Shown: in pieces, positions 1 to 59,144 of the stretch | Numbering within the stretch: position 1 is the stretch's first letter | Layout of the letters: every line of letters starts with the position of its first letter | Origin: Hydrurus foetidus | Lineage: Eukaryota | Direction: 5' to 3' | NCBI GenBank assembly: GCA_900617105.1 | Contig: UYFQ01000711.1 | Coordinates: 1-59,144 of the forward strand | Length of the DNA stretch: 59,144 nt | The notes under the pieces: model-generated | Database searches by the model: none | Told to the model about the DNA's origin: nothing | The model's input: the letters and a program-made list of their open reading frames with translations, nothing else | Made by a program: the position numbers and the translations under genes

Positions 1-147
1 GCTAGAAGCTAGGATAACTTCTACGAGTAGGCTAGAGCTAGCTAGCAGCTGCGCTAGAGATGTATGTGTACAGTAGGCGGTAGGATCGGATGGATCGGGA
101 CTAGGTCCGGTACGGCCCGTAGGCCCGGTATAGCCGATCCGACCACA
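1..147 (-). repeat. 3' LTR of the Gypsy element (partial)
   Basis: Direct repeat of 6520-6666, ending at ...CCGACCACA in both copies. Confidence 0.93.
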
Positions 148-160
148 TTACCCCCACTTA
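148..160 (-). promoter_or_regulatory. Polypurine tract of the Gypsy element
   Basis: Minus strand reads TAAGTGGGGGTAA immediately before the TG of the 3' LTR. Confidence 0.75.
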
Positions 161-508
161 TCTTTTTCTGAAGAAAAAGAACCTATGACGCGACCACCAC
201 GTTTTGTACAAAAATCTAATAAAGCTAAAACTAACTAAAGGAAGAATAAAGAAAAAGATTACAAAAATGTAAATCTCAAAAATTTAAATATATAAAAATA
301 TAAAAATAAAAATCTATACAAATAGACTGGGTGGTGGGTCGGTCAAGGCGATAAGGTGGGTGCCTAGTACCATGTACTTGCGCACGAGACCTCGATACGT
401 AATTATGTCAGATTTTTACTGACTAAAACCATAAAACCTCATAGAGGGAAAATTAGGAAAAATCTTCAAAAGATAATACGTTCGAGATCAGCAACTTAGG
501 CTGATGTC

Positions 509-3500
509 TCAATGTTTTTGGGAATGAAATGTTTCATTTATTATCCCGTAAATAATCATGGAGTGCTTCACAGAGCCGTAGTGATTTCCACGGCTTCCAT
601 GTATTATGAGGTCATCGTAGTTGAGCCATTTAACATGGAACGACATTGTAGTCGGTTTCTTGGTGTCACCAGCGTGACCCAGAACTTTCTCAACCACGAA
701 CTCCATGTAATCGCGACGAGCAGTGTCAGCAGGTATATCTACCTCTGGGTCATAATTGAATATTTTCAAATTTTTGACATGAACACTTCGTGTCTTGTGG
801 TTTACAAGATTTGCGAGAACGTACTCGGACCCCTTAAAGGAGACAATACAGTAAGGGCCATGCCACTTAGTATGTAATCGAGTTGGAGGTCGATCAGTGT
901 ATCGGCATAAGACATATGACCCCACGGGGAACACAGTCGCTGATTCAGCTGACGCGGCATTTTTAGCATCCGCTTTTAACAAAGTTTGAACCGCAGTTTC
1001 AAGTACTTTGTCTTGTACACTTATCAAATCTGATATGTACGTTGATCTTGAATGTGTTCCAACACTTAAGTGTGGAGTGAGAATACCACGATTCAAATCA
1101 AGTTTGTTCCCGAACAATAAATGAGCGGGGCAGACACCTGTGCGTCTATTAACTGAACTGTTAATGATACGTTGCACGAATGGGATTGACTTAGCATATC
1201 CCTCAAGGGTTTGTTTATCAAAAACTAAACCTCTTGTGTCTATTCACCTCTTTGTTGACTCTTTCAACAATTGCATTCTCTTGTTTCGAGTAAGCAAGGG
1301 TGAGATTATGTGGTGTCCCACAAAGATCTAAGAATTCTTTGATCAATTCATTTGCGAAATGTGATCCTCGATCAGATCTAATCATATTTGGTGATCCAAA
1401 TCGACCAAAATGCGCAAGCAAACAGTCAGCTGCTGATTTAGCATCTGCGTCTGCACACCAGAACAATTCTGTCCATCGTGTGAATGTATCGATGATGACT
1501 AGGATATAACCTTTGTCAGGAAATGGACCAATATAGTCAACATTTAGCGTATCGAAGATAGCATAATTTGAAGTTGCAAAATGAGACGCATTGATCTTAG
1601 GATCTTTTGCACTCAATTTTTGACAACACGGACAGTTCTGTATGAACGTACGTACATGTTGTTTCATGTGTTTCCAAACTTGTTGTAAACTAAACAACCG
1701 AGTAAGGGTACGGTCTACGCCGTTGTGACCGACAATTGCATTGTGGCACATTTGAATGTATTCTAACTGATCGTCTGAAGCCGGTTCTATGACCGTCAGA
1801 GCTGATACAGTGAAAGAAGATGATGAAGTAGGAAGTAATTCCAATTCTTCTGTTCGTAATGGCAGAGCAATTTCTGTCAGATTAGGACAAAGCCTTGACA
1901 GTGCGTCTGCCAAAACATTTGAAGTACCGGGTACGAATACCACGGTAAAATCTAGTTCTTGCATAGCAATGAACCATCTCGCCACCATTGAGGTAGGATT
2001 TTGTTTCATATATGTAATGTTCAACTGATCCGTATGGATAGTGAACGTACGATCTCTGATTAGATAATCGAGTTGTGTACAACAATAGAAGATGGCATAA
2101 GCCTCTTTCTGTATCGTAGACCACCTTATTTGTGTTGGTGTTAACGATTTGCTAATGAAAGCAATTGGTTGCCAAATGGTACCAACAACTTGGAATAAGA
2201 CCCCACCGATACCAAAGTCGGATGCGTCTGTATACAAGCGGATGTCTAACTTATTGTCATCAATGAAGTACATTAATGGACAACGAGATATAGCAATCTT
2301 TGTGTCAACAAATGCGTTGGTGCTCTTTTGAGTCCAAACTACAGCAGAACGTCTCGGAGCAGAGTGATCAATCATATCCTGCATTGGCTTAACCAAAGTG
2401 GAATGCATTGGTACAAACTGTCGAAAATAGTTCGCTAAACCTAAAAATGACCTGAGTAAGGTTAAATTTTAGGTATAGAAAAGTTTAAAACTGTTTCTAT
2501 CTTCTCTTTTGACATGGATAAACCATCTTTGTCAACGACTCTGCCAACGTATTCAATACGTGGAAGGCCGAAACGGCATTTTTTGCTTTGAGTCTTAGAC
2601 CCTTAAGTCTAAATCTTTCAAAAACTTTTTTCAAGTTAGTTAGAAACTCTGCTTCACCCTTGCCATATACTATACAATCGTCGAGATACATCTCGCAACA
2701 ATGATAGATAAGGCCATAGAGGACCGCCGTTACCATCTGCTCTTGAAAGTAAGAGGGGCTCGACACGGACCAAAGGGCAGTCTCGTAAACTGAAATACCC
2801 CCGCAAAGCATATGAATGCCGTAAAATGCGGTGTGCGGGGTGTAACGGTGCTTGATGGTAACCTGCGGTTAAATCCATCACACAAAAATATCCGGTTTTT
2901 ATTACCGATCCTCTCAAAGAGGTGTTTGATATTTGGTAACGGGAATGAGGCCGGCTTAAGACACCTATTAAGTGGCCGGTAATCGATGCAGGTTCGAAAT
3001 TTACCGGGTGACTTAGTTACGATTACAGGATGACTGTAATAAGCGGCATCTGATCGCTCTATAACCCCTGATGCAAGCATCTCGTCAAGGTTTTCTTTGA
3101 GAGCAACCTCTTTTGTTGATGACTGGGGACGTACCGGCGTACGGTTTTCGTCTTTTTCCCACAACTCAAGTGGGATGTTAATCTCAAAGGGTTTAAGTGA
3201 CGCTGGTTTCTCAGCTAATTGATCACTGAAGATGTCTGAATATTCAGAACAGAGCTCTCGGAGCTTCCTTTGAAAGCTTTCATCTCCTTCAAAGGTAATC
3301 TCTTTGAGGAAATCCTCTGGCCCTTTGGGCAATAAGGGGGCAAACGTATCTATCTTGCCATCGTCAATCTCGTCAACTGAGAGTGCGACACCACTGGGCC
3401 ATAAAGGCTCAGTGACATAGTCTAAGGTATCAGAGTCCTCAGAAGTGTTTGTAGGGGTGGGAATCTGGTCGCCACCTAGGTGCGGTGTATCACCCGTACG

Positions 3501-4423
3501 TTTTGCGAGAATAGTAGTGACACTATTCAGTCGCTCACAACCTACAACACCACAGGGATCTTGGGTCATGACTCCCTCGATTTCCATCTGAGTATCGTTA
3601 CATGTCGACATTGTATGGACACAAGAGACGTTGCTCTTCGAAGAAGATTGACCATGCAATATGCTCTTCTTGTTTGGATACTCGATAGATCCGTGTGTTT
3701 CTCTCTTTTTAGAGGGTGGTTTACCGCCTGGATATTTCAGCTTGTCGTAGTGAGGTGTTAAAGACTCGACTACGGCTGTATCAGGTTCGGTACCCAACGC
3801 TATCATACGACGCGTATATTTGTGTTGAAACAACGGATCGAGTTTATCCAACGCTTCTTTTCTTTCGAATTCGCGTCTGCGAGCATCGCTCTTTCTCTTA
3901 TTCTCAGCACTTAGCTCAGGAGAAATGCCGAATGCAAACGGAGTTAACGTCCAAAAATCATACTTATTTACCGTTTCACGGCTAAATAAAATGTCGATGT
4001 CGGTTTTCCGATTGACCCTCATGGGTAGGCTGATGCTATGGCATTCACCATCGTAAGAATGAAAAAGGATTTTTAAATCGCAAATTTCGTTATTTAGATA
4101 ACATTGGCCATCGAGACCGCTACAAACAGTTATGGCTTTAAGAGCAGGATAACATAAATGAGTAGCATTTAATTTTCAATCATATCATATGAAATAAAAT
4201 TGTCTGAATAGTTGGCCGTATCCATTACGGCCTTTCCCGCGGCGCGCAGCTCGCTAGCTGGGCCTGTCCTGTCCTTATCCTGCACAATAACCGTAACGTT
4301 AAGGTGGTGAGAAGCGAGGGTGGAAGGGGTATGTAAAAATTCTTCACGAATAGGTACAAGTGGCAGCACTTCGAGATGATCATCAGTCAGATTAAAGACA
4401 TCATCCTCGAAAGTGGCAGCCAC
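509..4423 (-). pseudogene. pol: Gypsy pol (protease, RT, RNase H, integrase, chromodomain), broken by several frameshifts
   Basis: Fragments show a PR-like MDTANYS, RT (RTCIDYRPLN, MDLTAGYHQ, LPFG, YLDD), RNase H (YTDASDFGIGGVL), IN (H..H..CPCC, DYIGP, SDRGSHF, VERVN), a GPY motif and a chromodomain (FVVEKVLGH...FHVKWLNY). Confidence 0.92.
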
Positions 4424-4442
4424 GCAGTCATGGGCAAGGTTC

Positions 4443-5897
4443 TTACCCTGGTTTTGTCCCGGCTGAGTGTTGGGAGGAGGGTTGTGTCCCTGCGGGGGTT
4501 GTATTTACCCTTACCGCCGGACCCACGGCCCTGGTATTGGTTCGCATTGGGGTTTTGATTGCCCCTTTGCTTACCTCTACCACCTCCCTGGTTACCCTGG
4601 TTACCATAACCAGATTGGTTCTGGGAGTTTCCTCCTTGACCCTGGTTGGAACGATCTGAACCATCCGAGGTGTTGGAGTGGTTCCAGAACCATGGCTGTT
4701 CTTGGCGCGCTTGTTGTCGTTACACATCAAGTAAGGTTTAGAACCTCTGGGGTAGAACTGAACTCGTTCCTCGTATCCTGGAAGGACGAGGTTGAGTTGC
4801 CATTCAGAGTACCCCACCGCGGCCCAAGCCATCCCCACTGTAGAACTCTCCCACTCAACTTGGTGATTCGTGTTGGAGTCGGAGTAATACAAGATGGGGC
4901 AGTCTGCCAACGTGTGCGACGTAGCTCCGCACGACCGGCACGGACGAAACATCGGTACGAGCGGTACTTCCGTGGAAGCACGGACAGAGAGTCCGTGCTG
5001 CGTCGGAACGTACGAGCTAGGGGTACGCACAGTAGCAGTGACTGATCTCGACGAAGCGGAGGGTGTAGGTGAGGGTGCTTTAGCACTCGCTCTACTCGTC
5101 TCCTTCTTACCAACGTCTGGTGGAACTGCTGATGCAGGAAACGAGTACACCGTCTCCGGGTTGCCATAGCTTTTGATGAGGTTCATCATTGCCCTAGCCT
5201 CGGCAAGAACCTGACCAATGCGTAGCATAGTCGAATACCACGTATGAGGTGGGGTGTTGTCAGCAGCTTTCGCTTTCAGGTAATCCTGTTGGATTTGACT
5301 ACCCTTAGCTAGGCGCTTCTCCAAAATCAATATGAGCTCAGCATGCTGAGTCTCTGATAATGGTCCCTTAGACCTCTCATAAGTGCTCACAAGTTCGTTG
5401 TAACGTACGAATGTGGCATTCTCATGATCGTGGTTAGCGATCTGATAATGGAAGGGAACTTGGCTAAAGCTCTCTGCCAGAGTACATTCTCCCAAACCAT
5501 TTGGCGAGAAGTACTTTATTATCAGTTTGGCTACCTGAAGTACCGACAATTTAGTCTGCCAATCATGGCGTTGTCGTCTATCGATGATGTTAAATTCAGG
5601 ATCGATCATGATCCTGAAATTAAGTAACTCGATTGCCTGCTTCTGCATGCAATCGGTTAGCTTCATCAACGGGTACCTCTGAGCCTGTTCGTAGAACTCA
5701 GTCGCATCAGCTTCATCAATGAAGTTATGCCTGAGGACGAACACCTCGCCCTGGAGTTGCATCGTCGAGGGGAAAGCTGGGAACAGCGAGTTCGACATTG
5801 AGATAGTCGAATCGTTGAGCGCGGCTAAAGCTGCCAGACGTGCAATCTCCTCCTCTTCAGGAGATGGATCAGGGTTTGGGTTAGGTGGTGATGACAT
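4443..5897 (-). CDS. gag: Gypsy Gag with CCHC zinc knuckle (C-terminus may be frameshifted)
   Basis: 484-aa ORF between the 5' LTR and pol, containing CRSCGATSHTLADC. Confidence 0.85.
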   Translation of the reverse strand: MSSPPNPNPDPSPEEEEIARLAALAALNDSTISMSNSLFPAFPSTMQLQGEVFVLRHNFIDEADATEFYEQAQRYPLMKLTDCMQKQAIELLNFRIMIDPEFNIIDRRQRHDWQTKLSVLQVAKLIIKYFSPNGLGECTLAESFSQVPFHYQIANHDHENATFVRYNELVSTYERSKGPLSETQHAELILILEKRLAKGSQIQQDYLKAKAADNTPPHTWYSTMLRIGQVLAEARAMMNLIKSYGNPETVYSFPASAVPPDVGKKETSRASAKAPSPTPSASSRSVTATVRTPSSYVPTQHGLSVRASTEVPLVPMFRPCRSCGATSHTLADCPILYYSDSNTNHQVEWESSTVGMAWAAVGYSEWQLNLVLPGYEERVQFYPRGSKPYLMCNDNKRAKNSHGSGTTPTPRMVQIVPTRVKEETPRTNLVMVTRVTREVVEVSKGAIKTPMRTNTRAVGPAVRVNTTPAGTQPSSQHSAGTKPG

Positions 5898-6001
5898 GTC
5901 TAATCACTTATCGATGTAAATCTCACTGAAAGTCAATGGAGATCGATAACCCCTGCTCAGAAAAATTTTTCAAGAGCTTCGCCTCGTTCACAAACGGGTA
6001 C

Positions 6002-6666
6002 TGTAACGTCAGTAACAACGAATAAAGAGATTCTAACCAACTCTTGAACTGAAAAGTTCTATGGCGTGAAAGCCAAATTTAGAGTGGTAGAAAATATGGG
6101 GTACCTTTAAGGTAGAAGACGTTGCTCAACGTCGACGAAAAGAAGTCTGTAGACTAACTTTGTGTCTCTGGTGATGAATCTGTGATTCGATCGACCAGCG
6201 GAGCAAGTCTTAAATGACTTCTGGGAAGGATAAATCAACTTCGACCAAAATGTCAAGTTTGGAAGAGCCCAATGCACGGGGATTCCAAGAAAGCAGGTAA
6301 TCTGACTTTCTCTAACTTAGACTAGGTTCTCTGAGCCAATGGCTGCAGAAGAAAACCGCTCGAAAGTTGTTGAGCGGAGGCTCAGAAGTCTTATCTACAG
6401 GTTGGGACGAGTAGATGGAATGAGAAGTAGCAGAGAAAAGAGTGGACTAATAGCGCTATTGTAGTCCGGATAGGAAGTAGGTCGATGTAGTGGAGGTGAT
6501 AGTTAGTTACAGACTCTAAGCTAGAAGCTAGGATAACTTCTACGAGTAGGCTAGAGCTAGCTAGCAGCTGTGCTAGTGATGTATGTGTACAGTAGGCGGT
6601 AGGATCGGATGGATCGGGGCTAGGTCCGGTACGGCCCGTAGGCCCGGTATAGCCGATCCGACCACA
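6002..6666 (-). repeat. 5' LTR of the Gypsy element (inner boundary tentative)
   Basis: 6520-6666 is confirmed by the match to 1-147. The inner end is guessed from ...GTTACA (minus) at 6002. Confidence 0.6.
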
Positions 6667-7321
6667 CTGGTTTCTGATCACTTTCCCAAGCTCAAGGTGA
6701 AAGTGGGTTTGGTGTGGTGTTTAAGGTAATTAACAATGCAACATAGCTTACATCATTTATGGAGACAGTCGAGAAATTCGATCTGTCCCACACAGTCAAA
6801 CATGGTGCACTTTCGTTTTTAATGTTCCTGGATGTGGAAAAAGAACTTGGACCGGTGGATTAGCGACCTCCACGTGGTAACGTAGTGTCCGGTTCATTCA
6901 TAATCGTCTGGCGTCATCATGGGGTCACTTTTATGACATGAAACGATCCTCACCGGCGGTTTAAAAAATATGGATTCCAAAGTAGTACTAATTATACTTA
7001 CCAATTTAAAACAGTCTAAAATAGCCGATTAGTCTATTCTTCATCAGATTCAGGTGCAGCATCTGAGAAAGCACCTTCATCTTCATTTGCGTTGAAATTT
7101 TATTCTTGAGTGATCGATCGGTTGTCATCATAATCGCTTCGTATCATAATTGAGAAAAATAATCTATGGATCCACCCGGACTGCCACTGATGGTTTTATT
7201 TCAAAAAAATGAACAGATGCTTATGAATGAACCAGACACTACGTTACACGACGTACGAAACGTCATTAAAAGTACATACGTAATAACTTATACGGTTACT
7301 TAGCACACAGTTATTCCGACA
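6667..7321 (-). repeat. Diverged Copia LTR related to the LTRs at 47764/53766, interrupted by a MITE and abutted by the Gypsy
   Basis: Shared blocks AAGGTAATTAACAATGCAAC, CTGTCCCACACAGTCAAACATGGTG and ACTTATACGGTTACTTA.CACACAGTTATTCCGACA. Confidence 0.85.
6880..7244. mobile_element. MITE (non-autonomous TIR element, TA target duplication)
   Basis: About 31-bp TIRs ACGTAGTGTC(C/T)GGTTCATTCATAA..., TA on both sides; absent from the homologous LTRs at 47764 and 53766. Confidence 0.9.
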
Positions 7322-7326
7322 CCCAC

Positions 7327-7717
7327 TCTTGGAATAAGGCTGTCTTATGGATCCTGGATCCAGTCAAAGCACCTGGTTGATAGCAGTGATTCGTTTAGAA
7401 CACACTTTGCTTTCAGCTAGTCGACCAAGGTCGCTTCAACAGCTCACTCTAGTGTAGGTATAATGGCACACAGCCATATAGTCTCTTTTAATTAGAAGTG
7501 CTCATTGTGTCAAATCATAGCAGTTCATGGCTAGCTATACTAGCTACAGTTGGCTGTTCACTGTCATCATCAGTTGCAACTTTCAGTACAGTTTGAGTGA
7601 TGGTCTCGGGTCTGTGAGCGCTACCCTCGCTCCTCCACTTGAGCTTGAGTGATATTACCCAAAGGGAATTCCCCCAAAGGGATTGTCCCCATAGGGATAG
7701 CTATGCTATATCCAACA
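7327..7717 (-). repeat. Copia #1 3' LTR
   Basis: Direct repeat of 12833-13223; minus strand TGTTGGA...TTCCAAGA. Confidence 0.93.
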
Positions 7718-7882
7718 CACCCCTAATGTCACAAGCATTCAGGCGGCATATTCATATTTCTTCATAGAAATGTAATCATAAATCGTGTTTGTAACTATGG
7801 TAAGCTATAGTGATCATACAAGTTTTGTTGCTAATAAAAGTTTTAAAAAATAGCTCAACTGTAAGTCAATAATGTGAAGTAC

Positions 7883-10800
7883 TTAATTTCCTAGAATTTT
7901 CTTCACCAACTTGGAAAAAACCGTTCCTTGTAGTGGCTTGGTGTAGTAATCGGATGTCATATCCTCGGTGGGCACGTAGACAATGTTTACGGCACCGATA
8001 CGGATGTAGTCTGAGATCCAGAATTGTCGTACCTCAATAAACCGGGTGGTCTCTGCGGTAGACCGACCTTTTTTCAGCAGCGTGATGCATGACTGATTGT
8101 CTTGTTCCAGCCTCACTGGGTGTTTTCCATGTCCTTGGTATGCAATAAAACCAGCAAGCCATAGCGGAATGTTCATTCCGTCGGAAACCGCAATGATCTC
8201 GGACTCCGTACTTGACTTGGAATTCAGCTTCTGGACCTTGGAACTCGAAATAAAATTCCCCACCCCTAATGTGACACACATTCCTGAGGTTGATTTCATT
8301 TGCTCTCTGTTAGCAAATGCAGCATCAATTGATACTGTGACTGTCATTGGCAAAGTGCAACCGAGTCGTAATGGCTTGTCTCTAGTAGCCCTCAGATAGC
8401 ATATGAGCCTATCGAGTTTCTTGTCGTCTTCTGTTGTCGGTGCCTTTACACGTTTGCACAGTTCACCCAACACTAATACAATGTCTGGGCGTGTTCGGTT
8501 CCCCAGGTATAGCGCCGTAGCAACGTCGGTGTGAAAGGTTTTAGCGTCTTTCTCATTCAGGAATTTGCAGTCCAAGGTCCGCTCAAATAGGTGTGGGGCA
8601 CCCGGTGATGATGGGTCTCCGATGAGCTTCATACCGCGTTCAGCATGGCTTTTTTCCCTTGATGATATCAGATCTTGGATCATCCCGATCTGTGTTACCT
8701 TTACAAATCTAGGCTCAGTGTAATCCCACATGCAGCCTAGGTACGGTAGAATGCGCTCTTGGGTGGTACGGAATTGGCCGTACGTTTTCAGCAAAATCTT
8801 TTCCATGTCAAGAACCGCTTTCTTGTCCACGCATGTCATCTTTAGATCATCTACGTAGACTAGGATCGTAAATTGGTTGCCTTTGACGTCCTTGTTGAAG
8901 ACGCAAATATCGCGCGGGTTAGCCGTGAAACCATTTGACCGTAGGGTTCCGGCTATCTCGTTGTACCATAGTTTAGCAGACTCAATACACCCGTATAGTG
9001 CTTTGTCCAGTCTCACCACCAACCCTCCATTGTGTCTTCTGAAGGGCGAAAAAGATTTGTCTTGTTTGATGATGGCGTCGGTCACATTCTTATCAATATG
9101 CATATTATGAAGGATTTTATCCGGTTTATCCATAGGCATGTTGGCGTTGAGGTACGCGGACCCAACGTCTCCGACCATGATGAAACGGTTTTCCGCAGCA
9201 GCAATCTGTGCAACTGTAAATATAGCAGCTATGCTCGCTGTCGGTGACTCAACTTCATCTGCAGCATAGTCCTCTCTGACTTGTGCACGCCCATCCACAC
9301 AGAAGGGCGCCTTGACCTTGTCGATTTGGCGATCGCCATTCGAGTTTAGTGTTGGAAGGTATTTCTCCACAACATTCATGTTCGAACGGAGGATCTTCTT
9401 TGTCTGAGTAGGTGTGAGTTGTTCCATGTGGACTCCTGAAAATGTCCCCTTTGCCAGTAGTGATTTGACCTCTGACTCAATGGCTGCGGTAGCCTTATCC
9501 GGGAAAAGTTTCAATGCCCGGGTAACTGTCATAAGTGACCAGTCACCCCTAATTCCTTCTTTCTGCGCTGGAATAGGTAGTTTGTCAGCTACTAAGTTGA
9601 GTCTGTCTGGTGGCTTTCGAATTCTCGTCGACTTCTCACGCAATTCAACTGGTGCACTAGGTATGTACGTACGTACTGCGGTGGTAGGTGGTGCCTCTGG
9701 TTGCTCCTCCGGTACCGCTTCAAATGTAGTTTCTGGCCCGGATACTTCGTCGGAAGTCAGATTACTAGTATTTTCAGCACCCGCCGATTCCATTTCACCC
9801 CGAATCTCAATTTGGTCTTGAGCAATTTGAGGTTCCATCATGGTATGAGGCGTGTCGGTTTCATCCGGGAACACCGGTAAGATTGGAGGTGTAGGTTGAA
9901 ACGGGATTGTTGGCACCGGTATCGAAGGTGAATCGATTGTGACAATATCATCGTCGATATCTCCTGTGATGTCTTTATCATGGAAAGTGAATATTGGTTC
10001 TTTCGATGTATGTATCTTGTTCTTCGATGCCCACCCATTTACAGTGGTGGTGACGAGTGGTGGTATCGGTAGCACCACATAGTGGTTGGCCGATATGACG
10101 CTCCTAGTGTCGATGCGCATAAAGGAATGAGTGCCTGTCCCATTCATCTTTGGTTCTAGGTATAGGCATCCAATGGTTCTTGGATCCATGTTGTTGCTAA
10201 GCACCCTCCCGGTGACTTGGCAGTATGACCCGAACGGTGGTCCAATATCTTTTTTCGTGTCCGCCTTTCTACCAAAGAAAGCTTCGAAAGGGGAAATTCT
10301 ATCTGTCCTCGTCGATGAGGGAAAGAGTAGTAACTTCTTCGCAGAGGCTGTCACAAGGTAGGACATGAGTATGTCAGGCAGTAGGTACGGTAGACTGAAG
10401 ATGGTACAGCGGATGGTCTCCTTTAGGTGCCTGATCATTCGTTCAATAATGTGATCATGTTGCCCTGGACCAACCGCAATCACTTCGACACCCATGGCGT
10501 TCATGTCGTTGAAAAGTGCAGCGATGCCTCGCTCATTGTCACTTGTAAATTTCACGATGGAAATTCGTCGGGACCCGATGGTGCCGAACATACGCTTGAG
10601 GCTCTGTCTGAGCACCGGCGTTGTAACATTGTCAACACAGCCGACCAAAACAATTCCCAGTGGATGGGTAATCGAAACTAGGAATGGCTGCTTATTTATG
10701 AACATGATGTCACAATGCATGTGTTGCGCATCAAAGTTTCGTGTCGTAGTAGGTAGCTGTGGTGGTGGCATAGGCCTCAGCCGAGTAGTGCGTCCTTTGA

Positions 10801-12805
10801 GTGACGCCGTGTTTGCTCCCCAAATTTCTGTAGCACGTGCGACATCTTCAGGTAAGATGTCGCAGTTGAGAAACGTTCCAGCTCGCAATGCAGAAATGAA
10901 TTTCTGATCTGGTGGAAATCCCAAACTCGCTTGCATGCGTCGTGCATCAGCGCTTCTTTGAACTTCGCGTTTCGTGAATTTGGCTTCGTTGGCGTCCGTT
11001 GTAGGCAGTTTTGTAGAGTAAAATATGCTTGTAGATGGTGTTTTTACCACTGCCGGATGAGCATATGCATTTCTGCGCTCTGCGGCGTCAGAATATCGCG
11101 GCTCCGGAGGCACCGCCAAATCGGCGACATATAGCCCTCCACGATGTTGGAATTTGTAGGTGCTCTGATCAGTGTGGAGCAGAAATGCATCCTGATCTAT
11201 CATAGAACCCTGGCGAAACTCCCAGTTGTGCCCTTGCAACAGGCAATCGGATGCCGATACGATGGAAAGTCCAGCACGCGGATCAAAATGAACGATGCCA
11301 ATGTCACGAAGGTTTCCTGCTTTAGTTACAGTAAGCGAACCATGCAAGCCTTTGAACACAGTAGGAGTGCATGTCGCGATGTCACTCAGAACATCCGCAC
11401 ATGTAATGATGGTGCCAGTAGCTCCAGTGTCAAAGATGGCTTCGGAGGTACTATGTTGGTTGATGTTACGGTTTGCAGAAAAATCGGTCCGAGGACCGAG
11501 GGTTGCGACTTCCACCGGTGTGGTGGTATAGCACACGCTACAGTGCCTGTCGCCATGTTCATTCTCGTTAACCTCTTGATCCCACATTTGGCCAAAAGCA
11601 GTGTAGACATCTCCTTGAGCACTGGGGTCATCTTCCTCAGTTTGTCTCCTCGCCGACATTGATGTTTTTGGGGCTGAAGGAGGCTCTCCGGCGGCCTTCT
11701 TTCTGCACTCACTAGCACGATGACCTGCTTTTCCACAGTGGTAACAAATCCCACTGAACTTGCCCTCCTTTGTATCTTTAGCAAAGGACACTTTCGGCTC
11801 TTTAATCTTTGCCGGGTTAATCTTCTTGGCCTTTTCTTTAGCGGGTGGTTTTTCGCCCTTTGGGGGACCGCCCGGTTTCGTGAGGTTCTTTGCTGCAAGT
11901 GCCGTTTGGTGAGTCACTATCGCTGATTGTAATGCACTACCCTTTACCCCACGATGGAATCTAGTTGCTCCGTTGATGGCTTCCATCAGGGTCTTCGGAT
12001 AAATGTCAATCTTGTTGCACTCCAAATAATTGCTGAGATAGTTCTTGTAGTCATGATAGACCTGTGAGGTACTACTCAACCCCTCAATTAGCTTTGTCGC
12101 TTGTTGGACAGCATTTGGAATCTGCGCTTCCGGTACTCCTGTTGCAGCGAGTCGATCGAAAAGCTTGACCGCACGTCGTCCGTACGGTACGATGTCTTCA
12201 CCCGTACTCATAGTCAGCGTGTACCAGTCCCGTAGGGCCTGGGACCGCTCGAATTCCTGATTACCATCACATCTTGATGTAACAACTGACTTGATAACTT
12301 CAAGTAGTTTAAGTGGATCGTCGAGTTCGACTGCTATGAATTCCGCTTTTACTGTCAGAATCGCGTTGAGCGATGGTGAACACATCGTACGAATCAGGCG
12401 GTATGCCGATTCACGGTCATCCATCTGCTGCATTCTCCTTTTGTTCACTAATGCTCTGTCGGTATTGATGTCATTCATCATCATCTTTGCTCGATATCCC
12501 TTCGGATCCGTGATTTCAGTGAAGGATTCCAGCAATGTGAAGTTGGGCGGTTTGAAATCGTAAACCTTGTAGGCAGGTCTAATAGTGAGCAGCATGGGGT
12601 CTGGACAGATGGTCTGGAGGTCCTGAAAGTTGATTCTCATGTACTCTTTCAGTTTCAACATAGTGTCGTCCCACTCTTTCCACCCGTTGTGGGTTATCTC
12701 AGGCAAACTTTCTGGCCTCAAGCCATCTGCGATTGCTGAACTTTCGCGCTTTTCACCCTTCTCGGATTTCGATTGGGCAGCGCCTTTCTCGCCTCGCTGA
12801 CTCAT
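7883..12805 (-). CDS. Copia gag-pol polyprotein, 1640 aa, uninterrupted
   Basis: CYHCGKAGHRASEC knuckle, IFDTGAT protease, IN (HCDIMF, SDNE, IERMIR), RT (LDKALYG, YVDD), RNase H (IDAAFA, SSTESE, DNQS, DYYTKPL). Confidence 0.96.
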   Translation of the reverse strand: MSQRGEKGAAQSKSEKGEKRESSAIADGLRPESLPEITHNGWKEWDDTMLKLKEYMRINFQDLQTICPDPMLLTIRPAYKVYDFKPPNFTLLESFTEITDPKGYRAKMMMNDINTDRALVNKRRMQQMDDRESAYRLIRTMCSPSLNAILTVKAEFIAVELDDPLKLLEVIKSVVTSRCDGNQEFERSQALRDWYTLTMSTGEDIVPYGRRAVKLFDRLAATGVPEAQIPNAVQQATKLIEGLSSTSQVYHDYKNYLSNYLECNKIDIYPKTLMEAINGATRFHRGVKGSALQSAIVTHQTALAAKNLTKPGGPPKGEKPPAKEKAKKINPAKIKEPKVSFAKDTKEGKFSGICYHCGKAGHRASECRKKAAGEPPSAPKTSMSARRQTEEDDPSAQGDVYTAFGQMWDQEVNENEHGDRHCSVCYTTTPVEVATLGPRTDFSANRNINQHSTSEAIFDTGATGTIITCADVLSDIATCTPTVFKGLHGSLTVTKAGNLRDIGIVHFDPRAGLSIVSASDCLLQGHNWEFRQGSMIDQDAFLLHTDQSTYKFQHRGGLYVADLAVPPEPRYSDAAERRNAYAHPAVVKTPSTSIFYSTKLPTTDANEAKFTKREVQRSADARRMQASLGFPPDQKFISALRAGTFLNCDILPEDVARATEIWGANTASLKGRTTRLRPMPPPQLPTTTRNFDAQHMHCDIMFINKQPFLVSITHPLGIVLVGCVDNVTTPVLRQSLKRMFGTIGSRRISIVKFTSDNERGIAALFNDMNAMGVEVIAVGPGQHDHIIERMIRHLKETIRCTIFSLPYLLPDILMSYLVTASAKKLLLFPSSTRTDRISPFEAFFGRKADTKKDIGPPFGSYCQVTGRVLSNNMDPRTIGCLYLEPKMNGTGTHSFMRIDTRSVISANHYVVLPIPPLVTTTVNGWASKNKIHTSKEPIFTFHDKDITGDIDDDIVTIDSPSIPVPTIPFQPTPPILPVFPDETDTPHTMMEPQIAQDQIEIRGEMESAGAENTSNLTSDEVSGPETTFEAVPEEQPEAPPTTAVRTYIPSAPVELREKSTRIRKPPDRLNLVADKLPIPAQKEGIRGDWSLMTVTRALKLFPDKATAAIESEVKSLLAKGTFSGVHMEQLTPTQTKKILRSNMNVVEKYLPTLNSNGDRQIDKVKAPFCVDGRAQVREDYAADEVESPTASIAAIFTVAQIAAAENRFIMVGDVGSAYLNANMPMDKPDKILHNMHIDKNVTDAIIKQDKSFSPFRRHNGGLVVRLDKALYGCIESAKLWYNEIAGTLRSNGFTANPRDICVFNKDVKGNQFTILVYVDDLKMTCVDKKAVLDMEKILLKTYGQFRTTQERILPYLGCMWDYTEPRFVKVTQIGMIQDLISSREKSHAERGMKLIGDPSSPGAPHLFERTLDCKFLNEKDAKTFHTDVATALYLGNRTRPDIVLVLGELCKRVKAPTTEDDKKLDRLICYLRATRDKPLRLGCTLPMTVTVSIDAAFANREQMKSTSGMCVTLGVGNFISSSKVQKLNSKSSTESEIIAVSDGMNIPLWLAGFIAYQGHGKHPVRLEQDNQSCITLLKKGRSTAETTRFIEVRQFWISDYIRIGAVNIVYVPTEDMTSDYYTKPLQGTVFSKLVKKILGN

Positions 12806-12832
12806 TCTGAGCTAGCTAGCGGCTTCTAATTA

Positions 12833-13223
12833 TCTTGGAATAAGGCTGTCTTTTGGATCCTGGATCCAGTCAAAGCACCTGGTTGATAGCAGTGATTCGT
12901 TTAGAACACACTTTGCTTTCAGCTAGTCGACCAAGGTCGCTTCAACAGCTCACTCTAGTGTAGGTATAATGGCACACAGCCATATAGTCTCTTTTAATTA
13001 GAAGTGCTCATTGTGTCAAATCATAGCAGTTCATGGCTAGCTATAATAGCTACAGTTGGCTGTTCACTGTCATCATCAGTTGCAACTTTCAGTACAGTTT
13101 GAGTGATGGTCTCGGGTCTGTGAGCGCTACCCTCGCTCCTCCACTTGAGCTTGAGTGATATTACCCAAAGGGAATTCCCCCAAAGGGATTGTCCCCATAG
13201 GGATAGCAATGCTATATCCAACA
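12833..13223 (-). repeat. Copia #1 5' LTR
   Basis: Direct repeat of 7327-7717, ending 27 bp upstream of the ATG. Confidence 0.93.
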
Positions 13224-13401
13224 CACACTCTACTCTCCACTCACGATGTTGAAAATTTCACCTACGGTACTGAATGTACTGAACATAGTGCCAAGAAGTA
13301 AGAAGGGAGTGACAGATCACAGGGATTCCAAAGCTTATGGATGGAGGCATCTCATCGAATAGATAAACATCAAACTCAAAAGCTGCCTGAATCCTCGTGA
13401 A

Positions 13402-14211
13402 ATGGGGCTCAATATCTTCGCAATTTCCCTCTTCGCGGCGTTCGTGTTCGTTGCGAAGAGTGAATGTTTGGTCGCATCTCAGATCCACGATGCCAGATCC
13501 ATCTCTGACGCCGCACTTATCATGGAACTCCTTGAACTAACACCAATACCAACACCAATGCCAACAATGCCACCTACAGCATCTACAACAGAGGTATTAA
13601 CAGCAAATCCAACAGCAAATCCACGAGCGACTCCTATAATAGAACCGACGGCGAAACCGACAATTACTAAAAGACACGCCGTTGGCACAGTAAATCAGGT
13701 AAGCTCTTTGTTGCTAAGCGAGATGTTCATGATCGACTTTGATCCTTTCGCTCATCTTTCTCCCCCAGAATTTCAAATTCAGTTATGTCCGTCACAATAT
13801 GACCCAAAAGAGCTTCGATCTACTGTACATAGCAAGAGATGTAATAACGGTTGCTCTTAGACTGAATACGTCTGAAACCGTTCTTATATCGAGGTGACAG
13901 TGGCTTATTTCAGTAATCAATCATCATTCAATTTATTTCATCGACACTGACTCTGACTAGATTCGCTCACTAAATTATTTATTTTATCAGTCTTGATCCA
14001 ATCGAGACCACTGCGCCTCCGCAGAAGCAGAACTTGACAGGTGGTAATTGATACTGTGTGATCACCATCATATTAATGAATTTCTTCTCATTCTCTTGCT
14101 TCTCCTAAAACCTGACCAACCTGTTACAATCACGGCTCTTCTGTGGCATTTTTTCTTGTGATGTAGAATCCTTCCATTCCCACTATATCTCAAGCTGATC
14201 GCAAGTACCTC
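13402..14211 (+). pseudogene. Copy 1 (3'-truncated) of a secreted/membrane PT-repeat protein gene
   Basis: Near-identical to the copies at 31985 and 35720 up to GCAAGTACCTC, where the YR retroelement begins. The remaining exons are not found downstream. Confidence 0.85.
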
Positions 14212-14384
14212 CCCCAAGACTCCAACACCGCCGGCTCGATTTTACTCAGCCAACCGGTGGGTCTGGGTTCTGGTCTAGGTTAGCGATCACCTTCTACCCT
14301 CCCGGGCACAGTAGTGGTCAGGCAAGACAAAATAACAAAAAACAACAACAAAACAACATGATAGGTATGGCTGGCTACGGGGTG

Positions 14385-14571
14385 AAAAATCTCCTTAACT
14401 TGAAAGATTCAGTAAGCAAACGTGTTAAAACTGTATGATATTCAATCTAAATACACTAAGTATATACACCGAAGACTTGCACCACAAGTTGCAACAAACT
14501 GAAAGGTTTGCGACAAGCACCCAGTGGGATGCGTACAGAACCGTATAGTATGCGTGCGCACACAAAACTGA
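14385..14571 (-). repeat. Split direct repeat, 3' copy (A2-like)
   Basis: 187 bp, one mismatch to 19500-19686. Confidence 0.9.
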
Positions 14572-15388
14572 TCATCCTCGCAGTGAGCTCTTTCTTCGAC
14601 CTTCTTCCGCTTTTAAGCTCAGTGTACCGAGAAAAGAGTCTGTCAGCTTCAGTCACCCCTGAGTGAGTCACCCAGCTTATGAGGTCATCCAGGAACTGAC
14701 CCTCTTCCGGGGTCCTTCTCCCTATCAGTTTCATTTTCATAAATGAGTCCGTCTTCTGGGATGACGCTTTCACCCAGCAGGCGACTACTGACTCTGACCC
14801 AGGCAGCATCTGCCCCCCTCTTTTTCTCTCCCCGCACACCATCTCGAAATCTAGGTCGCCCACTCGTACACAGTGGTCCTCGCCCCCTCTCTCCGGTGCC
14901 GTGTACTCACTCACTCGTGCGTCCATATTGTACGCCCACATCGCTGCCAGGTAGATCATCTCTTGATCTATCCCCCCGCGGTCCCACCCACAACTCACCC
15001 ATAAGCGGTGACTCATCCTGATCAGAATGCTCTCACATAGGGGGAGCTTCACACTGGTACTCGCACCCTCGTTCCTTTTCTCCCGTAGCTCTGTCGTGCT
15101 CAGTCTGCATGCTGTCCGAGCTGCTACAATAATAGGCGAGTCCAGGAATTGACATGGCAGAAGTGCTGTCATGAAGGAGTGCCGCAGACCAGCTGTAACT
15201 GATGTCGCACTCTTGCCACGGGCTCCCTTATCGTACCGACTCTGTAGGTACAAAGCCACTAGCGCCGCCTTATCATCCTCACGCTCATCTCTCATGTATG
15301 GGTCCTTCCCCCATTCTATGTTGTCGATGAATTCGCACCACCCATGCCACTGACCATCGTATGTTTTCGCTGTTCCCGTTGTGACCAA
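14572..15388 (-). pseudogene. Tyrosine recombinase of the Ngaro-like element, C-terminally truncated
   Basis: N-terminal TAKTYDGQWHGWCEF, catalytic R (DARVSEYT) and K (SSQKTD). The ORF runs into the A repeat before any HxxR/Y motifs. Confidence 0.85.
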
Positions 15389-15641
15389 CTTCCTTAGGAA
15401 GTCCCCTAGTACAGCCTTACAATCGGCCGTAAGTCCTGAGTGACATGTTTCAAACAGAGTGTAGGGATAATGTAACTGTTAGTACTTGTTCCCCACCCAC
15501 ATCGAGTGGTAATGAGGCTACATCAATTACAGCGTCTCCTATGCCTTCATCCCTACTTCTTTCACCCTCTCCCATCCCCTTCCACCCCTCATCCTGTCCC
15601 TTTCTATCCCCCTTCATCCCATCCCTCCCTATCCCCCTACC

Positions 15642-17717
15642 CTACACTCCGTTGACCACCCCCTCCAAAGCGTCCCTGACGCCCCCCCAGAAACCGAGGA
15701 AATCCGCTTCAGCATTAAATTTAATGGACGGATCGCAACTTGCGAGGAGGTTTTGAACATGCTGACAACCTTGGAGGTCCACCTCTCTGCTATTCTCAAG
15801 TCCGCAGCTCGTCATCACTTCTTTCATAGTCTTCCCCGACTCCCACAGACGAGAGAGTGCGTCACATCTGCCATTATCACTGCCAGGTGTGTGTACGGAC
15901 TCCTTGACGATTAGCTCTTGGTTAATACAGAGCATAGTAAACACCATGGAGGCGTTCGAGACATTCACGCCTCAATATCTCTCCGTACTCACCCACGTGA
16001 GGGCAGAAATGCTGCCTCCCCTCATCGTTACATCTACTCCTCTGATACCGAGTTTGCTTAAGCCGATCAGCCCAAGCATCGCGCCAATGAATTCGCAGAG
16101 ATTCTGATAGGAGGAGTCGCCCTCGAAACTTAAACCGCGGAGACTCACTGCGCTGCCACCCAGACACACCTCAGCGCCATTGACTCTTTTATACCACAGA
16201 ATACCCACTCCGGATAGGGAGGCATCAAACTCGATGATGTACTCCGGCATCGTTTTGACAAACGACTGCATTGGCCTGCTGTACCTCGCCTCGTCGAAAC
16301 GCTCAAGCACCAACATGATGCGCCACAGCCGGATAGCTAACTTCGCCTCACTGTTCACGAGAAAAGTTGACATGCGTGTGGTTCTCCCTGCGGCCATTCT
16401 ATGGAGGGCCGCACTAAATGGCCGCATGGCTCGACATATTGACCCATATCTACTCCCCCATGATGCTAGCCTTTGAGCCACACGCAGTGAAATAGGTGCC
16501 TCCAGGTCGATCGACATGAAGCCGTATAGGGTGTTAAGAAAATTCTTTCGCGAGATAGTGACACTCATTAGGTCTAGATCGACCGTGAAGCCAATGATAT
16601 CCAGTCGCCTTCCCCACTCTGTCTTATCATCTGCCACTGCCGAGGATCCGAGTAGGTCCGTACATACTCCCCTGGCACGTACGAGATCTTCCGCGAGATC
16701 TTCTTCGAAGCATACGCCGATGATGTCATCAACGTACATCTCAATGGAGCTTCTCAGACTGTGCGAGAGCTCCCATTTGATGGCTCGAGTGATAGTTTGG
16801 AAGGCAGCCGGCGTGCATGCCCATCCAAATATACCAGCTATCTGTAAGTAGACTAGGCCGCCGGTGACCTCCATACCGAATAAGCCTGCATCCTCAGGAC
16901 GAAACGAAAGAAGAGTGTACGCTCCTTTCAGGTCCATCTTCCAAAGACGTAGATGACTCCACTGCACTGCTGCGTTCGACTCCACAGCCTTCTCCCAAAA
17001 CGACATCATCATGCGCACTATCTCTGCGATAGTCGGGTGCTTGATCACACCATATCGCTCTGCTGCAGCTGTGGTGGTTTCTTCACTGTTCAGGGGAGTC
17101 CCGGTAACGTAGGTGAGGTCTCCTATTGGCCGCCCACTAGGCTTCCCCTTCTTGGGTGTCCAATGTGCAGCTCCGAGATGCAGGTTGGGTATGCATTGTA
17201 CGGCTAAATCCTTTGGTAATAGGAATGCCAACCTCTGTTCCACAATACTGCCCAGCATCTTATTTACTGCGGTGTCTACCTTCAGGTACGTACTCCTCAA
17301 GGCTGCTGATGGTTGGGTACCGTTCGGCACAAAGTCAGTCGGCAGGGGTACTCGCATGCCAATCGCTAGGTCATGAAGGAGGTCCCTCTCGGGATTGTCT
17401 GACCTTAGGCGCTCCACTCTCGCGCTACTAAGCCTGTCTCCGGATAAGATTTTCAATCTCCGGCGTACCATCACCACTAGGTCCAGTTGGGCAGCCTGAA
17501 AGCACTTCATGTCGCTCAACAACATGGCTCTCGGGAAGGTGTAGCCACCTGCCCATGCTACCGCTGCATCGATTCCATACTGCTCATCCGATGCTGCGAT
17601 TGCCTCGCTGACCACTGCTTCGAGATATGCGCGAGGTAGCCGACTTGAGCGAGAAAAATATGAATCCGCCATGCTACTGATCTCATCTATCAGCACTAGC
17701 GGGATGATGGGTAGCAC
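15642..17717 (-). pseudogene. DIRS-type reverse transcriptase/RNase H with a frameshift near 15970
   Basis: RPIGDL, KMDLKGAY, IFGWAC, YVDD; RNase H EFDASLSGVG and QNLCEF; HTPGSDNGRCDALSR in the next frame. Confidence 0.92.
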
Positions 17718-17759
17718 CTCTCTGACCCTGTTGAGTTTCTCTTTACTCTCCTCAGGTAG

Positions 17760-19490
17760 TCATACACGGGTCTTGCCGTTTTTGACCTTACCGAGAGCAT
17801 CCAATGAAGGCTGGCGGAACCTGTACGCGAGGGTAGCGGCAGTCGCCGACTTCTTGTCTTCAGTCCATCTGCTGATGTCATCGTGAGCGAATCGGCAACC
17901 GTCGCCGTACGTACAGGAGAATGTACGTGACGTTTTTGGATCTTGTGCCTTCAGTTGCCCCGCAAAATGTTCCCCACACACTGCCTTCGTCACTGCAATG
18001 CTTGCGGGAGAGGGTGCCGTTTTGGCCTTCGCCTCTGTCTTGGAAGCTCCAGCGGCTCCCTTGGTTTGATTACCAAGACGACTTCGATAGTCGAGCAGCT
18101 GGTACCTCGCCATGGCTTCATTCAGTTTTTCTTGTGTGTTGAGTGCACTCACAAAGTCCTTGAGCACCGCGCTCAAATAAGCAGCGCATGCAGTTGGACT
18201 GCTGACATCTCGGAGAGTCTTATTAGACGTGGTCGTAGCCATGCGCAATGTCCTAAAGAATTTTGACAACGCTACCTCCAATGAGTACAGGAGGAATCCG
18301 GACGGTGCGAGTTCCAGGGGCCGATGGAGTCCCTCCAACAGGTCGACAAAACGGTTGGTCGACTTGTGAAACGCAGACCCGTAGAAGATCACGAATACCA
18401 ATTCCATGTTCTTGATCGCCACCACTAGGGCTCTGTTCTGCTGTGTGCAAGGTGTGAGCTCGACTGGAATCTTGACCGTCCTCCCAGCAAATTTTTGCAG
18501 GTCCAAAGCATCCCCAAGGGGACCACCGAAATCACCGGTAAGCAGTTTCTTGAGCAACGGAATGTCGACTGAGAAGCTCAGACCATAGACCCTATCGAGC
18601 AGACCGCAGCATTTGAATCCGGGGTCTCGTTCGCTAATCTGTAGCGTAGACTGTTCGTTAATCACCCTAGCATATTCCTCAACCTGGAGTACACACTCAG
18701 TTCCCATGATGAATTGCCATCTCCTCTCATCGCACACTCGGAACACCACACCCAAGTTCTTCTCCCTCTCTGCTAAATCTGTCTTAACCCTCGTCGTATG
18801 TGGTCGACCCTCTAAATCTATCAACACCTTCACGTGCACCTTCTCACCTTGGCTGTGCACTCCCAAGTCGTCCTGCACACCGAGTCGGATCCGCTTCTCC
18901 ACGTGCTCGCTCTCAATGCTCTCATCGCGTGCTTCCTCCAGCCTCTTCCTTTCTGACGCAGACCAAGCGGCAGCGTGCTGCAGTGCAACGTTCTCTAGAT
19001 CTTCCATTGCCAACAGAAAGTATGGTGGTGTGGAAACGCTAATCCTGCTGCCTATCGCGAGAGCTCCATGCATCTGATGTCCGTGCCCAGCTAGCCCCAC
19101 AAGCATCGCGTACGTCGTTGTGCTAGTTGGCTTGCCGCGCAACTGCCACAATTGGACCATAGAATTGTCAAGAAATCCCAACGTCAAGTTTGTACCCTCT
19201 GGTAGTGCAGTAGCAGATAGCAGGAAAGTTGTCTTCTTATCCATTTCCTGCCATGGCGTCAGTGATGCGTTGAAGCTGAGGCGCAGTGTACCCTCCCCTT
19301 GATACGCATCATGACTGAAGCTAGAGATGATGTTCAATGACGCCGTTGCTGCCGCAGAAAGAATAGCGTTTTCAGGTAGACCATGATTGATCACATTTGT
19401 CGGTGGCCGATCATTCGCTAGACTCGTGAGAGCTGCGATAGCGCTAACTGTGCCGCCAATTCCAGGGTGAACAAGAGGAATAAGACTCAT
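17760..19490 (-). CDS. Gag-like ORF1 of the YR retroelement, 576 aa, C-terminal CCCH-type finger
   Basis: Lies directly after the A1 repeat and before RT; CGEHF...CTYGDGCRFAH. Confidence 0.8.
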   Translation of the reverse strand: MSLIPLVHPGIGGTVSAIAALTSLANDRPPTNVINHGLPENAILSAAATASLNIISSFSHDAYQGEGTLRLSFNASLTPWQEMDKKTTFLLSATALPEGTNLTLGFLDNSMVQLWQLRGKPTSTTTYAMLVGLAGHGHQMHGALAIGSRISVSTPPYFLLAMEDLENVALQHAAAWSASERKRLEEARDESIESEHVEKRIRLGVQDDLGVHSQGEKVHVKVLIDLEGRPHTTRVKTDLAEREKNLGVVFRVCDERRWQFIMGTECVLQVEEYARVINEQSTLQISERDPGFKCCGLLDRVYGLSFSVDIPLLKKLLTGDFGGPLGDALDLQKFAGRTVKIPVELTPCTQQNRALVVAIKNMELVFVIFYGSAFHKSTNRFVDLLEGLHRPLELAPSGFLLYSLEVALSKFFRTLRMATTTSNKTLRDVSSPTACAAYLSAVLKDFVSALNTQEKLNEAMARYQLLDYRSRLGNQTKGAAGASKTEAKAKTAPSPASIAVTKAVCGEHFAGQLKAQDPKTSRTFSCTYGDGCRFAHDDISRWTEDKKSATAATLAYRFRQPSLDALGKVKNGKTRV

Positions 19491-19499
19491 GGTTTGAAA

Positions 19500-19686
19500 A
19501 AAAATCTCTTTAACTTGAAAGATTCAGTAAGCAAACGTGTTAAAACTGTATGATATTCAATCTAAATACACTAAGTATATACACCGAAGACTTGCACCAC
19601 AAGTTGCAACAAACTGAAAGGTTTGCGACAAGCACCCAGTGGGATGCGTACAGAACCGTATAGTATGCGTGCGCACACAAAACTGA
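19500..19686 (-). repeat. Split direct repeat, 5' copy (A1-like)
   Basis: Matches 14385-14571 and ends about 10 bp before the ORF1 ATG. Confidence 0.9.
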
Positions 19687-19901
19687 AAACAGGTGTTGTA
19701 TTACCAAGACAGAATAAAATGTCCAGATTTTCCAAAATATTACGAACACGAGAATGGCGTTTACATTTGCGGAACATTATCATCATCGACATTTCACTGG
19801 GAAGACGACCACTTTTTAGATAGGATACTACAAGGTGCTGAACTTCTCAACTTGCAACGTGTCAGCTGCTACAGATCAGATTGGCGTCAAGAAGCGTAGC
19901 G

Positions 19902-20924
19902 ATGACTAAGGACAAATCGCACCGGGAATTGTTCCTTCGAAAACTTTTTGAGGAAGGGTTGAGTCTTATTGAAGCGGCTCATCAGTGTTCAATATCTGTT
20001 CGAACTGGTTCCCGATGGCTTCGGCAATTAAACGTAACCGGAAGCGTTTTACCACTGAGACATAGGGTGTCGATAGCGGGGAAAATGCCATCCGAGGACC
20101 AGGAAACACTCTTCACGATTGTTTCTAACAACCGCACATGCCATATGGAGGAGTTGACTCAACTGCTTCTTCAGGAAACGAATCATAACTACTCTGAGAG
20201 ATTGGTGAAGCAGGTCATGTTCCGGAAGAAGTATGTTTACAAGCTGGCAAACCATCTCGCTCCACTGGAGCGAGATCCTGAGCTGCGGAGGTACTGGTTG
20301 GAGCAGGTTTTGGGTGGTGAAGCTGTTTTCACATCGGATCAGTTTCTCTTCGTGGATGAATCATCGAAGAAGTTGAGAGATTGCAGGCGACCTAGAGTCT
20401 TTGCAGTTCGTGGTGACAAGATCCAAATTCCTGTAGTCCACTCCAGAAGCGGTAACGCAGCGAGCATAATTGCATCGCTTTCCATCGAGGGTGTTCAGTC
20501 TGTGACTGTTGTAGATGTAAATGAAGAGGGAAACATCGATGGACAGCGTTTTCTTGAGGCGTTTATTGACGATATATTGTCCGTCTGTGAGGCGTTTCCT
20601 GGTAAACGGTCTGTTATTATGATGGACAACGCACAGGTCCATCTGAAGCTTCTTATCGATGCTGAGTGCCTGCAACGCAATGTTTTGATATTATACTTAC
20701 CACCTTACAGTTTCGACTTCAATCCAATTGAGTTCTGTTTTAATGCAGCAAAAATGAAATTGCAGCGTGATTACGGCATAGGATTACTACCTGCTAATGC
20801 CCGCATCGGTGATTTATTTAGAAACTGCTTACTCACATGTATGACACCTGATATCGCATGTAATATGTTTGAAAAATGTTATGTCCACGTTTCTGACGAA
20901 GAAAGAGCTTGGGCTAACAGATAA
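19902..20924 (+). CDS. DD34E transposase (Tc1/IS630), about 340 aa
   Basis: N-terminal HTH-like region; FVDES, MDNAQVH, LPPYSFDFNPIE, with 34 residues between the second D and E. Confidence 0.93.
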   Translation: MTKDKSHRELFLRKLFEEGLSLIEAAHQCSISVRTGSRWLRQLNVTGSVLPLRHRVSIAGKMPSEDQETLFTIVSNNRTCHMEELTQLLLQETNHNYSERLVKQVMFRKKYVYKLANHLAPLERDPELRRYWLEQVLGGEAVFTSDQFLFVDESSKKLRDCRRPRVFAVRGDKIQIPVVHSRSGNAASIIASLSIEGVQSVTVVDVNEEGNIDGQRFLEAFIDDILSVCEAFPGKRSVIMMDNAQVHLKLLIDAECLQRNVLILYLPPYSFDFNPIEFCFNAAKMKLQRDYGIGLLPANARIGDLFRNCLLTCMTPDIACNMFEKCYVHVSDEERAWANR

Positions 20925-21089
20925 TTCAAAACACTTTTAATTACTGATACGATTTTGATAAGTTCTTAAAAAATTAATATAATTATTATATTAGATACAA
21001 ATTATATTCGGATAATCGTTTCGATTGACTTTGTTCGAATTGAAACATGATACGATATTGCGATTTATCTGAGATGCTCGGAACGATAT

Positions 21090-23101
21090 TTAATCGCTAT
21101 TCAGCGATTCGGGTGATAGTATGACATGGCAAGCAGAGGAAAAAATCTTTGACTTGACCGTAAATGTTTTCATGGCCATATCATGCATAGATCCACGATA
21201 TGCAGGGTCCACAATATGAATTCTTCCTTTGTCTGTGATTCCTAGAATAACAACGCTGTCACCTACTTTGATGTCGATCTTACCATCAATACTCATTTCT
21301 TGATATGCTTTCCACTGATGAGTGCCACGAACTCCCTTGAGATCTCGAGCTTGGCAAGTGGTCAAGTCCATGTCAAATTCCAACATCTTCTCCGTACTGT
21401 CAAGTCCTTTCACAATAGCTGATCCAAAACGTTGACTACTGTAACTGACAAGAGTGTACTCACTCAGTTTATCGTCCGCAATTGTTGTGATTCCCACTTC
21501 TTTACTCGCTAGGTCATTCTCAGTTTCACTCATGAACGATTCAAAAGTGCCGTTGGAATATGAAATGTTTGTTGAAGTAGTAGCGGTATTCACTATTCCA
21601 CGTGTTTTCTTCTGTAATAAGAACTTTTCTAATGTGGATTTTGTGACTTTTACATTTCTTTGCAACATTACTACCGTCGGAAAGTGTCGCTCCCAATTTT
21701 CTTTTGCACTTGCTACAAAGTCTCCGTTATCTTCTGTCATCACGTACGGTGTGCATGCTTCACCGATACAATTTTCTCCACCGTTGTAGGACCCTGAGAA
21801 AATAATCGATAAATTCTCAATGTGCTGCTTTGAGTTGACGTCTTTGATTCCCCTATACTTGGATTCTGCATCGTCTCTGACGGAAGAGTTGACAGGAAAG
21901 AGTGTATAGCACGCTTCTTCTTGGAAATTGTTTTCGAGCTGAGAGCTATCCCTTTACTTACGTTTGAGTAAAGTTGATGGACTGCGCTAGTATTCTTTTC
22001 TTTAACTTTATAACTATCAACGTTAGGATCGTTAATGTCACCATCTCGCCACAATCCAACTGTAGGTTTCCTGGTGTGAGGATACCATGTGCTATCTTGG
22101 TCCAAAAAATATTTCTGTCCTGCGGTTAATGAAGTACCGACGCTCGCCCTCGCACTTCTCCTGGGATAGAAAAATTTCAGATCTTCATTTTACAGAGCAC
22201 TTTCATGATATGTTCCTTTCATGTAAATAAAGTCTTACCGGACATATTGCAGAAGATCGACAGCAACAGCCATCAGTGATTCAGATGTCACGTAAAGATT
22301 CGTGGGGTCGTTCAGGCTATTCATTAAACCCTTTTGAAGGCTCAGGTAAGACGGCGGTTCCAATTCCGGTATACCAACAACCTTAAACATATTGATAATT
22401 GGATAAGATGGGTGAATACTAAAATAAGTAGGGAAAAGTAAGCGATATAATAATCTAACCTTCAGAACACCAATATCCAAAGTCCAAGGTGGAACAAAAA
22501 TCTGCTTGTTCTCGAATCTCTCACATTTTAATTCCAGGTCCTCATTAATGTCAACGAGATCGATGTTGTTCTTGATTACGAGGAAAAGCGGCCCAGATAT
22601 TCCGTACTGTTGGTATTGCAGTGGAAACCACTGTTACATGTGAAAGTCACAGAATATAAGGTGATCAGTAACACTTACCAGATATTTCGGATTGGTGTTG
22701 ATCTTAAGTCTAGTAGACAAATTTGGATCATGAGAAAGAGCGATATCATTCAAGGTCTCGACAGCACTAGCTCCAAAATGATTAGCAACAAGGCTGTGCG
22801 CGACTCGAGCTGAAATGTACGGTCTGTTGACATTGTTCCTGGCATCAGTGAGATCAACATTCTGCACGATTCGTGCTGCATTTTTGATTTCTATAGGAAC
22901 GTTTTTTTTGGACTTGGTTAGCTGGTCTCCAGAGGCAGTTAAAGTAATGAGATGAACCACTACAGTAAGTGTGCCGTCGACATCCGGAACAGCCGAAGGA
23001 ACTGCTGGAATTGGCGTCGGCTCGATCATGACCACTTCGTCATAGTTGAGTTCGACATCGTCGACTTCGACATCATCGATTTCGACATCGGAGTCGATCA
23101 T
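21090..23101 (-). CDS. Intron-containing cargo gene of unknown function inside the Tc1 TIRs
   Basis: Consecutive minus-strand ORFs can be joined by GT-AG introns (e.g. KYL|gtaagt...cag|WFPL and QYVR|gtaaga...cccag|). Acidic N-terminus. The last junction is uncertain. Confidence 0.65.
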
Positions 23102-23464
23102 TCTTGTTTTGTGTGATCGTTGAAGGAAATAAATCTAAAGTGGCAATAGTCAGACCTGTCAGAGACACTTTCGTGTCGAACGGCATTTCAATTCCGGTAT
23201 GTCGTGTTGAATAGGATGGTGAGAGGTTGAGATACAGATATGGCACAAGTAACAAATGTGACCGTGCACTTCGAAGTTTTTAAGTCTGATTTTGACGGAA
23301 AATATGGACATTATATTCTGTCTTGGTAATATTGTTTCCATACCTCCGGTACTATAAAGACTCTTTATGGGGTAGTCCCCTCCGGCCAGATTTTTTTTTT
23401 CGTACCTGGGTACGAAAAAGATCCTTTTCGTACCGCTGTGGGGAACAGGCTACCAAATGAGGCC

Positions 23465-23549
23465 AACCAATGGCTCCGGCCCTATATATACGCACGCGTT
23501 ACGCTACGCTAGGCGTTATATATACAGCACAATTTAAGTCTAGCGTAGC
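23465..23549 (+). promoter_or_regulatory. Putative YR promoter: CCAAT, two TATATATA boxes, 10-bp inverted repeat
   Basis: GCTACGCTAG (23503-23512) and CTAGCGTAGC (23540-23549) flank the second TATA box, just before ATG 23553. Confidence 0.45.
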
Positions 23550-23552
23550 ACG

Positions 23553-24902
23553 ATGGAACCGTGCACGAGCCAAGAAATGCTGTCGGATAGCCAGGCCGAG
23601 CTCCTGAAAAATGTGGCGGATTTCGGGTTTCTTTCGGACGACTGGTGGGACGATATGAACAACGATTTGGAAGAGAAGCCGAAGGTGGAGCCTCAGCCAA
23701 AAGATTTTGTACCTCTCGGTAGCTTAATCTGGGGAGAAGAGGGCCAAAATAGCCGGGAATGGAGCGATGCGATGGACTCTTTCGGATCTCGGAAGCTGTA
23801 TGAAGACCGCCTGAACGACTTTTTGGAAGCGGCAAGAGTGGATCATTCAGGATCTACGCTGGAAATGAAGCTGGTAAATTATTTTAACAATGCCCGAAGC
23901 CAAAAGAACGAAAAGGGCGAGGACAAATATCGTGCATCGTCTTTTAGGTCCTGGAATTCAGTGTTTTCCAAGTTTTGGAAGCACTGCAGAAACCAGGACC
24001 TGAAGCAGATTTTGCCCGCAATCGAGGATAAGATCGGAAAATGGGAAAAGCTGCAACAGGAAGCTAAACAGGCGAAGACGTTCACAAAAGATGAGTTAAT
24101 TACATTTTTTGAAATGCCTACAACTGTTGAAAATCTCGCTGATAAAGCGTACGCAGCCATTGCATTATCATTCGCAGCAAGAGGTGTCGAAGCGGCAGGC
24201 ATTAGCTGGGAAAATGTGTCCCGAACAATTGATTCTGTCACAAAAGAGTCCCAAATAACCATCTGGTACAAGCGCACCAAAACCACTGGCGTGCCGGAGA
24301 CCCTCGTTGCACTCATCACCGGAAGGCTTGAAACAAAGGCACTCGAAGAATACAAGTCGTGCTTCGCTACAGCTGAAAAGACAGGACGATACTTCCGGGA
24401 GTTAGTATGTACAGCCTCAGGAACGGCAATTACGGCCACAAAGCAAAACATCGGCCACAACACTACGGCCAAAACGGGGGTCCGGATTGCAAACCGGTTA
24501 GGCCTGGATTCTCCAGGATTGTACACCGCCCACACGTTCCGGCGTACAGCGGCCACGATTTGCGCCGAATCCGGCATGACGCTTCCGGAAATCAAATTGG
24601 TTACAGGTAAAAAATCAAAACAGTAAATTTGAATAAAACCGTTTTACTGTTATTTTAACGACCCTGAACCTATACCGTAATTAGGGCATAGGTCGGACAC
24701 TGTAGCACAAAGATACATTGACCAGTCAACCATAATGAAACAGAGAGCATCGGATGTCCTCTCACTGGGGGTCTCCAAGTTGACAGCGACGGCCAACAGC
24801 TCCGTAAAAGAAAGCCGGAATTTGACGGGGCTCGAAGACAGTCACCGGAGGAGAGGAGCAGATTACCACGCGATTATAACAAAGAAAATAGCCCTAGAAT
24901 AG
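23553..24902 (+). CDS. Tyrosine recombinase (Crypton-like), exons 23553-24606 and 24685-24902
   Basis: R (FAARGVE), K (KRTKT), HTFRRT. The phase-1 GT-AG intron restores VTGHRSDTVAQRY, supplying the H and the catalytic Y. Confidence 0.9.
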
Positions 24903-25140
24903 TCTATAATGTTCAATTTCACAACTGTGGAAAAGTAAACTATCAAATGCCCCCAGAAAATACCGATAATTAATGAAAAAATTTGCTCAAAAACATTCCA
25001 CTTCGAAAAATCTCGGTAATTGCACCTCGAAAAGTCGGCATGGAAAGTAACGTTCGTACAATCTCGCCCGTAACCTCGGCCTATTTTTTCGTCCCTTGGA
25101 ACCGATTTTCGTACTCCTGAAACACCCTCGCGTCGCGCTC

Positions 25141-28100
25141 CGCGCGCCCCTCGTGCGTTTCAGGAGTACGAAAATCGGTTCCGCGGGACGAAAAAATGGC
25201 CTCGTTTACGGTCTCGGTACGAAATTACCAGTTCTACATCTACATCCACATCTGCTCTGTGTTCTGTCCTGTACTCTACCTCTCGCGCGACGCGAGGGTG
25301 TTTCAGGAGTACGAAAATCGGTTCCGCGGGACGAAAAAATGGCCTCGTTTACGGTCTCGGTACGAAATTACCAGTTCTACATCTACATCCACATCTGCTC
25401 TGTGTTCTGTCCTGTACTCTACCTCTCGCGCGACGCGAGGGTGTTTCAGGAGTACGAAAATCGGTTCCGCGGGAAGAAAAAATGGCCTCGTTTACGGTCT
25501 CGGTACGAAATTACCAGTTCTACATCTACATCCACATCTGCTCTGTGTTCTGTCCTGTACTCTACCTCCCGCGCGCCCCTCGTGCGTTTCAGGAGTACGA
25601 AAATCGGTTCCGCGGGACGAAAAAATGGCCTCGTTTACGGTCTCGGTACGAAATTACCAGTTCTACATCTACATCCACATCTGCTCTGTGTTCTGTCCTG
25701 TACTCTACCTCTCGCGCGACGCGAGGGTGTTTCAGGAGTACGAAAATCGGTTCCAAGGGACGAAAAAATGGCCTCGTTTACGGTCTCGGTACGAAATTAC
25801 CAGTTCTACATCTACATCCACATCTGCTCTGTGTTCTGTCCTGTACTCTACCTCTCGCGCGACGCGAGGGTGTTTCAGGAGTACGAAAATCGGTTCCGCG
25901 GGAAGAAAAAATGGCCTCGTTTACGGTCTCGGGTCTCGGTACGAAATTACCAGTTCTACATCTACATCCACATCTGCTCTGTGTTCTGTCCTGTACTCTA
26001 CCTCCCGCGCGACGCGAGGGTGTTTCAGGAGTACGAAAATCGGTTCCGCGGGACGAAAAAATGGCCTCGTTTACGGTCTCGGTACGAAATTACCAGTTCT
26101 ACATCTACATCCACATCTGCTCTGTGTTCTGTCCTGTACTCTACCTCTCGCGCGACGCGAGGGTGTTTCAGGAGTACGAAAATCGGTTCCGCGGGACGAA
26201 AAAATGGCCTCGTTTACGGTCTCGGTACGAAATTACCAGTTCTACATCTACATCCACATCTGCTCTGTGTTCTGTCCTGTACTCTACCTCCCGCGCGACG
26301 CGAGGGTGTTTCAGGAGTACGAAAATCGGTTCCGCGGGACGAAAAAATGGCCTCGTTTACGGTCTCGGTACGAAATTACCAGTTCTACATCTACATCCAC
26401 ATCTGCTCTGTGTTCTGTCCTGTACTCTACCTCTCGCGCGACGCGAGGGTGTTTCAGGAGTACGAAAATCGGTTCCAAGGGACGAAAAAATGGCCTCGTT
26501 TACGGTCTCGGTACGAAATTACCAGTTCTACATCTACATCCACATCTGCTCTGTGTTCTGTCCTGTACTCTACCTCTCGCGCGACGCGAGGGTGTTTCAG
26601 GAGTACGAAAATCGGTTCCGCGGGAAGAAAAAATGGCCTCGTTTACGGTCTCGGTACGAAATTACCAGTTCTACATCTACATCCACATCTGCTCTGTGTT
26701 CTGTCCTGTACTCTACCTCCCGCGCGACGCGAGGGTGTTTCAGGAGTACGAAAATCGGTTCCGCGGGACGAAAAAATGGCCTCGTTTACGGTCTCGGTAC
26801 GAAATTACCAGTTCTACATCTACATCCACATCTGCTCTACGTCGTTCTGGCCTCCGGTCTCGGTACGAAATTACCAGTTCTACATCTACATCGCGTTCTG
26901 TCGCGACGCGAGGGTGTTTCAGGAGTACGAAAATCGGTTCCGCGGGACGAAAAAATGGCCTCGTTTACGGTCTCGGTACGAAATTACCAGTTCTACATCT
27001 ACATCCACATCTGCTCTGTGTTCTGTCCTGTACTCTACCTCTCGCGCGACGCGAGGGTGTTTCAGGAGTACGAAAATCGGTTCCGCGGGACGAAAAAATG
27101 GCCTCGTTTACGGTCTCGGTACGAAATTACCAGTTCTACATCTACATCCACATCTGCTCTGTGTTCTGTCCTGTACTCTACCTCTCGCGCGACGCGAGGG
27201 TGTTTCAGGAGTACGAAAATCGGTTCCGCGGGACGAAAAAATGGCCTCGTTTACGGTCTCGGTACGAAATTACCAGTTCTACATCTACATCCACATCTGC
27301 TCTGTGTTCTGTCCTGTACTCTACCTCTCGCGCGACGCGAGGGTGTTTCAGGAGTACGAAAATCGGTTCCGCGGGACGAAAAAATGGCCTCGTTTACGGT
27401 CTCGGTACGAAATTACCAGTTCTACATCTACATCCACATCTGCTCTGTGTTCTGTCCTGTACTCTACCTCTCGCGCGACGCGAGGGTGTTTCAGGAGTAC
27501 GAAAATCGGTTCCGCGGGACGAAAAAATGGCCTCGTTTACGGTCTCGGTACGAAATTACCAGTTCTACATCTACATCCACATCTGCTCTGTGTTCTGTCC
27601 TGTACTCTACCTCTCGCGCGACGCGAGGGTGTTTCAGGAGTACGAAAATCGGTTCCGCGGGAAGAAAAAATGGCCTCGTTTACGGTCTCGGTACGAAATT
27701 ACCAGTTCTACATCTACATCCACATCTGCTCTGTGTTCTGTCCTGTACTCTACCTCTCAAAATTTCGCAAGGAATTTCGTATACAAGCCTCTTGTACTTT
27801 GGATCTGAAAAGGAGCGGCTCGCACCGGTTCCGATCCGACTTCGATCCAGAGAATCCAATCCGCAAGTGCACAAGTTCGCGCGACGCGAGGGTGTTTCAG
27901 GAGTACGAAAATCGGTTCCGCGGGACGAAAAAATGGCCTCGTTTACGGTCTCGGTACGAAATTACCAGTTCTACATCTACATCCACATCTGCTCTGTGTT
28001 CTGTCCTGTACTCTACCTCTCGCGCGACGCGAGGGTGTTTCAGGAGTACGAAAATCGGTTCCGCGGGACGAAAAAATGGCCTCGTTTACGGTCTCGGTAC

Positions 28101-29164
28101 GAAATTACCAGTTCTACATCTACATCCACATCTGCTCTGTGTTCTGTCCTGTACTCTACCTCTCGCGCGACGCGAGGGTGTTTCAGGAGTACGAAAATCG
28201 GTTCCGCGGGAAGAAAAAATGGCCTCGTTTACGGTCTCGGTACGAAATTACCAGTTCTACATCTACATCCACATCTGCTCTGTGTTCTGTCCTGTACTCT
28301 ACCTCCCGCGCGACGCGAGGGTGTTTCAGGAGTACGAAAATCGGTTCCGCAGGACGAAAAAATGGCCTCGTTTACGGTCTCGGTACGAAATTACCAGTTC
28401 TACATCTACATCCACATCTGCTCTGTGTTCTGTCCTGTACTCTACCTCTCGCGCGACGCGAGGGTGTTTCAGGAGTACGAAAATCGGTTCCGCGGGACGA
28501 AAAAATGGCCTCGTTTACGGTCTCGGTACGAAATTACCAGTTCTACATCTACATCCACATCTGCTCTGTGTTCTGTCCTGTACTCTACCTCTCGCGCGAC
28601 GCGAGGGTGTTTCAGGAGTACGAAAATCGGTTCCGCGGGACGAAAAAATGGCCTCGTTTACGGTCTCGGTACGAAATTACCAGTTCTACATCTACATCCA
28701 CATCTGCTCTGTGTTCTGTCCTGTACTCTACCTCTCGCGCGACGCGAGGGTGTTTCAGGAGTACGAAAATCGGTTCCGCGGACGAAAAAATGGCCTCGTT
28801 TACGGTCTCGGTACGAAATTACCAGTTCTACATCTACATCCACATCTGCTCTGTGTTCTGTCCTGTACTCTACCTCTCGCGCGACGCGAGGGTGTTTCAG
28901 GAGTACGAAAATCGGTTCCGCGGGACGAAAAAATGGCCTCGTTTACGGTCTCGGTACGAAATTACCAGTTCTACATCTACATCCACATCTGCTCTGTGTT
29001 CTGTCCTGTACTCTACCTCTCGCGCGACGCGAGGGTGTTTCAGGAGTACGAAAATCGGTTCCGCGGGAAGAAAAAATGGCCTCGTTTACGGTCTCGGTAC
29101 GAAATTACCAGTTCTACATCTACATCCACATCTGCTCTGTGTTCTGTCCTGTACTCTACCTCTC
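25141..29164 (+). repeat. Tandem array of 27 near-identical 143-bp units
   Basis: CAGGAGTACGAAAATCGG recurs every 143 bp (25161, 25304, 25447 ... 29041). Irregularities: a 7-bp duplication near 25930, an aberrant unit near 26840-26900, a 120-bp insert at 27759-27878 and one 142-bp unit. Confidence 0.97.
27759..27878 (+). repeat. 120-bp copy of the array's right flank (29165-29284) embedded in the array
   Basis: AAAATTTCGCAAGG...GTGCAC(A/T)AGTTC is present at both places with one mismatch. Confidence 0.95.
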
Positions 29165-29619
29165 AAAATTTCGCAAGGAATTTCGTATACAAGCCTCTTG
29201 TACTTTGGATCTGAAAAGGAGCGGCTCGCACCGGTTCCGATCCGACTTCGATCCAGAGAATCCAATCCGCAAGTGCACTAGTTCCCGGCGTCACTTAAAT
29301 ATTATGAAAATTTCGGTAGTAGCTCACCTCTCAACTTTCGTTTCTCCAATCCCGCTTCTCAACTTTCGTTTCTCCAATCCCGCTTCTCAACCTCGAACAC
29401 TTCTCAACTCTCGCTTCTCAACTACATTCACTTCTCAACTCTCACTTCTCCAATAATAAATGAAAGATGAAAAAGTGAAATGAAAAATGAAAGAAAACGG
29501 CAAAAACGGAACACCGTTACACCGCATTAATTTGCTACAGCTCCACACTGATTGAATCTATTTTTTTAATGCTATGATAGCGATAATTTGTCATATTAAA
29601 TTGACAAAATAATTCTATT

Positions 29620-31301
29620 ATGCTTGAGTTTAATACTCTCTCATCTAAACGACACAAACTTTTGAAGTCCAACAATAAGCTGTTCTCCAAGTCGAAATTT
29701 ACCACTAATGCGAATGGTGAAATATTGAGATGCTACTGGGCATGTATTAATTCTACCAAAGGCTGTAAAGCAAAAGTAAAGTACTCTATAGACCAAGCCA
29801 TCGCTGGTGCAGACCACGATGGAATGTCGTTGGGAATAGTCAATATAACGGAGACAGAGCACGATGCAGAGTACTGTACCACAAATGCCACTGACATCGT
29901 TGTTAGGGATGCGAGAAATGCTATTTTCGTAAGAGCTACAGAAGGTTGGTAGCGCTCAATCTATTCTTGTTTTAGATTGCTTTACCTGCTGATATTTCAA
30001 TACAAAACTGTCAGGTGTGGACTTAGCTGTCGCCTATGCAAGCGTCATGAACCCTATTCAACTCGCAAATCCTGTTGCTGCAGGGAACATGCCTTCATGT
30101 GATGCCCTCCACAGTTCCTATTCTCGCCGAAAACTATTGATGTTCCCGCGGATCCCGCATACTTATGAAGATATTGACTGGCCTGACGAGTACAAATTGG
30201 CGGAGAGCGGAAGAAATTTTCTCCTTTTTAATGAGTCGTTTCCATCAATTCCTGGTGGTTTGGTGGATAACCATATCATGTGCTTCGGAACCAAGAAGTT
30301 CTTCAAGAAGCTTGTCCAAGAGAAACGAGTTCACATGGATGGTACATTCAAAGTTTGTCCAGAACCTTTCGTGCAACTATTCACAATATGCTCGTTTCAT
30401 CACGACGATGCTGTTGGTTACGAAGATGATCTGAATAATCGACTTCTTCCTAGGATTTACTGTCTTCTTAGCGGCAAATCTCAAATCGTATATGAGAGAC
30501 TATTCCAGCTTATAATTGATAAAGCCAACCACTGGAATTACAATGTTGCTTGGGAACAGTCGATGTCGGACTTCGAGTTTACCATCTTCAATGCTCTTGC
30601 GGTCAAGTTCCCAAATGTAACTCTTAGAGGATGTCATTTTCATTACTGCCAAGCAGTATTTAGGAGAATCCAGCGGAACATGAAAGTAAGTTATGCTTTT
30701 ATCTCAAGAATGCATTTGACAATCATCAAAACTCTTACACGAAATCATATGTCAGGCTGCATACAGCAATTTGGACACCGGTCTGAGAGTGGTTATCAAA
30801 AAAATATTCGCTCTAGCATTTTTAAGACATGATCGAACGAACGAGCAGATTATCAACGGAGAAGAATCCGATCTTCGCCAAGTCCTCGCTATTCTAATGC
30901 AAGATTTCTTAGGGCTTGTCGGTGAGAACATCAATCATGTTGATGTTCAAAGCTTTTTTCAGTATTACAACAACACTTGGATGACACGAGAGCGTGTTTG
31001 GAATGTGAGATCTTTGGACAAAAACAGGACGAATAACCACATGGAAGGTTGGCACTGTCATCTCAAAAATGTGATACAAAATAATCCGAATCTTTGGTCG
31101 TTTATCCAAAAGATCAAGGCAGAACAGACAGCAAAAGAAGCAGAAGTGAATCTTATGAATAATGAAGAGATCATTGTACCGCTGACGAGAAAATTAAGAA
31201 AGAAGGAACGAAAATTAGCACGTTATAAGGTTCGTTACCTTGAAGGAAACATCACACCACTTCAGTATGTTTCACGCATTTCAAATTTGATGAATTACTA
31301 A
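29620..31301 (+). CDS. MULE transposase, 3 exons (29620-29944, 30015-30685, 30756-31301), about 513 aa
   Basis: FLYWCH/WRKY-like YWAC...CKA...H; HMDGTFK, MSDFE, GCHFHYCQA, RTNNHMEGWH. Both GT-AG introns keep the frame. Confidence 0.92.
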
Positions 31302-31686
31302 GCGATCTATTCAAAATATTGAATCAATAATCTCGATCAATCTACCATTGTATTGGTCACATAACGCGACAAATTCGATTCTAAAGTTTCAGCGAATGCG
31401 TTAGCTACTTCAGATACAAACTGTAATGCAAGAACGATCATAGGACAATATATTTGTCAAATAAATTTCACGCATTAACCAACTCATACCATCAAATGGA
31501 CTCAGATATATATGCTAATGTCTAGTATGTTTCATACGCTTGCACCATTCCGCGAAATTTCGCCGTACAGACACTTCTGATTCAATAAATATACATGAAA
31601 CTTCAAGCGTAATCTAAAATCAATTAGTAACCTAATAATCTTGAACTCGACTATATTATTGTTCGTTCAAAAGAAGACACCGAAAA

Positions 31687-31716
31687 AGTATCAGTATCAG
31701 TATCAGTATCAGTATC
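31687..31716 (+). repeat. (AGTATC)5 microsatellite inside the MULE
   Basis: Read directly from the sequence. Confidence 0.9.
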
Positions 31717-31984
31717 TGTTGAGAAGTGAGAGTTGAGAAGTTGAGAAGCGAGAGTTGAGAAGTGTTCGAGGTTGAGAAGCGAGATTGGAGAAATGAAAGT
31801 TAAAAAGTGGGATTGGAAAAAATGGGTCCTAACCAAAATTTCACCTACGGTACTGAATGTACTGAACATAGTGCCAAGAAGTAAGAAGGGAGTGACAGAT
31901 CACAGGGATTCCAAAGCTTATGGATGGAAGCATCTCATCGAATAGAGAAACACCAAACTCAAAAGCTGCCTGAATCCTCGTGAA

Positions 31985-33713
31985 ATGGGGCTCAATATCT
32001 TCGCATTTTCCCTCTTCGCGGCGTTCGTGTTCGTTGCGAAGAGTGAATGTTTGGTCGCATCTCAGATCCACGATGCCAGATCCATCCCTGACGCCGCACT
32101 TATCATGGAACTCCTTGAACTAACACCAATACCAACACCAATGCCAACAATGCCACCTACAGCATCTACAACAGAGGTATTAACAGCGAATCCAACAGCA
32201 AATCAACCAGCGACTCCTACAAAAGAACCGACGGCGAAACCGACAATTACTAAAAGACACGCCGTTGGCACAGTAAATCAGGTAAGCTCTTTGTTGCTAA
32301 GCGAGATGTTCATGATCGACTTTGATCCTTTCGCTCATCTTTCTCCCCCAGAATTTCAAATTCAGTGATGTCCGTCACAATATGATCCAAAAGAGCTACG
32401 ATCTACTGTTCATAGCAAGGGATGTAATAACGGTTGCTCTTAGACTGAATACGTCTGAAACCGTCTTTATATCGAGGTGACAGTGGCTTATTTCAGTAAT
32501 CAATCATCATTCAATTTATTTCATCGACACTGACTCTGACTAGATTCGCTCACTAAATTATTTATTTTATCAGTCTTGATCCAATCGAGACAACTGCGCC
32601 TCCGCAGAAGCAGAACTTGACAGGTGGTAATTGATACTGTGTGATCACCATCACATTAATGAATTTCTTCTCATTCTCTTGCTTCTCTTAAAATCTGACC
32701 AACCTGTTATAATCACGGCTCTTCTGTGGCATTTTTTCCTGTGATGTAGAATCCTTCCATTCCCACTATATCTCAAGCTGATTGCAAGTACCTCTCTATC
32801 GCAGCAATTTACACTTTGACATACAGGGTACTATCGACGGGCACTCTAACAGAAGAGGTGAGCAGTAACGATTTGCTTGAAGGAGGCTGCCCTTTTCAAG
32901 TCTGTCTTGAGTAGAAATAATTAGATTAGTTTCAAATTAGCTTCATTTTTATTTCTGACTGATCGGGCAATCAATTGGTTCGAAGTGGTTGTCTATGTTG
33001 AATGGCGTTGTCAAGACTAGGGAAGAGGGTTGGTACTATGTACTCTACGAAACAGAGAGTTAGGTGAAAAGAGTGACTTACACACAGATGGAAATAGAGT
33101 TGAACTGTCGATGCGACTCTTGCAAGAAATTTTATCTTATTAGACAGCGCCCTTCATCAACATCCTCAACTTCATATGTTATGTGCCCGCAGGAATTGGA
33201 GAGGAAAGCCATCATTGCGGCCACAGCCGGCGGCTACAACAAGGCCATCTTGGAATACCGATTTGGCTACAGAATTGAATCCGATGGCTTACCGACATGT
33301 GAGCGCAAAATCAGCAACAGCGTTATGCCACTTTATCTATATTGTTTATTTGACTCGAGATATCTTGGGCTGACGCACGCAATCTAATCCCTTCTTCGCC
33401 ACTTCACGTTTTCGAAATAACAGTCTTCGTCAGTGGGGCACCAACCAGCGCCCCAACAGTCTTCGTCAGCGGGGCACCAACCAGCGCCCCAACAGTCTTC
33501 GTCAGCGGGGCACCAACCAGCGCCCCAACAGTCTTCGTCAGCGGGGCACCAACCAGCGCCCCAACAGTCTTCGTCAGCGGGGCACCAACCAGCGCCCCAA
33601 TCGCATCGACCTCCACTGTGAATGTACTTAAGTCCTCCTACTGGGCCATCACGGTACTGGCAGTTATTCCCATATTGTGCGTGGCCTTCGCCTGCTATGC
33701 CTGGTACCGTTGA
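31985..33713 (+). CDS. Copy 2 of the PT-repeat surface protein; expanded repeat and early stop just after the TM helix
   Basis: Signal peptide MGLNIFAFSLFAAFVFVAKS; multi-exon; TGA at 33711 where copy 3 has TGC. Confidence 0.7.
33419..33598 (+). repeat. 5 x 36-bp coding minisatellite (TVFVSGAPTSAP)
   Basis: AACAGTCTTCGTCAGCGGGGCACCAACCAGCGCCCC x5; a single unit in copy 3 (about 37169-37204). Confidence 0.93.
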
Positions 33714-35054
33714 AGGAAAACGCCTAAACGGTACATAATGGACAGGAGTGACGACCCCGAAGGCGCGGATTACATGTACCCCCCTATTTAAGGCAGCCCA
33801 TTTTACTCGATCAGTTTGTGGCATAATATGCACAACAATTGCATCCGAGGTATGGGAGGCGAATTACAAGGTGTACAGTTCGTCGCTACAATTGCAAGTA
33901 CGTACGTGCACCAGCTACGGATGAGATCAGGAAGCAGCGTTACATCTGCAGCAGATAGAAGGCCACTACGATCGTATCGTATGTAAATAAACATCAGCGC
34001 TCACAAGCCTCAGAATCAATTTGACAAGGAGACAACTTTATGGAGTTATGAAGATTGTCGTCCTTGATGTCTTGTGATTCCCAAAGCAACACAATGAGTC
34101 ACTGTGATGCTGTACAGTGTGATGCTGTACAGTGTGATCTACTCAAAATGCCAAGAGGCTGTCAATATCACTCACAATACAACTTAATTTCACATTATTT
34201 ATCAACACATTTGCAAGATATCTGTTCGGTATGTCAGATATTTATGTATGTTCTTAAAAGCCAGCTGTCACAAGGACTTCCATCTGGTATTACATTACAT
34301 CTCATTTATTACGTTTCCTAGTAGGCCAAATTTTATAGACTAGATTAATTTCATGATATGTGCACTGCCTACAAACCCATTCAATTCACTCTGCATAGCT
34401 ATCAATATCTACCACACCCTCGTTGAAGAGACACGTTGAGGTCGGTCGACACCCTTCTCATCTCTACCCTCCTCCGATTTCCCCTTCCCTCTATATCCAT
34501 CCCAACTGCAGTCTAATTAAATTTAAGTAACACATCCTTTTGGTAGCACAGAGTCATTCAATTTTGCCTTCTCGTAATGTTACAGTATATCAGGAATTTT
34601 AGATATTCCAACCTAAAAATGTTCCTCTAGATTCTACATAATCTTGCGCTGGAAGATGCCTCTTTGCACTTCACATTTTTGTGTACGAGCGCATTCTGGG
34701 CTCAAGGAAATACGGAAAATTAAAAGGCGTACTCAACTGGTGGTGTGAAAAGATTCTGTGGAAAAGCCCTTCGTTTACCGCCTACTGCAATGGCATTCAT
34801 CGACTAAGGCCCCGGATATCAGCTTGAGAACGGTTTCCTGTAGCTGGTACCATCTAGCGCTCCTGTTTGTCAGCTCAATCTGACAAAACGGGTGTTGATG
34901 CGGTGGTGTGAGGATCCTCCTCCGTGTCCCCAGTCGTCCCGGCCCCCTGTGCAGCCTGTTGGACTCCGAGACCCGAGACCCGACCGTTTTTATTGGAGAA
35001 CAACTTTGTGCCGTTGTACGTTGTACAGAAACAAAAATACTATATAGGCGCCTA

Positions 35055-35486
35055 ACGTAGAGACCGGTTGCATAAGAATCGTTTGTCGTTATAATGCGGC
35101 TAAAATTATGGAATCAAAAGGACACCACCGATGAATCTCAAAAATGCTCATTACTGTGACACTAACTCAAAATAAAATTGTCCTAATTGGGGGTGAAAAA
35201 AATGCTCGTATCTAAACCCAGTCAAGTGCTCATGACTCCTATGGTTGGTTTTACTCCCAAAACAGAGTAAATATCCGAAATACAGACTGAAAACAGGTCT
35301 GAGCACGGTTGATATCATCATTTCCAATTTGAATTCATGAATGTTCTCAGATATTTTATTCTTTATTTGCATTATGATAATCTTTTGCATAATAATGTTG
35401 ACGATATTATAGTACAAAAGGACTACAACTGACAGAAAATTTCAAAAATTATTGACAACCGGTTATTATACAAACGGTCTCTACGT
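35055..35486. mobile_element. MITE (TA target duplication), termini related to the 6880 MITE
   Basis: About 33-bp imperfect TIRs ACGTAGAGACCG(G/T)TTG..., TA on both sides, AT-rich interior. Confidence 0.85.
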
Positions 35487-35719
35487 TATGTTATGCCCAT
35501 GCCCTACGGGGTTTTTTTGTAGAAAGTGAAAGTGCTACCCACTCCACTCACGATGTAGAGGATATTGTGAAAATTTCACCTACGGTACTGAATGTACTGA
35601 ACATAGTGCCAAGAAGTAAGAAGGGAGTGACAGATCACAGGGATTCCAAAGCTTATGGATGGAAGCATCTCATCGAATAGAGAAACACCAAACTCAAAAG
35701 CTGCCTGAATCCTCGTGAA

Positions 35720-37397
35720 ATGGGGCTCAATATCTTCGCATTTTCCCTCTTCGCGGCGTTCGTGTTCGTTGCGAAGAGTGAATGTTTGGTCGCATCTCAG
35801 ATCCACGATGCCAGATCCATCCCTGACGCCGCACTTATCATGGAACTCCTTGAACTAACACCAATACCAACACCAATGCCAACAATGCCACCTACAGCAT
35901 CTACAACAGAGGTATTAACAGCGAATCCAACAGCAAATCCAACAGCGACTCCTACAAAAAAACCTCCTACAATAAAACCGACGGCGAAACCGACAATTAC
36001 TAAAAGACACGCCATTGGCACAGTAAATCAGGTAAGCTCTTTGTTGCTAAGCGATGTGTTCATGATCGACTTTGATCCTTTCGCTCATCTTTCTCCCCCA
36101 GAATTTCAAATTCAGTTATGTCCGTCACAATATGACCCAAAAGAGCTACGATCTACTGTACATAGCAAGGGATGTAATAACGGTTGCTCTTAGACTGAAT
36201 ACGTCTGAAACCGTTCTTATATCGAGGTGACAGTGGCTTATTTCAGTAATCAATCATCATTCAATTTATTTCATCGACACTGACTCTGACTAGATTCGCT
36301 CACTAAATTATTTATTTTATCAGTCTTGATCCAATCGAGACAACTGCGCCTCCGCAGAAGCAGAACTTGACAGGTGGTAATTGATACTGTGTGATCACCA
36401 TCACATTAATGAATTTCTTCTCATTCTCCTGCTTCTCCTAAAATCTGACCAACCTGTTATAATCACGGCTCTTCTGTGGCATTTTTTCCTGTGATGTAGA
36501 ATCCTTCCATTCCCACTATATCTCAAGCTGATCGCAAGTACCTCTCTATCGCAGCAATTTACACTTTGACATACAGGGTACTATCGACGGGCATTCTAAC
36601 AGAAGAGGTGAGCAGTAACGATTTGCTTGAAGGAGGCTGCCCTTTTCAAGTCTGTCTTGAGTAGAAATAATTAGATTAGTTTCAAATTAGCTTCATTTTT
36701 ATTTCTGACTGATCGGGCAATCAATTGGTTCGAAGTGGTTGTCTATGTTGAATGGCGTTGTCAAGACTAGGGAAGAGGGTTGGTACTATGTACTCTACGA
36801 AACAGAGAGTTAGGTGAAAAGAGTGACTTACACACAGATGGAAATAGAGTTGAACTGTCGATGCGACTCTTGCAAGAAATTTTATCTTATTAGACAGCGC
36901 CCTTCATCAACATCCTCAACTTCATATGTTATGTGCCCGCAGGAATTGGAGAGGAAAGCCATGATTGCGGCCACGGTCGGCGACTACAACAAGGCCATCT
37001 TGGATTACAGATTTGGCTACAGAATTGAATCCGATGGCTTACCGACATGTGAGCGCAAAATCAGCAACAGCGTTATGCCACTTTATCTATATTGTTTATT
37101 TGACTCGAGATGTCTTGGGCTGACGCACGCAACCTAATCCCTTCTTCGCCACTTCACGTTTTCGAAATAACAGTCTTCATCAGCGGGGCACCAACCAGCG
37201 CCCCAATCGCATCGACCTCCACTGTGAATGTACTTAAGTCCTCCTACTGGGCCATCACGGTACTGGCAGTTATTCCCATATTGTGCGTGGCCTTCGCCTG
37301 CTATGCCGGGTACCGCTGCAGGAAAATGCCTAAACGGTACATAATGGAAAGAAGTGACGACCCCGAAGGCGCGGATTACATGTACCCCCCTATTTAA
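35720..37397 (+). CDS. Copy 3 of the PT-repeat type-I membrane protein (most intact; about 6 exons, one junction unresolved)
   Basis: Signal peptide, PTxxP repeats, GT-AG introns, TM helix YWAITVLAVIPILCVAFACYAGY, short tail ending YMYPPI. Confidence 0.75.
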
Positions 37398-38898
37398 GGC
37401 AGCCCATTTTACTCGATCAGTTTGTGGCATGATATGCACAACAATTGCATCCGAGGTATGGGAGGCGAATTACAAGGTGTACAGTTCGTCACTACAATTG
37501 CAAGTACGTACGTGCACCAGCTACGGATGAGATCAGGAAGCAGCGTTACATCTGCAGCAGATAGAAGGCCACTACGATCGTATCGTATGTAAATGCTGAT
37601 TGCACATCAGCGCTCACAAGCCTCAGAATCAATTTGACAAGGAGACAACTTTATGGAGTTATGAAGATTGTCGTCCTTGATGTCTTGTGATTCCCAAAGC
37701 AACACAATGAGTCACTGTGATGCTGTACAGTGTGATCTACTCAAAATGCCAAGAGGCTGTCAACATCACCCACTAAAGTCCCACATGTCCCCACAATACA
37801 ACTTAATTTCACATTATTTATCAACACATTTGTAAGATATCTGTTCGGTATGTCAGATATTTATGTATGTTCTTAAAAGCCAGCTGTCACAAGAACTTCC
37901 ATCTGGCATTACATTACATCTCATTTATTACGTTTCCTAGTAGGCCAAATTTTATAGACTAGATTAATTTCATGATATGTGCACTGCCTACAAACCCATT
38001 CAATTCACTCTGCATAGCTATCAATATCTACCACACCCTCGTTGAAGAGACACGTTGAGGTCGGTCGACACCCTTCTCATCTCTACCCTCCTCCGATTCC
38101 CCCTTCCCTCTATATCCATCCCAACTGCAGTCTAATTAAATTTAAGTAACACATCCTTTTGGTAGCACAGAGTCATTCAATTTTGCCTTCTCGTAATGTT
38201 ACAGTATATCAGGAATTTTAGATATTCCAACCTAAAAATGTTCCTCTAGATTCTACATAATCTTGCCCTGGAAGATGCCTCTTTGCACTTCACATTTTTG
38301 TGTGCGAGCGCATTCTGGGCTCAAGGAAATACGGAAAATTAAAAGGCGTAATCAACTGGTGGTGTGAAAAGATTCTGTGGAAAAGCCCTTCGTTTACTGC
38401 CTACTGCAATGGCATTCATCGACTAAGGCCCCGGATATCAGCTTGAGAATGGTTTCCTGTAGCTGGTACCATCTAGCGCTCCTGTTTGTCAGCTCAATCT
38501 GACAAAAACGGGTGTTGATGCGGTGGTGTGAGGATCCTCCTGCGTGTCCCCAGTCGTCCCGGCCCCCTGTGCAGCCTGTTGGACTCCGAGACCCGAGACC
38601 CGACCGTTTTTATTGGAGAACAACTTTGTGCCGTTGTACGTTGTACAGAAACAAAAATAATATGTAGGTCCGACAGCAGTTGAGTTCGGTTGCTTTTAGC
38701 ATGTTCAGCAACAATGCCATGAATGGAGTCCTAAACTTTGGCATATTATCGTTTTCTCTTGAAGAGCAGGGGATTCCTTCGCGAGGAAATTTTCATCGGT
38801 GTCAAGGCCATGATTGAATGGATCTCTGGCATCGATAAGCAATAAAAGCACTGTCATCACTATAATACAACCCCTCAGTCAACTCTAGCCCGGTTGAA

Positions 38899-40118
38899 AT
38901 GGTGGATCGACTATCAGAATTTAAGAAGGGTGCGGTCGCAGTTAACCCCGACGATGTTGCAATTGACATGGATCTAGCAGATGCCGGTACAGGTAAGAAA
39001 CCTATGATTTTCAACGGATTACTGTCGTCTTCCTAAAATCAGCTTTTGCTCCTATGAAATTTTCACCGCACCACGAGCTCTCAATGCCGACGGAGCTTTT
39101 ATGCAGGAATTCTTTGGTCACGTCGAGTACGTGAAGCGTAATATTATTGTTATCAGAGAAGCGACCACGCGAGTAGGGGAAATAAACCAGCAGGTACACG
39201 AACTCTTGACACGATTAACCCCACATGTCAAACATACTCGCAAAATACAGGCAAGAGAACTCACATATAGTATGCATACATAAATAAATCAGGTTGTTCT
39301 GGCCACAACGAACGAACATGAGCAGGATGAGAGCAAAGAACTCACAGTCCTAATTACGAACACCAACAAAAAAGCAGCTGTCGCGAAGCAGTTGCTGAAA
39401 AAATTAAGGGAGGATACTGAGGCATTAAAATTGAAACCTGGTCCAAAGCAATCAGAGATTAGAATACGTGAAAATCTTGCGAGCACCCTCACTAGAAAAT
39501 TTGTTGATGTTATGAAAGAGTATCAAAACGCCCAGACAAAATATAAAACTGATATTAAGAAAAAAGTGAAGAGGCAAGTTCAGATTATTAAGCCTGATGC
39601 CACTGCAGAGGAGATAGATGCTGTTCTGAAAAGTGGGGGAGGCTCCGGTGAGATCATGAAAGGCGCGATATTGAAGGTTAGCGAATTACCACTTTCAGCT
39701 CCTCGGATCTCTAGTATGACTAATGATGTCTTTCTTTTCGATCATGAAATCACAGGGTGACGCGGCAGATTCGATAAGAAACGCTTTCGAGAATGTCGCT
39801 TCAAAATATCAGGACGTGTTAGTATTGGAGGCGTCAGTAGCAGAGCTGCACCAGATGTTTCTCGATTTTGCGCTGCTGACTGAGGAACAAGGGGAGCTGT
39901 TGGACCAGATCGAATATCAGGTCAAGTCAGCCTCCGACTACATCGAGGAGGGCAACGTGGACATGGTGCAGGCTATAGCGATCCAGAAGAACATTCGTAA
40001 GAAGCAGTGCTGCATCATCATCACCTGTCTCGTCATCATCGGGATCATAATAGCTATCGTCCTCGCGACTCAGTCCGCTCAAGGGAAACTCGCCGTTGCT
40101 TCCATCAGTAAACGATGA
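38899..40118 (+). CDS. Plasma-membrane-type syntaxin (Qa-SNARE), 4 exons (about 38899-38992, 39078-39193, 39293-39676, 39756-40118)
   Basis: N-peptide MVDRLSEF, Habc segment (FMQEFF, IRIREN), SNARE motif LEASVAELHQMFLDFALLTEEQGELLDQIE, C-terminal TM helix. Confidence 0.95.
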
Positions 40119-40480
40119 GTGTCTCTATTGCGGAGAACTCGAGCTGTCTACTTCGCACATGTATCATCGCCACAAGGCCCTCTGGTTTCGCTTTTGTGTC
40201 TGTTCTGGTTGATGTGTGTGCAAGTCCCATCCCTTCCTATGTCAGACCTCGTTCAATCGATGATGTTCTGTTTTCAGCCGCGACATGCACGTACATATTT
40301 CTTGTTGATGTCTGTGTACTTTTCGACCATAGATGCTGTGTATCTATGCTTCAAGTCACTCATTGAATAATAAAAGTTGAATTTTGATATAACTAAGTGA
40401 GCAACAGAGCAGTTTGCCTGTTACGTACACGTACAACACACACTTATTTTTCCTCAATACGAAGCATGGCATTGTTAAGA

Positions 40481-42448
40481 CTAATAACTATTGAAGAGTT
40501 CTATGTCCATGGCAGCTGAGCATGTCTCCATCCACTCCTCTAGAAGAATCCCTGAGTAACGCTTGATACCGTGCTGCGGGACACTGCTCACGACTGAGGG
40601 GTCAGTGTCTGGTTTGCTGTCTTTACTTGCAAGCAGATCGGATAAAAAATGCTTCCACATTCCGCCATATACACCTCTCCTTGCAGTCGAGTTGCAAGGA
40701 GAGGTGTGCACACCGTAAGAGCCTGTTGATGATGTTGGTGTGCGGCACACACACAGCAGGGACTCCGAGGAGTCTAGGAGGTCACTAGAGAGCAAGGAAG
40801 CGAACAGCGCCTCGAGCCGACGATGTGATTTAGCAGTAACAGAAGCGTCTGTGGATTGGAATGTGTAGTCTGTATGCGTATCAACGTGGCTGCTGCTGTT
40901 GCAGTTATGATAGGCATCGTAAACGTGGCGAGCCATAGCCTCCTCAGGCAGTGCTGCGCTAGTTGCGGTCGATGATCTCTTGCAGTGTCGCTCATCACTG
41001 TCCTCTTGATTCTGTGGTCGGGTTAAACCATCTATGGATCGCAATTCAGAACTTGAAGAAGACATTGCTGATGTTCTATTAGGTTGGACTAGAGCATTGT
41101 GCTCATCAAGCGCTGTTGCAAACTCCTGCTGAGTCATTATGTACGATAAGTCATACGAGAAAATGTCCCCTTCATCCTGCTCCCCTGATGGATATTCACA
41201 AATATGAACAGCTTCTACTACAGCTGGTAGCCATACTGCGCCACGCCCATGCAGAGCCCACACCATACTGCCTTTGACTATCTTCCGAGCTGAATTGGCA
41301 ACTCGCTGGAGCCGATCACACCATCTATTGTCCGAGTTAGCAGTAGAGAGTCGGCAGTGATCTGCTGTGCGGATCAACCTTCTCACAACATGGAATTCTC
41401 TTGATGCAGACTCATGTGCAATGGATAGCCAATCAGCCAAGGTCAAGAAAGTGTCTGAAGGATAGTCGACAGCATTATTTGGAGATTTCGTCATAAAGAG
41501 ATGCCATTTTTTTCGTTTGACCCAGCTCCCAAAAACAGTGTACCGCAACATCATTCTAACATCTGGCAAAGCAGAAATTAGAATTCCAAGGTGGTCGTGA
41601 TGCGGAATGCACAAAACTTGAGCAGTTGAGGAAGAGTGCAAATTGGATGCTGACATTTGACAAAGCTGAAGGAATGACTTCTTCAACGTGATAGCCTGGT
41701 CCCACTTAAACTCGGGATGTCCATTATACCCATCGACAAATCTGCCCAGAACGTGTTCATTAGAGCGTATATCCCTATTATCGAAGAATCTGACTCTTTC
41801 TGTATCTTTGCTGCTGCTGAGCCCGCTGTTGCTCGTGGGGTATATTCGATTCGATGCCAGATTCACACAATTTTCAGATTCAAGGGTTTCTGCCGAGATC
41901 GGCTGTGACAATTGCTCTATTTGATGCCGGAGATGCTGTTGTCCCGAAGCATAATTAGGCATGTGTATGAAATCATCAGTGCTTTTCCGAAGCACAGGAC
42001 TGACATTTCTACTGTGCACCCTTGGATGCATTGACACGATACCTCCTGTCCCATCTGAGGCAAACGATGGTTTCACCTTTACCCGTGTACTCCATTTGTA
42101 GTCCATTATATGTTGAGATGTATCTGTTGAGAATACAGTCTTCAGATAACGTCGCCGCTCCTGCACCTGTTCCAGGGCGCGAATAAAGCTATCAGCATAT
42201 GCATTTTCTTTTACTTCTTGATCCCATCGAAGATGTTTCTCAACAATTCTATTCTGCGTTTCAAAATCTGTGCTGATTTGCTCTTCAATAGCCATTTTCC
42301 CTCTCTCTATGTCTCGATTGTCGATCTCTACATCATACCCCCAGAACCGATCTCCATAACTTCTCTGTTCGTTTTCCATGTCTTCCATGGTGATGTTTCT
42401 TGCGAAAGCATCGAAAATTGCTGAAGAAGCTGAGCTGCTGCAACTCAT
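40481..42448 (-). CDS. Hypothetical protein, 655 aa
   Basis: Long single ORF convergent with the syntaxin; coiled-coil-like N-terminus and a weak Tudor-like segment KGSMVWALHGRGAVWLPAVVEAV. Confidence 0.7.
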   Translation of the reverse strand: MSCSSSASSAIFDAFARNITMEDMENEQRSYGDRFWGYDVEIDNRDIERGKMAIEEQISTDFETQNRIVEKHLRWDQEVKENAYADSFIRALEQVQERRRYLKTVFSTDTSQHIMDYKWSTRVKVKPSFASDGTGGIVSMHPRVHSRNVSPVLRKSTDDFIHMPNYASGQQHLRHQIEQLSQPISAETLESENCVNLASNRIYPTSNSGLSSSKDTERVRFFDNRDIRSNEHVLGRFVDGYNGHPEFKWDQAITLKKSFLQLCQMSASNLHSSSTAQVLCIPHHDHLGILISALPDVRMMLRYTVFGSWVKRKKWHLFMTKSPNNAVDYPSDTFLTLADWLSIAHESASREFHVVRRLIRTADHCRLSTANSDNRWCDRLQRVANSARKIVKGSMVWALHGRGAVWLPAVVEAVHICEYPSGEQDEGDIFSYDLSYIMTQQEFATALDEHNALVQPNRTSAMSSSSSELRSIDGLTRPQNQEDSDERHCKRSSTATSAALPEEAMARHVYDAYHNCNSSSHVDTHTDYTFQSTDASVTAKSHRRLEALFASLLSSDLLDSSESLLCVCRTPTSSTGSYGVHTSPCNSTARRGVYGGMWKHFLSDLLASKDSKPDTDPSVVSSVPQHGIKRYSGILLEEWMETCSAAMDIELFNSY

Positions 42449-42988
42449 AACTCAATAAATTGGCACTTAGTCTCGTGAGTCGTGAGTTGAGTTGAGAAGT
42501 CGTCATGAAGCGAAGTAACTGAAAGCTGAAAAAGGGGTTGGGGTTGGGGGTTGGGAAAAGTTTCATGGCTCGTTGGTGTAGTACCGTATAGATACAACTC
42601 GGGCAGCTGACGCGGACACACGGACCACGGACCTCATTTGTGCTTCAACTGACTTGAACTGGACATAACTAGGGACTGACTATTTGCCAGCGCACCACAT
42701 GATCAGGTTTACGAAGGATACTCATGAGAAACTGGATCAAGAGATAGCGGTGGTAATCACAGTACGATCGAGAGGTCCCGCCTAGTAGTAGGACACTGAT
42801 CGCATTTGGATAAGGGCTCATGAACAATCGTGTTCTCTGCTAATGTAAGGTTTTGAGCGATGCGACTTCCGAAAGAGAGGCGGTGTGACATTTGAAAAGT
42901 TGTTTTTGATCAATACAATTGAATAATTTGAGTAAGAATGCGTCACGAAATAAATGGAAATATGGAGGATATTTGCTGAAAACTAGCT

Positions 42989-42989
<1 letters not shown>

Positions 42990-43021
<32 letters not shown>
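42990..43021 (+). repeat. (CT)16 microsatellite
   Basis: Read directly from the sequence. Confidence 0.95.
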
Positions 43022-43024
<3 letters not shown>

Positions 43025-43727
43025 GCTGTATCGCGCAAGCCATTACACTGGTAAACAGCGAGTAATAGATACCAAACATATATGAGATAGTCTACTAAAT
43101 TTCTATACAGGAAAAAATAAAATAAAATAAAATAAAAGATGTAACAAATAGAAAATGAACCATCAAGGCCGAATGAGACATTGATATCATAAAGAAGGAT
43201 CGATCCCGTATCGAACAATTTAAAAATAAAAGTCATGGAAAACTATTACTGAAGTCTAGTCGTTTTAAGCGAACATGGAGTTGCTTCGGAAAAGAATAGT
43301 ATGTGATGTGTAGTGCATTTTAGCTGTCGAAAATATGCCCTTGTTTTCCTTGTACTCGCCTGTCGCTAAATTAAAATTCCAACTCTATCCGCTCCATAAA
43401 CTTCTACCGCTTGTCGAACTCATCATCGTACTTAGACAGAATGGTATAGACTACAGGGACTTCTCATGGTCGAACATGATCAGACAGACTTCATCTAAGC
43501 TGCGACTGCTAGAGTACATTGTTATGCTGCGCATACTAAGTAAGCGCTATTACTGTGATGTGAGGTGATATCTATCGCATCCATCGAAATGAATAAAAAG
43601 AGACGATAACTGCCACTTATCTCCGGCAGCACATTTTCTGAATAGCAGATAAGATCTAATCATTTCATAACAGATCTGACGGTGCCTACTTCATCAAGTA
43701 GACCAGATCGACAGAAAAATCCTGGAT

Positions 43728-46700
43728 CTACATCTGGAATTTGATGGCTGTATGACGCATCACTTTTTTAATTTTTGGATTTGACTCACATCCGTGTTCT
43801 GTCAAGAAATCAAGTAGAGCGTTGAGATGTTCTTCCCTAAAAGGTTTCAGGGTCACGCAGTCCGCCCCTGCCTTCAGAAATGCATCCACGTCATCGTCTA
43901 GCGCGTTACCAGTGAGTCCTATGATAAGCCCTGTGTAGCCCAGAGATCGTATAATCGATGTTGCTTCAATGCCGCTCATAACGGGCATAGTGTGATCCAT
44001 GAAAATGACGTCATGCACTGCAGGCCGCCTCGCCCCTGCGTCCGTTGAAGGAACCTTGTACAGATCCACAGCTGCTTGGCCGTCATACGCGATGTCGCTG
44101 TCGATGCCCTTACGTCTCAGCAACATCTTCAACATCTTGCAGTTAGATGCGGTATCATCCACCAGTAAAAATCGCAGCCTCCTGTCTTTGAAGCTCCCTG
44201 CGCAGGACATCCCAATCACGGGCCTGCACGCTTCAGTAACACTGCTCGCCCCTGTCACCGCCCTTGATGGCATCTTCACCAACTGGCCGTATACTAGCTG
44301 TCCGGTTACTGACCGTATTTGAACTATCTCCCCCATCTGAATCATTTTAATGTCTTCATCCTCCATCAGTGCTTCATCATGTAGACATGTCATACTAACA
44401 CTTGATTGAAAGCTGGAGCCAATTGCATTGGACTCATTCGCAGATCGGCCTACAAAGCTGTTTTCTTTGCTTTTCAGTCTCCCTATAGTAGTATCTGCAT
44501 CACCTGTGTTCCTGGGCCCCCTCGGATGGAGGGCTGATTTGCTGCTAGATGATCGGAGCACGTTGGGTATGTTGAACGCAACGCTCTTTATCGAACTAGC
44601 GAAGGATTCAAGTGCTGGGAACCGACCGCTAAGATAGGCTTTCTCAGTGGTTTGAAAAGGAATGGAAAACCCAAAAGTGCTCCCCTTCCCCGCCTCGGAC
44701 GAGAATATTATTTTGCCCCCATGTAGGGTCACTACTCTTTTAGCGATGACCAGTCCCAGACCTGATCCCCTCCCATCGCTCTCTTTGTCGTGGGGTCGAA
44801 TCTGGGCAAAGGCGTGGAAAAGTTTTCTCTGTACCTCCGCGTCCACTCCAATACCGTTATCAACAACGAGAATCTTAATTGTCACAGGGCGTTTCGGTGA
44901 TTTGGATCGCATTTTTGATATTTTCTCTTTCATGCTCGTTATGCTGAATTTCCTCATTTCATTAGAGTAGGAATGTCGCTGCCCGTGTGGGGAAACTCTC
45001 GATCTCTTCGCACCTTTGTAGGATCGTGATATGTCTCTCTTTCTGCTGACTGACGTCACAAATGACTCCGACACTGATTGCATGAATGAAGTCTTCTGGG
45101 AGTTGATCACACTCAGCACTATGGTGGAGTCTGGTGCGGAGAACTTTATCGCGTTTTTGAGAAAATTGATAACGACATGTTTCAGCTTTGCTTGATCTCC
45201 AATGAGATGTGTCTTGTTCGATGCAAATATTGCGCCGGAATCATCTTTAATGATATGTATCGATTTTTGATCTGCTTTGCTTTTGATTTTGTGCAGAACA
45301 CTGTCAATGAGAGCATCCAATTTAAACGGTTTCAAGTGTAGCGCCATATCCCCGTCCTCAATTTTGCTCATACTCAGGACGTCATTCAGTGTGTCATTCA
45401 TGAACCCTGCTGCATTATCCATCATGCTAACGACATCTTGCTGGGAAACAATAATATCATCCTTCAATATCGATATTCCCATTGTGATCGTATTTAAAGG
45501 GACTCTCACTTCATGGAAAACATACCGTAAGAATTCTTTCCTACTGTCGCTGACCTTTTTCTCGGATGCAGATTGAAGTATTTTTGATTCCAGAGATAGG
45601 ATTGATATATACGCCATTTTCAGTAGTAGACTGGCTGCCATATTTGCAGCTATTGCATCGTCTGTCTCGAGATGGTTGAGAAAATCTGAGAACATTCATT
45701 TGCAGTGATGGAAGGGTAACACATGTTAAGGAAAAATTATGCATCATTTGAAATAGAATAATTCGAAGTGAATCATATAGCATAGTGTTGTATTTTATTG
45801 TATCACAGCGCATTTATTAGATTGCGTTGTATTTCAGTGAATAGCATATCACGTTATCGCATAACACATTTCATGTCGGTGCACAACATTACGTAATGCA
45901 GAAGATAGAAAGAAGCGGATGAGACACAATAGCCATCGACCAGTCTGCAGTATATGTCACGTAAACAATACTATGCACTCCTTAAATGATTCGGCATGAT
46001 ATAATATGAGAAGTAGTAGTAGTATGAGGGACCTAGGAACTAAAATACTAAAATTTCTAGAAATGCACAACAATGTCCCAAACCTAATGACAAATCGTTC
46101 TGCTAGTAGATGTCATCGAGTGCAACATGACGCGTTAGCATACACATAAATTTCATGCTTACCTAGGGTGTATATCACAGGAAAGAAAGGAAGCACCACG
46201 AAAAGGAGCCACACAAGTTTTCTCTTCAAAGTAAGTCGATCAAGATACCAGCGTTGTGAAAGTTCAACGGACATTCTCAATTTTCTGACAGACCTCTCAG
46301 CTTTAAAGGCCAATAAGATGTTCGCTATATTGGCAAGGAACGAGAAATTGAGAAAAAGATCAGGAAGAGGTTTTATCGATCTTAAAATAGTAAGATCAAA
46401 TTCAAATATGCTAATGCATGATGTAATGTATGATAGGGGTAGTACACAGCTGGCTCTATGACGATGGACTGTGCATACCATACATTTACTAAAATTAATA
46501 GCAGATTTCTGACTGGTCTACTTTCTATTTCCCAGGCTATTTACTTCAAAAGATGGAACAGATAATAGCATTCGTCGCGAAAAAAGTAGTAAAAGGAGAA
46601 TGTACCTGTGGTGCTGAGCAAGGCTGCAGAGAATAATGTGATACCAGTGATGAAGTCTTCCGTGAAGTTATTTGCAAATGCTAGGGCAATGCTTGTAAAC

Positions 46701-47546
46701 ATTAAAGCGATAATACCGCGGTCTTCGGTAGATAGAGCTGGCTTATCCTCAATTGCGATCGCCACATATCCTGTGTGGGTTGCGTTTGTTATGGATATGC
46801 GCTCGAAAAGTAGGTAATTCATATGTAGTTCTGACCTAGAAGTGGCGACGCCACAATCCACTCCGCCCACTGTGTGCTTGGACTGTACACGCCCAAGGAA
46901 TCCCTACAAAACTTCGATCCTGCATAAAATTAAAAAAATTTTCATTGTTATGCGACTTACAAAAGTCACTAAGCGTTGTCATTTAAATGATAGCGCATTT
47001 TTTTTCAAGGTCACCTACGGCGCTTATCTGTAGCCCAGTTGCCGCCCCCCCTATCAAACTTATCGTTGCTGCGCTTGCATATACGCCTCGCAGATGATAC
47101 AGCTCCCTATCAGCCCAGCATCTTATTGAGAACCCATGTGCAATGTTGCACAGCGCTGCTAGGGTGTAACATGCAAGCACAGCTACTGCGACTTTCTCCG
47201 TCCATGGACTGTAAGGCATGTCTATATCACATGCCTCTGTAATCCCACTAAGCAGAAAAGATTGCATCATAATAAAGATTGCTATTGACAAAGGCATCAC
47301 ATAATGCCATTGTCTGCTTATCAGTGTCCCCTTAATATCCAGCGGAATGTCTGATCCTGTGGCCTTTGTACTCCTCGTTTCCAAAAACGGATTCCTCTCA
47401 TTTTGGGCAACTTCGACTACATCTCCCCTATGGCCGTCAAAACTGGCACATATCTGACTTCTGACCTCATCAATTTCCGCATCTGGAAAGTTTCGATTCG
47501 GTAACTGACCATGATCGGACGTGGTATCAAGAATCACGTCAGCCAT
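43728..47546 (-). CDS. Hybrid histidine kinase with N-terminal rhodopsin-like multi-TM domain; exons 47546-47015, 46919-46836, 46770-46606, 46324-46163, 45685-43728; about 966 aa
   Basis: H-box FLRYVFHEVRVPLN, N-box NFLKNAIKFS, DNGIG, GSGLGL; receiver LVDD...FMDHTMP...LTG...KPF. Four phase-1 GT-AG introns join a TM domain with QWAEWIVASPLL and SLLLKMAY. Confidence 0.88.
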
Positions 47547-47763
47547 GGCTGGCTGTGCTTGGCATGGAATCAAAGAGGCGCTGATAGAGACATCACAAAG
47601 CGCGATCCTCGTGAAGTGTCCCGATCTTGAATGCTCGCGTCCAGTTGATATCAGCACGTTGGCTCACTTGGACTTCGTCCTGTAGATTGTAGATTGATCT
47701 TAAGCTAACTGTTCGAGTTCTGAGTTGAAGGTTGCTGTGATTTAGCGTTTAGTACGTAGCTTC

Positions 47764-48129
47764 TGTCGTACGGTTGGCGTTCAGACTCACTGAATGTCAC
47801 ACTAGATCTTCCTGCGTACGCTCTCCTTCTGCAACTTCTGCACGATAGCTAGCAACTGACTCGGCTCGAAGAGAAAGTTCTGCTATTTGTGAGGTTAAAG
47901 GTAATTAACAATGCAACGTGTCTTACATTGTTCATGGAGACAGCCGACAAGATCGCGCTGTCCCACACAGTCAAACATGGTGTACTTTCATTGCTTTCGA
48001 TGTTCCTGGGTTAAAAAGAACTTGGACCGTGTGGAGTAGCGACCCCCACACAGCACACGACGGTGAAACGTCATCAAGCGTACATACGTAATGACTTATA
48101 CGGTTACTTAACACACAGTTATTCCGACA
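47764..48129 (-). repeat. Copia #2 3' LTR
   Basis: Direct repeat of 53766-54131. Confidence 0.96.
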
Positions 48130-48746
48130 CACCCCTATGGCGTGAGTCGTCGGGTAGGGGCTATGTGGATGATTAAAACGCAAAGATAAAATTCAAAATT
48201 GCTCCTTTGACTAGGAGTCATGTATCACAGCATGATGTTTTAGGGTAGGGAGTTAAGGTAATGGTGAGGTTGACCTTTAGGGTGAAGGTAGATACGTTAG
48301 TACACACAGGGTAATATTAGTATCGTACGTTCTGGCTGAAACCGTACGAGCAGTAGAGTTAAACAATGCGGGAGTGATTTTATAGTCAAACAATAGTATG
48401 CTATAAAAATCCTCTCAGCTTTCTGATTGATTAAAGTGATCGAATCTGAATTTCGATCCAGGGTCCAGTCCAGAGTCCTCGCTCCATATAAATCCGATTC
48501 AGGGTCCGGGGTCCTTGGGTCAGGATCCTCTCGCAGTGGGATGTGGGCACGTCTTGTCCGTGTTGTCCGTACGTACATCTCCTGATAGTGCGCGCAGCAG
48601 TCGGGTAGTAGGTAAAGAAGGATGGGCAGCAGTAATGTTGGAAGGGCAGCAGAAATGACGGGGGGTAGCAGATCGGACGGGAAATGGCAGTAGGTATGAC
48701 AGGGGCAACAGGGGTGGTCGGTTCGATGGTGTGAATCGGCCGGGTC

Positions 48747-51700
48747 TCAATTTCTCTTCTTGACTCCTCGTTGAGTCGTTGTAGGTTTAGATGGGTAGGG
48801 GAAGTTGGGGTTGAAGTTGGCTTTTGTTCGTGAGTAAGTCACGGTGCTGTTGGCGCTATCCTCGGTCTTGCAGCCTTCTGCGTAGGTGACGGATGGGGTG
48901 GTGGTGTTTAATAGCTCCTTCCTGAGCTTACGGAATAGTTCCCCTTGTAGTGGCTTGGTTAGGATATCAGCTGTCATGTCTTGTGTAGGTAGGTATTGAA
49001 TGTCGATGTCTCCGGTGCTCAGTCTGTCGTGTAAGAAGAAGTACCGTATGTCGATATGGCGCGTACGTTCGCTGTTCGAACGTCCGTTCCGAATCAGCTG
49101 TATGGTAGACTGGTTGTCTTGATGGATTAGTGCAGGTGGTTGGTGGTGTCCTTGACAGTGTAGGAAGTTTCGTGTCCACAGTACTTGGTTGGCGGAGTCG
49201 CTAAGTGCAACGAGCTCGGCTTCCGTGCTTGATTTGGTCATCAAGCGCTGTGTGCCGCTCTTGGCGTACATCGCTCCCTTTCCCAGGGTAATTACGCAAC
49301 CTGTGTGGCTTTTCATATCGGGATGTATGGCGAAGGATGCATCGACATATGCAATCACATGTATAGGTTCATGTGCTTCAAATGTTACACCCAAGTTCTG
49401 GGTATCCCGTATGTACTGTACCGTACGGATCAACTTATTATAGTCGTCCCTTTGGGGCTTAGTCACTCTCTTGGTCAGGAACGCTACGGCTGTCAGAATA
49501 TCTGGCCTCGTCCTCTTGCTCAGATAGAGTAGCTTCGCTGTAATAGAATGGAAACGCTCACGCAAGTTGTCGGGTAAGGGTGAGTCACATTCGTTAGGTA
49601 CAGTGAATAGGTTAGATTGTGCAGGTGTGTTAGCCTTGCCAGGCATATCCTTACACCCCTCAATGAGGTCTTGCACAAATCCTTCCATAGTCATCTTGAC
49701 GCTGCCTGCCTTAGTAAAGTCAAATGTCATACCTATATAGTTTAGAACTTTGCCGCGGTGTTTAGTTAGACCGGGGTATATAGTTTCAATTTGCTGAATA
49801 ACATCGTCAACGCGAGATTCATTTGAAGCAGTGATAATCATATCATCAACATGAATTACGAGTGAGGTTTGTGTGTTATCTGATTCAGTTCTGTTAAATA
49901 CGCAGATGTCATATTCATTAGCAGTATAATTGAGTTTAATCAAATCATTGGATAGATTATCATACCATAGCTTAGCAGATTCAACGCATCCATATAACGC
50001 TTTTTTAAGTTTAACTATACAAGTTCCATTGTTGTTAATGTATTTATTGTATGTGGCATCAATATCAATTAGTGCCGCAGTCAGTTGTTTGTTCAGACGC
50101 ATGTATACAACATGGTCTCCGGTCAGCGGCATATCACTATTCAGGAATGCACCGGGGAAGTCAACAGTGGCAACAGCACGGTTCTGTCTAGCAGCAATTG
50201 CAGTCAGTATGAATACACTAGATGTGCTAGCAGTAGGTGATGCGCCGTTATTATAAACGTCTCTATCTTGTAAGTGCCCACCGGCGACTAGTCTAGATTT
50301 AAGTTTTTCGAACATGCCATCAGCAGTATACTTTTCTTTCAAGAACATGCTACTAGGTATAATGGTGCGTTTTTGTTGTGGGGTGAGGGATTCATAAGTT
50401 ACACCTTCCCAAACATTCTTATCACACATTTGTTTCAATTCAGATGTGATGGAATCAACAGCTATCACCCCTAACTTATTAATACCTTCATTAACAGTCA
50501 TTTTGTACAGGTGAGTGTGGTTGTAGAACAGATTACCAACATATTTCTTATCCCATTTACCAAGTTGGTGATTTCTACCACTTCTACGTAACACGGGTGA
50601 GTTTACAACAGGTGGGTCATATGCGGTTTCAATTATAGTGGCAGGTGGTGTGAATACTTCAGTGTGTACGGTTACATCAGCAAAGTCGTCTTCATCATCA
50701 CTTATACCAAATATGTCATCTATCAGTGCTTGATCATATTTCGGTGTGGGCACATGTGTATCATCATGTGTGTCATCATAATATAGTTGGTCATTGTCAT
50801 ATGTATTGTCATTCACATATAGTGTGTCATCTACGTACTCATCTAATGTGGGTGGGTGATTTTCGTCATTCATGTCAAGTTGTGTTTCATAGACAGCTTC
50901 TTCGACACTATATTTATTGTCTATGGTACCGTCAGTTTCTACTGCGTAGGCAGGTTGTTCTGTGGTATCATATTCGATATCACCAATGTATTCAGAATCA
51001 TCTTCGACATCGTCATCATCATCAAACACAATGTGACTACTATTCTCGAATACAGGCTGTTTAACATTGGCAGTTTTTCTTTTTGAAGCTAATACATTCA
51101 GGTGTAATATCACTTCGTCAGGCATGGGTAGTACAGTCGCTTTAGTACGTTTCACAATACGTTCGTTAGATAGCAACATATAGTACCATGAACCTTCTAG
51201 ATTGCCGGAGCTCATAAGTGCTATGGCCCCGGCTGTTCTTGGTTTGGTAGAATTATCAATGACATCATTATGCACTTGAACATAATCACCAAAGCCATGT
51301 TTAATCTCCTTGTCTACATCTAACTTTCTTCCGGTTAATTTCTCTCTCGGGCTGATGTGACTAAGTGAGTTACGTGTGGGAGCTAATACAATTCGGCTGA
51401 CTGCATATTTAACTAGCCACACTTCCAGTTTCTCATTTAGGGAGAATGGTAGAGAATTGATTACTGATCTAACCCTCTCCTTTATATGCCGTATCTTACG
51501 TTCAACTACGGCTACGGCTTCTCCGGCTCCGGTAACGTCTAATACTATACCTCTTAGACCGACTTTGTTGTGAAACCATTCAGTGTTAATTGCACCCTCG
51601 CCATCTACTCGGATCATCTTAACTCTGAATCTATACTTTACCATGCTTGCTAGTGAAGTCTTCATGCTGTTCCATATGCTTTTGTGTTCTCTGTTCGCTA

Positions 51701-52630
51701 ACTTATTAACGTATAGAAACTCAATAGGCTGAACAACTGATACTAGGTATGGTACTTGATTAACGAACATTATATCTACATACATAATCTGTTCTGTCTT
51801 GTACTCTATACCTATCAATGGTAACTTCTCTTCTAACTTTGCCTGATGACTAGTGGTCTTCCCCTTAAGGGATCCCACATCCGGTCCCCATATATCCATG
51901 GCTCTGTGTACGTCTCGCGCAGTCACTTTGCTATTAGTCAAATTCCCTTGGGATATCAACTTAATAGTCTGTGCTGCGCTAGCGTAACCTAATCTACGCT
52001 GGTAGTCTCTAGCTAACGACGCGTCTCTGACTTCTCTCACTGTATACTTCTTCTTGTTTTGTTCTACTGTCGTAACTAACATTGGCATGCATTCTGTTAC
52101 CATAGTGTCAAGATTGCATTGGTATATATTCATAGTCTCATCTCGTGAGAATCTATAAAAATATTGTCCACTGACATCTTGCACTATGTACAATCATGGT
52201 CATGTAAGTACTTAACGTCAGTACAGTCACGTACAGCATTACCGAAAGATAGTATATTACCAGCACAGTCAGGGCTATAATACACATTGCCGAACGCCGA
52301 CACCCCACATTTCTTAATTATTAACGGTTTTCCTTTCGGATTCACCCCGCTAACAATCATGGGTGTGGGTGCGTGTTCGACACTGTACAGCAGGGATGAG
52401 TCGTTGAATACCGACTCACCAGCACATGTATCAAGCAGTATGTGTCTACTTCTAATCATGTTATATATATTACATGTATTAACACTAAAAACAATATGAT
52501 CACATGTTTCAATTCCGCTAGTGGAATCAGCCAAACATGGAGGATCGGTGCGTGTATGTATAAGTGTGTGCGGGAATGTAAGTGTGGGTGAGTGTACAGG
52601 TGAGGAATAATGTATCTCGGTTAGTTTACC
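48747..52630 (-). CDS. pol: Copia #2 pol (PR-IN-RT-RNase H), one frame break near 52190
   Basis: LLDTCAGES; IN YVDIMF/VDGE/VERKIR; RT KSRLVAGG, LKKALYG, HVDD; RNase H YVDASFA, SSTEAE, DNQS, ADILTKPL. Confidence 0.92.
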
Positions 52631-53731
52631 GACTTTCCACTGGGTGCTGGTGCACCCGCTTGGCTATCCTTGGCCGTGCACTCGTAAGAGTAGTGTCCGG
52701 CTTCACCGCACTGATTACAGTTCCCGGGACGGGTGCCGTACGACGTACGCCCACCCTTCCCTCTGCCCCCGTTCCCACTGGCTTTCCCTTTCTCAGCCCC
52801 AGGTGGTTCTCACCTCCAGCCGTTTTCGTCGCAAAACGTTGGTCTGGTTGGGTGGGACTGTGCCCGCCGGTTTCTTAGGCGTGACCTTCGCCATCTCGAG
52901 GTACGCGTCCTCTAGCGTGTCCGGCCAGTCTTTGAGCCTATGCTCGTAGTATTCTACGTAGTGCCGGTACCCAGAATTCAACCCATTCATGAATTTCATT
53001 CCAGATAATATCTCGTTATGGGCGGTCATAGCCTCGTTGTATTCTGGCATGACCCCTAGGGCACGCATGGTGTCCTCATATCCAGTCTTCAGCGCTTTGA
53101 AGCGCTGGTAGTAGAACTTCAAGACGTCGTTTGGCTCCATTTTCACAGTCTCGTACGCCATGCGTACTCTCAGCAAATTCTGATCCGCACCTAGTCTCGG
53201 GTCAGACAGGTGGGTCAGAATAATTGCTCGGAGTAGCAGTAGCGGATCCTCCTCTAGCATGGCTGTGATGCCCGATTCCGTCTCTCTTATAGTCGATTTC
53301 GACTGTTCACTGATCTGTCCCAGCATGAGACCGAAAACTTGTTTTCGGTCCTCCCTTAGTGTCAGGACTAGCTTGTCGTAGAGCTCTAGTGCTCTCTTCC
53401 ATTTGGTAGCGGCCATAAACCCAGCATCGAGAGGTATGTCTACCGGAGCGACATATTGCGGGTAAGTACCCGGTATGCCCTCATTGCCGAATATCTCGCA
53501 GATATCGGACTTGTAGTTTGCGCGTGTGTATTCGCGAAACTTTCTCATCCATGCGCTTACGCTACCATGGTTCATCTCTCTTCCAAGATCCAGGAATGCG
53601 CCGATCGCGGCTACCGTCCCTGTTCTTGGTGGAGGCTTCGCACCGCGGCCAGCATTCCCTCTGCCACTGTTGGCAGGGTTTGCTCGACCGCCTGCGGGAT
53701 TGTGATCTCGGCCTCTGCCTCTGCCTTTCAT
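52621..53731 (-). CDS. gag: Copia #2 gag, frame break near 52830 before the zinc knuckle
   Basis: RG-rich N-terminus, similar to Copia #3 gag; CNQCGEAGHYSYEC in the downstream frame, which ends in TAA at 52621. Confidence 0.85.
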
Positions 53732-53765
53732 TGCAGGTTGCAAGTTTGAAAGCAATTGTTAATTA

Positions 53766-54131
53766 TGTCGTACGGTTGGCGTTCAGACTCACTGAATGTC
53801 ACACTAGATCTTCCTGCGTACGCTCTCCTTCTGCAACTTCTGCACGATAGCTAGCAACTGACTCGGCTCGAAGAGAAAGTTCTGCTATTTGTGAGGTTAA
53901 AGGTAATTAACAATGCAACGTGTCTTACATTGTTCATGGAGACAGCCGACAAGATCGCGCTGTCCCACACAGTCAAACATGGTGTACTTTCATTGCTTTC
54001 GATGTTCCTGGGTTAAAAAGAACTTGGACCGTGTGGAGTAGCGACCCCCACACAGCACACGACGGTGAAACGTCATCAAGCGTACATACGTAATGACTTA
54101 TACGGTTACTTAACACACAGTTATTCCGACA
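53766..54131 (-). repeat. Copia #2 5' LTR
   Basis: Direct repeat of 47764-48129. Confidence 0.96.
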
Positions 54132-54155
54132 GCTTCTACCGGGCGACCGAAACGG

Positions 54156-54508
54156 TGTAGTAATATCAGTATTATGTAGACTAGATATTCCGTATACGAA
54201 TTGTGATGCTATTATCTGTATTTCATATTTGAACCACACGTACGGTGTTGCACCACAGCAGTACCGTACTACATATGATATGACGTATTTGATCTAGCAT
54301 AGCCATCAACCTGTTGCGACAACTACCGACTACACTCGACTACTACTGCGTTGCAGCAGTGCTAATTAACCCAAACTCGTAGCCGACAGCGATACTTCTC
54401 TTCTGAGTCCAGACAGAGTGAGTGAAGCCGCATCGGAGAGTGCAGTGGGGAGCTTGTGACCAACCGTATGGGACATACGTCACACCTTTGAGTCCACATT
54501 TCACAACA
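54156..54508 (+). repeat. Probable 5' LTR of Copia #3 (left boundary inferred)
   Basis: TGTAGT...ACAACA, followed by TAATTA as in Copia #1 and #2. The partner LTR is outside the window. Confidence 0.65.
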
Positions 54509-54546
54509 TAATTAGCACTTCATCGTTTCAACAGGAAGTTGCAACG

Positions 54547-55770
54547 ATGAAAGGACGTGGTAGTCCACAGCAACAGCTGGGACGTGGACGAGGCTACTTT
54601 GGAGGTCGTGGTGGCAGAGGATCACCAGCGACTCCAAACCACTACCGTGGTAACATTCCAACCATCGGAGCATATTTGGATCTACCACCTGGGAAGGACA
54701 TTGCCCATGGAGCGGTTACCAAATGGATGGCGAAAATGAAGGAGTACGCTATGACGACTTATAAGTCGAGGGTTAGCATGATCTTCGGCGCTGACGGCAC
54801 CCTGGGTGATTACCCAGTGTATGCCTTGCCAGATCAACCTGGTGCAGATGCATCAGTATACGATACAACTATATGGAAACTAGAAAGAACTGAATACCAG
54901 AGCAACCTTAAAACGCTCGAACAAGATAAGACAAACTTGTACGGAGCAATGTTAGGACAAATGTCCGAAAGCTCCAAGACAAGAATTGGAGAGGTACTGC
55001 TCGGAGTGGAAGCAGGAAATGAATTCGAGCCTAGGAAATTGCTTCAAGCAATTCTGGTGACACATATAGGAGATTCTACATTAGGAGTACAGCATCAGAT
55101 GTACGTGATAACACAACGTTACAACGACCTAGTGATGGGTAGCCATGAGAATCTCAGCATGTACCTCACGAGCACAAAGTCAGCTCTCACTGCTATTCAG
55201 CAGGCGTATGAGATGACTGGCCGTGAAGGATTAGATGAATTGTATCCAGAAGGACAGATGGCCGTCAAGTTTATACTGGGGTTGAATAACAGTTATAATG
55301 AATTCAAATCATTCTTTACAAACGGACTTAAACCTTGGCCTGATTGCCTTGAGTCAGCTTACCAAGAAGCGGCCAAATACAATCCCAAGAGGGCAGCTGG
55401 GAATTCACACGCTGCCATGGAGAGAGCGAATGCCTTCGCTATGACTGGCAGAGGAAACAAAGGCGGCAGAGGAGGATACCCAGGAGGGCACAACGGTCGT
55501 AGTGCACCAAATGCTAGGTGGGTGAAGGATGGCGCTGACTCCCCCGAGGGAGGTAAGAGCGATAGGGGCTCACCGATCGGAGCTTACACAGCAAACAAAT
55601 CCCCACCAGCGGGGTACAGACGAGGCCCCTGCAACAACTGCGGGAAGTACGGTCACCTTGCGGCAGAGTGTAGAGGGGAACCCGCGGACACCCATGTGGA
55701 GTACTGGAAGGATCCCGGATCGAAATCCGGCGGGGGGAAACTTAACACACCACCTGGAAAGGGAAAGTAA
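54547..55770 (+). CDS. gag: Copia #3 Gag, 407 aa
   Basis: RGG-rich termini and CNNCGKYGHLAAEC knuckle. Confidence 0.92.
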   Translation: MKGRGSPQQQLGRGRGYFGGRGGRGSPATPNHYRGNIPTIGAYLDLPPGKDIAHGAVTKWMAKMKEYAMTTYKSRVSMIFGADGTLGDYPVYALPDQPGADASVYDTTIWKLERTEYQSNLKTLEQDKTNLYGAMLGQMSESSKTRIGEVLLGVEAGNEFEPRKLLQAILVTHIGDSTLGVQHQMYVITQRYNDLVMGSHENLSMYLTSTKSALTAIQQAYEMTGREGLDELYPEGQMAVKFILGLNNSYNEFKSFFTNGLKPWPDCLESAYQEAAKYNPKRAAGNSHAAMERANAFAMTGRGNKGGRGGYPGGHNGRSAPNARWVKDGADSPEGGKSDRGSPIGAYTANKSPPAGYRRGPCNNCGKYGHLAAECRGEPADTHVEYWKDPGSKSGGGKLNTPPGKGK

Positions 55771-58700
55771 GTGGTATACATGATTCTTTACATGATGTTT
55801 CAGTTAGAAATGTTGATATTGATGTGACTCGTGAAAAAATGCAAATGAATAAACATGTGAGATTTTCTGACTGTATATATATTAAAATTATAGATGATCC
55901 ACAGACAAAGAAAAAGACAGCCGTAGTCGATAGTGCAGTTTTCAGTTTAGATATAACGAATAATTCTGATGTTTTTTCCGATAATCAATTGTTGCTTGAT
56001 ACATGCGCTGGCGAATCCGTGTTTAGAACCGCTACACTGTTCTATGACATTGTGCCTGCTGTTACACCCATGATAGTTAATGGAGTCAATAGTAGAGGAG
56101 AGCCGATGGTTATAAGAGAGTGCGGTACGACGGACTTTTGGATTAGTATACTTTGACCCTAATTGTATAGCCAACATCTTGTCTTTTGCTAACATGGTAA
56201 ATAATTGTTACTCTATGAAGTATAGTAGTGGGAGCGATTTTTACAGTCTGCAGATTAAAAGAGGAGGATGCTGTTACTATTTCAACAGAGATGAAAAATA
56301 TAATATATATATATGTAACTTAGACACCATGGTAAGTAAGCCTAAGTTGATGTTAGTTACGACAGTTACAGATAAGATGAAGAAATATACAGTTAGACAG
56401 GTAAAACAAGCTGAGTTAGCTAGAGAATATCAGAGGAAATTAGGATATGCCAGTCCCGGTCAGGTAATTAAGCTTATAGGACAGGGTAAACTAGTTAACA
56501 GTGACATTACGGCACAAGATGTCGTTAGATCTTTAGATATCTGGGGTCCTGACTTAGGCACCCTAAAGGGGAAAACGCCAAGCCATCAGGCACAGGTTGA
56601 AGAAGAACAACCATTGTTAGATAACATACAAGACAGAGATCAGATTATGTACATAGATATTATGTTTGTCAACGGCAATCCATTTCTAATTGCCGTTGTA
56701 AAGCCATTAGAATACGTTATGGTGAATAAGTTGAATAATAGAGCTAATCTTACACTATGGACTAGCTTAGAGAGCGATATCAGGCACATAACTAAGTACG
56801 GATTCAGTTTAAATTTAGTTAGAGTTGATGGAGAGGGCGCCATCAATTCAGTATGGTTTGAGACTAAGTTAGCTACAATAGGTACTGCATTAGACACGAC
56901 GGGTGCAGGTGAGGCAGTTACCGTAGTTGAGCGTAAGATCAGACAGATTAAAGAAAGAGTTAGAGCAGTAATCAATACACTACCATTTTGATTAACGGAG
57001 AAGTTAGAAGGATGGTTAGTTAGATATGCTGTTAACCGAATAGTGTTAGTTCCGACAAGGAACACCGTAGACTTCGTCAGCCCCAGAGAGAAACTATACG
57101 GTAGGAAGATAAACGTAGACAAAGAACTGAAACACGGTTTTGGTGACTATGTCCAAGTGCATTCTGACAATATTGATAATAGTAATAAAGCCAGAACTTC
57201 AGGTGCTATCGCTCTGATGAGTAGCGGCAATCTAGAAGGATCTTGGTATTACATGTTACTCAGTAATGAACAGATAGTTAAACGCACTAAAGCCACATCA
57301 CTACCTATGCCTGATGAAGTTATTACTTACCTAAATGGATTATCTGATAAGAGAAACATTAGTAAGGGTAATAACACTAATCAACCTGTATTTGAACAGA
57401 ATAGGCGGGTGATTGATGATGATGGACTTGATTATGATGATCATAAAATCTATAATAATAATATGAGAAGATTTAGTAATTCACACATACCACATTCAGA
57501 TGAAATGTATGATGACTCATATGATGTTGAACCACTTGTGATACCTGAACTGTCTGATGTGCCAGTGATGACTGATGAAAATAATATTAATGATATGCCT
57601 GATAATGATGCCATGATGGATGATTATGCAGTGCAGCTAGATACTGATGATGCTGATTTTGAACCTGTTGAACATGACGATGTTGCGATGGAATATGATG
57701 CACCTGATGTAAACAGCACGTACGTTGATGACAATGTACTTACATATGATGAAACTGTTGATGCCATAGAAGATACGTACACAGTAGATGACGTACTTAC
57801 AGATGAACTACCTGAGATAGAACAGCCTGCTTTGAGACGTAGCGCTAGAAATCACCAGCCAGGTAGATGGGCATCCAACAGAGGAAATAAGAACATAGGA
57901 TGCTGTATACCTGAAGTGTTGCACCGCCTTGATTGTTCATATGCTTTTAACATGACTGTTAAAGACGGTATCGATAAGTTAGGTGATATAGCTATCGATT
58001 CCATTAGAAAAGAAATGCAACAGATGTGTGAGAAAGATGTGTGGGAAGGAGTGTTGATCAACTCACTAACACCATTACAACGTAACAACATCATAACCAG
58101 TAGTATGTTTTTAAAAGATAAGTATACTGCAGAAGGTAAATTCGATAAGTTAAAATCGAGATTAGTTGCAGGAGGTCATTTACAGGATAGAGATATTTAC
58201 GATAATGGCTCATCACCTACGGTTAGTACCACTAGTGTGTTTATAATTGCTTCAATTGCTGCGAAAGAGAATCGATCATTAGCTACGATAGATTTTCCAG
58301 GAGCATTTTTAAATAGCGATATGCCACTAGAGGGTAGTCACACTGTGTTTATGAGATTGAATAAATATTTGACTGGAGTTTTGACGTCCATTGATAAATC
58401 ATATATGAAATATGTTAATGATAAGGGTACATGCATTGTTAAATTGAAGAAAGCATTGTATGGATGTGTTGAATCTGCAAAATTGTGGTATGATAAAATT
58501 TCACATGACTTGTCCGTATTAGGCTATACTGCTAATGCTTATGACATGTGTGTGTTTAATCGGACTGAAAATAATAAATCACAAACCACATTGATCATCC
58601 ACGTTGATGACATGATGATATCGTGTTGCAATGACAAATATGTTGATATGGTAATTTATGAAATTGAAAAACTGTATCCCGGACTAACAAAACATCGAGG

Positions 58701-59144
58701 AAAAGTACTTAATTACATAGGCATGACTTTTAATTTCGAGACAGCGGGACAAGTGAAGATAACTATGGAAGGATTTATCAAAGAGCTGCTAGAAGACTGC
58801 AAAGAGATTTTAGGGGTGGCACCGACACCGGCCAAGCCGGATTTATTTACGGTTAAACCGGATACCTCTAACTCACTACTAACCACTTCTGCTCGTGAGT
58901 TCTTTCATTCCATTACAGCGAAGCTGCTATACTTAAGCAAAAGAGCGAGGCCGGATATTCTGACGCCGGTAGCGTTCCTGACGAAGCGGGTGACAAAACC
59001 ACAAGTGGACGACTTGAAAAAGCTGGAACGTACCATACAGTACGTACGCCACACTAGAGACCTTGGCCTCACACTACAGATAGAGGACCCCACCACCGTT
59101 ACATGCTATGTTGATGCTTCCTACGGAGTACATCACGACATGAA
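55761..59144 (+). pseudogene. pol: Copia #3 pol with a frameshift near 56140 and a nonsense codon at 56989-56991
   Basis: LLDTCAGES, IN core and RT (KSRLVAGG, LKKALYG, HVDD), start of RNase H (YVDASYG). LPF*LTEK here versus LPFSLNEK in Copia #2. Confidence 0.9.

Follow-up and report, generated by a model that had tools for sequence, protein, structure and literature searches.

A candidate light sensor in Hydrurus foetidus: a predicted, highly diverged microbial-rhodopsin-type domain fused to a hybrid histidine kinase

Introduction

Green algae are where rhodopsin histidine kinases (HKRs) have been characterised; in stramenopile algae, the perception of light is mostly credited to flavin receptors (PMC2781859, PMC12558739). 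Described HKRs, including Cop5/HKR1 and Cop6/Cr2c-Cyclop1 from Chlamydomonas, Ot-HKR from Ostreococcus, and the cryptophyte HisK-RR proteins, combine an eight-helix type-1 opsin with HisKA, HATPase, and receiver domains, in that order. Hallmarks of the group include an additional N-terminal helix, TM0, and a cytosolic position of both termini. Light control of Cr2c-Cyclop1 is lost in the K298A mutant, and Cop6 is active without D85, D96, and D212. A table in PMC7693036 includes HisK-RR rhodopsins from one cryptophyte and from prasinophytes that do not appear in its cyclase row. Ochromonas HKRs are mentioned in one meeting report.

Here, we analyzed a gene within a 59,144-nucleotide stretch of Hydrurus foetidus DNA (contig UYFQ01000711.1, assembly GCA_900617105.1; hereafter “the window”). 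Judged from its sequence, the window protein is an eight-helix microbial-rhodopsin-type domain fused to a hybrid histidine kinase and receiver. It shares with HKRs the domain order, the last-helix lysine, and a relaxed counterion set, and has no cyclase, unlike 2c-Cyclop and like several other HKRs. Its named relatives are ochrophytes, and its likeness to green algal HKRs rests on domain order and motifs. Its family is large and uncharacterised.

Gene structure and transcription

The gene lies on the minus strand, and its five coding exons form an uninterrupted 966-aa frame interrupted at the DNA level by four introns, all GT..AG and all phase 1:

47547..47664, minus strand: 5' untranslated region, approximate (an X1 contig extends to 47664; contigs cannot fix a start)
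47015..47546, minus strand: exon 1, coding part, with the start codon, an N-terminal tail of ~80 aa, TM0, Cys106, and helices A and B (RNA splice joint, shared first Met, family profile match)
47303-47238, minus strand: TM0 helix, within exon 1
46920..47014, minus strand: intron 1, 95 nt (RNA joint)
46836..46919, minus strand: exon 2, B-C loop with Cys182; helix C with Q194, W195, E197, W198, and P203
46771..46835, minus strand: intron 2, 65 nt (RNA joint)
46606..46770, minus strand: exon 3, remainder of helix C, the conserved residues K215 and D222, helix D, and the bulk of helix E
46325..46605, minus strand: intron 3, 281 nt (RNA joint)
46163..46324, minus strand: exon 4, last part of helix E, the basic E-F loop, and helix F (P306, F308, P309, Y312)
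45686..46162, minus strand: intron 4, 477 nt (RNA contigs of runs X1, X2, and X4)
45685-43728, minus strand: coding exon 5
45588..45662, minus strand: helix G with S333 (7.46) and K337 (7.50), the predicted retinal Schiff-base lysine
45351..45542, minus strand: HisKA/DHp domain (Pfam PF00512, E 3.4e-8)
44652..45203, minus strand: HATPase_c domain, matched in two stretches by Pfam PF02518 (E 4.8e-21), with its N, G1, F, and G2 boxes, D590 being in G1
43809..44174, minus strand: receiver domain (Pfam PF00072, E 4e-16)
43300..43727, minus strand: 3' untranslated region, at least this long (stranded read depth runs on to 43300)

Among single codons, Q194 lies at 46872-46870, E197 at 46863-46861, S333 at 45632-45630, K337 at 45620-45618 (AAA), H372 at 45515-45513, and D878 at 43997-43995.

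The four introns had been proposed by eye in a preliminary description of this DNA, and of the five studies with RNA, four contain the corresponding GT-AG joints. Stranded raw reads of X9 and X10, two runs from one sample, cross the joints of introns 1–3 (4–18 reads each), as do contigs of X1 and X2. For intron 4, between the helix F exon and the exon with the lysine, the joint occurs in contigs of three studies, X1, X2, and X4. One X1 contig spans 47664 to 44487 with all four joints, and X3 contributes the joint of intron 3 only. No intron 4 joint was found in the X9/X10 raw reads, whose depth there is only ~0–2. Overall, the gene was seen to be expressed in one RNA-seq sample and in four metatranscriptome studies.

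When the window was searched in six frames with a profile made solely of relatives, the matches were exactly the five exons, ordered and colinear, and there was no second copy of the membrane domain. With the RNA joints, this supports the exons, and an artefact of by-eye splicing was rejected; so was a bacterial origin of the window, which carries spliceosomal introns and retroelements. The first Met is shared with relative P0045 (85% identical). As originally reported, the list of open reading frames misses the helix C exon, whose coding frame is 36 codons long (46822-46929) against a cut-off of 40 aa.

A predicted, diverged type-1 rhodopsin domain

Eight hydropathy peaks of 1.1–2.0 (sliding window of 19) precede HisKA, in agreement with the eight hydrophobic segments first described. 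Against the profile of its relatives the window protein scored 284.8 bits, compared to a maximum of 6.3 for 200 shuffles. When the family profile was searched against PDB sequences, 45 of 55 matches at E up to 10 were microbial rhodopsins, including all of the top 37 (best 8anq, E 2e-8). The family lysine aligned on the helix G lysine of 8anq, 7zou, and 8r0p (three of the three alignments shown), and the family QWxEW on the RYADW of solved rhodopsins. The early reading of helices C and G held: R82 is replaced by Q, D85 by E, and D212 by S (S333), and the lysine encoded at 45618-45620 is kept. Searched alone, relative P0001 had no match among PDB sequences, and the full-length family alignment was dominated by kinases.

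The description of this rhodopsin as hidden was right only in part, because 20 of 77 relatives reach the Pfam Bac_rhodopsin cut-off (29 match at any level). Nor is the gene a one-off, since its family is large. These 77 were picked by length from the 150 listed profile matches, with 10 unlisted ones excluded. Single exons of the window gene and P0001 gave no Bac_rhodopsin match, exons 2–4 being too short to judge at 28–54 aa. Atlas similarities to Bac_rhodopsin clusters (0.92 for P0001, 0.83–0.86 for P0018) were taken as leads only.

Fold was assessed on AlphaFold models of two relatives, P0044 and P0018, which are 34% and 39% identical to the window membrane domain. The P0044 model (pLDDT 89.7) has eight long helices, with helix 281-355 running on without a break, and P0018, which shares the 35-residue lysine-to-histidine spacing of the window protein, has the same layout. 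After a Foldseek search and re-alignment with VIA-align, the best match to P0044 was the Salpingoeca rosetta rhodopsin phosphodiesterase (7CJ3: Z 24.3, rmsd 3.0, 252 residues, TM0 included; 7D7Q: Z 24.1), tied within 1 Z with the Acetabularia rhodopsin 3AM6 (Z 23.6). In the phosphodiesterase, as in the P0044 model, a helix runs on from TM7; however, identity is 11%, the enzyme is a phosphodiesterase, and the linker of the published model is a folded helical bundle. The eighth helix appears in hydropathy and in the models, and in P0044 it aligns with TM0 of 7cj3/7d7q, which upholds the extra N-terminal helix of the original annotation. Sensory rhodopsin II with HtrII (fold match Z ~22 to P0044) likewise feeds light into a two-component pathway, but is prokaryotic, has seven helices, and keeps transducer and kinase separate. 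The ends of the VIA-align ranges, which are end points only, place K205 of NpSRII on K296 of P0044 (offset 91) and leave the bacteriorhodopsin entries one residue off the lysine register. From these profile and structure matches, the membrane domain is predicted to adopt a highly diverged type-1 (microbial) rhodopsin fold with an extra N-terminal helix, in line with the match to type-1 rhodopsins anticipated earlier.

Heliorhodopsins carry the same E3.45 and S7.46 set as E197 and S333 here, but keep the helix C arginine and have an extracellular C-terminus. Membership of the window protein in that group is argued against because its C-terminal, ATP-dependent kinase would imply a cytosolic C-terminus. 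No heliorhodopsin was named among the matches listed in the PDB sequence and structure searches, though the two groups may be kin.

Family-wide conservation of the predicted retinal pocket

The membrane-domain family comprises 160 clusters at 50% identity (E up to 1e-3), and its three named members are all chrysophytes or synurophytes. The window gene likewise probably belongs to a freshwater alga of the chrysophyte type. We aligned 151 relatives, 89 of which cover helices F and G, keeping out P0002-P0006 as near-copies of P0001; the tree was restricted to family members and left out P0030, P0072, P0119, and P0141. PMC13739731 has an uncharacterised cluster 5 without the 7.46 counterion, to which this family might correspond. 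Word-indexed protein searches for long relatives, a weak method by the tool's own description, returned 1, 0, and 1 matches, and a metagenome contig scan for relatives gave 380 pattern matches, 0 of them confirmed.

Since the protein combines a rhodopsin-type domain that bears the retinal-binding lysine of related proteins with a two-component kinase, it is likely a light sensor. Based on its sequence and on modelled relatives, we consider a retinal-binding, light-regulated hybrid histidine kinase the best reading, and a probable one. The main competing view is that the opsin was repurposed: the fold would be kept to sense another cue, e.g., a different aldehyde or a lipid, the state of the membrane, pH, or, via the cysteine pair, redox, with the lysine retained as a salt bridge partner of E197. 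Several family-wide features are compatible with this. The helix C arginine position (3.42; Q194 here) is Q in 97 of 137 relatives and R in just 3 of them. Where bacteriorhodopsin has its helix F tryptophan, W182, the family has F, L, or M. An extra helix F proline, P306, is conserved in 89 of 118 relatives, and the family consists of many divergent copies, like chemoreceptor families. In addition, seven of 89 relatives lack the lysine: two carry N (P0056 and P0100), while the other five rows (P0001, P0030, P0072, P0119, and P0141) look like intron read-through or misalignment. Nonetheless, the lysine is retained in 82 of 89 relatives at 20–40% identity, alongside W198 (131/138), P203 (133/137), F308, P309, and Y312, positions that line the retinal pocket of solved rhodopsins. 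Retinal-free opsins usually lack the helix G lysine, which also counts against repurposing, and we regard this view as unlikely.

E197 is kept in 123 of 137 relatives, and position 7.46 is S in 40 of 89, the family mostly lacking the helix G aspartate. The combination of Q for the helix C arginine with E3.45 and S, G, or N at 7.46 differs from green algal modular rhodopsins, which mostly keep D212. The Q, E, and S residues of the proposed counterion set are indeed present, but the set is not as unusual as first thought, such departures being common among HKRs: Cop6 lacks D85, D96, and D212, and heliorhodopsins combine E3.45 with S7.46. From sequence comparison, the exchange of the helix C arginine for glutamine and the loss of the helix F tryptophan appear to be the more distinctive changes; that arginine is conserved in all but one of the characterised rhodopsin clusters, the exception being the pump-like channelrhodopsins. 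Both cysteines, C106 and C182, occur in 90 of 105 relatives.

Kinase and receiver domains

All kinase and receiver motifs are intact: the phospho-accepting H372, the N box, D590, and G2 in the kinase, where a basic insertion of ~70 aa interrupts HATPase_c, and D824/D825, the phospho-acceptor D878, T906, and K928 in the receiver. A Pfam scan confirmed the HisKA, HATPase_c, and receiver fusion and found no cyclase family; because only 26 aa follow the receiver before the stop and 3' UTR, there is no C-terminal cyclase, and a 2c-Cyclop identity was rejected. The absence of a cyclase noted previously is therefore real, but not unusual, given the cyclase-free HisK-RR rhodopsins of PMC7693036.

H372 lies 35 residues past K337. 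This spacing is mostly 35–42 in the family (41 in 32 of 59 relatives, 35 in 8 of 59), compared to 54 in Cr2c-Cyclop1 (K298 to H352). At His+4, the window protein has V376 where Cr2c-Cyclop1 has its proposed phosphatase threonine, which by analogy suggests weak phosphatase activity.

The H-box histidine is found in only 41 of 63 relatives, so that part of the family may be pseudokinases. This leads to a second alternative, in which the protein would bind retinal and undergo a photocycle without its own kinase being under light control, and would serve as a regulatory partner in heterodimers within the family, some members being pseudokinases, in a NeoR-like fashion. Consistent with this scenario, the 22 relatives lacking the histidine (some maybe misaligned) still have the rhodopsin part, full-length Cop5 showed no activity in cyclase assays, and, according to PMC7655827, the fungal rhodopsin cyclases RGC1/2 function only as heterodimers with NeoR. 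Yet the intact motifs of the window copy and the predicted unbroken helix from G to DHp argue against it, and we consider it improbable.

Proposed mechanism and implications

Under the favored reading, i.e., a light-regulated kinase, retinal would be bound to K337 as a Schiff base and E197 would serve as its sole counterion, S333 taking the place of the second and Q194 that of the arginine. Photoisomerisation would displace helices F and G, and since models of relatives predict that helix G continues unbroken into the DHp, the shift could be carried over the 35 residues to H372 in the kinase dimer. H372 would then hand its phosphate to D878, which would pass it to an Hpt or response regulator on another protein, as an output domain is absent. 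If Cr2c-Cyclop1 is a guide, inhibition of the kinase by light is more likely than activation. An extracellular disulfide between C106 and C182 is likely and would tether the TM0-A loop to the B-C hairpin.

With this transcribed, intact member of a 160-cluster family, it can be tested directly whether stramenopile algae use retinal for two-component signalling. If confirmed, a pigment that functions although both the helix C arginine and the helix F tryptophan are missing would broaden the known limits of retinal photochemistry, and a putative light-switched kinase that is compact, has no cyclase, and uses a short helix as linker would be an attractive structural target and possible optogenetic part. 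More tentatively, a highly expanded family of rhodopsin histidine kinases may have arisen independently in golden algae and related ochrophytes, with a short rigid kinase helix, pseudokinase and RGS-fused members, and a novel pocket chemistry that does without the helix C arginine and the helix F tryptophan, has a single glutamate as counterion, and is covered by a disulfide-tied extracellular lid. Such an unrecognised retinal-based light-signalling system, doubtful for now, would belong to a lineage in which flavins are held responsible for light sensing.

Sequence variation at the locus

At several positions on the pocket side, the window protein differs from its family: S202 (V in 94/137 relatives), A236 (G in 101/129), A255 (S in 78/128), N329 (mostly F, Y, or L), and Y340 (F in 79/95); it is also off consensus at 346 and 348. 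Among the X1 strain variants listed, 29 codons are synonymous and 21 changed, with 10 and 8, respectively, in the N-terminal and membrane part, and none falls on K337, E197, H372, or D878. These seven off-consensus positions, the 8 changed against 10 silent codons, and the transposon-rich surroundings could fit a decaying pocket, i.e., a light-blind, constitutive kinase within a light-sensing family, but this is very improbable for an expressed gene whose frame is open over four introns and whose K, E, W, P, and both cysteines are present. In the near-identical run X5, whose kind is not on record and which may be the source of this DNA, the stretch is covered unspliced. Raw-read depth dips at ~45450-46230, which we do not treat as a finding.

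Gene structure and transcription

The window is eukaryotic and rich in transposons (Pfam matches to retroelement, DDE and MULE domains), and the gene is encoded on its minus strand. The gene's spliced frame is open across five exons, encoding 966 aa, and is interrupted by four introns (95, 65, 281 and 477 nt), all GT..AG and all in phase 1:

47546-47015, minus strand: exon 1 (coding)
46919-46836, minus strand: exon 2
46770-46606, minus strand: exon 3
46324-46163, minus strand: exon 4
45685-43728, minus strand: exon 5

To evaluate splicing, we compared seven of ten available sequencing runs with the gene. Contigs of runs X1, X2 and X4 joined all four introns, and X3 joined intron 3 alone. Introns 1-3 were also joined by stranded raw reads of a single sample (runs X9 and X10, about 6% of reads sampled), each joint being covered by 4-18 reads. 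No raw read from X9 or X10 joined intron 4, since depth there was near zero. Run X5, possibly the source of the window's DNA, was unspliced across the gene. Independently of the transcripts, a profile built from relatives only, searched against the window in six frames, matched exactly the five exons, in order, with no other match of note. The RNA joints and this profile thus bear out the splice model of the preliminary description, whose coordinates for K337 (the predicted retinal-binding lysine) and eight hydrophobic segments were also correct in the spliced frame; the feature as a whole is real and had been correctly interpreted.

Relatives and fold

Exon 1 as query retrieved one relative (P0001). 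With P0001 added, a full HMMER search over 1.84 billion representative sequences yielded 160 clusters (E ≤ 1e-3), 150 of which were listed. The spliced window protein scored 284.8 bits with a profile built from the membrane domains of 45 relatives, vs ≤6.3 bits for 200 shuffled controls. Pfam Bac_rhodopsin was matched by 29 of 77 longer relatives (E up to 0.1; 20 met the cut-off), most of which also carried HisKA or HATPase. Taxon names were available for 3 of the 21 clusters looked up, i.e., a chrysophyte (Epipyxis sp.) and two synurophytes (Mallomonas marina and Mallomonas annulata), and none of these falls in the window gene's subclade (unrooted FastTree, 89 membrane domains). Family membership and the freshwater origin of the metatranscriptomes point to a chrysophyte-type alga as the likely host.

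The membrane-domain profile gave 55 sequence matches in the PDB at E up to 10, of which 45 were microbial rhodopsins, including the entire top 37 (best 8anq, E 2e-8). In all three printed PDB alignments, the family QWxEW motif aligned on helix C and the family lysine on the helix G lysine. Structure was examined through models of two relatives in place of the window protein. For P0044 (34% identical), AlphaFold predicts eight long helices (pLDDT 89.7), with helix G continuing unbroken into the DHp domain. All Foldseek matches listed for it were type-1 rhodopsins; the best VIA-align match was the rhodopsin phosphodiesterase 7cj3 (Z 24.3, rmsd 3.0, 252 residues, extra helix included), followed by 7d7q (Z 24.1) and 3am6 (Z 23.6), tied. 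The model of P0018 (39% identical) shared this layout and these matches, and its Lys-to-His spacing is that of the window protein (35 residues). Profile hits and models of relatives both uphold the proposed type-1 rhodopsin match.

Predicted retinal pocket

Of 89 relatives covering helices F and G, 82 retain K337, and a light-independent, repurposed sensor appears unlikely. Two of the remaining seven rows have N, and five are apparently misaligned or intron read-through. The two with N, sister sequences P0056 and P0100, are natural lysine-less members usable as controls. The predicted counterion E197 is kept in 123/137 relatives, W198 in 131/138 and P203 in 133/137; at position 194, 97 of 137 relatives carry Q and 3 carry R, and position 333 is S (40), G (23), N (15) or D (5) among 89. 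From the PDB-profile alignments and bacteriorhodopsin numbering, we take D115 to correspond to M229, W182 to L305 (a site where the family has F, L or M), and Y185, P186 and W189 to F308, P309 and Y312. Cysteines C106 and C182 are present together in 90/105 rows, a pattern suggestive of a disulfide. The window protein departs from the family consensus at A236, S202, A255, N329 and Y340.

Kinase and receiver

The last exon encodes three signaling domains:

last exon, minus strand: HisKA (Pfam E 3.4e-8)
last exon, minus strand: HATPase_c (Pfam E 4.8e-21)
last exon, minus strand: Response_reg (Pfam E 4e-16)

Kinase (H372; N, G1, F and G2 boxes) and receiver (D878, T906, K928) motifs are complete. 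The chain ends just 26 residues after the receiver, and past the stop the reads run on as untranslated RNA, so that the gene holds no cyclase or other output domain by Pfam and gene end. Among the 63 relatives whose sequence spans the H box, just 41 keep its histidine, which favors a role as regulatory partner in heterodimers, a reading we nevertheless consider quite improbable. The other 22 (Q 6, K 5, others), some perhaps misaligned, include candidate pseudokinases.

In two relatives, P0053 (Mallomonas marina by record) and P0058, an N-terminal RGS domain (PF00615, E 3e-10 and 2e-9) precedes the rhodopsin-type domain. This layout is reminiscent of stramenopile RGS-LOV helmchromes and might couple a retinal sensor to G-protein signaling; our literature search found no paper describing such a fusion.

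Proposed mechanism

Most likely, the window protein would act as a light sensor with retinal bound to K337 and E197 as sole counterion. On isomerization, helices F and G would shift; the unbroken helix would transmit this shift from helix G to H372, 35 residues further, whose phosphate would be handed to D878 and onward to an Hpt or regulator in a separate protein. Lys-to-His spacing in the family clusters at 41 (32/59) and 35 (8/59), as would be expected for a register-sensitive helix. Our first guess for the sign of the light effect is inhibition, because light inhibits the relay in Cr2c-Cyclop1, where K298A abolishes light control (passages of PMC6284317). The listed variants of strain X1 (at most 40 per table) comprise at least 29 silent vs 21 changed codons (10 vs 8 within the membrane and N-terminal regions), with none of those listed at K337, E197, H372 or D878. 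It is highly improbable that the window gene is a light-blind copy.

Comparison with known rhodopsins

Judged by its sequence, the window protein fits the architectural definition of a histidine kinase rhodopsin (HKR) and may share an HKR-like mode of action. The missing cyclase and unusual counterion set highlighted in the preliminary description both hold but are not distinctive: cyclase-free HKRs have been tabulated from prasinophytes and one cryptophyte, Cop6 is functional without D85, D96 and D212 (both in PMC7693036), and the window protein shares its E3.45 + S7.46 set with heliorhodopsins (PMC13739731). What distinguishes the family instead is a short linker, the pair of cysteines and the loss of two residues: the helix F tryptophan and the 3.42 arginine, the latter conserved in every characterized cluster except pump-like channelrhodopsins (PMC13739731). 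PMC13739731 also includes an uncharacterized cluster without the 7.46 counterion, which may be the window gene's family.

In the open-access literature we found no paper describing or characterizing a rhodopsin histidine kinase from a chrysophyte or a diatom. None is described in the passages seen of PMC6324907, PMC12558739, PMC8017926, PMC5795050, PMC2781859, PMC6798134 and bioRxiv 10.1101/2020.04.14.040642, and a chrysophyte genomics preprint (bioRxiv 10.64898/2026.10.27.762293) contains, in its main text, none of the terms sought. Counting against novelty, a meeting report mentions 380-nm HKRs of Chlamydomonas or Ochromonas (PMC10865835), which may stem from work not yet published or be a mistake for Ostreococcus. 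We only tentatively entertain the idea that ochrophytes own an independently evolved, expanded retinal-based two-component system with new pocket chemistry.

Other features of the window

Directly upstream of the gene, opposite-strand reads start at 47766-47900 (a divergent transcript). They may derive from elsewhere, since the adjoining repeat (47888-48130) has further copies at 6713-7322 and 53890-54131. Downstream, a 656-codon open frame (40481-42451, minus) has no Pfam match below E 0.1, and a syntaxin exon (39284-39760, plus; PF00804, E 1e-18) is among the few ordinary host genes. Copia-type retrotransposon frames (RVT_2) occupy 48747-52193 and 7883-12811 (both minus), the latter a recent insertion, given its 99% identical flanking direct repeats (7327-7720 and 12833-13226). 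A tyrosine recombinase frame (23544-24626, plus) and a weak reverse transcriptase frame (15972-19523, minus) are possibly DIRS-type elements. Finally, a ~4 kb tandem array of a 143-bp unit (25068-29164), 99% homogeneous across 27877-29164, has frames open on both strands and an inverted copy at its left edge, and its DUF7309 match probably stems from the repeat.

Follow-up and report, generated by a model that had tools for sequence, protein, structure and literature searches.

To our knowledge, self-priming of reverse transcription has been proven only in Tf1 of Schizosaccharomyces pombe, an LTR retrotransposon of the Ty3/gypsy type. The Tf1 RNA's first 11 bases pair with the primer binding site (PBS), and cleavage by RNase H falls between bases 11 and 12 (PMC7175516). 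Tf1 also needs helices that flank the primer:PBS helix and together with it form a three-duplex "pretzel" (bioRxiv 2022.12.06.519325). For Ty1/copia elements, self-priming has been predicted in the plant lineage TAR for 89% of 203 elements by Neumann et al. 2019 (PMC6317226), who cite an earlier proposal of self-priming for Houba and Osr-1; for the Bianca lineage the same paper gives a half-tRNA-Ile PBS in 92%. The fungal GalEa Copia elements are described as having no tRNA PBS, and in many of their families a palindrome containing TAATTA follows the LTR; the partner of this Conserved Hairpin Site lies 12-41 nt downstream, its sequence is conserved, and the authors saw no complementary stretch within the LTR (PMC5445492). 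CoDiI and CoDiII (Blackbeard, Surcouf) are divergent protist Copia lineages of diatoms, some of which have gag and pol split by a stop or a frameshift (PMC2806351).

We analyzed a stretch of 59,144 nt (the window), which consists of repeat-rich eukaryotic DNA and contains three Copia elements with an RVT_2 reverse transcriptase (RT) and the integrase encoded before the RT. The elements belong to the Ty1/Copia group (Pseudoviridae) as judged by their LTRs, target site duplication (TSD), polypurine tract, the pol order protease, integrase, RT, RNase H and the RVT_2-type RT. The integrase region matches the Ty1 integrase 7z0h_W with an E value of 1.9e-9, and an alignment shows RNase H motifs. The features are as follows.

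12833..13223, minus strand: element 1, 5' LTR, 391 bp, TG...GA
12995..13005, minus strand: element 1, predicted self-primer; the A at 13005 is unpaired and 10 paired nt follow
12823..12832, minus strand: element 1, PBS, 10-bp complement of 12995-13004
7883..12811, minus strand: element 1, gag and pol in one open frame of 1642 aa, with zf-CCHC and RVT_2
7327..7729, minus strand: element 1, polypurine tract (7718-7729) and 3' LTR (7327-7717)
53766..54131, minus strand: element 2, 5' LTR, 366 bp, TG...CA; TSD GAAGC
53904..53914, minus strand: element 2, predicted self-primer, 11 nt, preceded by C, first base A
53755..53765, minus strand: element 2, PBS, immediately after the LTR, 11-bp complement of 53904-53914
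52793..53731, minus strand: element 2, gag, with a frameshift near the gag end
48747..52663, minus strand: element 2, pol in Copia order (protease, integrase, RT RVT_2, RNase H), with a frameshift near 52190
47764..48141, minus strand: element 2, polypurine tract (48130-48141) and 3' LTR (47764-48129)
54156..54508, plus strand: element 3, 5' LTR, 353 bp, TG...CA
54358..54368, plus strand: element 3, predicted self-primer, 11 nt
54509..54519, plus strand: element 3, PBS, 11-bp complement of 54358-54368
54547..59144, plus strand: element 3, gag (54547-55770) and pol, with one frameshift and one stop; leaves the window
6727..6737, minus strand: copy of the element 2 primer segment, unchanged, inside an LTR of the element 2 family (7321-6667) that is diverged and truncated, with no PBS remaining

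In element 1 (12833-13223 against 7327-7717, 99% identical) and in element 2 (53766-54131 and 47764-48129) a second copy establishes where the LTR ends; element 2 is flanked on both sides by the perfect 5-bp TSD GAAGC. Element 3 begins 24 bp from element 2 and has no 3' LTR inside the window. Its LTR start at 54156 is backed by contigs from two runs, which have the polypurine tract of element 2 directly before it, and its LTR end was set from the terminal CA. In the truncated LTR at 7321-6667 the block that holds the primer segment of element 2 is about 82% identical, and the segment itself is intact. In elements 2 and 3 the gag and pol frames are separate and overlap near the gag stop (52600-52640 and 55750-55770), an arrangement that suggests a programmed frameshift, and element 1 has a single frame. 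Integrases normally need a terminal CA at the LTR. Element 1 has GA at the end of both its LTRs (12833-12834, 7327-7328), and because the LTR of its sister L059 ends in GA as well, we regard this end as a family trait and not as decay.

A Gypsy element on the minus strand (1-6666), with an LTR of about 416 bp and a TGG-type PBS placed 3 nt past the LTR, lies in the truncated element 2-family LTR, and element 1 lies 5 bp upstream of this LTR, its TSD matching at 4 of 5 bases. Positions 14385-19686 hold a probable DIRS-like tyrosine-recombinase retroelement with gag-, RT- and recombinase-like frames between 187-bp direct repeats; the retroelement gave no Pfam match at 0.001. A DDE_3 transposase of the Tc1/IS630 type and a tyrosine recombinase frame resembling phage integrases are found at 19842-20924 and 23544-24626, a 143-bp tandem satellite with about 29 copies at 97-100% and all three plus-strand frames open at 25000-29300, and another repeat family of 1-3 kb in three copies of 95-98% at 13235-14211, 31835-35048 and 35542-38668. 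Positions 43728-45695 encode a hybrid histidine kinase of the host, with HisKA, HATPase_c and a receiver domain.

An earlier note on this DNA had claimed that in each of the three Copia elements the PBS is complementary to the element's own LTR. We find all six stretches at the positions and with the sequences it had given, as exact reverse complements, and the paired segment lies 172 nt (element 1), 149 nt (element 2) and 151 nt (element 3) from the LTR end, again in agreement with the note. The pairing begins with the base that directly follows the LTR, and it is perfect over 10-11 nt in all three. When the own LTR was shuffled 5000 times with dinucleotides preserved, the length of the self-match was reached 3 times for element 1, once for element 2 and never for element 3, and none of the start points farther downstream equalled it (0/83, 0/116 and 0/130, respectively). 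The triplet TGG, typical of a tRNA PBS, is absent within 0-5 nt of the LTR end in all three elements, as the note had observed. Its observation that TAATTA follows the LTR holds for the window elements, whose PBSs open with this 6-nt palindrome, and fails in their relatives, which do not keep it; TAATTA is therefore rejected as a motif of the clade.

Relatives were sought among proteins and DNA. The proteins belong to a large environmental family, with 103 matches to pol, 115 to gag and 2873 to an RT-RNase H profile. One metagenome contig provided DNA of relatives, as did stray eukaryotic contigs found in prokaryotic genome bins; a scan of metagenomes yielded one locus out of 95 candidates, and three of three scans of viral contigs gave no relative. 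Eukaryotic Copia contigs contaminate several prokaryotic bins (L002-L012, L021, L037, L054-L059, with 15 matches in G001). Six clade members show an LTR/PBS junction (L001, L003, L005, L007, L021, L059). The counts exclude 17 loci without a visible 5' LTR/PBS junction (L002, L008-L011, L013, L014, L029, L033, L035, L038, L046, L054-L058) and six short G001 contigs (L031, L036, L039, L040 and the re-cuts L027 and L032); L004 duplicates L003, L006 duplicates L005, and the rest of L015-L053 consists of re-cuts of the same contigs.

In all six judgeable clade relatives the PBS complements the own LTR, over 11-16 bp and 74-222 nt upstream, with none of 5000 shuffles reaching the match in any of them; most of these self-matches measure 14-16 bp. 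In L001, L003, L005, L007 and L021 an unbiased scan of the sequence ahead of gag gave the PBS/LTR match as the longest inverted repeat. The same feature occurs outside the clade in L012 (2611-2938), whose PBS is self-complementary over 15 bp and whose LTR ends are fixed by two copies. Altogether a perfect PBS complement of at least 10 bp, counted from the LTR end, is present in the own LTR of 10 out of 10 elements (10-16 bp), the LTR end being taken in seven of them from the terminal dinucleotide and the gag position and not from a second LTR. None of these ten has TGG within 0-5 nt of the LTR end, whereas both controls have it: the canonical Copia L037, which shares a bin with L059, carries TGG at offset 0 and has a self-match of 7 bp that is not significant, since 195 of 5000 shuffles reach it, and the Gypsy element of the window carries TGG at offset 3 and has no significant self-match (3 bp, reached by 4632 of 5000 shuffles).

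Although the PBS sequences of the ten elements are all different, the pairing is kept. A 10 x 10 cross matrix gives the own LTR as the best match of every PBS (10-16 for the own LTR, 3-10 for the others). Among the four elements with 11-mers, both sides differ at pairs 5, 7, 8 and 10, and pairing is found in 43 of 44 cells. Between element 1 and its sister L059, whose gag is 46% identical and which shares the unusual GA end of the LTR, pair 5 is altered on both sides; position 11 is paired in L059 and mismatched in element 1. The covariation across related Copia families that the earlier note had proposed to look for is thus found in six of six judgeable clade relatives, and the loss of complementarity that it had named as evidence to the contrary is seen in none of them. 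We hold the PBS/LTR complementarity to be a real and selected feature.

A quick tree of 94 RT rows places elements 1-3 together with L001, L003, L005 and L007 in a clade of 89 rows (SH-aLRT 100, stem 3.0), which stands apart from five canonical-type Copia rows. The tree left out 21 of 103 matches and the frames without an RT core (filtered or not covered); L021 and L059 have no RT core and were assigned to the clade by gag. L012 has canonical Copia motifs and groups with the canonical-type proteins, its position among these outsiders being unsure given the long branches. Its self-match may represent a separate or an ancestral case of self-priming. The integrases of the clade (48747-52193, 56116-56991, 7883-12811) have no Pfam rve match and seem to lack the HHCC zinc finger, with a QRRLGY-type stretch in its place, both unlike L012.

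We then considered whether the paired LTR segment could be the 5' end of the RNA. A CA dinucleotide lies at the start of the segment or 1 nt before it in 9 of the 10 elements, against a background of 9-17% of LTR positions; the nominal P value of 7e-8 is overstated, as the elements are related and the motif is short. For diatoms TCAHW has been proposed as an initiator-like element, and the same source finds it in 68% of 80-nt upstream windows, so that it is a short and common motif (PMC4686930); the segment start fits TCAHW in 4 of 10 elements. A TATA box within 60 nt upstream of the segment is present in one of nine elements, and for oomycete promoters TATA boxes are described as not detected (PMC3599244). 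Because the segment starts at or just after CA, like the diatom initiator, in 9 of 10 elements, it is likely to be the RNA 5' end. For RNAs begun at the segment, the primer:PBS duplex forms with a mean pair probability of 0.93-0.99 in nine of nine predicted folds. In elements 1-3 the duplex is short and rich in A and U (-7.6 to -12.3 kcal/mol), and the stability of the R-U5 fold gives z scores of -2.48, 0.75 and -1.03 for elements 1, 2 and 3, the latter two being not unusual. When flanking helices of the Tf1 pretzel type were sought, 4 of 20 flanking-duplex tests gave p <= 0.05, and none was consistent.

We infer that minus-strand DNA of these elements is primed, as in Tf1, by the first 11-16 nt of the element's own RNA and not by a tRNA, and we put the probability of this reading at about 0.8. 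Transcription would start at the CA initiator-like site at the 5' end of the LTR segment, and the first 11-16 nt of the capped RNA would fold onto the PBS. The 3' base of the segment would then face the first base after the LTR, where RT must begin. A 3'-OH would be freed by cleavage 3' of the paired segment, probably through the element's RNase H as in Tf1, and from it RT would extend across U5 and R to give strong-stop DNA. For these Copia elements RNase H as the cutting enzyme is put forward by analogy with Tf1. The tRNA-independent priming proposed in the earlier note is favored because the pairing covaries across relatives, the geometry is right and the segment has an initiator-like start; speaking against it are the pretzel helices, which are not found consistently, the ordinary R-U5 folds of elements 2 and 3, the short duplexes, the LTR ends taken from the terminal dinucleotide in seven elements and the commonness of the initiator motif.

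Other explanations of the pairing were weighed against self-priming. Chance complementarity among A/T-rich sequences might be invoked for the window, where the matches measure just 10-11 nt and share the 6-nt palindrome, yet the shuffles (0-3 of 5000 per element), the specificity for the own LTR in the cross matrix, the 14-16 bp of most relatives and the negative controls refute it, and we consider its probability negligible. The pairing could also be selected for another purpose, with the segment lying in U3 or inside R and not at the RNA 5' end: the PBS would then pair with the 3' LTR copy or with a second RNA, the genome would be circularized or dimerized in the manner of CYC or DIS elements, and the primer would come from that copy or otherwise. 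The location of the segment at 47-74% of the LTR length would fit the end of U3 or the start of R, and the palindrome that opens the three window PBSs would suit dimerization. However, in 10 of 10 elements the pairing sets in precisely at the base next to the LTR (L003 allows one further base, inside the LTR), a position that priming requires and circularization does not, and in 9 of 10 it ends at CA. The palindrome is gone in L059 and most relatives, so that dimerization based on it is rejected. Taken as a whole we hold this explanation to be unlikely.

Slightly less probable still, in our view, is a primer derived from a tRNA half cut in the anticodon arm, as in Bianca, Osser and Drosophila copia, with the LTR complement only shielding or presenting the PBS. 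With a 2-nt gap, the PBSs of elements 1 and 2 do agree with an anticodon-arm register that ends at tRNA nt 39 (TCT and GTT), and that of element 3 agrees with one that ends at nt 36 (AAT, of the Bianca type). But some register is obtained with 65% of random 24-mers of the same composition, and one ending at nt 39 with 15-19%; L012 and L021 have no register at all, and the sisters element 1 and L059 would require different tRNAs. Lineages using half-tRNAs, among them Bianca, Osser and Bryco, keep one tRNA, whereas the ten PBSs here all differ and each LTR has changed along with its own PBS, which tRNAs could hardly account for. ARAGORN scans of the window and of 15 loci gave no tRNA, and Rfam found nothing in the window.

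The Tf1/sushi group, including Tf1, Tf2 and Tcn1, resembles the elements described here in having a complement of about 11 nt between the LTR and the PBS after it and no tRNA site (PMC7175516). These are Ty3/gypsy chromoviruses with the order RT, RNase H, integrase, whereas the integrase precedes an RVT_2-type RT here; membership in that group is ruled out by the Copia order and RVT_2. The primers of the present clade are 11-16 nt long, A/U-rich and predicted from sequence, unlike the experimentally proven Tf1 primer, and the flanking pretzel helices of Tf1 have no consistent counterpart. In GalEa the hairpin partner is conserved and downstream, whereas here it is variable and sits upstream in the LTR, and assignment to the Conserved Hairpin Site elements is rejected on the location of the partner. 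The TAR elements (Houba, Osr-1) are closer in being Copia and in the form of the match, which was scored there from 10 bp upward, with a start 0-5 nt past the LTR (PMC6317226). TAR is, however, a lineage of land plants with a single gag-pol frame in 79%, and the window elements fall in the 89-row clade apart from canonical Copia, in a tree that contained no TAR sequence; the clade is probably not the TAR lineage.

The RT and integrase motifs of the clade presumably resemble those of CoDi, and no named CoDi protein is among the matches of the homolog search. In the Atlas taxa diatoms are the commonest phylum of the gag look-alike clusters, a weak indication given 1-7 records for each. CoDiI and CoDiII are like the present clade in being divergent protist Copia elements with gag and pol separated in some; priming is not mentioned in the main text of the CoDi paper, whose supplement may list PBSs (PMC2806351).

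The novelty that the earlier note saw in a self-priming Copia lineage was overstated, as self-priming had already been predicted for plant TAR (PMC6317226). For a protist Copia clade we found no report in the literature searched, subscription journals, Repbase and GyDB being outside its reach. It is conceivable, at a little under even odds, that a large, undescribed protist Copia clade, with at least 89 RT sequences in one tree and thousands of matches, primes wholly by its own RNA 5' end and does so without pretzel helices, and that L012, a protist Copia of the canonical branch, does likewise separately. If so, self-priming would have arisen several times in Copia or would be its ancestral state, and the Copia RNase H would cut an RNA:RNA duplex. 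This bears on the question, raised in PMC3601003, whether LTR elements acquired tRNA priming late or had it ancestrally, and it may bear on escape from silencing by tRNA fragments. LTR finders that require a tRNA PBS would be expected to miss or downgrade such elements. The clade is young and of high copy number, it offers natural compensatory pairs and a start predicted to the base, and a first test of self-priming in Copia would be easy in it.
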